Positions 1-42,576 of a stretch of 42,576 bases of DNA are shown in pieces. Position numbers and translations under genes: made by a program. The stretch comes from a virus (Duplodnaviria > Caudoviricetes). A model generated the notes under the pieces. That model was not told the DNA's origin. It did not search any database and was given only the letters and a program-made list of their open reading frames with translations. How positions within the stretch are numbered: position 1 is the stretch's first letter; every line of letters begins with the position of its first letter. The stretch covers positions 1-42,576 of the IMG/VR virus record IMGVR_UViG_3300032272_000029; one strand, 5' to 3'.

Positions 1-127
1 CTTACAGTTTTTCGGACATTTCATGCTTGAAGAACCCTTGTATTGAGCGATCCTGATAGAGCGTCGACCGGGAGTACCACCTGACGGCGCGCGCCAACTT
101 CACCACCTCCTGAAAGGGGAGACCCAT
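1..127. repeat. Terminal direct repeat, left copy (circular assembly overlap)
   Basis: cttacagttt...gagacccat is identical to 42450-42576. 127 nt matches a common assembler k-mer. Confidence 0.95.
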
Positions 128-299
128 GAACGACCTCGCCGGATTCATAGCTAGCGCCTACGACCACCCCAGCCGAGTGGCTTGGACAAGCTCGCCGACA
201 ACCCGCGAAGCGCTTCTGAAGCAAGGATTCACGGACGTACGAAACTCACCTAGCGCTTGGGGCAAGACGGAGTGGTGTCTCCGAGCACCTAGCAAGTAA
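126..299 (+). CDS. Small early hypothetical protein (57 aa, MNDLAGFIASAYDHPSR...), not in the ORF track
   Basis: ATG at 126 after purine-rich SD (aaaggggag); TAA at 297-299. Confidence 0.6.
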   Translation: MNDLAGFIASAYDHPSRVAWTSSPTTREALLKQGFTDVRNSPSAWGKTEWCLRAPSK

Positions 300-362
300 G
301 ACGGCCGAGAGGGTGCCAGCGCGGGCCCTCTACTCACCCACTCTTCTGAAAGGGAAGATACG

Positions 363-557
363 ATGAACTTCAACCTGACCATTAACTGTGACAGCGCTGC
401 GTTCGAGGACAACCTGGAGGGGGAGTTAAACAGGATCCTCTTAACTGTGGTTAGCAGGATCGATCATTACCACGTTCCTGGGTTTGAGCTGCCGCTCCGG
501 GACGTGAACGGGAACAACGTGGGCGAGGCTTGGGTGTCGGAGGGTAGCCGTGGGTGA
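363..557 (+). CDS. Small early phage hypothetical protein
   Basis: SD aaagggaag. The pattern D-x-AAFED...E..RIL...LRD-x-NGN-x-VG recalls a recurrent phage early protein. Confidence 0.8.
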   Translation: MNFNLTINCDSAAFEDNLEGELNRILLTVVSRIDHYHVPGFELPLRDVNGNNVGEAWVSEGSRG

Positions 558-945
558 GTACGTGACGGTGGATATCTATGTCCGTGAGGTGGCTGACCTG
601 AGCCACTTCTCTGACTGCTGGGGTCATGAGGAGAGCATGGACGAGCGAGAGGGCTATGTCCTGGCGACGTTCTGTGAGGTGAACTACGGCGGGTTCGAGA
701 CGCGCGAGAAGGCGGCCAAGGCTGGGCTGGAGTTCCACGGGTGGCACGATGGCAGCAGTGGGTGCTTTAGCCCTTTCGCGTTCGTCACGGACGGCGCTGG
801 AGGGCTTCTGGAGGTTCCTGCTAACGACGACTATTGCCCGGTGGTTGCTTTGACAGACCTAGGCGAGCTGCAGGGCTTGGACCTTGCTCACGACTACCTG
901 GAGCACAGGCGGCGGCTAGAGCAGCTCTGGAAGGATCAAGCGTGA
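550..945 (+). CDS. Acidic hypothetical protein
   Basis: Translationally coupled to neighbours (8-nt overlap upstream, GTGA overlap downstream). Confidence 0.75.
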   Translation: MGEYVTVDIYVREVADLSHFSDCWGHEESMDEREGYVLATFCEVNYGGFETREKAAKAGLEFHGWHDGSSGCFSPFAFVTDGAGGLLEVPANDDYCPVVALTDLGELQGLDLAHDYLEHRRRLEQLWKDQA

Positions 946-1031
946 CTGACCCTGACCGAATCCTGATGCTGCTGACCCTGATTCTAGCCTTTGCCATCTT
1001 GGTCCTATTGAGGGGACTTGCCGATGACTGA
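942..1031 (+). CDS. Small membrane peptide, copy 1 (MTDPDRILMLLTLILAFAILVLLRGLADD)
   Basis: GTG overlaps the upstream TGA; single hydrophobic helix; paralog immediately downstream. Confidence 0.65.
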   Translation: MTDPDRILMLLTLILAFAILVLLRGLADD

Positions 1032-1122
1032 CCCCGACCGGATCCTAATGCTACTCACCCTAATCCCAGCCTTTGCCATCTTGGCCTTATGGGCCTACGC
1101 GGACGAAAAGAGGAAACGATGA
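1024..1122 (+). CDS. Small membrane peptide, copy 2 (MTDPDRILMLLTLIPAFAILALWAYADEKRKR)
   Basis: ATG at 1024 after aggggac; its stop overlaps the ATG of the next gene (ATGA at 1119-1122). Confidence 0.65.
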   Translation: MTDPDRILMLLTLIPAFAILALWAYADEKRKR

Positions 1123-1844
1123 AGAAGCCCAACCCCAACGGCCGGATTATCTACCGAGGCCCATCCCGTCTTGACGGCAAGCCCATCGTGGTTGTGTTGA
1201 CCGGCCTGAAGCCCGGCAAGAACGAGAACCTCAAAACGGGCCACATGCTGCAAACGCATATCCTTGTGGACACCATGAACCCGCATGAAGCTGTGGCGAC
1301 GGGGGCGGACATCAGTATCTGTGGCTATTGCCCCCATCGTGGCGTCGACGAACACGGGCTGCAGGTGAAGAAGCGCACATGCTACGTGAAGCTTTGGCGG
1401 GCCCCTGCAAAGGTCTACGCGTGTTTACATACGGGATCGGGCTACAAGACGGCCACGACGCCTCAGGATCGACGTGCGCTCGGCCGAGGCGCAAAGATCC
1501 GGCTCGGCGCCTACGGAGACCCAGGGGCCGTTCCGACGGCCGTGTGGCGACAGCTAACAGAGTTTGCGGAAAGCTGGACTGGATACACCCATCAATGGCG
1601 ACGCCGTCCGAGCCTTGCGGCCCTTTGCATGGCGTCTGCTGACACCGTTGTGGAGGCCAAGGAAGCTGTAGCGAAGGGTTGGCGTTACTTCCGCGTGAGT
1701 GAGACGACCGACATCCGCTTGGGCGAAGTGTTGTGTCCAGCCAGCAAAGAGGGCGGGAAGAAAACCGTATGCGCATCGTGTGGACTCTGCAACGGGACAG
1801 AGAGCAAGGCTCCCAAGTCAATTGTGATTCCACAACACGCCTAG
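1119..1844 (+). CDS. Cys-rich conserved phage protein, possibly Fe-S or radical-SAM-like
   Basis: Motifs IIYRGPSRLDG, N-x-KTG-x-MLQT, CGYCPHR...CYV, RLGAYGDP, WTGYTHQW, CPAS...CASCGLC. Likely start is the ATG at 1119. Confidence 0.8.
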   Translation: MKKPNPNGRIIYRGPSRLDGKPIVVVLTGLKPGKNENLKTGHMLQTHILVDTMNPHEAVATGADISICGYCPHRGVDEHGLQVKKRTCYVKLWRAPAKVYACLHTGSGYKTATTPQDRRALGRGAKIRLGAYGDPGAVPTAVWRQLTEFAESWTGYTHQWRRRPSLAALCMASADTVVEAKEAVAKGWRYFRVSETTDIRLGEVLCPASKEGGKKTVCASCGLCNGTESKAPKSIVIPQHA

Positions 1845-1860
1845 GGAAGGAAACGAGCTG

Positions 1861-2322
1861 ATGAGCTGGGAAATAGAGCACGCGGACACCCCGCCACCTG
1901 CAGAGATTGAGGCGCTACTCGGCCGAGACTTCGCCGACGACGCACCGGCAGTTTACGACAGTAGCTGGAAGAACGACGAATCGCCCAGCGTGACGTTCGA
2001 TCGACAAGTGCTCCCCGGTGGCGAGCGGTTCGTAGCCCTCTTCTGGTCACACGATGCGACCATCGCAGCCTACGGTGTTAAACGCTACGCCGTGAACGTG
2101 TGGGTCGACGGTGCCATCTCGCGGTGCTACGCGACCGATTGTGTGGAGGACGCCGTGGATTACTTTGTGGACGTGTCGCAGGAGATGGCAAAGGAGTCAG
2201 CGGACGTGACTGCGGTCATGCCACCCGACGCGATGAAAGGCTGGGACGAGATGTCCCCAGAGGATTACGCAAACTCTGAAGAGTACAAAAGGCGAGTCGC
2301 AGAGATGAAGGCGAAGGGGTGA
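1861..2322 (+). CDS. Hypothetical protein
   Basis: SD ggaagga; stop overlaps the MTase start. Confidence 0.75.
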   Translation: MSWEIEHADTPPPAEIEALLGRDFADDAPAVYDSSWKNDESPSVTFDRQVLPGGERFVALFWSHDATIAAYGVKRYAVNVWVDGAISRCYATDCVEDAVDYFVDVSQEMAKESADVTAVMPPDAMKGWDEMSPEDYANSEEYKRRVAEMKAKG

Positions 2323-3053
2323 TGCGTGGCTTGGCTTTATGTGCCGGGGTTGGAGGGCTCGAATTGGGCCTCCAATCCGCGATCCCAGGATACAAAACTG
2401 TGGGCTACGTCGAGCGGGAAGCCTTTGCAGCGGCCGTTATCGTGGCGCGGATGGCGGACAAGGCCCTGGATAAGGCTCCTATCTGGGACGACATCAGCAC
2501 CTTTCCAGCTTGGAGCTACGGCTCAAGAGTGGATCTCGTGTCTGCTGGTTTCCCCTGCCAGCCAGTCAGCCTTGCGGGCAAAGGGGAAGGACAAGATGAC
2601 CCCCGGTGGCTGTGGCCCCACGTTGCCCGCATCGTTCGCGAGGTACGACCCAAGTACGTCTTCTTGGAGAACGTCCCAGGACTTATCAGGCGAGGTCTTG
2701 CCCTTGTCCTCCAAGACTTGGCCGAGTTCGGGTTCGATGCGGAGTGGGGTGTGTTCAGCGCGGCCGAGGTCGGGGCCCCTCACCTCAGAAAGCGACTCTT
2801 CCTGCTTGCTTCCAACACCGACAGCGGGGGACTCGAAGAGGAGCGGAGCAAAGGGGTACTCGACGGAGAGCGGGAGGCACTCGGGCACGACCCTGACGGA
2901 CTTTGTGGACCGTGGGCAGCTGAACCCAGCGTGGGTCGAGTGGCTGATGGGGTGGCCTATCGGGTGGACAGATTGCGGGCTTGCGGCAACGGAGTAGTAC
3001 CGCAATGCGCGGCGCTAGCGTGGCAAGAGCTCAGAGGGCGATTTGAGGAGTAA
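2319..3053 (+). CDS. C5-cytosine DNA methyltransferase, alpha polypeptide
   Basis: Motifs I (LCAGVGG), IV (AGFPCQ), VI (LENV), VIII (GAPHLRKRLF) and X (RLRACGNGVVPQ). Motif IX is absent from this frame. Confidence 0.92.
   Translation: MMRGLALCAGVGGLELGLQSAIPGYKTVGYVEREAFAAAVIVARMADKALDKAPIWDDISTFPAWSYGSRVDLVSAGFPCQPVSLAGKGEGQDDPRWLWPHVARIVREVRPKYVFLENVPGLIRRGLALVLQDLAEFGFDAEWGVFSAAEVGAPHLRKRLFLLASNTDSGGLEEERSKGVLDGEREALGHDPDGLCGPWAAEPSVGRVADGVAYRVDRLRACGNGVVPQCAALAWQELRGRFEE
2326..2997 (+). CDS. Putative C5-MTase beta polypeptide nested in the +1 frame
   Basis: 223 stop-free codons inside the MTase gene, ending in LLPTPTAGD...LNPAWVEWLMGWPIGWTD, a motif-IX-like segment missing from alpha. 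Confidence 0.75.
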   Translation: MAWLYVPGLEGSNWASNPRSQDTKLWATSSGKPLQRPLSWRGWRTRPWIRLLSGTTSAPFQLGATAQEWISCLLVSPASQSALRAKGKDKMTPGGCGPTLPASFARYDPSTSSWRTSQDLSGEVLPLSSKTWPSSGSMRSGVCSARPRSGPLTSESDSSCLLPTPTAGDSKRSGAKGYSTESGRHSGTTLTDFVDRGQLNPAWVEWLMGWPIGWTDCGLAATE

Positions 3054-3291
3054 ACCAGGCATGGAGCTTGATATGGGAGCAACCGAACGGCAGTACCAGA
3101 TAGCGGCGGCCAACGGCGGGGCGGTATTTGAGAGCCTTAGCGTGGGCGAATTCTTCAAGTTCACAGAGCACGGTTCGCACTACCAAAAAGAGCAGGGTTA
3201 CCGCTGGTATAAGGACGTTGCGACGGGCAAGCGGGGGAAGGTGTCCTCCCCTGGGCAGCTGGTGTTTCCGCAGACGATAGAGGGAGGCTAA
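3043..3291 (+). CDS. Hypothetical protein, paralog of 3296-3589 (start may be 3061 or 3073)
   Basis: Shares A-x-GG-x-x-FE-x-L-x-x-GE-x-F...QK with the next gene. Confidence 0.65.
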   Translation: MRSKPGMELDMGATERQYQIAAANGGAVFESLSVGEFFKFTEHGSHYQKEQGYRWYKDVATGKRGKVSSPGQLVFPQTIEGG

Positions 3292-3295
3292 GACG

Positions 3296-3589
3296 ATGGC
3301 AGGTAGACCCATAGACCTGAGCAGGACGAACCCGGACCACCTGGCGAAGGCTTACGCGGCAGGTGGCAAGCTGTTCGAGGACCTCGAGGAGGGGGAAAAG
3401 TTCAGGATCAAGCGGCAGTCTGAGGAGTTCTGGCAGAAGGTAGAAAAGAACAAGGCCGGGCTGATCAAGGGTAACTTCAAGGGGTTGCCTATCGGGGCTG
3501 TAATCGAGTGCCCGCTGGATGCGATCGTCTATCCCTGTCAGCTGGTGGACGGAATTGCCCCCAGTAGTAAGACGAGGTTCAAGTCATGA
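3296..3589 (+). CDS. Hypothetical protein, paralog of 3043-3291
   Basis: SD ggagg; AAGGKLFEDLEEGEKF...WQK. Confidence 0.7.
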   Translation: MAGRPIDLSRTNPDHLAKAYAAGGKLFEDLEEGEKFRIKRQSEEFWQKVEKNKAGLIKGNFKGLPIGAVIECPLDAIVYPCQLVDGIAPSSKTRFKS

Positions 3590-3798
3590 AAGGACACGGG
3601 CATTGGGAGGCGCGCAGGCGCTGCGTTAAGTGTCGAGGGTACCTGAGCAAGGAGGCGATTTACTACAACAACGGGATCTGTCCCCTCTGCGGGCACCTCG
3701 GTTCCTACGCGGGGACTATCACGCAAACAGAGGCTGAGATAGGCCGGTGGAGGTGGCGTTGGTGGCCTCCCCGCTGGACATGGGAGGTGAAGTCATGA
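3586..3798 (+). CDS. Small zinc-finger protein
   Basis: CVKC...CPLCG; ATGA coupling at both ends. Confidence 0.7.
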   Translation: MKGHGHWEARRRCVKCRGYLSKEAIYYNNGICPLCGHLGSYAGTITQTEAEIGRWRWRWWPPRWTWEVKS

Positions 3799-3881
3799 TT
3801 GCAGGGTGGGTAATTGGCTGGTTGCTGTCTGTCTGTTGGCTGTCTGTGAAGGTGGGAAGGTTCTTGAAAGATGAGCAGTAA
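3795..3881 (+). CDS. Small hydrophobic peptide (MIAGWLIGWLLSVCWLSVKVGRFLKDEQ)
   Basis: SD ggaggtg; ATGA overlap; fills the gap between two genes. Confidence 0.55.
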   Translation: MIAGWVIGWLLSVCWLSVKVGRFLKDEQ

Positions 3882-4128
3882 GCACGGCGATGAAGACCTG
3901 GAGTTTGACTGGTTTCTACCCTGCGTGATTAAGGACACGGACATTGAGATGGTGTTGGACGTTCGCCTAGTTGTCAGCGTGAGCTTTGAGCAGGAAGACG
4001 ACGGCAGCACATCGTTCCACATCAACCATATTGAGGCTAACGGGGAGACTGAGCTACCTGTGGACGTATTCGAGGATGAGGAGAGCTTCCATAAGGAACT
4101 GACGGACATTCTAGCGGGGCCGCGGTGA
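3871..4128 (+). CDS. Very acidic hypothetical protein
   Basis: Coupled ORF, rich in Asp/Glu. Confidence 0.7.
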   Translation: MSSKHGDEDLEFDWFLPCVIKDTDIEMVLDVRLVVSVSFEQEDDGSTSFHINHIEANGETELPVDVFEDEESFHKELTDILAGPR

Positions 4129-4421
4129 TTAAGGGCAGCGCGGTTGCCAAGATGGGCAACTGGCAGATACGGCTGACGGCTACCAAGGGCAGCACGCTGA
4201 AGCAGGTGGAGACGTTCATGCGTCGGGCCCTGATCCAGTGCGAGCTGCGGAAGGAGAAGGGGTGCAAGAGCAAGGCGGCTTACGCGTTGGGGCTGAGCCG
4301 CTCCTCCCTGCACTCCATGATAAGCACCCTGGACCTGGGCGAGTGGTACCAGGAGAACTGGCCCCAGAAGACAGTGCAGAGGTTTAAGACGAAAGGTGCA
4401 GCTGAATGGGACGCGAAGTGA
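4125..4421 (+). CDS. Fis-type helix-turn-helix protein
   Basis: RRAL...GCKSKAAYALGLSRSSLHSMI matches the Fis/NtrC C-terminal HTH pattern. Confidence 0.75.
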   Translation: MIKGSAVAKMGNWQIRLTATKGSTLKQVETFMRRALIQCELRKEKGCKSKAAYALGLSRSSLHSMISTLDLGEWYQENWPQKTVQRFKTKGAAEWDAK

Positions 4422-4900
4422 GGCGAGTGCCACCAGGTTGGTTTCCTCCAAAGAAGCGGTACTTGAGTGGAGAGGATTACCACCCGCAATACGACGAGGC
4501 GTACGAGGTCGCAATTGAGGAGTGGGTCGCAGGCCGGGAGGAGTGGAAGACCAACCCCAAGTCGGACTGCTCTTACGAAGACTGGTATGGGTCGGCTCCA
4601 GACCCTGCTTACTACCGGCCCAATTGGACCGAAGAAGAGCGGACCCACTTTCAGTACTACAGTACGGTCAGTGAGGGCTCACCACTGTCTCCAGCATTCC
4701 CAACGATCGAGGAGTTAGCCAAGTACCTCGCCGAACATCGGGAGTTCAACGCGGACAAGCACCCCTCGATATTCCCTATCCGCACCTACGAGGAGTGGGT
4801 TCGCGTGCTAAGCGCTGGCTGGTCCCCTTCCCTTGTCATTTCCGAGGCAGGGATTGAGGACGGAGCAACCTACCTTGATAGGACGACAAGGAAAGCATGA
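4406..4900 (+). CDS. Conserved phage hypothetical protein
   Basis: MGREVRRVPPGW...PDPAYYRPNW...FQYYSTVSEGSPLSPAF motif set recalled from other phages. Confidence 0.8.
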   Translation: MGREVRRVPPGWFPPKKRYLSGEDYHPQYDEAYEVAIEEWVAGREEWKTNPKSDCSYEDWYGSAPDPAYYRPNWTEEERTHFQYYSTVSEGSPLSPAFPTIEELAKYLAEHREFNADKHPSIFPIRTYEEWVRVLSAGWSPSLVISEAGIEDGATYLDRTTRKA

Positions 4901-5583
4901 AGAAAGGAAGCGTGGCGGAGCGGGAAAACTACCGCTTCTGGAGGGAAATCTGCCCAGTGCGGGCGGAGAGGAAGAGCAGGAGGTGGACCCAGGCGAGGGC
5001 TGGTGAGCGGGCAGGGCTACCACATGCACGCGTGTCGTCTATCGAGTCAGGGCAGGAGTTGTCCCCTCGGACCTGGACGAAGAACGTGGTGTTGCTCGCA
5101 GAGGCCTTCAGGGAGGACGTGGAGGGATTCGTTATCCGCATGACCTCGTGGTGGCGGGCGAACCCTCGGAGGCCGCAGGAGTCGATACAGGGCTACCTGG
5201 CAAAGGTTGAGGACGCACGATGTCAGTTGTGGCTGTTGGACAACCCGTTCTTACTGCTTAGGGAGGCTAAGCAGCTGAGCGTAGAAGAGCTCTCGGAGGC
5301 TTCGGGAGTGAGCAAGAGCAAGATCAACGACCTCGAGCTGAGGGTCTCAACAGAAATGCCGGTCAATATGACCATGCGGATAGCTGACGCGCTGGGGGTG
5401 GACCTCGGCAGGCTACTGCAGCTGTGGGCTGACTGGCTGTACTCACACCCCAAAGGGAAAGCACAGGTGAAGGATGTTTTTAGTAAAACTCGTCGGCAGC
5501 GGGCAGCCGAAGCAAATCGCAGGGACGGACTGGTGGATCGGGCACGCGACTCCGGGCGGCCATCAGAAGATGGCAGCTCATGA
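4897..5583 (+). CDS. Transcriptional regulator with two XRE-type HTH domains
   Basis: WTQARAGERAGLPHARVSSIESG and LSVEELSEASGVSKSKINDLE...IADALGV. Confidence 0.8.
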   Translation: MKKGSVAERENYRFWREICPVRAERKSRRWTQARAGERAGLPHARVSSIESGQELSPRTWTKNVVLLAEAFREDVEGFVIRMTSWWRANPRRPQESIQGYLAKVEDARCQLWLLDNPFLLLREAKQLSVEELSEASGVSKSKINDLELRVSTEMPVNMTMRIADALGVDLGRLLQLWADWLYSHPKGKAQVKDVFSKTRRQRAAEANRRDGLVDRARDSGRPSEDGSS

Positions 5584-5743
5584 GGCGGAGGGCTCTCTGC
5601 ATGTGCGCGGGCCGGGTGGTGTGTTCGTGGTGGCGCCGGGTCAGTGGCAGTACATCGAGCCTGTTGCCAAGGAGGAGGCTAAGCCGCAGGTGGCGACCGC
5701 TAGCCGTAACAGCGTGAAGAAAGGGAAGTCTAGTGCCAACTGA
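5474..5743 (+). CDS. Hypothetical protein
   Basis: SD aggtgaagg; overlaps the XRE gene tail by 110 nt. Confidence 0.55.
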   Translation: MFLVKLVGSGQPKQIAGTDWWIGHATPGGHQKMAAHEAEGSLHVRGPGGVFVVAPGQWQYIEPVAKEEAKPQVATASRNSVKKGKSSAN

Positions 5744-6083
5744 AGCCTACTGGACCAGGGCTAACGTGGCCGTGTCCCTCTCCTGGTGTGACGGGGATCA
5801 CGGGTACGGCAGTTACTCGCTCAGGGTGTTGGGCGTTGGTGGTGACCAGAACGTGATCGTAATCCCCAACCAGTCACTGGTGAACACGCTGCTGTTCGCT
5901 GGGCAGGAGGCACCCGACTGCCCCGCGTGTGTTGAGTACAAAGGCAGGCTAGCCAAGGCCCTGGCTGAATTGCAGAGCCTGGACGCTGAGATTGTGGTGC
6001 TTAACGAGCAGGTGCGCGGACTACTGCGTGACAGGACAGCGCTGTCTGAGGAGCTGAACAAGAAGGTGAGGTTGAACACATGA
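5733..6083 (+). CDS. Hypothetical protein with CxxC and coiled coil
   Basis: CPAC followed by a heptad-rich C-terminus; ATGA coupling to YqaJ. Confidence 0.65.
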   Translation: MPTEAYWTRANVAVSLSWCDGDHGYGSYSLRVLGVGGDQNVIVIPNQSLVNTLLFAGQEAPDCPACVEYKGRLAKALAELQSLDAEIVVLNEQVRGLLRDRTALSEELNKKVRLNT

Positions 6084-7039
6084 CTATCACACCCGAACAG
6101 CTAGCCCGGCGCCGGAACCATATCGGTAGTTCTGACTGGGCTGGAATCATAGGGCACGACAACTTCAGCAGCAGGCACAAGGTGTACCTGTCGAAGGTCC
6201 AGGAGCTGGATTGGGAGGGTAACGACGCTACCCGGCGCGGCGACTGGCTGGAGAAGGGTATCCTCGAGGCAACCAAGTACGAGTTCGAGCACGACACATG
6301 CGTCACGGACATAACGGTTGCGGCTGACGACGGCGTGCATGAGGCGAACCTTGACGCACTCATGACCGGCGTGGTTATCGACGGGGTCACCTATGACAAG
6401 GCTGTTGTTGAGATCAAGAGCACGACTGCGTGGGAGGAGTGGGGGGAGAAGGGTACTGACGAGATCCCGCACAAGGTTATGTGGCAGGTGCAGCAGCAAA
6501 TGTACTGCGCCAACGTAGACATCGCGATTGTCACGGTGTTGCTGCCAGGGCTCGACTTCAAGCATTACGTGGTCAAGAAGGACTTGGGCCTTATCGCCTT
6601 CGCGGTCGAGACGTGCATGGACTTCTGGAAGAACAACGTCATGACGAAGACACCCCCCGAGGGTGAGCCTGACGCTGAGTACCTGAAGCTCATGCCTCGC
6701 AACGAGGGCACTATGGTCCTCGTGAACGACAAGCTCATTAAGGACGTAGCGGCTGCAAAGTCTGCGCTGAGTACAGCAGAGGAGCTAGTCAGCCAGACGC
6801 AGAACAAGCTTATCCACGCCATGAAGGACGGTGACGGAGCCCAGAACCCTGAGTGTGAGGTGCAGTACACGTACCGAGAGCAGAGGGGCAGGTCTTCCTA
6901 CGGTGTCTCCAAGGACCACACGACGGACGTGTGCCCCGAGTGTGGCGTTGGCAAGAAGGTGGGCAAACCGTTCCGCGTGTTAAGGGCGGGCAAGTACAAA
7001 GGACTATTAGATGTCGAGAGCACAGAAAAACCTGAATAA
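6080..7039 (+). CDS. YqaJ-like (lambda exonuclease family) recombination nuclease
   Basis: RRNHIGSSD, RRGDWLE, ANLDA, VVEIKST, QVQQQM; adjacent to RecT. Confidence 0.92.
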   Translation: MTITPEQLARRRNHIGSSDWAGIIGHDNFSSRHKVYLSKVQELDWEGNDATRRGDWLEKGILEATKYEFEHDTCVTDITVAADDGVHEANLDALMTGVVIDGVTYDKAVVEIKSTTAWEEWGEKGTDEIPHKVMWQVQQQMYCANVDIAIVTVLLPGLDFKHYVVKKDLGLIAFAVETCMDFWKNNVMTKTPPEGEPDAEYLKLMPRNEGTMVLVNDKLIKDVAAAKSALSTAEELVSQTQNKLIHAMKDGDGAQNPECEVQYTYREQRGRSSYGVSKDHTTDVCPECGVGKKVGKPFRVLRAGKYKGLLDVESTEKPE

Positions 7040-7178
7040 GCATGTTGCGGATAGCCTGGAGCACTTGCGGGCTATCGTGCAGGAGCTGGTAGAGCGTACG
7101 CATGAGCTCAACCTGCGAGTCAACCTACTAGAGGAAGGAGCGACTGTTGATAGATCCGGAGAAGCCCCAGTTCAGTGA
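7011..7178 (+). CDS. Small coiled-coil protein (55 aa, MSRAQKNLNKHVADSLEHL...), not in the ORF track
   Basis: SD aaagga; fills the gap between YqaJ and the next gene. Confidence 0.55.
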   Translation: MSRAQKNLNKHVADSLEHLRAIVQELVERTHELNLRVNLLEEGATVDRSGEAPVQ

Positions 7179-7440
7179 AGGCAACACGGACCTGTGCTGT
7201 GGGTTCGCTATCGAGAACGGGACCATGCAGATAATGGGGCCCAAGGGCGTCGGATACCCAGTCGACACGGTGCAGATGGTGTTCGGCGTCATGAAGGTGG
7301 GCGGAGAGCAGGACCAGTACGTGTTCAACATGACTAATGAGGTCCTCAGGTACTTCATTGTGGTGGCGGCAGAACGACTTCAGGAAGCAGCAGAGGAGGA
7401 GAACGATGAACAACCAAGTTGCGAAGAAAACAACGGGTAG
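7147..7440 (+). CDS. Hypothetical protein
   Basis: TTG start after gaaggag. Confidence 0.6.
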   Translation: MIDPEKPQFSEGNTDLCCGFAIENGTMQIMGPKGVGYPVDTVQMVFGVMKVGGEQDQYVFNMTNEVLRYFIVVAAERLQEAAEEENDEQPSCEENNG

Positions 7441-8185
7441 CACGGTCAAGGGTTTCATTGAGGACAACAAGGCTGAGATCCTCAAGCGAATCCCCAAGCA
7501 CCTGAACGCAGAGCGCATGGTCAGTGTGCTCATGGGTGTAGCTAACACGCCGGGCCTGCAGAAGTGTAGCCCTATGTCCTTGCTCCAGTCGCTAGTGCAG
7601 GCGGGGCAGCTGGGGTTGCAGGTGAACCAGTTCAACAGCTGCTTCCTGATCCCCTACGGTAAAGAGTGCAAGCTCATTATCGGTTACCAGGGCCTCATCC
7701 AGCTGGCCAAGAATAGTGGTGAGCTCGCGGCTGTACATGTCGAGGTGGTGTACGAGCACGATAACTTCGTGCGCTCGGAGACTGCGCTCGAGCATAGCTG
7801 GGAGCCGTTCGAGGACGACCGGGGCAAGGCTGTTGGTGCCTACTGTATTCTCGAACTGAAGAACGGGTCGAAGCAGTACGAGACCATGAGCGTGAAGCAG
7901 ATCGAGAAGATCCGCACAGCCAGCAAGGGTGGCAAGGTGTGGAAGGACCACTGGGAGGAGATGGCGAAGAAGACTGTTGTTCGCCGTGCTCTCAAGAAAC
8001 TATCCCTCAACCCTGAGGTTATCCAGACAATCACCGAGTCGGACAATGCTGAGTTCGATAAGGGCCCGGTGGTGCGTAGCGTGAAGCTCGGAGCTGACGC
8101 GTTGCTTGCAGAGGTGAGTGAGGAACCGGAGATCGAAGTGGATCCGGCAACTGGGGAAGTAATACCGGATCATGTGGGGACGTAA
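7406..8185 (+). CDS. recT: RecT-family single-strand annealing recombinase
   Basis: LQKCSPMSLL, LIPYG, LIIGYQGLIQLA, W..HWEEMAKKTVVRRALK. Start ATG at 7406 after gaggagg. Confidence 0.93.
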   Translation: MNNQVAKKTTGSTVKGFIEDNKAEILKRIPKHLNAERMVSVLMGVANTPGLQKCSPMSLLQSLVQAGQLGLQVNQFNSCFLIPYGKECKLIIGYQGLIQLAKNSGELAAVHVEVVYEHDNFVRSETALEHSWEPFEDDRGKAVGAYCILELKNGSKQYETMSVKQIEKIRTASKGGKVWKDHWEEMAKKTVVRRALKKLSLNPEVIQTITESDNAEFDKGPVVRSVKLGADALLAEVSEEPEIEVDPATGEVIPDHVGT

Positions 8186-8373
8186 TGGCTAACACAATCA
8201 ACAACTTCGTCCGGGCGCAGCGGATCTCAAAGAAGGTGCGGTCTACCTACGAGGTCATGAATAGCTTTGACCGCATGAACCTGGTCCGCCTGGTCAAGGA
8301 CGAGCTCGACGCTATCGACGATAAGTACAAAGAGAGGTTGTTGGAAGAAGCTCGGCAGGAGGAGGCGCTGTGA
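8185..8373 (+). CDS. Hypothetical protein
   Basis: TAATG coupling to RecT. Confidence 0.65.
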   Translation: MANTINNFVRAQRISKKVRSTYEVMNSFDRMNLVRLVKDELDAIDDKYKERLLEEARQEEAL

Positions 8374-8789
8374 GCTGTCTCAAGTGCAGAGGAATCCCAC
8401 CGGGTAACTACTGCGTGACGTGCGGGAAGTTCTCACCTCCGTTCCCTGACCACAGCATTAGGGAGGCGTTCATTGAGGACGTTCTAGCTAAGCAAGACCC
8501 ACACCCGCGGTCAGCAGAGGAGAGCCTTGCCCGCTCGGAGCGGTACGCGCAAAGCGCTTGGGTTAAAGACGTGATCCGCGGGGCGTCTGAGCAGAAGCTG
8601 TGGGACGAGTACTCCCGCGCTGGAGGTGTGCGGCTGCGTCATGACGACGGTGGCCACATGACCACGGATAGCGAAACGAAGGAGTACATCTACGACTTCT
8701 TCGAGAAGGTGCCCGACACGGTAGTGGAGCTGAACTGGGCAGGTACTACGTGGAGGCTGATTAGCAGAGGAGAGCGGTATGACGACTGA
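8370..8789 (+). CDS. Hypothetical protein with N-terminal zinc ribbon
   Basis: CLKC...CVTCG; SD ggaggagg. Confidence 0.7.
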   Translation: MSCLKCRGIPPGNYCVTCGKFSPPFPDHSIREAFIEDVLAKQDPHPRSAEESLARSERYAQSAWVKDVIRGASEQKLWDEYSRAGGVRLRHDDGGHMTTDSETKEYIYDFFEKVPDTVVELNWAGTTWRLISRGERYDD

Positions 8790-8985
8790 CGATACCATGA
8801 GCTACTCGGAGTACAAACAGAGGGCTAAACCGAAGCGATCCCGTCGAGGTGGGGTCCAGCTTAACTTCACAGTCTCGCCTGAGATTAAGGAGTTCCTTAA
8901 GGCTGAGGCTCTCGCCAACGACAAGCTCTTAAGGAAACACCTTGCCGAGATACTCACCTCGTACGTGAGCAAGAGGAGGGTGTGA
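8779..8985 (+). CDS. Ribbon-helix-helix (Arc/CopG-like) DNA-binding protein
   Basis: VQLNFTVSPEIKEFLKAEA...LRKHLAEILTSYV. Confidence 0.7.
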   Translation: MTTDDTMSYSEYKQRAKPKRSRRGGVQLNFTVSPEIKEFLKAEALANDKLLRKHLAEILTSYVSKRRV

Positions 8986-9221
8986 TGGAAAAGCGCAGCA
9001 AGTGTGACAAGTGTGGTATCCGGCGCAAGACTATGCGGTCCAGACTCAGAATGGAGAGCGGGCGGTCGCTAGTTATTACCGGCGAGCGGTGCCCCAGGTG
9101 TGAAAGCAAGCCCAAGCTAGAAGACTCCGGGCTCGACTGCTTCCACCTGTGGAATGAGAACGGTGAGATTGTAGGCTCCACCAACTACTGGCCAGGGCAA
9201 GAGGAGGAGAAGGATGACTAG
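8982..9221 (+). CDS. Small Cys-containing hypothetical protein
   Basis: CDKC...CPRC. Confidence 0.65.
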   Translation: MMEKRSKCDKCGIRRKTMRSRLRMESGRSLVITGERCPRCESKPKLEDSGLDCFHLWNENGEIVGSTNYWPGQEEEKDD

Positions 9222-9579
9222 ACTAATCACAGCGGCACTACTGGTAGCACTACTGAGTGGGTGCGTACAACTACGGAGCTCCGACCGAATCATGCTGAAG
9301 GAGTTGAGACACTACGGGATTGAGGAGCAGAGCGAGGGTACTAAGAGTGTGCCCCTTGCGGCGGCGCTGAACATCCTCCCTGGGTTCGGCAACATCTACC
9401 TGAACCAGTGGGGCCCGTTCATTGTCAACCTGCTGGTCTGGCCCTACTCGGTTGTGTGGGGTGTGCCTCAGGCTGCGATAGACGCAGGCAACATTAACCG
9501 GATCGATACCGTTGAGCACTACAGCTCGGTTGTTGGTAAGCGGCAGCTCGAGAAGATTAAGGCGGAGGTGGGAGAATGA
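9214..9579 (+). CDS. Lipoprotein with TM2-like membrane domain
   Basis: Lipobox LLSGC; KSVPLAAALNILPGFGNIYLNQWG resembles a TM2-type hairpin. Confidence 0.75.
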   Translation: MTRLITAALLVALLSGCVQLRSSDRIMLKELRHYGIEEQSEGTKSVPLAAALNILPGFGNIYLNQWGPFIVNLLVWPYSVVWGVPQAAIDAGNINRIDTVEHYSSVVGKRQLEKIKAEVGE

Positions 9580-9884
9580 CGCACGAGACCTGCCTCAACT
9601 GCGGCGTAACTTTCGGACCCAACTCGCACGGCAAGTCGACCGCCCTGGAGTTGGAGCTCATGTCAACCTGCGCTGGGCTAGAGCACGAGCTCAAGTGTGC
9701 ACGGGAGACCACTGCTGAATGCTTGGAAGTCATAGCGGAGGCCTTTAAGCGGCAGGAGAGTGCGTGGCTAAGGGAGAAGGGTGCCTTTGAGATGGAGATA
9801 CAGCGCCTGAAGTTTGACCTCAAGACCCTGCAGAGTGAGCCAGACAGGAGTCAGGAGAGCGACTACCGCGAGGGTGGTATCTAA
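9576..9884 (+). CDS. Hypothetical protein (CxxC plus coiled coil)
   Basis: ATGA coupling; last gene of the early block. Confidence 0.7.
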   Translation: MTHETCLNCGVTFGPNSHGKSTALELELMSTCAGLEHELKCARETTAECLEVIAEAFKRQESAWLREKGAFEMEIQRLKFDLKTLQSEPDRSQESDYREGGI

Positions 9885-9924
9885 AAATACGGGGGAGGTA
9901 GGTTGGAAGGACCACCTCCCCCGT
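9884..9924 (-). terminator. GC-rich 11-bp hairpin with a T-run on the minus strand
   Basis: acgggggaggt (9889-9899) pairs with acctcccccgt (9914-9924); preceded by taaaaat on the + strand. Confidence 0.55.
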
Positions 9925-9983
9925 CGCAACTTGTGCTCCGGGTCTGGAGCTGAGGCCAGGAAGGCCGTGTGTGGGTCAGGCAA

Positions 9984-10012
9984 TTGACTGCGCAGAGGGG
10001 TTATGTTAAATT
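9984..10012 (+). promoter_or_regulatory. Sigma70-type promoter for the replication operon, with overlapping inverted repeat
   Basis: TTGACT-17 nt-TAAATT with an extended TGn; inverted repeat aggggtta/taacccct spans the -10. Confidence 0.65.
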
Positions 10013-10177
10013 AACCCCTGATAGGCAATGCGGTACCAACGCAACGCCTCAACCGCAGCTAGCAACGCTCAGAGAGGAGCGTGTGAATGCCTGAACCTCC
10101 AGGGTACCACCGATTTATTTGAAATTCCAGGAGCCTGGCTCCAACACCATCCACCGTTCCACATTTAGGAGTTCCTA

Positions 10178-10519
10178 ATGCACGAAGACAATGAACTTTT
10201 CTACCTCCTCCCGAGAGAACTCATCATGGGTGAGGGCCGCGAGTTAACGGACGCCGAGTACCGAGTATTGGTCTACATCTACGCCCATCTAAATGAAGAT
10301 GACGAGGTTGGGCGGGGGCAGGCTGTTCTTACCCTAAAACAAATCACAAGGGCTACCGGCATGGAAGAGGAGATGCGCGTCCAGGGCTTGATCTACAGCC
10401 TCGAGCAAGCCCATTTCCTCGATGAGGAGGGCACTACAGGAGCCCCACTAGGGGCCCCCGTGACCTACCTCCACGGCAGCCGGCTCCCTCGACTACTGCC
10501 GGAAAGCAAGGTGCAATGA
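10178..10519 (+). CDS. Winged-helix protein resembling a replication-initiator N-terminus
   Basis: FYLLPRELI...LTDAEYRVLVYI...TLKQITRATGM...LEQAHFL; SD aggag. Confidence 0.75.
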   Translation: MHEDNELFYLLPRELIMGEGRELTDAEYRVLVYIYAHLNEDDEVGRGQAVLTLKQITRATGMEEEMRVQGLIYSLEQAHFLDEEGTTGAPLGAPVTYLHGSRLPRLLPESKVQ

Positions 10520-11412
10520 AGAGGAACTATGGCTTGGGTTGGTGGAATGGGGTGACGGTAGCCCTCTGCAGGACTCCGGTCTTGACGACAATGGAGTTTC
10601 GAATCTTCCTCCATATTTTGGCGTGCACCCAACAGAAGCGCCCGGTCCTTCCCACATTCGCCACCATTAAGCGCGAGACTGGGGTCTCAAACGGCAGTGT
10701 CCGGAGGGCTATCTCCGCCCTTGAGTCAAAGGGGTTCCTCAAAGTCAGCCGATCTAAATCAGAAGACGGGAGTAACGCCCCCAACGTCTATGAATTCGGC
10801 CCAAGCTACGATCCAGACGGGCATGGTGGGTGGGTTCATGATGAGACCACCCCCTTGCCCGGTCGGGTCCATGACAGAGCCACCCCCCAGGTCCATGACG
10901 AGACCGTAAGAGATGAGAGTATAGAAGAAGAGATAACTACTACCCCACCTAAAGAGGAGAAGGTCAGCCGCCCCCCCGGCTCCGCCGCGGCTGACAAGGT
11001 TAAGAGTTGGTGGAACAACGAGGTCGCTATACACGACCCCCGCATAAGGAAGATGGTCCGCTGCTCCAAGATCCAACTGGCTGGGCTAAAGAAGCAGCTT
11101 GAGGAGTTTCCGGACATCCGAGAGCAGTTCCCGCCACTGGTCGCTAACGGACTACTGGACTGGGTTTTCGATGGGAAGTTCGGGAAGTGGTTTAACTTCA
11201 ACAGCTTCTTCACTAAGGGCGAGGCTAGCGCGACCAAGATAGCAAAGCTCCTTGAGGGCACCTACACCAACGAGCCAGGCTCTACGCCTACCGGGCACGA
11301 CTACAGCGAGCAGAAGGAGGACCCGGAGCTAGCGGCTCACCTGGACCGCCAGATGGCGAAGGCTGAGCAGCAGCGAGAGAACCGCAGGAGAGCGCGAGAG
11401 GCGGCAGGCTAG
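10516..11412 (+). CDS. Replication initiator (lambda O-like, N-terminal HTH)
   Basis: LTTMEFRIFL...PTFATIKRETGVSNGSVRRAISALESKGFL...N-x-Y; internal iterons; upstream of DnaB. Confidence 0.85.
   Translation: MKRNYGLGWWNGVTVALCRTPVLTTMEFRIFLHILACTQQKRPVLPTFATIKRETGVSNGSVRRAISALESKGFLKVSRSKSEDGSNAPNVYEFGPSYDPDGHGGWVHDETTPLPGRVHDRATPQVHDETVRDESIEEEITTTPPKEEKVSRPPGSAAADKVKSWWNNEVAIHDPRIRKMVRCSKIQLAGLKKQLEEFPDIREQFPPLVANGLLDWVFDGKFGKWFNFNSFFTKGEASATKIAKLLEGTYTNEPGSTPTGHDYSEQKEDPELAAHLDRQMAKAEQQRENRRRAREAAG
10832..10945. repeat. Putative replication origin: three iterons plus a purine/A-rich tract
   Basis: gggttcatgatgagaccacccc (10832), gggtccatgacagagccacccc (10865), aggtccatgacgagacc (10889), then agagatgagagtatagaagaagagataac. 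Confidence 0.7.
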
Positions 11413-11633
11413 TGGATGCTGAGGCCCGAGCTGACCTAGCTGAGGCGGAGGTATCCCGGCTGATCCTGGCGCTCAAGGCCCTGCAGCACAGCGCGGTGAC
11501 GATGCACATTGGGTGCGACCGGTATGTGGGAGCCACCAACAAGTTCCTCTGGGAGAAGGTGAAGCGGTTGGAGCTCAAGATCTGCAACCAGAAGAAGGAA
11601 CTAGCGAGGCTTAACAATGCCCCGAGACGTTGA
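11412..11633 (+). CDS. Small coiled-coil hypothetical protein
   Basis: Coupled between initiator and helicase. Confidence 0.6.
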   Translation: MDAEARADLAEAEVSRLILALKALQHSAVTMHIGCDRYVGATNKFLWEKVKRLELKICNQKKELARLNNAPRR

Positions 11634-12900
11634 AGAGCTGGTGCTAGGTGGACTTATGTGCGCCGGCCTAGACGCTGCCAGCAACCTCCACCTCATGGAT
11701 GAGGACGACTTCCCACATATGGGGGACCAGTTTCTAGAGGTCCGAGACTCTATCAGGGAGCACGGGGCTGTCTCCATGCGGCTCTGGGACAAGTACGAGG
11801 GCCTCATGAAGAAGGCGGAGGAGGCTCAGTTCAGCTCGTCTCTGATGCCGATCTGGGTGGGGGAACTGAAGCGGCATGCCTACGCACACACGTCAAGGGT
11901 CCTAGGAGAGCGCCTGTTGGACGCGTGCAAGTCAGGCGACACGGAAGTCGTGGAGGACTGCGTGCGTCGATTACGGGACGTGCCAGCCCCCTCAGGGGCA
12001 ACGCAGGGAAATAAGACGGGTGAGGAGTTGCTCCTGGCGTGGCAAGACATGGTCTCAGAGAGGGACCAGTTCGGGAGAGTTCCCACCGGGGTCAGATCCC
12101 TGGATCGGAAGCTCGGAGGAGGGCTTACCTATGGTGAACTGTTCCTTATTTGTGCCCGCACAGGAATCGGCAAGAGTTCCTTCCTGTACCAGATGGTTGT
12201 CGAGGTGTGCATCCGTAGCGAGATCCCGGCTGCGTTCTTCAGCCTCGAGATCCTCAAGGAGGAGGTGGTTGAGCTTGTCGCAAAGTCCAACTGCTCCTGG
12301 GACAACAACACCCCGGACGACGAGCTCACCTGCAACGTGGGGGCTGTCGCCATGGCTCCGCTGTGGATTAACGACGAGGTCAGGACACTAGAGGACCTTT
12401 TGTCCCAAGCTAGGCACCTCATAAATAAGCAGGGCGTGAGGGTCATCTTCTTAGATTACGCGCAAAAGCTGGAGCTTAAAGGCAGGCCCACCGCGCAGGA
12501 CTACGAGAAGATTTCCGCTATCGCCAGCCAGCTGAAGACACTCACCCTCGACTACAAGGTGATTGTGGTAGCCGCGGCGCAGGTGAACCGGGGAGCTGCC
12601 CAGACACAGGGCAAGGACAAGGACCCAGGGCCACCGGGGCTTCACCAAATTAAGGGGTCGGGGGCTCTGGAGCAGGACGCCAACATTGTGGCCATGCTCC
12701 ACCGCCCACCCTACTACGACGAATTTAAAGAGAAGGACTACCCTGAAGAAGCTTATGTCTACCTACGAAAGTGCCGGCGCGCTCTGCCTGGGAAAATCTC
12801 AGTCCTCTGGAAGGGGACGTGCCAGAGGCTGGAGCCGTGGAAAGAACGAGAGGTCCCGGGGGAGGGATTCGATGACCACTACCAGCGACACGATAACTAG
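11617..12900 (+). CDS. dnaB: DnaB-like replicative helicase
   Basis: Walker A ARTGIGKS, FFSLE, IFLDYAQ, AAQVNR, KGSGALEQDAN. Confidence 0.93.
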   Translation: MPRDVEELVLGGLMCAGLDAASNLHLMDEDDFPHMGDQFLEVRDSIREHGAVSMRLWDKYEGLMKKAEEAQFSSSLMPIWVGELKRHAYAHTSRVLGERLLDACKSGDTEVVEDCVRRLRDVPAPSGATQGNKTGEELLLAWQDMVSERDQFGRVPTGVRSLDRKLGGGLTYGELFLICARTGIGKSSFLYQMVVEVCIRSEIPAAFFSLEILKEEVVELVAKSNCSWDNNTPDDELTCNVGAVAMAPLWINDEVRTLEDLLSQARHLINKQGVRVIFLDYAQKLELKGRPTAQDYEKISAIASQLKTLTLDYKVIVVAAAQVNRGAAQTQGKDKDPGPPGLHQIKGSGALEQDANIVAMLHRPPYYDEFKEKDYPEEAYVYLRKCRRALPGKISVLWKGTCQRLEPWKEREVPGEGFDDHYQRHDN

Positions 12901-12985
12901 CGTCGGGATGCTGCTCGCAGGTTTCGGGCTAGCAATGTTTGGGTTGGCAGTTTTGATCGGAGCACTAGGAGAGGTGTTTGGATGA
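12872..12985 (+). CDS. Small single-TM peptide
   Basis: ATG at 12872 after ggaggg; VGMLLAGFGLAMFGLAVLIGAL. Confidence 0.55.
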   Translation: MTTTSDTITSVGMLLAGFGLAMFGLAVLIGALGEVFG

Positions 12986-13350
12986 GCAAACCTCGTTGGA
13001 CGCACAAGAAGCACGGGGCTGGTGTGGAAAGCTACGCCTTGGAGTTGGACGAGACTCAGTACACGCGCCTAGTGGACTACCTCGAGGAGAACGGCTGGGA
13101 TCTCGAGGACTCCACCATGGACACAGACGGGAACGCTGCTGTCTTCACCAGGAGCGGTGGCCGGGTCGGGTTGTACGAGAAGCAAGAGCAAGGAAAGTAC
13201 CTCGTTGTTCACGAGGCCGAGCACAAGACCAAAGTGCGGGCCTCTATCATGAAGGGCGTTCGCCCTAAGCCTAAGCCAAGGATTAAGCGGTACTGTCCCA
13301 CTTGCGGGAACGAAGGAGGAGAGAGTGGATTCTGTGAAGCGCACGAGTAA
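12982..13350 (+). CDS. Hypothetical protein with C-terminal zinc ribbon
   Basis: CPTCG...CEAH; ATGA coupling. Confidence 0.7.
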   Translation: MSKPRWTHKKHGAGVESYALELDETQYTRLVDYLEENGWDLEDSTMDTDGNAAVFTRSGGRVGLYEKQEQGKYLVVHEAEHKTKVRASIMKGVRPKPKPRIKRYCPTCGNEGGESGFCEAHE

Positions 13351-13576
13351 GACGGACCTACTGCTGCCGCTAGCGGTCCTGCTGGCCATAGCGGCGCTGG
13401 CACTGAAGACAATACCGAAACCCCAAGAGCACGAGTACGGCACCTGCAAGGGTATCCACAAGGTCGTGCCCGAGGTGCCATTCAGGGAGGAACCGTTCAG
13501 GAAAGTATCGCACCACCCAGACCCGCCGGAGAGTGGCATGGATTACTGCGAGTTCATTGAGGAGGAGGGCAAATGA
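13325..13576 (+). CDS. Membrane-anchored hypothetical protein
   Basis: LLLPLAVLLAIAALAL helix. Confidence 0.6.
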   Translation: MDSVKRTSKTDLLLPLAVLLAIAALALKTIPKPQEHEYGTCKGIHKVVPEVPFREEPFRKVSHHPDPPESGMDYCEFIEEEGK

Positions 13577-14436
13577 AGTACCGAACAAAGCCGGGGGTGG
13601 AGGTGGAGAGACAAGAGAGGCATGGTTCACATGGCGAGTGGAGAAAGTTTCAAATAGGGACTGCCACTCACATGATGGGCGTTGCTTCCTTTGAGGATCT
13701 CTTCGAGCCCGTCCCCGAGGAGTACGTTTTCGTTTCACCAGACGGGACCGTCAGGGTGGAGGGGACCGTGGTTACTGTGTCCGACCAGCGCGGCAAGCTG
13801 GTCAACTCGATCGACTCTGAGGGGATAGCAGAGACCCTGTGCTCCTTGAAGTCCAAGCTCGACGAGACCCAGGCTCGCGCGTGTGAGCTGGCTAGCGACA
13901 AGTGCCAGGACCGGGCTTACCGCCTGCAAGCACACCTTCAGCTTGCGGAGGCCGGGCGAGAGCGGCTTCGCAAACACCTCGACAACATATGCCAGGCGCT
14001 GGGTGGGCACGTCATAAAGTTCGACAAGTTCCCTGGGATGATTGAGGAACTGAGGACTGAGCTAAGGGGGTGCTGCAAAGAGAACACCGAGTGGAAGGAG
14101 GTGGCGCTCGACCAATCGCGGAGGCTGGAAAAACTCCAGGCCCTCCTCGACGCCGAGCTGGGTGACCGACCAACCTGTGGCCTTGGACCCACCAACGTTG
14201 ACGGCTGCCGCTGCTTCCGTTGCTCTGAAGTGGAGCTCCGAGAGGTCAAGAAGGAGCGTGACAAGCTGGAGGAGCAGGTGCGAATCGAGGTGGCTTCCGG
14301 CGACAAGTGGTACGTCAAGACTAAGGCTGTTGAGGAGGAGCGCGACAAGTACCGCGCCGCCCTCGAAGAGGTAGCTGAGGCAAACACAGTCTCGCTTTCG
14401 CGTCTACTTGCGAAGTCTGCGCTGGAGGGCAAATGA
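13573..14436 (+). CDS. Mosaic coiled-coil hypothetical protein
   Basis: SD ggaggagg; long heptad stretches. Confidence 0.75.
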   Translation: MKYRTKPGVEVERQERHGSHGEWRKFQIGTATHMMGVASFEDLFEPVPEEYVFVSPDGTVRVEGTVVTVSDQRGKLVNSIDSEGIAETLCSLKSKLDETQARACELASDKCQDRAYRLQAHLQLAEAGRERLRKHLDNICQALGGHVIKFDKFPGMIEELRTELRGCCKENTEWKEVALDQSRRLEKLQALLDAELGDRPTCGLGPTNVDGCRCFRCSEVELREVKKERDKLEEQVRIEVASGDKWYVKTKAVEEERDKYRAALEEVAEANTVSLSRLLAKSALEGK

Positions 14437-14627
14437 AACCCAACGAAACACAGCTCAAGTTCCTGCGTGACTCCGTGGGCAAGGCCAGCATTAAGCAGGG
14501 GGTCATGCCGTATCGACTCAGTCGCCTAACCCCCGTTGGCCTAGAGATCGCTATCACCGCCAGGTACACAAACCCAGGTCTGTACCGAGCCCTGCTCTGG
14601 CCCAACGACAACGACCCGGAGGACTAG
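14433..14627 (+). CDS. Hypothetical protein
   Basis: SD ggaggg; ATGA coupling. Confidence 0.6.
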   Translation: MKPNETQLKFLRDSVGKASIKQGVMPYRLSRLTPVGLEIAITARYTNPGLYRALLWPNDNDPED

Positions 14628-15011
14628 ATGGCTAAGAGGGAGCCACAGAAGTACCGCTGGCCTGTGGTTGAGGGTGAGCAGACTATCACCTGCAAGGACT
14701 GCGAGAAGGAGGTCATAAAGAAGTTCAGCCAGAAGAATGGCACTCTCATCATGGTGGACCCTGACACCAGGTTGGGACACAAGTTCCCCGGCGGGCAGTG
14801 CACAGAGCTGTGGGTCATGCATGAGGAGCAAGGGGCTAAGCGTAGGGCTCAGACCTGTCAGCTCAGCGCCGAGCTCAAGAAGCGGATACGCGACCAGGCT
14901 AACCAGCTGCACTACGTAATGGAGTTACTCGACATGCTTGCCCAACACGTCGGGCTAGACAAGCTACCTAAGCCACCCATTTCGGGTGAGGAAGAGAGGA
15001 CCCCTTTCTAA
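14628..15011 (+). CDS. Hypothetical protein with a Zn-binding-like motif
   Basis: CKDC...KNG...VDPD...H...C. Confidence 0.7.
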   Translation: MAKREPQKYRWPVVEGEQTITCKDCEKEVIKKFSQKNGTLIMVDPDTRLGHKFPGGQCTELWVMHEEQGAKRRAQTCQLSAELKKRIRDQANQLHYVMELLDMLAQHVGLDKLPKPPISGEEERTPF

Positions 15012-15514
15012 TGAAGACAGCTGAAGAGTCATTCGCAGAGGCAGCTGCAGGGAACCACAAGATCGTCGTCCTGAAGGAGTGGGTGGCGGCAACACGCACA
15101 CTCGCCCTGACCGACGCACTCACAGAGGCGGCAGAGCTAGGGGCGGACAAGTTCCTGTGGATCACGAAGGATGTCGAGTGGTTTGTTAGGCACCACCTGC
15201 AGGAGTTCGCTGACGGGCTAGGTGAAACGCTAGAGGTGGAGCGCCGCACGGTAAGTAACGAGGTCTTCCGCGCAACCACCGACACAAAGACCATTCACAT
15301 CCTGGACGCGCACAACATGAACCCCGACGAGCTTAAGGGGTTCGAGCCGGTAGTTACCTACTGGGACTGCCTGCCTACATCCACCCAGTGGAAGCACCTG
15401 CAACGGGGGAGCAAGTTCCACCGCCTGGCTTACCAGCGGGGGTCGGACGCTCACTTTAAGAAGCTACTGAAGGGGGATGTTGTGACGGTCTTAGGGAGCT
15501 CGATACATGGCTGA
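15011..15514 (+). CDS. Hypothetical protein resembling a degenerate terminase ATPase domain
   Basis: TAATG coupling supports the CDS. Motif spacing is terminase-like (see findings); confidence refers to the CDS, not the fold. Confidence 0.7.
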   Translation: MKTAEESFAEAAAGNHKIVVLKEWVAATRTLALTDALTEAAELGADKFLWITKDVEWFVRHHLQEFADGLGETLEVERRTVSNEVFRATTDTKTIHILDAHNMNPDELKGFEPVVTYWDCLPTSTQWKHLQRGSKFHRLAYQRGSDAHFKKLLKGDVVTVLGSSIHG

Positions 15515-15893
15515 GAGCCCGAGTAGCAGAACGATGAAGCTCATGCGTAGCCAAGGGTACCTGTGCGCCGTAGTGGAGAAGTGGATCGAAGCCAGGAAGA
15601 TCCGGCAAGACCTCTACGGTTACATAGACATCCTCGCTATCAAGGGGGCAGAGACTATCGGCATCCAGGCCACAGCCTCAGGAGTCAGCGCCAGGCTGGA
15701 GAAGATCCTGAACCACGAGAACCTTGTGCCCTGGCTAGAGGGCGACTCCCGCCAGTTAGAGATCCACGGGTGGCGCAAGCTCAAGAAGAAGGTGGACGGG
15801 AAGACCTGGGTGCCCAGGATAATAGACGTGTGGATGGACTACGCCGGTGAGATACATCATCGGGAACGAGGGAAGGAGGTGAAGGTGGAGTGA
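15507..15893 (+). CDS. PD-(D/E)XK nuclease (Holliday-junction resolvase-like)
   Basis: RSQGYLCAVVEKW...RQDLYGYIDILAI...IGIQAT...IHGWRK. Confidence 0.8.
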   Translation: MAESPSSRTMKLMRSQGYLCAVVEKWIEARKIRQDLYGYIDILAIKGAETIGIQATASGVSARLEKILNHENLVPWLEGDSRQLEIHGWRKLKKKVDGKTWVPRIIDVWMDYAGEIHHRERGKEVKVE

Positions 15894-15927
15894 GTCAACA
15901 GCGGCCCTGTCCAAAGAGCGGTTGTTA

Positions 15928-15965
15928 CTGGGGGACAAGCCTGGCAGCTCACCCCCCAGGTTTTT
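15928..15965 (+). terminator. Intrinsic terminator at the convergence of the two arms
   Basis: ctggggg...cccccag followed by gttttt. Confidence 0.65.
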
Positions 15966-16287
15966 AGGCTTCCTTCTTCTTACGAACAGGACCCAGAAGT
16001 TTACCCTCTGGCGAGTTCTTCACTGAGCTCGCGGTCATGAGGCCAGCACCAGCAGTAGCAGCCCACCCAGCGCCCTCCAAGATCAGGTTGAACGGAGCAG
16101 GCGCCCAGTCCCCCAAGAAGCTAAAGATCCTACCACCCGCCTCAAGCCCCTTAGCAGCGCCCTCAGCGCCCGTGTCGCTGGGCGTGCTGAAGTACTGCGT
16201 CATCACCTCTCCGAGCGTAGAGCAGCCGACTGTGCCCCACAGCAGGGCCGTCAGGACAGACAGCCACCAGAACGTTCTTAATGTCAT
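15964..16287 (-). CDS. Lipoprotein with C-terminal Gly/Ala-rich hydrophobic segment (spanin candidate)
   Basis: Start ATG at 16287 (ATGA coupling); MTLRTFWWLSVLTALLWGTVG-C lipobox; basic tail. Confidence 0.7.
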   Translation of the reverse strand: MTLRTFWWLSVLTALLWGTVGCSTLGEVMTQYFSTPSDTGAEGAAKGLEAGGRIFSFLGDWAPAPFNLILEGAGWAATAGAGLMTASSVKNSPEGKLLGPVRKKKEA

Positions 16288-16538
16288 CCTCTGAACTCCT
16301 TCACCACTAGGTAGATGGTGTTGATTACCACCGGCACCATCAGCATGAACAGGGTCCGGTGCCACCACCGGGTCCCCTTCAGTTGCTCCGTATTCTTAGA
16401 GACCTGCACTGTCAGCGCCTCCTGCCCGTTACCTATGAACAGGCGACGGTTGAGGTCGTTGATCGCAACCTCAAGGTTATGGAGGTCGGCCTTAGTCAAG
16501 CACTGGGCATGGTCCGAATTGTGTTCTCCACTGCTCAT
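16284..16538 (-). CDS. Holin-like protein (coiled coil plus C-terminal TM)
   Basis: WWHRTLFMLMVPVVINTIYLVV; at the end of the late operon. Confidence 0.55.
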   Translation of the reverse strand: MSSGEHNSDHAQCLTKADLHNLEVAINDLNRRLFIGNGQEALTVQVSKNTEQLKGTRWWHRTLFMLMVPVVINTIYLVVKEFRG

Positions 16539-19500
16539 TGAACGTCCTCAAACTCTATGGATGGTAGCAGGGCTGGATTCTCAACAGGGTTGTTTCGGAA
16601 ACTGTTCTCAACATTGTTGAAGACGTTCCTTAGGTAGAACAATGTGTGCCACGGCAGGAGCTTTCTGGCCGTGTTGATGTCTGCGTCAGTAAATTCCTTG
16701 CCAGCAAGCTTCCCGGTAAGCGCGCCGAACACCTGGCTGATATCAAAGAAGGTTCCCATGGACGGGCCAGCCACAGCGGAGGCTAGGTTTCTAGACCGGA
16801 ACCTCTCCGCGGAAGAGACGCCCAGTGGCTCAGCTGCCTTCAGACCAATGTTAACGAACTCGGAGAAGATACCACCGATACCGCTACGGTCGATCCCGTT
16901 AAGGATTAGCTTCGTACCAGTGGGGGACTCCTTTCTGTTGTTGAAGCTGTCCTTCAGGATCTGGGTCATAATGCCCATAGACATGAGACTGATAGCGCCA
17001 GAGGCGACGTTCTGGTCCATGCGACTCATGCCGGACAAGAGGATCTTCGAGGAGCCGGTCCAAGCGAAGCTCTTGAACTGGCCGAACATTGCCCCCATGG
17101 AACTCGAGAACCAGCGAGGAGTGGAGCCTGCGCCAGGCGTGATGATAGTTCGGTTCACCTCAGCGATTACAGCTGCCTCGAATGCTTCAGCCGCACCACG
17201 ATCTGTCTTCAACCAGCGGTCAGAGTGAGCCAGTAGTATCTTCTCGGTGCCGCCCTCGACAACCCGCTCACCGTGGAGATCATTCTGCTTGTGGATCCTA
17301 CGGAGCATGTCATGGGAGAAGCCCTCTAACTCGATAGCGTTTCTCTCGGACTTGGTTAGGGCCTTACCCTCTGACACCTTGCGCGCCACCTGCAGGATCT
17401 TGTCCGCAGTGTTGATAGACGCGAACCCCTTATGGAATGCGTTCCAGTGGTTGATTAGAGAGACGACCCCAGTTGCGTCACGCAGGTAGGTCAGCGCCTT
17501 ACCAACCTTGTTGGTCGCAGGTAGCTCTGCCATGTCAGCCATGAGGGTACTGCGCGACCCAGTCACTAGCTCGAGTTGGGCGACGTTCCGCTGTAGCTCT
17601 GTGCGGGAACCCTTAAAGATCCGCTTGTCTGACATAGCGGCCTTGAGCGTCCTCCAGGTCTGCGGCAGGCCGTTAACGAACACATGCATGGCCATGTCTG
17701 GGAAGCTGGACAGAACGAACCCACCACCGAACCGGACATAGTTCAGGGTGCGGAAACCCCAGGAGATATTCTTAAACATCTCCTCGTGGGGCTGATCTCC
17801 ACCCATGATCTGACCCAGCATGCGAGCCCGCAGCGTGTCAATGTCGTTAAGATCCTGCTTCAGCTGCTTCTCTAGGCTCTTGACCTTCTTCGCGTCACCC
17901 TCAGCCTTGGCCTTGTCTAGCTTCACCGAGTGCTGGTGCTTCACGTCATTAATTACGTGCACTAGGCTGGAGGATTCCTCGGCTTGCTGTCGCAGGAGGT
18001 TGGAGTTGATCACATGGAGGCGCTCAACGGCGTTCTCCATCGACTCCTCGTCCACATACAGGACTCGCCGGAAGTTCCCGCTAGGCTCCGCACCGTCCAG
18101 GGATTTCGCTTCCTTCTTGATGAAGTCGATAGCCTTCTGGTTAGTTGCAAGGTCCTCCCTGAGCTTGATCGCCGCCTCCTCATCGAGGCCCTCTCTACGG
18201 AGGCCGTCAACGAGGTCCTCACGCACGCTCAGGAGATTACGCAGGGTAGTGGCCGACTCCCTGTGCGTGGCCAGTGCAGAGTTAGACAGGGCCCTTACGA
18301 AGGGCATGTCGTGAAGGATACCCTCGAGGCGCTGAATGTCCGTAGGGTCCACCTCGTTTCCGCGTCGGATGTCTTCCCTGAGGTCGTCGATCTCCCGGCG
18401 CATACGGAGCATGTTGGTGGTCATGTTGGACATGTCACCAGCTCGCGCTAACTCAATCCTGGGCAGCATGTCGTTGGCGTACTTGGAGGTGTAGTCGTCC
18501 AGCTTCGTAGACAGAGCCCCAACGCTCGAGAGCTCCGCGTCAGACAGCGGGAGGCGTCTACTGCGGAAGGGGCTAGTGACAGGAGAGATCCCAGCCAGGC
18601 TGTTGCCGTTCGTCAGGCCCTGCATGTGCCCAATGATATTGAACGTGTGTTTAACAAGCTCATCCTGCGGGCTCACCGGAAGGTCTAGCGCTCTCTTGTT
18701 GACCTCTGCTGCGGTGGCTGCGTCAGACAGGTCAAACTCTACGCCGTCGTCCAGCTCGTCCTTGACGGACTGAATAGCCTTGGCCCGGTTAGCAGCACGT
18801 TCCTCCTCAACGAGGGACTTCTTGATCAGGTTGACCAACCCACGGTTATCCTTGTGGACGTTGCTCCTGTCCCAGATGCGGGTCATGTCAACAATGTCCT
18901 CTGAGGAGATAAACCCGCGCTCTACTGCGGACTCAGAAACCATGTTCTTGATTTCAGTCATCTCTGCCGCCGCGGCTCTCACCTGAGGTGAGGAGCTGAA
19001 CCCCTCGCCCTGGTGGATGACGCCGAACATAGCGCTCTCAAACTCCTGCTGGGTCTTGTGCTCACCGCCGGAAGTCTTGTGCTCCTTCCAGTGGTCCTTG
19101 ATCATGGCATGCCGACCAGCAATAAAGGTCTTGCCTCGAGCAATGAAGGCCTCAGCCGACTGCCCCTTTGGCCGCTCACCCTTAAACAAGATCGCAGTGT
19201 CAACCATACGCATAGCTAAGGCGCGCATGGCACCGCCAGCAGAGCCACGGTTGAACAGCATCTTTGTCTCGATACTACGGATAGCCTGGGCGGCCACCTT
19301 GCCCAGCCAAGGGAGCTCAGGAACGTCGGCGCCTGGGTTGTTCTTGCGGAAGGCTGCCTGGCCACCCTCATGTAGGAGCTCCGGCCTGAGCATGTCCTCG
19401 GGGATAGCATCGATCCACGCCTGCACCTCAGGGTCGTCACTACGCAGCGTGACCTCGTTGGTCTTGGGGTCGATTACTGGCCGGATAGGCTCAACCCTAG

Positions 19501-20323
19501 CAGCGCCCACACTGGGAGAGAGACCGTCCTCTGGCATTTCCTTCATGCCGCGGATCTCAATGGTGTCTATGGCTGCTAGCCCACCGTTCTCCAGGTCGGC
19601 GATCTCTTTGCCAATCTGGGTCTCTAGACTCTTGCGCTCGATGGTGTCGATCACCTCAGCGGCGGCAGCCCCAGACTTCTGAAGCCCACGGATAGTGCTA
19701 CCAAGGACGCCGATAAGGACAGCCCCACCAGCCACGTTCAGTATGGACTCACGGCCAGTACGGAGGTCTTGGGTGAAGGACAGCCCCGCCTCACCGGCCG
19801 CGTTCACTGCGGTGCCCAGAAGTATGTCGTTAGAGATGCTGGTCTTGGTCAGGCTAGACAACCTGCCCGCCTTGCTCAGCTTTGAGATAGCCCCAACCAC
19901 CAGGAGATTCTCTGGGGACAGGATTGCCGCAAACCCAGCAGCGGCGATACCACCCCAACCAGCCTCCTCGAGAACCCTACGACTGTTGAGTTGCGTCTGT
20001 AGGCGGGACTTTATGTCCGAGGTTTCAGCCCGTGACTGCGAACCAGAGAAGTGGTCAAGGTGCTGGTCGAACCCCTTAAGCTGGGGGTCCTTCAAAATGG
20101 AGTACCCAAACTCCGGGTCGTGACTGCTAAGGCCGCCAGTCATGGCAAAGCTAGCGGAGGAAACCAGGAGGTTCTCCTGCTGGAACGCGGCGCCCAGAAC
20201 CTGGAAGATACCAGCTTCGTCAGGCCTGCGCGGTAGCAGCGGGGTAGCTGACTTCTCCTGAAGGATTCCCATAGAGAACCGTCCGACCATACCCTCATGG
20301 TCTTGTTTGCTAATCAGAGGCAT
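16535..20323 (-). CDS. Large internal virion (ejection) protein, T7 gp16-like position
   Basis: 1262 aa, predicted helical; conserved-looking C-terminus (IITPG...P-x-W...GQFKSF...DRSG...AVAGP). Confidence 0.8.
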   Translation of the reverse strand: MPLISKQDHEGMVGRFSMGILQEKSATPLLPRRPDEAGIFQVLGAAFQQENLLVSSASFAMTGGLSSHDPEFGYSILKDPQLKGFDQHLDHFSGSQSRAETSDIKSRLQTQLNSRRVLEEAGWGGIAAAGFAAILSPENLLVVGAISKLSKAGRLSSLTKTSISNDILLGTAVNAAGEAGLSFTQDLRTGRESILNVAGGAVLIGVLGSTIRGLQKSGAAAAEVIDTIERKSLETQIGKEIADLENGGLAAIDTIEIRGMKEMPEDGLSPSVGAARVEPIRPVIDPKTNEVTLRSDDPEVQAWIDAIPEDMLRPELLHEGGQAAFRKNNPGADVPELPWLGKVAAQAIRSIETKMLFNRGSAGGAMRALAMRMVDTAILFKGERPKGQSAEAFIARGKTFIAGRHAMIKDHWKEHKTSGGEHKTQQEFESAMFGVIHQGEGFSSSPQVRAAAAEMTEIKNMVSESAVERGFISSEDIVDMTRIWDRSNVHKDNRGLVNLIKKSLVEEERAANRAKAIQSVKDELDDGVEFDLSDAATAAEVNKRALDLPVSPQDELVKHTFNIIGHMQGLTNGNSLAGISPVTSPFRSRRLPLSDAELSSVGALSTKLDDYTSKYANDMLPRIELARAGDMSNMTTNMLRMRREIDDLREDIRRGNEVDPTDIQRLEGILHDMPFVRALSNSALATHRESATTLRNLLSVREDLVDGLRREGLDEEAAIKLREDLATNQKAIDFIKKEAKSLDGAEPSGNFRRVLYVDEESMENAVERLHVINSNLLRQQAEESSSLVHVINDVKHQHSVKLDKAKAEGDAKKVKSLEKQLKQDLNDIDTLRARMLGQIMGGDQPHEEMFKNISWGFRTLNYVRFGGGFVLSSFPDMAMHVFVNGLPQTWRTLKAAMSDKRIFKGSRTELQRNVAQLELVTGSRSTLMADMAELPATNKVGKALTYLRDATGVVSLINHWNAFHKGFASINTADKILQVARKVSEGKALTKSERNAIELEGFSHDMLRRIHKQNDLHGERVVEGGTEKILLAHSDRWLKTDRGAAEAFEAAVIAEVNRTIITPGAGSTPRWFSSSMGAMFGQFKSFAWTGSSKILLSGMSRMDQNVASGAISLMSMGIMTQILKDSFNNRKESPTGTKLILNGIDRSGIGGIFSEFVNIGLKAAEPLGVSSAERFRSRNLASAVAGPSMGTFFDISQVFGALTGKLAGKEFTDADINTARKLLPWHTLFYLRNVFNNVENSFRNNPVENPALLPSIEFEDVQ

Positions 20324-20332
20324 GCCGTTCTC

Positions 20333-23074
20333 CTATGGTCTGAACCCACCTGGGTGCCCGGTAGCGCTGCCGTCCTGAGTGAACGTCCTCTTGCCGCGGG
20401 CAGGTTCTTCAGGAAGGAGGGAAGCCGCCTTCTTAAAGATGTCCTGCATGGTTCCCTTGATCTGAGCTCGGTTCTCTTCTACGTCGATCTCATGCTGGAT
20501 CATTCCGATAGCCTGCTCGTCGGTACCAAAGTTCTGGCGACGGACCTCCATAGCCTTCAGCTTCTCAAACCACCTCTGGCTCGTCTCCCGCTTGCCGTTG
20601 ACCTTAGCCTTGCGGCCCTCAGAGAAGAAGGCTGGGTCTAGGTCCCGCACGTTCTTCCTAGCAAAAGCCCACGCGCCTTTGGCAACTTTCAGGTCTCTAG
20701 CCTTAGCCTTGGAGACCTTGCCGAACTCACGCTGCTCTTGCTGGGCCGCGCGCATAGCAACCTTCAGCCGAGTCTGGGCTGTGTCCAGGCTAGCTCTAGC
20801 TCTGACCGGGTTGTGCTTCAGGGAGTTACGGCGGTATCCCTGGGTGCCGCCAGTCTCAACGGCTGGGAGAGACCTAGCAAACTCTGTGTCAGCCTCGAAG
20901 ATGACAAGCCTAAGCGCATCCTTGCGCTCGCCACCTTCCATGTAATGGTCCTTGCCGTTGCGGATGTAACTTCCGTCCGCTCTGAAGTACGCAGTCCTTG
21001 GCTCCTGGCCCTCAATCTGGACAGTACCCAACCAGTACTTGCTGTCTCCAGACCCGTACGAGACCATGTCGAATTCGTTCTCACGAACTCCCGAGTTCAT
21101 CATGGAGTTGTACTGGTCGAACATTTGGAACTCAGCGTAAGCAGCCAGGCCTTCGACGGCATTCATCGGGTTAGTCGTGCGGGCCCTGAACGTGTTGTTC
21201 TTCTGGGTCAACCCAAAGAAGGTTGCTATGCCTAGCGTGTCTGCGTCTTCCCGCATCTTGCTGGGAGCCGAGAAGCCGGTCATAGGGCCAAAGAGCTCCT
21301 GCGGTCCGCGGCGTTCTGACCACTTATCCAGCGTCTTCTGCAGGGCTAGCTCAGCGTCTCCGTTAGCTACCGGAATCATTGCCCTGTAGGCCTGAACGAA
21401 AGCCTCTTCCTCTTGGAGTATCTCCTGCGTCTGAGGGAGATCCTCTACCTTGATGTCGAACCCGAGGGTGTTGAAGAAGTCACCCGTGCGCGCGACGATT
21501 CCAGCGAACGCTTCCTTCGCCTTCGTCCTGCCCGCACCCTCGTCCTGGTCGTCACCCTTCTCCTCCTGGAACCAACCCTCAAGGAAGTCTGGAGAGGTGC
21601 TCTTGAAGAAGGCCTCTGTTGAGGTCGGTACGTCACCCTTGATGTCTACGTCGTCAACCACGCCTGTATCGCGACCGACCTGGTTAGCTTTCTCCTGGCC
21701 CTTTGACCCACCAGGGAGGTTAGCCTCACCTCGAGGTCGACTTCGCTTTTGATTCTGGGCCTCACGCCGGGTGCGCATCTTCTCGGAAACTCGGTCGCGG
21801 ACACTACCGGCAAGGCGCTCCAGCTTAGGGTCTCCTGATATCTCCCAGGAGGTAATCATGTCCCGGAACTCGTCAACCTGGATAAGGCTGCCGTAGTTGG
21901 GGGCCTGCCTGATCATGTAGTCAGCAGCCGCCCGCGGGTTCTGCTTCCTCTCCAGCCAAGAACTGTCGCTCGACTGCAGCATGTTGATACCGCTGAAGTC
22001 TGTGACTGGGCTAGCCGTCTCTGACCCACGGATAAGCTCCCTCGCGTGGTCCAGGGCCCTCACCTGACTCTCTGCTGCGTGATTAGCCGCGACCATGGCG
22101 TCATCCATGGAGTCGAGGACTTCCTCACTCAGGGTGCCTGACCTCGCGAATTCCTGAGAGGATTCCCGGCGTGCCTTAGCGCTCTCGTAGAGGGCTCGGT
22201 AATCTCCGCCAGCGTCCCTGATCTGATCCTCGGTCAGCTTGCTGTCATTGACGGCCATGGAGTGCTTCTCTGCCGCAGTCCTCTTGAAGATCCGGGTGTC
22301 TTGCGCTCGCTTAGCCTCCAGCCACACAGGATCGAGGCCCTCAGCTAGGGGACTCTTGTACAGGGCGCCAACGCCACCTGGGTTCACGGCTCTAGTGGAA
22401 GCCACCGCGTCTGAGAACAGCTGCTGCTGAAACTTCTGGGAGACCTCGTCACGCTGGTCTGGGGTGGTCAGGTGCGGGCTGCCCTGAATGCGGCTCTTGG
22501 CTGCCTCGAGAGTCGACATGAAGACGCCAACCGGGTCTCCCCCGTCAGCCCGGATTGCGTCTGCATCGCTAACGCCGGTATCTATGGACGTGGTGAGTTC
22601 TGCATCTAGGGTGGCTAGGCCGTGCTGGAGACGGCGCTTCCTGCGAACGGACCCCAGGCGAAGGCCGAAGATTCCGGACTCCTTCAACTGGTGGTTCTCT
22701 AGCTCTGCCCGGTCACGCTCACTAAGGTTCGCCCCACCCGAGATCTCGTCTATCTCAGTGACGCCGCGCTCCTCGAGACCGTCATCCCACTCAGTGTCAG
22801 ACCACTGGTCGACGGGAGCATCCTCTGCCTCCGCAAGAATCGCCTGCCTAGCGAGGGTCATTTTGACCTTAGCCTTGCCGAGCTCTGCGCTGGAGTTGGC
22901 CTTGTCTCGCTCCTCCCGAGCTCTCTCCTCTGCGGCATGCTGCTTGTGGAAAGCCTCACCCACCTGCTCGAGACCCCTGGCCACAGTATCCGGAGTCTCG
23001 ACCACGGCACTGGGGAGTTGCCCTGGGAGCTGTGCGCTCGGTAGGTTACTTCTCCGGATATTGATGCTAGGCAC
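20333..23074 (-). CDS. Internal virion protein, gp15-like position
   Basis: 913 aa, helical; N-terminus MPSI...VARGLEQVGEAF; synteny. Confidence 0.75.
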   Translation of the reverse strand: MPSINIRRSNLPSAQLPGQLPSAVVETPDTVARGLEQVGEAFHKQHAAEERAREERDKANSSAELGKAKVKMTLARQAILAEAEDAPVDQWSDTEWDDGLEERGVTEIDEISGGANLSERDRAELENHQLKESGIFGLRLGSVRRKRRLQHGLATLDAELTTSIDTGVSDADAIRADGGDPVGVFMSTLEAAKSRIQGSPHLTTPDQRDEVSQKFQQQLFSDAVASTRAVNPGGVGALYKSPLAEGLDPVWLEAKRAQDTRIFKRTAAEKHSMAVNDSKLTEDQIRDAGGDYRALYESAKARRESSQEFARSGTLSEEVLDSMDDAMVAANHAAESQVRALDHARELIRGSETASPVTDFSGINMLQSSDSSWLERKQNPRAAADYMIRQAPNYGSLIQVDEFRDMITSWEISGDPKLERLAGSVRDRVSEKMRTRREAQNQKRSRPRGEANLPGGSKGQEKANQVGRDTGVVDDVDIKGDVPTSTEAFFKSTSPDFLEGWFQEEKGDDQDEGAGRTKAKEAFAGIVARTGDFFNTLGFDIKVEDLPQTQEILQEEEAFVQAYRAMIPVANGDAELALQKTLDKWSERRGPQELFGPMTGFSAPSKMREDADTLGIATFFGLTQKNNTFRARTTNPMNAVEGLAAYAEFQMFDQYNSMMNSGVRENEFDMVSYGSGDSKYWLGTVQIEGQEPRTAYFRADGSYIRNGKDHYMEGGERKDALRLVIFEADTEFARSLPAVETGGTQGYRRNSLKHNPVRARASLDTAQTRLKVAMRAAQQEQREFGKVSKAKARDLKVAKGAWAFARKNVRDLDPAFFSEGRKAKVNGKRETSQRWFEKLKAMEVRRQNFGTDEQAIGMIQHEIDVEENRAQIKGTMQDIFKKAASLLPEEPARGKRTFTQDGSATGHPGGFRP

Positions 23075-23098
23075 GACTACTCCTTAAATGACTGTTGG

Positions 23099-23761
23099 CT
23101 AACCACCACCACCGCCGCCGCCCCCACCACCTGAGCCACCGCCGCCACTGCCTCCGCCACCCCCAGAGATGCCGGATAGGCTGGGTCCCTTACCCTTGCC
23201 GCCCTGAGGCTTAAGGCCTTGCTGCCCCATACCCTGGCTTCCACCGATCTCGCCGAACTGGAGGTTTATCCCCTGGCCCAACTTGCCGGCCACGCTGAGG
23301 AGTGTCCCGATTCGCCCCATCTCAGCAGCCCGGTTAACCCGGTGAGCTCTCTTCCTGAGGCGGTCAGCTACCTGCTTGGCGCCCTGGAGAATGCGGCTCT
23401 CTTCCTCGAACGAGTTGGAGAAGGTCTCCAGTATAACCTCACTTGCGGTGAGACTGTGAACCCCTACACCGGCAGCACCAAAGGAAGCCTTCTGTGAGGC
23501 CGCTAGGCGCGCCGCTCTTCGACGAGAGTCCTCTGCCGCCTGTCTCCCTATCTCCTCGGTCCTGTTCGCGTCCTCGCGCAGCTCACGAGCTGTGGCGCGT
23601 GCCTCGTCCTCTGCGTTGATTGCACGGATCACGTCAGCGCTAGCATCGAAGAAGGCCCCGATGTCGAAACTACCACCGGTAATCCCCTGGGCGCCGCCGC
23701 TACCCCCGCCGGTGCTACCGCCGCCGCCGAATAAACTCCCAACGTCGTCGAAGAATCCCAC
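23099..23761 (-). CDS. Internal virion protein, gp14-like, with Gly-rich termini
   Basis: QKASFGAAGV motif; synteny after tail tubular B. Confidence 0.75.
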   Translation of the reverse strand: MGFFDDVGSLFGGGGSTGGGSGGAQGITGGSFDIGAFFDASADVIRAINAEDEARATARELREDANRTEEIGRQAAEDSRRRAARLAASQKASFGAAGVGVHSLTASEVILETFSNSFEEESRILQGAKQVADRLRKRAHRVNRAAEMGRIGTLLSVAGKLGQGINLQFGEIGGSQGMGQQGLKPQGGKGKGPSLSGISGGGGGSGGGGSGGGGGGGGGG

Positions 23762-23771
23762 TGGTTACCTC

Positions 23772-26465
23772 CTAATCCTCTAGCCTGACATCCACGGCTA
23801 CTGCCAGGACGCGGAAGGGGAACGGCTCTGTCTGTGTGATAGTCACAGTGGCCTCCTCCCCCTTATTGTGGTGGGCCGTCTCCCCGAGCTCCCAGTTGCT
23901 GCTCAGAGTGTGAGCCGTGCCTACGGTGTAGTTACCCAGCTTACCCTTGCCGTTGAGCTTCCCGCCAGCGGACTTGTCCAGAAGGACGTAGCCCTTGCGG
24001 ACGTTCTTGACCCTGCTGGCCTGATCCCCGTGCCGGTCGTTCTCCGCCAGGGTCTGCATCTTCAGCTCGAACGGGATCTCTAGGCCCAGAGAGAGCTCCG
24101 TGTTGACCGTCAGCGTGCCCAGGTCAAAACTACCTGTCGCGTCCAGGACCTTGGTCCCGTGGTAGACACCGTCAGCCATCATGTGGACCGTCTGAGAAGC
24201 CAGGGAGGCAACAGTCACCTGACCCGTCAGCGGCATGCCCGTGGTCACAGACACAGAGCTGTCCAGCTTCATGCCTGTATCGAATGTCTCTATCCGCATG
24301 GTCTTCACGCCCGCAGAGTCAGTCCGCTCCACGATAGCCCACAGCTGATCGTCCAGCCCGGTCCTGCGTACTGCCAGGATGCTTTTGAACACCGGTTCAC
24401 CTGTCCCCGTCCACGGAGACCAGCCGACAACACTGGCCTCTTTGCGGTAGGACAGAGCACACAGGCTCCCGTCCGTGCGGAGAGCGATAACCATAGGATC
24501 AGGGTCTCGCAGCATGACTAGCTGGGTGATGGGGTTGCCCTGGAACAGCTCCGGGTTCAGGTTCGTCAGCGTCAGAGGGGTGTACCTGTCCCGCTCAAAT
24601 CGGAACCCGATCTCTCTAAGCTCAGTACCGGTTCTGTTCACGAAAAGCGCACTGCCCCCCGCGAGGACCGGCTGAACTCCCGAGCTTCCGCTTGTCCCTT
24701 GTCTGTCTGCACCTATGCTGGTGGGAGTAATTGGAGTACCTTTGATCACGAACTCTGAATTCTCGGTCCCTACCACTAAGTCTTGCATAGAGGCTAGCCA
24801 CTTAACAGCACCACCCTTGTCATCCCGGACGTTGATCACCATGGCGTCGTCGTCAGAGGCGCCAACGTTGAAGTTAGTGGGGAGCCCGCTACGACTGAGA
24901 GCCAGCGCGTCGGGATCACCCGAGAACCCACCCAAAACCAACCGCTCTTGGTGCATCGTGCAGGTCGAAGCGTAGGAAACTCCAAGCCCCGACTTACTCC
25001 ACGCCACCGTAGTGCCGAAGTGGTCCAGCCCCGCAGCACCCACAGTCACGTAGACGCAGTACCAAGGGACACCACCGCCAGGATAGCCTGGTCCGAACCC
25101 TGTGATGGTAACCTGACCACCGTTGAGGTTCACGGTCACGTTGTTGTCGATGTCTGACTGGGTGAAGATCTTCGCCTCGAGTGTCGTTGGGTCGCTAGTA
25201 GCTACGTTCGCATGAGACGCCGAGAGAAGAACCCCAGCCTCGTTAGCGGTGTCGTCGTTAATAGACAGGGCGATCTGGTTGGTGCTACCCAGGTTCTCTG
25301 ACTCGCGGTCTTTCAGGTACGCATGGTGACTCTTGTTCACGTACACGATGCCGTGCTTGATGTGGGTGCCACCCTCACCCGACACAAGCATGCAGAACGC
25401 GCTACTCCACTTGCCGTTGCCCTGTAGGGTACCTGCTAGGCCAAGGATAAGAACCCTGGGGGTAGTCCTCGCGTTGTTGTTCGTGTACCCGATCGTCATA
25501 ACGGTGCCGATATGGTAGGGCTCGAAGTACCCGATCTGACCTGCATTGTCCCAGTTAACGCTCGTGCGGTTCTCCACTGCGATTATCTCGTGGACCTTCT
25601 CACGGCTGAGGTTGTCCCCGATAGCGACTGAGCCACTCTCAAAGTCACGGACGACGAACTGCGGGGAGCTGCTAGAGCCTAGAGGACCTGCGTTGTTCTC
25701 TGCCGGCATGGTCCCGCTGTCGTAGATCCAGGGGCCACACCAGTTCTTGTCTGCCGGGAAAGAGAAGGCGCTGGTGGATACGTCGAAGCTAGCCTTCTGA
25801 CATTCGACCTCCTCAGGGCTAAAGTCGATAGCTGTGGTGATAAGGAAGTCCAGCCCGTCCACCCGCCAGAACGAAGCCTTGTGGTATTCGTCCGTGTCAG
25901 GGGAGACCGAGTCCGTCTGCACGTCCGACGAGTTAAACAGGGTGTCCACGCTAGACTCGAGCCGGGTAGTCCCGCTCAGCTTAGATAGCTCTGCCTGCTT
26001 AAGGTCCAGCCCGATAGTAGGCGCAACCCCAGCATCGCCCAGGTTGCGGAACGTTATCGTGGAGGGGGTGAAAGTCACCACCTGGGTGTCGAGCGCGTTG
26101 TGCGTCATGAACAGGGTGTCGGGAGTCTGCGTGTAGTGAGCCTCCTGCGCCTGCTGCAGCGTGTACGGAGACGTGGTGCTGGCAATAGACATGACCCCGT
26201 CTATCCACGCACGAACGATACCCTCTCCGAACTCAAGGACGAACCTGCCGATCTCGTCAATGTGCACGTCCACCAGGGCGCCGCCGGTAGTGCTTAAGGA
26301 TGTCGACTTGTACTCAGAGCCCAAACGCTTGAACGGCTCACCGGCCCTGCCGATAGTCCCGTTCTTGAACGAGGGAGAACCCTGCCTGAAGATGTCAGAG
26401 TCCGACTGCCCACGAAGAGACGACCCCAGTTCCCCGCTAGCAAAGCTCTTCTGGACTATCCTCAT
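23772..26465 (-). CDS. Tail tubular protein B (nozzle)
   Basis: QKSFASGELG N-terminus, HQERLVLGG, LVVGTENSEF, VVGWSPW, QTEPFPFRVLA. Confidence 0.9.
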   Translation of the reverse strand: MRIVQKSFASGELGSSLRGQSDSDIFRQGSPSFKNGTIGRAGEPFKRLGSEYKSTSLSTTGGALVDVHIDEIGRFVLEFGEGIVRAWIDGVMSIASTTSPYTLQQAQEAHYTQTPDTLFMTHNALDTQVVTFTPSTITFRNLGDAGVAPTIGLDLKQAELSKLSGTTRLESSVDTLFNSSDVQTDSVSPDTDEYHKASFWRVDGLDFLITTAIDFSPEEVECQKASFDVSTSAFSFPADKNWCGPWIYDSGTMPAENNAGPLGSSSSPQFVVRDFESGSVAIGDNLSREKVHEIIAVENRTSVNWDNAGQIGYFEPYHIGTVMTIGYTNNNARTTPRVLILGLAGTLQGNGKWSSAFCMLVSGEGGTHIKHGIVYVNKSHHAYLKDRESENLGSTNQIALSINDDTANEAGVLLSASHANVATSDPTTLEAKIFTQSDIDNNVTVNLNGGQVTITGFGPGYPGGGVPWYCVYVTVGAAGLDHFGTTVAWSKSGLGVSYASTCTMHQERLVLGGFSGDPDALALSRSGLPTNFNVGASDDDAMVINVRDDKGGAVKWLASMQDLVVGTENSEFVIKGTPITPTSIGADRQGTSGSSGVQPVLAGGSALFVNRTGTELREIGFRFERDRYTPLTLTNLNPELFQGNPITQLVMLRDPDPMVIALRTDGSLCALSYRKEASVVGWSPWTGTGEPVFKSILAVRRTGLDDQLWAIVERTDSAGVKTMRIETFDTGMKLDSSVSVTTGMPLTGQVTVASLASQTVHMMADGVYHGTKVLDATGSFDLGTLTVNTELSLGLEIPFELKMQTLAENDRHGDQASRVKNVRKGYVLLDKSAGGKLNGKGKLGNYTVGTAHTLSSNWELGETAHHNKGEEATVTITQTEPFPFRVLAVAVDVRLED

Positions 26466-29400
26466 TTAGTGGCTCCAGCTAGGGCCCTGGCCCCGCATTT
26501 CGTCAATAATTGACTGGTCGTCGAACACCTCAGCAAACTGCTCCTGACCGTCACTACCCTTGGCCGCAGCGATAGCGTCAAACATGTCCTGGCGCAGGAG
26601 GGCGATACCTTCGTTAGACATACCCACCGATTCCGACAACTGCTCGTAGGCAATAACCAGAGCAAGAGCCTTGGCCATTTGGGCGCTAATGATGTGCGTG
26701 TCCAGAATGTCGGAGATAAACATCACGTTAGGCGTGCTCGTCTGCACGGTCAGAAGGACCTGCTTCTTAAGGGCGCGGTCTCCCTGCACCTTCCAGTGAA
26801 CGTCTCCACCGCGGTTCTCTGTGCCGTCTACGGTCAGAACCCGAAGCGCGCAGTCTGGGATTGTCCAGGCGGCGGCCCAGTTGCCTGGCGTAGCTGCTCC
26901 AGTTGCGGTGACAAAGTCCTCCTCGAGGTTGCAGCAGTTCCACGAGTGGTCCATGACAAACGCCTTGCGGGTGACGTTCCAGTTTTCTCGGATCAGGATG
27001 CTGTACTCGTCCTGCTCGTCGGTTGATGTCAACGCTCCTGGAAGTCCTACGCGGCGCATAGCCCAGTTCCAGATGTCGTAGACACAGATAGCTTCGCATA
27101 CCACTAGACCACAACTTTCTTCTGCGGGGGGACTCGCGTCGGCGAAGTTCACAACTACACGCAGGTTCGACGCAACCACGCTGGGGTGAACTACAGGAGA
27201 AGCGAAATTGACTTGTACGCTGGGCGCCTGAGCGAACACGTTCACTGTCGGACTCGGCCCAGTGCTCACGCTAGGCGCAGGCCTGGAGCTACCACTGATA
27301 GCCCCAACGCTGAGGGCGTCAACAGTCGTGACGAGGTAGGGCTTGGCCGTGTTGAAGTTGGACCCAACGCTTAGCGTGTTGTTCGAGGTGAACACGTTGA
27401 TTGGGAATAGGTAGGTCGGCGCCACATCCGCAGCGGTGAACTCCGCGAGACTGTCGTCGTCCCATGCGCGACCCCGAACGAACACGCTAGATAGAGCGCT
27501 CTTCGCCTCGTAGGCGCCAACTGAAGGAGTCGCCGTGGTGTACACGAGGTCGTCCAGGTCTCGTAGGAGGACTAGATCTGCAGCCCCAGAGTCAGAAGCA
27601 ACAGACGCACGGTCGGGACCATGAAGTGGCCCGGTAGTGACTGGCCTGAAGTCTCCGTTGTCCGGGTCCAGCACCAGGTCAGTGATAGCGTCGACACCAG
27701 CAGCTGCGGTCCAGTTGGTCCCGTAGTTTGTGGCGGCGCTGTCCCCGTAGTGGTTGCTGTCCACAAGTCGGTTGCCACTTGGGAGGTCACTTCCGATAGT
27801 GACCCTGCGGTGGAAGCAGTTATTACGGATGTCTATGTTGTCGAACGTGGCTGTTGTGGCTCGGTCAATGCTGTAGTCGTGGTTCAGCATCGTGTTGTGC
27901 TGGAACACCAGGTCGGTCATGGTCGCTGAGTTTAACCCAGGTATGTTTGACCCCGTGTCAGGGACATAGCTCTTCGTGTGGCTAAGGTTCCCCACCACCG
28001 ACAGGGCTACGAAGTCAGTTGTCTCCCCTGAAGAGTCGTCTGCCATGAGCAACACGCAGTGCCCGTTGGTATCAAAAACTCGGTTCGAGTAGATCCCGCC
28101 ATTAGTGGACGTTACGCCCGACAAATTGAACCCAACGAAATGCCCTACGTCGTCTGTCGTCCAAGAGGAGCCCACCGTCCCGAGGTTGCCAACGCCAGTT
28201 GCCTCGTTATTGGCGATCAGGTACCCGTCCCGAGGGTTACTCACAACGAACTCATGAACCTCAGTGATGGTGTTGTTGACCATCAACTTGATAGCCCCGT
28301 CAGAGACCGCGGCGCAGTCATGGATGTGGCTGTTCGTTATGTAGATATCATCCCACCCAGTATCGCTTAGGTCGTACCCCGTAAGCTTGAACAGGTGGTA
28401 GAGGTCAGAGGCGTGCTCAATGTTACCGCCAGACGTAAGCCTGCAGTTATGGAACCAGGCCTTCGTGTCCTGGTTTGCGCCCGTGTCGCCCTTCTTGACG
28501 GCCTGCTGCCCCTCAAAGTCGATGTTCTCGAACTTGATTAGGCGGCTACCAACACCCTCGCCAACGCTGGTGATTTTGGCCCTGGAGTAGTTAGGGTCTG
28601 TCCTGACAATGATGTGGTGGTTGTCGTTCTCGCTAGCGGTTATCGCCGAGACCCCACCCTCGTTCTCTAGGACGTTATTGTCCCCACGAATATTAATTAT
28701 CATCCCTGATCGGTCGTTGCCAGCCCTAGCGTTCACCGCCGTAATTATCTGCTGGTAGGGATCTGAGGTCCCGCCGGTATCGCCGTCACTCCCGTTATCA
28801 AAGTCGACCCAGTACTCTACCAGGGTGTCCTGCTCGTTAACGTCGAACCAGTAGTCCGCCGAGATCACGATCGGGACACCGTTGTAAGGCATAATGGTCG
28901 CCTCAATGGTGTACCCAGCGCTACCACCAAACTGGCCAGGCTCTGTGTTGATCCCCACGTTGTAGTCGTAGATGCCCGAGGTTGCGTTGTACGTCGGCTC
29001 GTAGATAGAGACGCCCTGAGACAGGTCTGTGCGCTCGCAAGAGAACACGACCCGCTCTACGCCCCCTGGGCAGCTAGCCTTGACCCCAATCCTCACAGAA
29101 CCGTCTGTTATCCGCGCGTGCTCTGGGATAGTGAAGGACGCGGTCATGGTCGCATCGTTGAAGTTCTGAACGTTCGTAGTCCCGTTATACGGGCCCGTAG
29201 TGACGGCTGCTGGTGTGGGCATAGGCCCGCCGGCGCCTATCGTTAGCAAGCCGGAGCCGTCAGCGCTAGGCTCTATGCGGCTACTTCCAACAGACAGCGC
29301 CTCAGCATAAACGTGAGGCTGCAGGACTGGTGCCAGGGACGGGAAGTTAGAGGCTACGGCAAAGGGTTCCTCGTGAACCTTCTGGTAGCCCAAGGGGCCC

Positions 29401-31613
29401 TGGATAACCTCGAAAGCACAAAGGGAAACCCCGTCCGTGTGAGTGACACTGAGGTCCGTGAGAACTATCTCTAGACTTCCACCCACCACTGTACAGTCAG
29501 CCTTGGCGACCACTGCGGTGTTTAGCCCACCAGCCCTCGAGAAGATGTCGATCACACCAGTGTCGCCCGCGGTGACTCCCTCGACTGCGGCGCTAAACCT
29601 ACGGTACCCACGAGACGCAAACGTGTCCTCTTCAGCGAAGTGGAATATTACGTGAATGGGCATGTTGTGCATGTTTATGACCGTGTACTTCAGCTGCGTC
29701 TTCGGGTTAGTGGTCCTACCGTTCTGGTAGATCTGCTCTGGGTAGTCACCGGTACCTGAGATAGAGTTAGCGTTCGAGAAAATGCTACCCTCAAAGCCTG
29801 CGTCTAGACTAACCCCATAAAGAATCCCAGCGATAGCGCTAGTGTCTCCAACCCAAATCACATCAAGGCTTGGGTGCGGGGCCAGGGGGATTAGAGTGTC
29901 AGCCGTGCCACACATAACCCTAACAAGGGCTTCGCCGTTAGTCCTGGCCGACCCAGGGTTGAACTGCACGCTAAGGGGTTCCGCCTGAACTACCGTGTAG
30001 GGAGCGCCCTCTATCTGGCTGCTCGAGACGCTGAGCCCCTGGGCTAGAATCCCCACCGTGGGCAAGGCCTCTGTGAAGTTAACTCCGACAGATAGGGCCT
30101 CAACTACAGGGTACGGGTTCCTCTTCACCGTCGGGAAGTTCGTGGTTACCGAGATGGCCTCAGCGGTAACGTTCTGCACTACTACAGTCGAGATCTCTAG
30201 GGCGCTGGACGCCGGCACTGCGGCCCATGTGGTGATAGACGGGTTGTTCGCGGAGAGCGCACCGCACGCGATACCAGAGGCGCCGTTGTGGTCTTCCTCT
30301 AACCCCTGTGAGCCAGCAAGCCACCTGCGGAGGATCTGCTCCGTCGTGAGGGCCTTACTCTGGATGCTCATCTCGCAGATCCAACCCTGCATGGAGTCTG
30401 TGAAGGAGCCGTTCCTGTGAGCCGCGGCGATTGCAGTCTTGTAGTTTGTGTTAAGGGTGCAGGGGACACGGCCACCATAGTTGAAGTTGGTTATGTCCTC
30501 GTCTTTGCCATCAAGGACAAGCTTGATCTGGCCGAACCCACCGTTGTCGTCCGTACTGTACGTCAGCGCCCCGAGGTGCCACTCTCCAACGTCATAAGCG
30601 TTGGTGGACACCATCGTTGTAACCGCGGTGCTGTCAAAGAGCCTGCACCTAACCTTCAGTCCACCGTCAGTACGGAACCCGTACATGAACTCTACGTTGT
30701 TACCGCTAGTGTTCTGGTTCCGGGCAATCATCCTCGTCTGGTCGTTCTGGTTGTTCGTTAGGGTGATGTAGAACCACCCCATGTAGGTGAATCGCTCCTG
30801 GTCACCATAGTTGCCCGTACCGCAGTCTGCGTAGCTATCCGGAGATCCCGTGTTAGACACCTCCACGCAGGTGGTTGAACCAACGACAGCACCAGACTCA
30901 CCGGTTGTTTGGGCCACGTTGCCCCAGGTGCCGGTAAGGAGACCCGTGCTATCAACGATCTGTGGGTTGGAAGCTCCCTCTTGGCCGCGCCACCTAGCCA
31001 GGATCGTCGCGCTGTCGTTAGCTGTTATGTAGCTATCGAAGTCGTGTACCGTGGAGTTATCGAAGTCGAAGGCTGAGTACGCTGGGGTCGCGTAGGACTC
31101 GGGGGCTTTGACCCCGCTGTACAGGTTTAAAACGTCCGAACCTGACAACGCCTGCGTCCAGAACGCCGGGGCCGTGATAACCAGGTCGGAAAGGAAGTCT
31201 CCGGGGGTGTCGTCGTTATTAGCGCCGAACGTGAATGTGTTAGTGGTAGTGCTCCTGGCGGTCACAGTTACTGAGCTCGCCGTAGCCACACCGTCAAAGT
31301 AGATCGAGTATGTGGTGGAGTTCTCGGCAACGATAGCGACGTGATGGAACGTGTCGTCGGTCATTGCCGAGGCGCTACCGATGATAGATTCCTGGTAAGC
31401 CTCTATCTCCTCGGAAGCGTTGATCCGGATCTGTAGCTGCTGCGCTCCAGAGTTACCGATAGCGAATACAACCTCGCCACCGCTGTTGGTCGTAGAAGAC
31501 CCCACGCGGTGAACCCAGAACGTGATGCTGAACTGGTTGGCATACCACCTAGCGTCAGAGGTTGTGCTCCGCAGGTACTCGTCTGTATTTGATGCCGAAA
31601 ACTTACGAGACAT
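26466..31613 (-). CDS. Multidomain fibre/adhesin (LamG x2, malectin-like, Ig-like, beta-helix) fused to C-terminal tail tubular protein A
   Basis: LamG motifs (FSITFW...FHHVAI...IYFDG; WHLGALTY); malectin-like (IYQNGR...IFHFAE...GYRRF...DIFSRAGG...AFEVI); beta-helix (YWVDFDNGSD...GDFRP...VGAYE); C-terminal adaptor (DIWNWAMRRVG...HSWNC...WTIPDCALRV). Confidence 0.85.
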   Translation of the reverse strand: MSRKFSASNTDEYLRSTTSDARWYANQFSITFWVHRVGSSTTNSGGEVVFAIGNSGAQQLQIRINASEEIEAYQESIIGSASAMTDDTFHHVAIVAENSTTYSIYFDGVATASSVTVTARSTTTNTFTFGANNDDTPGDFLSDLVITAPAFWTQALSGSDVLNLYSGVKAPESYATPAYSAFDFDNSTVHDFDSYITANDSATILARWRGQEGASNPQIVDSTGLLTGTWGNVAQTTGESGAVVGSTTCVEVSNTGSPDSYADCGTGNYGDQERFTYMGWFYITLTNNQNDQTRMIARNQNTSGNNVEFMYGFRTDGGLKVRCRLFDSTAVTTMVSTNAYDVGEWHLGALTYSTDDNGGFGQIKLVLDGKDEDITNFNYGGRVPCTLNTNYKTAIAAAHRNGSFTDSMQGWICEMSIQSKALTTEQILRRWLAGSQGLEEDHNGASGIACGALSANNPSITTWAAVPASSALEISTVVVQNVTAEAISVTTNFPTVKRNPYPVVEALSVGVNFTEALPTVGILAQGLSVSSSQIEGAPYTVVQAEPLSVQFNPGSARTNGEALVRVMCGTADTLIPLAPHPSLDVIWVGDTSAIAGILYGVSLDAGFEGSIFSNANSISGTGDYPEQIYQNGRTTNPKTQLKYTVINMHNMPIHVIFHFAEEDTFASRGYRRFSAAVEGVTAGDTGVIDIFSRAGGLNTAVVAKADCTVVGGSLEIVLTDLSVTHTDGVSLCAFEVIQGPLGYQKVHEEPFAVASNFPSLAPVLQPHVYAEALSVGSSRIEPSADGSGLLTIGAGGPMPTPAAVTTGPYNGTTNVQNFNDATMTASFTIPEHARITDGSVRIGVKASCPGGVERVVFSCERTDLSQGVSIYEPTYNATSGIYDYNVGINTEPGQFGGSAGYTIEATIMPYNGVPIVISADYWFDVNEQDTLVEYWVDFDNGSDGDTGGTSDPYQQIITAVNARAGNDRSGMIINIRGDNNVLENEGGVSAITASENDNHHIIVRTDPNYSRAKITSVGEGVGSRLIKFENIDFEGQQAVKKGDTGANQDTKAWFHNCRLTSGGNIEHASDLYHLFKLTGYDLSDTGWDDIYITNSHIHDCAAVSDGAIKLMVNNTITEVHEFVVSNPRDGYLIANNEATGVGNLGTVGSSWTTDDVGHFVGFNLSGVTSTNGGIYSNRVFDTNGHCVLLMADDSSGETTDFVALSVVGNLSHTKSYVPDTGSNIPGLNSATMTDLVFQHNTMLNHDYSIDRATTATFDNIDIRNNCFHRRVTIGSDLPSGNRLVDSNHYGDSAATNYGTNWTAAAGVDAITDLVLDPDNGDFRPVTTGPLHGPDRASVASDSGAADLVLLRDLDDLVYTTATPSVGAYEAKSALSSVFVRGRAWDDDSLAEFTAADVAPTYLFPINVFTSNNTLSVGSNFNTAKPYLVTTVDALSVGAISGSSRPAPSVSTGPSPTVNVFAQAPSVQVNFASPVVHPSVVASNLRVVVNFADASPPAEESCGLVVCEAICVYDIWNWAMRRVGLPGALTSTDEQDEYSILIRENWNVTRKAFVMDHSWNCCNLEEDFVTATGAATPGNWAAAWTIPDCALRVLTVDGTENRGGDVHWKVQGDRALKKQVLLTVQTSTPNVMFISDILDTHIISAQMAKALALVIAYEQLSESVGMSNEGIALLRQDMFDAIAAAKGSDGQEQFAEVFDDQSIIDEMRGQGPSWSH

Positions 31614-31648
31614 CCGCGGAGCCCTCCCCCTCTATGACGGTCTGATTC

Positions 31649-32161
31649 TTAGGCAGCGTAGCTGTGTGCGAAGTCGAACAGGATTCCACCGGAGAACGAA
31701 ATCACGTAGTCGTTGCCGTTCGTGACTGTCGGCGTGTTGAAGCGAATCCAGGCGATACAGTTGTCGCTGGTCTTGTTAATGAGTACGCAGCCAGAGAGGG
31801 TTTCCTCTCCTGTGGGGAGTCCGGTAAGGCCTGAGTAGGTCAGGGTAGATCCTACATTCAGCTTGAAGTCGAACGTATCCTCGGTTGCGTGGTCCGCAGC
31901 TGTGATAACGCCCGTGCCTGTTGTCAGGGTACTCGCAATGTCCTCGCCGCCAGCCGTGTACCCACCCGACGTATTGAACTCTTTGCCGCCAGCAGTAAGG
32001 GAGGCCGCTGTGTCGTAGCCGCCAGCACCGGCGTCTAGGTCAGCCTCGACCAACTCCGTGGCCCCGATAAGCGCCACCTTGTGGACATCCGAAGACCAGT
32101 CCTGGTCAACGGTGTTGAAGATGTTCGCCAAGCCCTTGGAGAACAAGTTAGAAACAGACAT
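31649..32161 (-). CDS. Virion structural protein (fibre/collar-associated)
   Basis: DWSSDVHKVAL...GGYTAGG...GCVLIN...TNGNDYVISF motif set typical of phage structural modules. Confidence 0.75.
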   Translation of the reverse strand: MSVSNLFSKGLANIFNTVDQDWSSDVHKVALIGATELVEADLDAGAGGYDTAASLTAGGKEFNTSGGYTAGGEDIASTLTTGTGVITAADHATEDTFDFKLNVGSTLTYSGLTGLPTGEETLSGCVLINKTSDNCIAWIRFNTPTVTNGNDYVISFSGGILFDFAHSYAA

Positions 32162-32197
32162 CCTTCACCTTCCTTCAGGGCGAGGAACGCCCTCTCT

Positions 32198-32689
32198 CTA
32201 AACAGATGCGACTGACGGAATCTTGTAAGCCCTCACCATGAGCGTAATGATGTTTGTGCCCGTAGTAGAAGCGCCGCCCGTCAAACTCGCGACCCTGATG
32301 AAAACTTTCTGGGCTACGTCCGCGTAACCCTTCGTTGACTGGGGACCGAAACTCATCGCGTTCCCAAGGTCATTCTTGTTAGCGTCAAACGACGTAACAA
32401 AGTTCTGGTAGTCACCGAGGACGCCCACCTCCATGGTGCAGGTAGACCCCGCCGGCTTCTCTGTGCAGTGGATAAACCCCTCCGCGACCACATAGCCGGA
32501 AGGGATCGTCAGCATTTCAATCACGTTGCCCAGAGCTATGCCTGCCTCCGGTACCGTGTAGGCCGCCATGAACACCCGCGCCCCGAGCTTTGTGTGAACC
32601 CTATCACCGAAAGAGTCCACCGACGTAGCCACGGGGTCCGCAACGATCGACGAAGAAGGTCCAGCGATCAGGAGCGGAATCAGGGGCAT
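32198..32689 (-). CDS. Decoration-like beta-sandwich protein, paralog of 34056-34466
   Basis: GNVIEMLTIPSGYVVAEGFI vs GDDVELFTIPAGSVVIAGFL; start ATG at 32689. Confidence 0.7.
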   Translation of the reverse strand: MPLIPLLIAGPSSSIVADPVATSVDSFGDRVHTKLGARVFMAAYTVPEAGIALGNVIEMLTIPSGYVVAEGFIHCTEKPAGSTCTMEVGVLGDYQNFVTSFDANKNDLGNAMSFGPQSTKGYADVAQKVFIRVASLTGGASTTGTNIITLMVRAYKIPSVASV

Positions 32690-32690
32690 G

Positions 32691-33980
32691 TTACGGCGAC
32701 TCCTCCCAGTTGATGCAGCCCTGGATATCTGCGTCCGCATTCAGCGGTCTCACGCACAGGACTAGCTCGTCTACGGTCGCGTCTATCGCGGCACCCAGGA
32801 GAAGGTCGCTGCCTGCTAGCTTTATCGTCGCAACACTCAGCGATCCGTACCCGCGGGCGATTACAGTCCCGCCGGTCACAGTGTTAGCCGTGGCGCCAGT
32901 AGCAAACTGGCAAGCCGAGTTCGTCAGGTTCCCATAGGTGAACGTGCTCGCAACTGTCGGGTTATGGATCAGCTGCAGCTCGTAGCTATCGGAGAGCTCC
33001 GTCATGCCAGACACCTCGGTGACCTTGACAGTTGCTCCGAGGTGCGTGGACTTCAGACGAATCCCGACAAGGGCGTAAACAGTGTCGGCTACGGCGGCGT
33101 CAACGTGTGCGGTAGTTCCTGCAGAGAAGGGTATGCTGGTGCGGGTCCCACCCTCGGACATGACAGTCGCGGAAATCGCGCGCATGCTGTTCACACCGGA
33201 GGAGGAGGTCGTGATGAGCTGTACCCTCAACGGTAGGTTGGGGGTAGAGGACCACGGGGTCGTATCTGAATTGGCTTGGCTGAACTCGTGGACGTACCAC
33301 AGGTGCCCGTCAATCTCGAGGCCCATGCGAATGCGACCCGTAGGCCACTGGTAGTCCATGACGAAGACCTGAACCTTGGTCCAGTCTACGGTGAGCCCGC
33401 TGGGGTTTTCTGCGTCAGCGCCGCCATCCATGACGTCGAGGTTCCAGGACACCTGTGCAACCGTGGTATCCACAGGAGTACCCGTATCGTTACTCCTGAT
33501 GGTAACGCCCACGGTGCCCGCGCTGGACTCGAAGAACACGCCGTTGTCATCGTCGAACAGCCCGAACCTGCGCTCACAGCCAGTCGTGACGCCCGAGGCT
33601 AACTCGAGGACGCCAGTGAGCATGGCCAGTTGGCTCTTTCCCGGCTGGTAGTTGAACCTACGGAAGGTCTGCCGCGTAAGCGTAGTGGCTGTGACGTTGG
33701 TGCTAGCCAGGTCAATGTAGGGCTTGGCCGCGGTGGGTGTGCTGAAGCTTCCACCGGAACCTGACTCCTCTGACTCGTCCCAGAGTAGCGGGCCGTCGTC
33801 AGCGCCTAGCAGCTTGGAATCGAATACCGTCTCGGGGTTGGATACCCGCCAGCGACCGAACGCATCTACCGAAGCAGAGTCTTGTTCGCCCTCAACGAGA
33901 ACCCTCTGGAACTTTACGCCGCCGCGATCGTCTGCGGCATACACTTCGCCAGTACCCGGAAGGGTGGTGTTGTCTGCCAT
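32691..33980 (-). CDS. Conserved virion protein (429 aa, beta-rich)
   Basis: MADNTTLPGTGE...DD-x-GGV..QRV N-terminus; DAFGR-x-RVSNP, YQPGKSQL, R-x-G-x-FDD-x-NG-x-FFE motifs. Confidence 0.8.
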   Translation of the reverse strand: MADNTTLPGTGEVYAADDRGGVKFQRVLVEGEQDSASVDAFGRWRVSNPETVFDSKLLGADDGPLLWDESEESGSGGSFSTPTAAKPYIDLASTNVTATTLTRQTFRRFNYQPGKSQLAMLTGVLELASGVTTGCERRFGLFDDDNGVFFESSAGTVGVTIRSNDTGTPVDTTVAQVSWNLDVMDGGADAENPSGLTVDWTKVQVFVMDYQWPTGRIRMGLEIDGHLWYVHEFSQANSDTTPWSSTPNLPLRVQLITTSSSGVNSMRAISATVMSEGGTRTSIPFSAGTTAHVDAAVADTVYALVGIRLKSTHLGATVKVTEVSGMTELSDSYELQLIHNPTVASTFTYGNLTNSACQFATGATANTVTGGTVIARGYGSLSVATIKLAGSDLLLGAAIDATVDELVLCVRPLNADADIQGCINWEESP

Positions 33981-33995
33981 GTTGGTCTCCCTTCA

Positions 33996-34045
33996 GAGAA
34001 ACTGGCCGGGGCGGCACTGAGAACGGGGGGCGCCGCCCCTTCCAG
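33996..34045 (-). terminator. Hairpin/terminator after the capsid and decoration genes
   Basis: On the minus strand ggggcggcgc...gtgccgcccc, followed by tttctct. Confidence 0.55.
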
Positions 34046-34055
34046 ATTGCTTTGT

Positions 34056-34466
34056 TTACACGTTAGGCAAGTTGAGGACCAGGAGCCCTACGGTAATGCG
34101 AGCCCCGTTGGTGACAGTGGTCACCGCGTCAAAGGTCAGCACGACCGTGGTTTCAGCCGTCGCCCGTGCGTCAGTCTGCTCAAGCAACGTGCACCCTGCG
34201 GTTCCACAAGGGATCGCGCTAAAGAAGGCGTCATCGTCTGAGCTTGTTCCAACGTCACAAGTCACAGTGCCACCGCAGTCCTCGCGGTCGAGGAATCCTG
34301 CGATCACGACTGACCCTGCTGGGATCGTAAACAGCTCTACGTCGTCCCCGATAGTGTCGATGTCATCGGTGTCGATTGTGTAGGTAGCTGTGTGCCAGAT
34401 CGGGGTAGCTTGAACGGTGTACTGGTTGAACGTAGCCGCACGAGCGTCCGCTTGGTATGTCGTCAT
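34056..34466 (-). CDS. Capsid decoration/cement-like protein
   Basis: Directly after the major capsid gene; SD aaggaggt; beta-sandwich pattern. Confidence 0.75.
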   Translation of the reverse strand: MTTYQADARAATFNQYTVQATPIWHTATYTIDTDDIDTIGDDVELFTIPAGSVVIAGFLDREDCGGTVTCDVGTSSDDDAFFSAIPCGTAGCTLLEQTDARATAETTVVLTFDAVTTVTNGARITVGLLVLNLPNV

Positions 34467-34481
34467 GATTTACCTCCTTTC

Positions 34482-35399
34482 TTAGCTAGTAGGAACAGGC
34501 GTGTCGTCAGTGAAGTCCTGGCGAACAACCTGGTCGTCGTGGATTCGAGCAGCAGCACAGAGGCCGTACACTGCAAGCTGAAGGCCGTGCTGGCGGTCAG
34601 TTGCAACGTCGAGCTCTACAGCGATATCAGCACCGTCGTCACCGTGCACCATAGCGGTGTCCGGGAACATGTAGGCGTCACGGTCCGTACCTGCGTTATC
34701 CAGGCCGGTTCCGATATTCGTCCAGGTGAACTCGATACCCATCCAGGACGGGAGGTCGCCGTTGATCATGGACTTCATGTTCACAAAGTCCGTGCTCGTT
34801 AGGCGGTTGCCCAGGTTGGCGTCTGAGGCCTGCATGAGATCGTTCTGCATCTGGTAGGTACCGATGAAGTAGATCTTCTGGCCGTTATTGACAGCCTCAG
34901 CCTTCTGAAGCAGAAGCTTCATATCCATGATAGCCGCGGGGGTGATTACCGCTGGATCTGCAGGCGCGTCATGAGCGGTGATAATATTGCTCGCGACCGT
35001 ACCATTCTTGCCCGAGTAGGCAGTCCCGGCCAGAGCAGCCGTGAACGTGATGTCCTTCTGGCGCTTGAAGCCAGCGTGGACAGCTTTGAGCATCTGGGAA
35101 TCCGGCTCGAGGGCGCGCTGCAGGTGCAGCATGTCCTTGCGAGGGAAGATCTCAGTGTACTCGTAATCGTCCTCGACGATCATCCTGCGCGAACGCGGAA
35201 TCTCTTGGGGGACGTTGGGTTGGTTGCGTTGGGTGACCTTCGTGAGTACGACCTTGCCGTACACGTCGAAGAACGTCTTTTCACCAAGGAGGGGCTCGTG
35301 AGTACCGAGCATATCGGTGTCTGAGTCCAGCTGCTGCGACAGGAGCCGCAGTTCTGAGGCCCACCCGACCTTGGCGACATTAAGCGCCTGAGAAGGCAT
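34482..35399 (-). CDS. Major capsid protein
   Basis: LLSQQLDS, RSRRM, AGFKRQKD, TSTDFVNMKSMINGDLPSWMGIEF, AARI-x-D-x-x-V; SD ggagg; synteny. Confidence 0.9.
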   Translation of the reverse strand: MPSQALNVAKVGWASELRLLSQQLDSDTDMLGTHEPLLGEKTFFDVYGKVVLTKVTQRNQPNVPQEIPRSRRMIVEDDYEYTEIFPRKDMLHLQRALEPDSQMLKAVHAGFKRQKDITFTAALAGTAYSGKNGTVASNIITAHDAPADPAVITPAAIMDMKLLLQKAEAVNNGQKIYFIGTYQMQNDLMQASDANLGNRLTSTDFVNMKSMINGDLPSWMGIEFTWTNIGTGLDNAGTDRDAYMFPDTAMVHGDDGADIAVELDVATDRQHGLQLAVYGLCAAARIHDDQVVRQDFTDDTPVPTS

Positions 35400-35536
35400 A
35401 ATGCTTCCTCCAGTAAAAGTCTAAGGCTTCGACAGGAGGGATACCCGGCGCTCCGGGGGCTCCTTGGATCTCGGGGCCCTCCGAAGAGGGGGAGGCCAAG
35501 GTCAGGTGGTTTAGTTTAGGACCGAACGGGCCCTAG

Positions 35537-36280
35537 TCAATACTTCACCTCGAGTCTGCGGTCGTAAGGTCCGTCGTAGCCCAGGTCCACGAGGGCCCCG
35601 ATGAGCTTCTTGTACTCCCCGATAGCCTTCTTGTGGGCGACGTGGCGCTTGTCCCGGTAGGCCTCAGAGGCCGTGAGCTCCAGGGTCTGGTTCTTGATGG
35701 ACTGAGCGTCCACCCCTCCTTCTGACGGCACTCCGGTAGGGGTCCTTCCCTGTGCGGTGAGCGAGGCCACCTGGTGAAACATATCCAGCATGGCCGGGTG
35801 GCTACCCAGCCCTGTGGACTCCATGAGGGTTCCCAGGTCCGGGTTGTCCAGGGCGATCTTGTCGAACGCCTCCTTCGCCAGGGCGTGGACCTCCTCGAAC
35901 TTGGCTCCGTAGGTCTCCTCAGCCTTGGCACGCCAGGCCGCCTCCTGCTCCTTGGTGCTCTCAAGGCGCTGAGCGAGGGCTGCCTCCTGACCCGCGGACA
36001 GGTTGGTGACCAGGTCGTCCCACTGCCCAACGGTGCCCTTCTTCTCGAAGAAGCCCTGGCGGACCTTCTCGAGCGTGCTCTTCGTGGCGTCGTTCACTCC
36101 CTCAGGGAGCTTCAGCTCGTCCACGGACTGCGCGCCCCGAGCGGAGACGTAGTCCTCGACCTTGCTCGAGAGAGCCTTCTTCGTTTCAACGAGTGCCGCC
36201 GCCACCGCTGTGTTGTCGGCGTAGCGGGCGATCATATCCCGGCCCTCGAAATCGTCTGGTAAGCCTTCAGCTGCGGTCAT
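35537..36280 (-). CDS. Capsid scaffolding protein
   Basis: STGLGSHPAMLDMF and AYRDKRHVAH motifs; start ATG at 36280; between portal and capsid. Confidence 0.8.
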   Translation of the reverse strand: MTAAEGLPDDFEGRDMIARYADNTAVAAALVETKKALSSKVEDYVSARGAQSVDELKLPEGVNDATKSTLEKVRQGFFEKKGTVGQWDDLVTNLSAGQEAALAQRLESTKEQEAAWRAKAEETYGAKFEEVHALAKEAFDKIALDNPDLGTLMESTGLGSHPAMLDMFHQVASLTAQGRTPTGVPSEGGVDAQSIKNQTLELTASEAYRDKRHVAHKKAIGEYKKLIGALVDLGYDGPYDRRLEVKY

Positions 36281-36569
36281 GTTTGATTGACTCCTGTCTG
36301 CCCAATTCACACTTCGATTCGATGATGGTGTAAGCCATTTGAAGTCCCACTGCGATGCCGAGCACCTGCGGGTCTATCGACCTAACCAACGTCCCGTCCT
36401 CACTGACTAGTGCCGTCTCCAACTGACAAAGATCCTCCTTGAGAAGGTCGAGCATTTGGTTGTCTCGTCCCACTACGAGAGTGTCGTAGTAGTACTGGTT
36501 CCTGGAACCAACAACCTCGTCGATCTCCTTGGCGATCTTGTCCGAGTCGAAGAACTCATCATGCGCCAG
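36267..36569 (-). CDS. Small conserved protein between portal and scaffold; probable CTG start
   Basis: Frame is open 32 codons upstream of the tracked GTG; GGAGG lies 9 nt before the CTG at 36569. Confidence 0.6.
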   Translation of the reverse strand: MAHDEFFDSDKIAKEIDEVVGSRNQYYYDTLVVGRDNQMLDLLKEDLCQLETALVSEDGTLVRSIDPQVLGIAVGLQMAYTIIESKCELGRQESIKHDRS

Positions 36570-38208
36570 CTTGTGCCCCCTCCACTTGCGCTACGTCCTT
36601 TGCCGCAGACGCAGCTTGCTGGATTTGGTCGAGCTGCTGCTGACGTGCCGCGGCAGCTGCCCGAGCTTCCCGTACTTCTAACATTTCCTCTTCGGTGTTC
36701 AGGATCTCTGCCGGCACGTTTCCTGCCCGCGCGTAGTAGGCCGAGATCTTGTCCGGGCTAACCCGGTCCATGTATTCCTGATTCTCCGTCTCGAGAGCCA
36801 TGACACGCAGCCGATCCAGGTAGGCGTCAACCTGACCCAGGTCACCCTGGTTCTGCGCCGTGAAGAACGGAGACACGAACCGGATCTCGAACTTGGCGCC
36901 TGGCACCTGCTCTGCGATCAGGTCGAACTCCGGGAGCTCGCCGGCAGCCTGCATGGTGGAGGCAACGTTCTCGATAATGGGAGAGAGCGCGTGGAACACA
37001 GCGTCTGCGTCTCCACCCATGCGGCGTAACCCGCGGACCTCACGCAGGGCGGACTCCTGAGCCGAACGCGGCTGAGTGTCCGGGTTGGAGATCACGTCGG
37101 CCATGAGGGCCTTGCGGATAGCCTCCTGCTCGTTCTGTCGAATCGCGTGGGTCGCAGCGAAGTCCGTCCGGGACTCCAGGTACTCAGGCCGGGAGTGGGT
37201 CGGGTTCTTGATCACGATCGCGCCACCGGAGCCGCCACTGAGGGTCTTGGGCTCAATGGAGTTGGCGTCGTACATGAGCTTCGGGTTGGCGTTCTTGGCG
37301 ACCGCCACCAGCTCCTTGCCCTTCAGGGAGTTGGCTGCCTTCGTGTCTGGGCGGATAGCGTGCCCGTGCCCGTAACCGTAGGTGTGGTCCTGGGCGATCT
37401 TCAGGCGGGAGACAACGTAGGGGTTCCAGTCGAAACCCTCGAGCTCGCCGGCAAACTCAGGCCCGTCGTCACAGACCCAGACGGAGTGCCAGGCGCGGTC
37501 CTCAGGTAGCTTCAGCCCTCCTGGGATTCCATTCTCATTCTTGATAATGCAGTTGTAGTACTTGAACTTCCGGAAGAGCTCACCGTTCCCCATAGCATCC
37601 AGGACCCGCTTGCCCGGCTTGCCCTTGAAGAACTCGTAGGCGGCGCCCGCTGGGAGCGTGAACTCTCGGGTGGTCCAGATAGGCTGGTCGTCTATCCCGT
37701 AGGTCCACCACATGTCAAAGAACGGGACAGACTTGAAGTTCATCTTGCCGAAGGTGGAGCCGGTGCGAGGGTTCACCCGCTTGTGGATCTCCTGCCCGTA
37801 GCTGATTCCGTTCCCTGGGAGGATAAGATCCCTGAGGTAGGCCTCAAGCTGTAGGTAGAAGTTCGACTCGGAGAGAGCCCTCAGCACCTTGCTGGCGCCG
37901 CGGTCAAGCAGCTGTGTCACGAAGATGTCATCGCGAAGATCCTCGTGCGCCATGAAGTGAATCCATGACATTTGCGTGGGCGCGACCTGGCCCTTGATCC
38001 ATGAGATGAAGTCCTGAGCCGCACCGCCCGCAGTAGAATCGATCACCCCCTCAATTCGGGCTCCGCCCTCTGACTTGGTGGTAACGTCGCCTCGGAAGGG
38101 CATCATGAGAGACATGATATCCCGCCAGGCGCTCTCGTGTGGGGAACGCTCCGCCTGCTGCTCGCCTATGCGGTCCATGACCTCCGCTAGGGTTTTCCGC
38201 ATAGCCAT
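36559..38208 (-). CDS. Portal (head-tail connector) protein
   Basis: DSTAG, SNFYLQL, GFDWNPYVVSR, YGYGHG, FVSP; T7 gp8-like layout. Confidence 0.92.
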   Translation of the reverse strand: MAMRKTLAEVMDRIGEQQAERSPHESAWRDIMSLMMPFRGDVTTKSEGGARIEGVIDSTAGGAAQDFISWIKGQVAPTQMSWIHFMAHEDLRDDIFVTQLLDRGASKVLRALSESNFYLQLEAYLRDLILPGNGISYGQEIHKRVNPRTGSTFGKMNFKSVPFFDMWWTYGIDDQPIWTTREFTLPAGAAYEFFKGKPGKRVLDAMGNGELFRKFKYYNCIIKNENGIPGGLKLPEDRAWHSVWVCDDGPEFAGELEGFDWNPYVVSRLKIAQDHTYGYGHGHAIRPDTKAANSLKGKELVAVAKNANPKLMYDANSIEPKTLSGGSGGAIVIKNPTHSRPEYLESRTDFAATHAIRQNEQEAIRKALMADVISNPDTQPRSAQESALREVRGLRRMGGDADAVFHALSPIIENVASTMQAAGELPEFDLIAEQVPGAKFEIRFVSPFFTAQNQGDLGQVDAYLDRLRVMALETENQEYMDRVSPDKISAYYARAGNVPAEILNTEEEMLEVREARAAAAARQQQLDQIQQAASAAKDVAQVEGAQAGA

Positions 38209-38215
38209 CTCATCC

Positions 38216-39694
38216 TCAAATCATGTCAAAGAAACAGGGGTCCTCAATCATGTACACGTCCCGGCGCTGACGCCGACCGATAGTCTCCACCACCTCTGCG
38301 AACCTCAGCATCATAACTAGCTTGTGCATGGCGTCTATGCAGTGGTCGTTCTGACCCTGCTTGACGACCCCGTCCGTGGTCCGGTAGGTCTGGATCTCGC
38401 GCCAGAGCTCGTGCAGGGAGGCGAAGAGCTTCAGGCGCCCGGAGTACATCCGGTCGTAGCACTCCGCCGTAATGCTCGTCAGGGAGCGATCCTCCTTGCC
38501 CATAGCCAGGCTGTGAGCCGACATGCCCAGCATGTTGCAGCCCAGGTTCCTGTACCGCTCCGCGATCGAGATTCCGCTGTGGGCCTCTCCGGCGCCGCGG
38601 CCACCGTCGTGCGGCCAGGCGATAGGGACGATATCCCCGTCCATGGACTTCAGCGCCTCTGCGTAGGTGGGGGTGTCCGACTCCTTGAGCTTCCTCTCAG
38701 CCGTGAGAATCAGCTGGTCGTCCTCTGGGTTCAGGTACCCCTTCACGGCAGCGAAGGTTCCGGACGTGTGCGGGAAGTCGACCCCGATCAGGCACTGCCA
38801 GTGGGTTGGAACCTCCATGTCTGGGATCACCACCTGGTCGTAGGAGACCGGGTAGACAACACCCTCACCACGGACAGGGCGCCCGCGGAGACGCGCTGAC
38901 TCCTGCGCGTGGCCCTTGTACTTGGTCTTGAGCTCCTGCTTGTCCTCGTCGGAGATGTGGTCAGCTTGGTCGATATCGTAGTAAATGATATCCGTGAGTC
39001 CGGCCTGCTGGCGCTCCTCGTCCTCGTAGTGGAGGATCAGCGGAGTCACGCCGTACAGCGGCGTCATAGCCATGTAGACGAAGCCCTTAGTGAAGTTGGT
39101 GCGAGCGGAGATCTCGTTGTAGACCTCCATGCTCTTGGGCTCTTCGTCAATCCAGATCTCGTTGAGCGGGTACCCAGCGATCCGCTCCGCATTCTGCTGA
39201 TAAGCCATACAGTAGCATTTTGACCTACCCTGGACCTTGCCGAACTCGTCGTGCCAGTCCACGTAGAAGAAGTCGATCTGCTTGTGGGTGTTGCCCCCGG
39301 CGTAGGCAATGTCCTTCTTGGGATCGAAGCAGTGAGCTGGGATGTACCCGGAGCCACGGTTGTTGTCTGGGCCCAGGAGCGGGTCGGTCAATTTGTCCCG
39401 CACAGCTACCGCGTTGTAGGCACATAGCGCACCCTCGATAGGTCCGTCGTGCCGGTGCCCCGTGTACCCCTCAGGGTAGAGGCCCGTCAGGCCGATAGTC
39501 GCCTTGACCCTCAGGATCGTGGACTTACCAGCCTGGTTCAGCCCGGAGAACATCGTCTCCCGAGCCTTGCTATTGAGGAACCGCCACTGGGTAGGGTTCG
39601 GCGGGAGGGTGTTCAGCTTGTCCTGGTCGGCGCGGCGGAGCGCCTCCCTCTCTAGCGCAAGCTCACGGGTGAGTTCCTCAAGCCGCTCACTCAT
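38216..39694 (-). CDS. terL: Terminase large subunit
   Basis: Walker A GLNQAGKST, Walker B IWIDEEP, MTPLYG, IGVDF, AWPHDG, DHCIDA; start ATG at 39694. Confidence 0.95.
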   Translation of the reverse strand: MSERLEELTRELALEREALRRADQDKLNTLPPNPTQWRFLNSKARETMFSGLNQAGKSTILRVKATIGLTGLYPEGYTGHRHDGPIEGALCAYNAVAVRDKLTDPLLGPDNNRGSGYIPAHCFDPKKDIAYAGGNTHKQIDFFYVDWHDEFGKVQGRSKCYCMAYQQNAERIAGYPLNEIWIDEEPKSMEVYNEISARTNFTKGFVYMAMTPLYGVTPLILHYEDEERQQAGLTDIIYYDIDQADHISDEDKQELKTKYKGHAQESARLRGRPVRGEGVVYPVSYDQVVIPDMEVPTHWQCLIGVDFPHTSGTFAAVKGYLNPEDDQLILTAERKLKESDTPTYAEALKSMDGDIVPIAWPHDGGRGAGEAHSGISIAERYRNLGCNMLGMSAHSLAMGKEDRSLTSITAECYDRMYSGRLKLFASLHELWREIQTYRTTDGVVKQGQNDHCIDAMHKLVMMLRFAEVVETIGRRQRRDVYMIEDPCFFDMI

Positions 39695-40130
39695 GCTCAG
39701 TAGCCTTTCTTCGGCGCCGCATGAACAGGTAACCCCCGCCGGCTGTAGCTGCGCCACCAGAACTCGCAAAGGCCACCAGCTTTGTCCATGTGATAGCGTC
39801 CTCCTTCAGCGCTGCGATAGACTCCCGGAGCTCGGCGATCTCCTCATGGTGGGTCGCCACCTCCTGGGCCTGGGAAGCCATCTTCCCGAAAGGGTACTGC
39901 GGAAACAAGTCCGCCGGCTTCACGTCGTCCAGCTGGAACGTGAGAGCAGCCCCCGCCACATATGTCTCGTCGTACTCCTCCGGCGCACCCAGGAGCTTAC
40001 CAGCCCCCACAGTGAGGTCTGTGCCCGCGCACCCGTAGAGCCCACTGAGGAAGCTACTCCCCAGCAGAAGCCAGCCCAGAGTGCTTGCGGCGGGCCGCAA
40101 TTGTGTCGTCGCGTAGCTGGTTGATGGCAA
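39687..40130 (-). CDS. Lipoprotein with C-terminal TM (unimolecular spanin candidate)
   Basis: TTG start with GGAGG 7 nt upstream; lipobox LYG-C; coiled coil; C-terminal hydrophobic helix followed by RRRRK. Confidence 0.65.
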   Translation of the reverse strand: MPSTSYATTQLRPAASTLGWLLLGSSFLSGLYGCAGTDLTVGAGKLLGAPEEYDETYVAGAALTFQLDDVKPADLFPQYPFGKMASQAQEVATHHEEIAELRESIAALKEDAITWTKLVAFASSGGAATAGGGYLFMRRRRKATEHE

Positions 40131-40602
40131 GGCGCTTCCTCCGGGTCTCGTCGATCTCCTCGAGGATCACGTCCTCGTCCAGCATCTTCTCGTCAGGAAC
40201 CTCGGTCGTCTGCAGGTGACTCTCCTTAGGAATCAGGAAAGGCATGAGCAGCTTCTGGTATTCCCGACGCTCCCGGCGCGCCTTCTCGTCGTGCCCCTCT
40301 ATAGACTTCATGTCCTCGATAAGGTCGTCGAAGAAGCCCACGTTCACCATAGCCGCACGGAACTGGGACTTAATCTCCTCGCCCGTCTTGCGGACGATCT
40401 GGTTCACCTTCTGCTTGAACCCCGACGTGTCGTACTTCCCCTTGCGAGCCAGGTCCCACTTGTCCGAGAACGCACCGTCCGTCTGGGAGGCCAGCTGGAA
40501 CTGGGCCAGAGCGACCTCGGTACGCTCCGCCGCCTCGTCCTCAGGGACTCCCAGGTTCACCAGCGACAGGAATCGGTGCTGCTTCTCTTCGTGGAAGTTC
40601 AA
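40054..40602 (-). CDS. Terminase small subunit candidate
   Basis: FLSLVNLG...EAAERTEV...DGAFSDKWDLARKG HTH pattern; upstream of TerL; probable TTG start at 40602, after a terminator. Confidence 0.65.
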   Translation of the reverse strand: MNFHEEKQHRFLSLVNLGVPEDEAAERTEVALAQFQLASQTDGAFSDKWDLARKGKYDTSGFKQKVNQIVRKTGEEIKSQFRAAMVNVGFFDDLIEDMKSIEGHDEKARRERREYQKLLMPFLIPKESHLQTTEVPDEKMLDEDVILEEIDETRRKRLAINQLRDDTIAARRKHSGLASAGE

Positions 40603-40615
40603 AGGTCCCCTAACG

Positions 40616-40649
40616 AAAAAAGGCCTACGGAGGATCACCCCCGCAGGCC
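40616..40649 (-). terminator. Intrinsic terminator upstream of TerS
   Basis: ggcctgcggggg-tgat-cctccgtaggcc-tttttt on the minus strand (12-bp stem with two G-U pairs). Confidence 0.8.
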
Positions 40650-40684
40650 AGGCAAGAACCACGCAGAGGAGCGAGGACTTATCT

Positions 40685-40975
40685 CTAAGATTCTTCTACC
40701 CCGAAAGCCACAAGGACCTCGAGCAACTGGGTGCTGAAGATCTGCACAGTGACTAGGTCCCCCGACTGGGTGAACTCCACCATGTTGATCAACTTCCCCA
40801 CGTAGTTCATCAGCTCCAGGATAGAAGGCCACGGGTACACCTCACCCAGCTCCTGCAGGTTCCCAGAACCCAGCAAGTGCTGCCCGATGAACGCCACAAG
40901 GAAAGCGTCCTCCTGGCCCGGCGTGGAAAACTGCACCAGCCGCTCCAGCCCCTGCCTCACCTGTGTCGTAGCCAT
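40685..40975 (-). CDS. Hypothetical protein (start 40975 or 41035)
   Basis: Third gene of the first late unit. Confidence 0.6.
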   Translation of the reverse strand: MATTQVRQGLERLVQFSTPGQEDAFLVAFIGQHLLGSGNLQELGEVYPWPSILELMNYVGKLINMVEFTQSGDLVTVQIFSTQLLEVLVAFGVEES

Positions 40976-41037
40976 AGCGTCTTCCCAAATCCAGTGGAGC
41001 CCCCAGGCCCCCTCGTTCTCACTAGCCGTCAGCAACC

Positions 41038-41361
41038 CTACACCACCAGGTGGAGGTGCACCGTCGTACTCGCCCCGCCGTAAGGGAAGAAACTCAGCTT
41101 CGTGCCGCTCTCCACCCGCATGACGTGCACCTTACCGCCCTCGAACAACATATCGTTGCTGTCAGCAGTAGCGTCCAACACCACATGCACAGGGTTCGTC
41201 GCGTAGAACATCGCTGCGCCGTCAGACGAGAAAGCAGACGTCTGCGTCCGCGCTGTAGTCGCCGTCGTAGGGAAAGGAGCCACCACCGCACCAGGACGCG
41301 GGAAGTGAATCTCCTCGTAGGAGGCCCGGTTCCGATCCTTAGTCTCTGTCCAGTCTGCCAT
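41038..41361 (-). CDS. Small beta-rich virion-type protein, paralog of 41373-41642
   Basis: MFYATNPVHVVLDATADSNDMLFEGGKVHVMRV; SD aggagagg. Confidence 0.75.
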   Translation of the reverse strand: MADWTETKDRNRASYEEIHFPRPGAVVAPFPTTATTARTQTSAFSSDGAAMFYATNPVHVVLDATADSNDMLFEGGKVHVMRVESGTKLSFFPYGGASTTVHLHLVV

Positions 41362-41372
41362 GGAACCCTCTC

Positions 41373-41642
41373 CTACTTCACCTGCTGCACGTAAACCGTC
41401 GAAGACGTAGTGTTTAGGACGCTGATAATAGACGGCGGGTGAACGTTCACAAAGTGGTTCACACCAGCAGCCATACGCATGTCGTTCGCCGTAGCCGTCG
41501 CTCCCGTAGCCTTGAAGTAGAAGTCGTTCACACAGAACAACATCAACGTACCACCCACAGGGTCGTCAGAATCCACAGCCGTCGCAGCCACAGTCTGCGG
41601 GAAGGAAGCTACCGCATCACCCATCCGAGGGACAAAACTCAC
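41373..41642 (-). CDS. Small beta-rich virion-type protein
   Basis: MLFCVNDFYFKATGATATANDMRMAAGVNHFVNV; SD aggag. Confidence 0.75.
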   Translation of the reverse strand: MSFVPRMGDAVASFPQTVAATAVDSDDPVGGTLMLFCVNDFYFKATGATATANDMRMAAGVNHFVNVHPPSIISVLNTTSSTVYVQQVK

Positions 41643-41656
41643 TACCCGCTCCTGTC

Positions 41657-41695
41657 AGAAAGAAAACCAGGGGGCCCCGGCAGCGCCTGCCCCCC
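41657..41695 (-). terminator. Terminator-like hairpin in the late leader
   Basis: gggggc...gccccc followed by tggttttctttct, just before the first late SD. Confidence 0.5.
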
Positions 41696-41821
41696 AAAGA
41701 CGTTCGCAACCAACGCACCGTACTAGAACGCCGGAACTGCCTACACTACTCTTCTTCTAAAGATGATTCCCCCCGTTATTAGCTCGCTGCGCTCACTAAT
41801 AACTACCCCCCCAGGACCCCA

Positions 41822-41852
41822 ATTATACACCTACCGTCAAACCCAAAATCAA
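41822..41852 (-). promoter_or_regulatory. Candidate late promoter
   Basis: Perfect TATAAT (41827-41822) with TTGATT 19 nt upstream and TTGACG 7 nt upstream; spacing is non-canonical. Confidence 0.4.
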
Positions 41853-42044
41853 CCCAGTACCTCAAGTCACAAAACCACCAACCCTTAGCGCTTTTATTTT
41901 TTGGGATCAAGATAAGAGAATCCTCCCTGTTGACTTTACGCATAGGGTGGGGAGAGGGTTATTTTACGGGCGGGATATATATCAAGAATGCGCGATCGCG
42001 ATGGGGGGCCGGCACCCCTTCTCGAGACCCCCAGAAAAAAGATG

Positions 42045-42120
42045 CAATGCATCATTCAATGCATCGTCAATGCTTCAACCAATGCCTATGCGATGACCGA
42101 GTCAATGCTCCAATCAATGC
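42045..42120. repeat. Phased CAATGC hexamer array
   Basis: CAATGC at 42045, 42057, 42068, 42080, 42103 and 42115, with a degenerate CGATGA at 42091. Confidence 0.8.
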
Positions 42121-42449
42121 ATGATTAAGGACGATAATAACTATTAGCAGCCCTAAAAAACGCGCTACAACGAAGCTATCTTGCCAGCACCGCGACACGC
42201 GCTATGCGATTATGGCAACGAAACGGTTGACTAACGGTACAATTGGCGTCTTTTTCTAGCCGCGCGTACTCAACCTGGACTCTGCTATCGCTTTCTTTAC
42301 TTGGGACTGCTACTTTTCGGGCGCCCAAAGCCACATCGTCCCCCTAGGGTGACATCCCCCCTTTCCCAACCCAAAACCCAGAGTGCGTTGCCTACGCCAC
42401 CTCCGTTGCCCCATAAATCTAGCCGCGTAAATCACGTTGGTTTGGTAGA

Positions 42450-42576
42450 CTTACAGTTTTTCGGACATTTCATGCTTGAAGAACCCTTGTATTGAGCGAT
42501 CCTGATAGAGCGTCGACCGGGAGTACCACCTGACGGCGCGCGCCAACTTCACCACCTCCTGAAAGGGGAGACCCAT
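42450..42576. repeat. Terminal direct repeat, right copy
   Basis: Exact copy of 1-127. Confidence 0.95.

Follow-up and report, generated by a model that had tools for sequence, protein, structure and literature searches.

What would a virion look like whose tail adaptor forms the end of a 1715-residue protein, and what would the residues in front of the adaptor do? The question is raised by a virus record of 42,576 bases bounded by direct terminal repeats (IMGVR_UViG_3300032272_000029; CheckV estimate 78%), which was analysed over its whole length and is called the window here. On the minus strand, the terminase, portal, scaffold and capsid genes are followed by four accessory genes, the 1715-aa gene, the nozzle gene and three genes for internal virion proteins; the plus strand encodes RecT, a lambda-type exonuclease, DnaB and a cytosine methylase. 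The virion genes discussed below were located as follows.

36559..38208, minus strand: portal (PF12236, E 1.1e-55)
34482..35399, minus strand: major capsid protein (PF19821, phrog_3437)
32691..33980, minus strand: accessory virion protein, 429 aa (phrog_1645, E 1.8e-70)
31649..32161, minus strand: candidate bead protein P0155, 170 aa (phrog_644, E 8.5e-4)
31622..31632, minus strand: strong Shine-Dalgarno (SD) site of the full-length start (anti-SD duplex −11.1 kcal/mol)
26466..31613, minus strand: fused arm-adaptor gene, open frame, 1715 aa, 182.8 kDa (protein P0001)
26466..27089, minus strand: adaptor (tubular protein A, T7 gp11/Carin-1 connector fold), residues 1509–1715 of P0001, 22.9 kDa, placed by profile and AF2 model
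23772..26465, minus strand: nozzle (tubular protein B), 897 aa (phrog_376, E 2.6e-85)

The reading frame of P0001 runs uninterrupted from 31613 to 26466, and its TAA stop lies directly before the nozzle ATG at 26465, as the original prediction had it. In T7-like phages the fibre gene sits after the last internal virion gene; the window's ORF list holds no long ORF downstream of that gene, and no tail-family match besides the fused gene and the nozzle was obtained among 47 window ORFs scanned against PHROGs. The T7 fibre N-terminus (PF03906) was matched in 0 of 6 records and in none of the controls either, and carries no weight here. The genome of locus L042, from the same subclade as the window, carries a separate 621-aa tail-family gene after the internal virion genes; the fused protein is therefore not always the only fibre.

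The C-terminal ~210 residues, from about 27110, had been assigned to tubular protein A. Residues 1512–1704 of P0001 matched phrog_394 over profile positions 5–186 of 190 (E 1.8e-15), and a profile of 76 adaptor sequences matched the Carin-1 connector 8ck1_E (E 1.3e-36) and also LME-1 orf17; phmmer against the PDB gave no match for the adaptor domain or for the whole of P0001. An AF2 model computed from the alignment (pLDDT 90) was compared with Carin-1 8ck1_E (Z 19.0, rmsd 4.2, 190 aligned), LME-1 (Z 17.6), PhiM1 gp52 (Z 13.0), T7 gp11 6r21_N (Z 12.7, rmsd 3.7, 174 aligned) and P22 gp4 (Z 9.1, rmsd 3.4, 103 aligned), and it contains the helix bundle, the beta-dock domain and the C-terminal hook of the T7 gp11-type adaptor. 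As judged by profile and model, the domain is a T7 gp11-type adaptor; the earlier assignment needed correction in its extent, the start being placed near 27089. The phrog_394 match in P0001 is unique within the window genome, so the adaptor is present in a single copy and, as claimed, there is no stand-alone tubular protein A gene. By analogy, a dodecameric adaptor ring between portal and nozzle is likely. The tubular protein A of T7 (gp11), Carin-1 and HTVC010P-like phages (phrog_394) resembles P0001 in fold, single copy and position between capsid and nozzle, whereas the cultured examples inspected are stand-alone proteins of ~180–215 aa and P0001 has ~1,500 residues before the domain. The nearest cultured adaptors, those of HTVC010P-like pelagiphages, are ~25% identical, and the gene was stand-alone in 4/4 such records inspected; an ordinary adaptor is also described for PhiXacm4-11 in the available part of its source.

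Misassembly, or the isolated loss of a stop codon, was considered as the source of the fusion. A 40,792-base Logan contig (depth 13.9) spans positions 22000–36000 with 0 differences and 0 gaps; this second assembly agrees base for base, the sequence support nevertheless coming from contigs of one run that is possibly the source of the record, and hence not independent. A stop or frameshift near 27100 was looked for in the contig sequence and none was found, the frame being intact. In an alignment of 1743 columns, P0002, a protein from a different assembly, was 38% identical to P0001, and its domains follow one another in the same way along the full length. Because the Logan contig spans the junction without differences and P0002 is colinear, a lost stop near the junction is very unlikely, and the adaptor fusion is real. 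The relatives described next also oppose an artefact, the probability of which is practically negligible.

Relatives were taken as the best 150 of 220 matches. Among these, 54 carried at least 300 residues before a C-terminal adaptor and 8 more carried 60–299 residues, while 70 were stand-alone and 18 were tandem or otherwise extended. An impression that fused relatives do not exist, which had arisen from word-index searches (the query itself was the sole match) and from single-protein locus searches with the adaptor, the portal and P0002 (no match), was overturned by these 54 of 150. In the cargo of the 53 other long fusions, Pfam matches to LamG were above the cut-off in 7, an alginate-lyase match was above it in 1 and weak in another, and PKD was weak in 1; most of the 53 gave no Pfam match in the cargo. 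In IMG/VR, 37 loci were collected with a pattern built from fused proteins, so that the open frame upstream of the adaptor in 37/37, with one adaptor match each, is not an unbiased frequency; 27 of them are closed ORFs with 610–1784 residues and 10 frames run off the contig. The nozzle came next after the adaptor in 34/37 loci, and a single adaptor copy was found in 5/5 records searched whole. A GTDB pattern scan gave 8 matches, one of which bore an adaptor (L144, at a contig end, in a tentative Anaerolineae bin). In the open-licence PMC and bioRxiv literature, no description of an adaptor-rope fusion or of a nested adaptor start was found.

In a quick tree of 131 adaptor domains (LG+G4), the fused rows all fell inside one group of 82 rows, with the exception of the partly fused P0012, P0043 and P0127. 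The window's protein falls in a clade of seven (support 99), separate from one of 58 rows (97). One origin for these two clades was not rejected (p-AU 0.76), which is no proof of one origin; the three partly fused proteins, which lie elsewhere in the tree, were omitted from this test. Taken from these comparisons, the fusion is to be read as a conserved lineage trait.

For the ~1,500 residues before the adaptor, P0001 was cut into 8 pieces for the Pfam search, and the following domains were placed.

31131..31565, minus strand: LamG-1 (PF13385), residues 17–161, 50 bits (cut-off 27.6)
30333..30839, minus strand: LamG-2 (PF13385), residues 259–427, 41.4 bits (cut-off 27.6)
29394..29921, minus strand: malectin-like domain (PF11721), match at residues 617–721, limits approximate, 24.9 bits (cut-off 23)
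28839..29156, minus strand: probable Ig-like domain, limits approximate, Big_7 18.3 bits (below the 24.1 cut-off)
27489..28838, minus strand: probable right-handed beta-helix of the bacterial DUF1565/Pel9A-like type, ESM features 0.95–0.96

Both LamG domains and the malectin-like domain, all named in the original prediction, were thus recovered in frame above their Pfam cut-offs, and as members of these domain families they are inferred to bind glycans; the depolymerase activity and the monomeric arms of the original prediction are likewise putative and drawn from domain family. The Ig-like domain, likewise named there, is retained as probable, its Big_7 match lying under the cut-off. The proposed beta-helix was backed by the ESM features that residues 925–1375 share with bacterial DUF1565/Pel9A-like/NosD beta-helices (0.95–0.96; shared-feature counts 127–149, under the 170 typical within the same family) and was matched by neither Pfam nor NCBIfam; a bacterial-type beta-helix is probable here. 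Phage beta-helix depolymerases are usually trimers, and the bacterial DUF1565/Pel9A-type beta-helices are monomeric. As twelve is divisible by three, the arms could trimerise like classical tailspikes and give four trimeric spikes from twelve subunits. This arrangement is highly improbable: the helix resembles the bacterial, monomeric type, phage spike families gave no match to the beta-helix piece below E 0.35, and the solved ropes of bead-on-rope fibres, which are known from GP4, VP1 and A1002, each consist of one chain with a coat of dimers according to the available part of the A1002 report (PMC13730344).

The linkers between the domains of P0001 contain ten units of ~20 residues in three blocks.

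29925..30164, minus strand: repeat block A, four units with an exact 20-residue period (starting at residues 484, 504, 524 and 544), likely rope, from motif scoring
29247..29372, minus strand: repeat block B, two units (748, 770), likely rope, read from the sequence
27114..27383, minus strand: repeat block C, four units (1411, 1431, 1461, 1481), likely rope, from motif scoring

The greedy best-ten motif score was 14.4, against 5.2 ± 0.7 (maximum 6.7) in 40 shuffles; for block B, the unit starts taken in the leave-one-out test lay two residues out, and these two units received no score. Dominant repeat periods of 20–24 residues or their doubles were seen in the 54 fused proteins. The P0001 motif was absent at threshold from P0002, P0003, P0011, P0013 and the KPP25 rope, and the candidate rope of GP4 is glycine-rich, with a repeat code that differs from that of P0001. 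A repeat-unit profile from the sisters scored the P0001 linkers no better than shuffles, being driven by composition, and left the KPP25 and GP4 ropes both undetected.

Small genes lie next to the repeat proteins. PF23140 (GP4 gp80) matched 16/21 genes just upstream in relatives, L042 included; a profile of the sister upstream genes matched 8jou_a (E 5e-15), and one of these genes matched phrog_8123, the family of a 171-aa KPP25 gene that is like A1002 gp41 in size and place. The corresponding product in the window, P0155, has the same gene position and size as the Pfam-confirmed gp80 genes of relatives, again with L042 among them, and its top two non-self matches among 14,303 ORFs were of the gp80 family (E 0.06 and 0.23; 69 such ORFs). 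P0155 gave no PF23140 match, an hhalign probability of 2.5% and 8.5 bits against the sister bead profile, and modelling of two P0155 copies in complex with residues 480–525 (score 0.16, mark 0.32) was counted neither way. Identification of P0155 as a bead protein with a remote gp80-like link is weakly supported. As bead candidates, the A-1(L) neck-fibre beads were rejected as repeat binders, these beads being gp81 trimers in the part of the source available.

The P0001 linkers are likely rope, as suggested by period, composition and gene context rather than homology. Because ~20-residue repeats link the domains and gp80-family genes lie upstream in relatives, the fused arms are likely bead-on-rope fibres anchored through the adaptor. 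The alternative is that the arms are naked, flexible multi-domain chains in which the repeats are plain spacers and P0155 is otherwise employed, for example in capsid decoration. It draws on the scores of P0155, below the cut-off for Gp80 and low in hhalign too, and on the lack of discrimination of the repeat-unit profile; against it stand the position and size that P0155 shares with confirmed gp80 genes, its weak but specific ranking among the 14,303 ORFs, and a 20-residue period that fits the A1002 rope, where 11 dimers are reported on residues 243–468, i.e. 226 residues (PMC13730344, available part). We regard naked arms as unlikely.

On the bead-on-rope reading, the architecture, which the original prediction did not recognise from model podoviruses, would be a variant of the solved chain-like fibres of GP4 and A1002. 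In the available part of its report (PMC13730344), A1002 is described with a rope of ~20-residue units fused N-terminally to a core tail protein, as is the likely rope of P0001: the nozzle-rope gp39, in which the rope is fused to the half-nozzle, is bound by gp40/gp41 dimers, the gp80-like dimers augmenting the beta-strands of the rope. Small gp80-like genes adjoin the rope gene in A1002, where the window has P0155 as a weak candidate, and a globular Ig-like domain (probable in P0001) lies beyond the rope. A1002 carries its rope on a hexameric half-nozzle, giving six fibres with 11 dimers, one block and one Ig domain each, whereas the rope of P0001 sits on a predicted dodecameric adaptor and has three blocks and five cargo domains, with a nested start in its relatives. 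Fibre I of GP4 (gp80 dimers, PF23140, PDB 8JOU) has gp80-family genes directly upstream of the repeat protein, as in the relatives here; as far as the same source describes it (PMC13730344), the GP4 rope has a gene of its own, binds five dimers per fibre and is fixed by an accessory collar that sits on the adaptor, whereas the rope of P0001 is covalently joined to the adaptor.

The number of arms per ring was approached through the junction between arm and adaptor. In the sister lineages, an ATG, GTG or TTG stood at −5, five codons before the conserved IWN motif, in 37/37 IMG/VR loci, and the SD duplex at this nested start was −6 kcal/mol or stronger in 33/37 and −5.8 in the other four, counts that are inflated by kinship; the 37 loci fall into 10 clusters at 70% identity, with a median pairwise value of 46%. 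The background of the start and SD combination in the same genes was 116/34,153 codons (0.34%). Stand-alone adaptors begin at about the same place (offset 5–7 in 32/55 parsed). At 24 distinct junctions, 12/12 valines were encoded by GTG and 9/9 leucines by TTG, while in the sister genes as a whole GTG makes up 27% of valine and TTG 17% of leucine codons. Of 26 loci returned by a second pattern, 10 were contigs already in the set and 8 lacked an adaptor; the others were 7 new contigs, which had ATG with an SD, and L144, which had GTG with GGAGG. Two entries listed as stand-alone, P0010 and P0018, begin at the nested codon, and the 90% clusters to which they belong include members of 468 and 1439 aa. 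The nested SD occupies three registers relative to the frame and follows varying amino acids; this spread, together with the 10 clusters, speaks for selection on the DNA signal and against a recent relic.

As read from these loci, the sister lineages have a conserved nested in-frame start with an SD at the domain boundary, and their genes are predicted to yield bare ring subunits as well, which would be mixed with armed ones in the ring. A long and a short product from one gene are familiar in phages, from frameshift extensions in T7 gp10A/10B and SPP1 gp17.1/17.1* and from internal starts in T7 gp4A/4B and lambda C/Nu3. All four share with the predicted sister genes the arrangement of one frame with a long and a short product, and in the frameshift cases an extra domain is shown on some subunits only. 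The sister genes are unlike these in that the optional part is N-terminal and comprises 600–1,800 residues, the ring is an adaptor ring, and the signal would be a nested SD.

The junction in the window's own subclade is different and carries the following feature.

27084..27113, minus strand: junction cysteine motif C1501-x4-C1506-x3-C1510, from the subclade alignment

The position of the sister nested start is occupied here by I1509 (ATC, 27087–27089) with a duplex of −2.8 and no SD, and GTG1504 of the same gene scored −2.1; of the window genes tested, 10/11 scored −5.6 or better. L042 has GTA at −5 (duplex −3.0). The −5 residues of the seven subclade proteins are I, I, I, I, T, V and V, and the isoleucine or threonine in five of them rules out ATG, GTG and TTG there. 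All seven have C-x4/6-C-x3-C at the junction together with an invariant beta-dock cysteine (C1588). Two genes of this cysteine subclade, the window's and that of L042, were read as DNA; searches with cysteine-motif DNA patterns gave 7 viral and 88 metagenome matches, among which the window's record was the sole adaptor at the pattern. Given a single adaptor gene, a conserved fusion and no internal start, the window gene is likely to give up to twelve arms. The predicted twelve-arm display is therefore kept as likely for the window phage and withdrawn for the lineage as a whole, in view of the nested start in the sisters.

Bare adaptors could still arise in the window phage in two ways. Firstly, ATC1509 or GTG1504 might serve as a non-canonical start, giving a mixed ring with perhaps five or six arms. 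ATC is a rare start codon under table 11, and retention of a nested start at the equivalent codon in the sisters hints that bare subunits are needed; neither codon has an SD, whereas the real genes of this phage have strong ones, and the subclade has I, I, I, I, T, V and V at −5, with GTA in L042. Such a start is quite unlikely. Secondly, proteolysis near the junction might produce bare adaptors at some or all positions, the arm perhaps being retained through the junction cysteines. This fits the invariance of C1501, C1506, C1510 and C1588 in the seven subclade proteins and the occurrence of the motif where the nested start is missing, and N-terminal trimming has been suggested for A1002 gp41 (PMC13730344, available part). 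Inspection of the junctions revealed no conserved cleavage motif, no protease domain was found in P0001, and cleavage is judged quite improbable.

The architecture that we propose, with slightly better than even confidence, is a T7-type adaptor ring in which each subunit trails one single-chain, bead-coated arm with glycan-directed domains, all twelve subunits being armed in the window phage. The adaptor domains would form a twelve-subunit ring from portal to nozzle with one arm per subunit, and P0155 dimers would coat the three repeat blocks, adding beta-strands to each unit as in A1002. The bead dimers would stiffen the linkers and extend the arm to ~45–50 nm, as estimated from 10 units at ~27 Å each, scaled from A1002, plus five domains. 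At first attachment, the LamG, malectin and beta-helix domains would bind host surface polysaccharide, which the beta-helix would perhaps cut (a putative activity), and the nozzle and internal virion proteins would then carry out ejection. The number of arms would be set at translation: in the sisters, the nested SD and start codon would lead to armed and bare subunits sharing a ring, and in the window phage, ATC without an SD, together with the cysteine motif, would leave all twelve subunits armed, the cysteines perhaps stapling the arm base via disulfides or metal. Twelve arms would amount to 12 × 183 kDa, to which beads on every one of the ten units would add ~4.2 MDa. The full picture, a large uncultured podovirus lineage that has its receptor arms in the adaptor ring, sets their number by a nested start and, in the window's subclade, has exchanged this signal for a cysteine staple and has a bead-stiffened twelve-arm crown of ~6 MDa with five glycan-directed domains per arm, is put forward tentatively, as possible and somewhat short of probable.

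In phi29 and N4, twelve neck appendages are separate proteins docked on the ring as trimers. The N4 appendages are named as gp66 in the available part of the source. Both phages are like the proposed window virion in having many glycan-directed appendages on a twelve-fold neck; their appendages are separate from the ring, whereas in the window phage the arm is part of the ring subunit.

For podoviruses, the locus would represent a move of host recognition from separate trimeric fibres onto the adaptor, which is usually treated as a fixed ring of 200 residues. Across dozens of lineages, variable cargo of 600–2,200 residues (LamG, alginate-lyase-like, PKD, beta-helix) is attached to the N-terminus of the adaptor, and bead-on-rope fibres, which were solved recently, would have in it a third type of anchor. 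Where an environmental podovirus has a long 'hypothetical' gene in front of its nozzle gene, a receptor-binding protein is the likely product, and the nested start accounts for database entries that list some fused adaptors as stand-alone. It may also be a control of fibre number on a twelve-fold ring, with the cysteine subclade as a natural contrast. The predicted system is a variant bead-on-rope fibre that is anchored at the adaptor and carries several cargo domains; in most relatives, its arm number would be controlled by translation.

Small bead-like paralogues, two or more per locus, were found in many of the sister loci, i.e. the IMG/VR loci with an open frame upstream of the adaptor. 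Their position was as follows:

Between the capsid gene and the fused gene: bead-like paralogues (L006, L009, L014, L026, L031)

Two families were represented among these genes, that of GP4 gp80 (phrog_240) and that of the KPP25 171-aa gene (phrog_8123), which suggests that each rope in these sister loci would carry two bead types, as in phage A1002. For the window and its relatives, further features were recorded:

Window 34056-34466 and 32198-32689: pair of small accessory genes with weak mutual similarity (22 bits)
Window 23099-23200: long glycine/serine run at the end of the first internal virion gene
L139:4860-11888 (G004): gene of 2343 aa, after the last internal virion gene of a sister genome
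L002 (MW202485.1) 8980-9618: phrog_394-type adaptor gene, labelled 'major capsid protein' in GenBank

The products of the two accessory genes, one of which gave a weak match to phrog_8455, are probably decoration proteins. During read mapping, unrelated contigs were drawn in by the glycine/serine run. The 'major capsid protein' label recurs in other GenBank records of the MW202485.1 series.

The highest non-self score seen for the window nozzle (tubular protein B) was 211 bits, obtained with the nozzle of L144. This contig, which carries at its end an adaptor with GGAGG and GTG (L144:1-597), is putatively assigned to an Anaerolineae bin, a weak hint at the host.

The opposite fusion order was observed in P0128: its adaptor is N-terminal, and the roughly 570 residues after it contain collagen-like and fibre-like repeats. 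Tandem adaptor domains, two to about seven per single chain, were observed in P0006 (five), P0023, P0040, P0046, P0060, P0063, P0070, P0072, P0076, P0080 (six whole and one split), P0082, P0087, P0094, P0112, P0118 and P0134. Some of these carry an insert within the last adaptor domain, and P0063 a beta-helix and CBM at the C-terminal end. Such chains, seen at the protein level, may represent segments of a ring that are linked in advance, or else rings stacked on one another.
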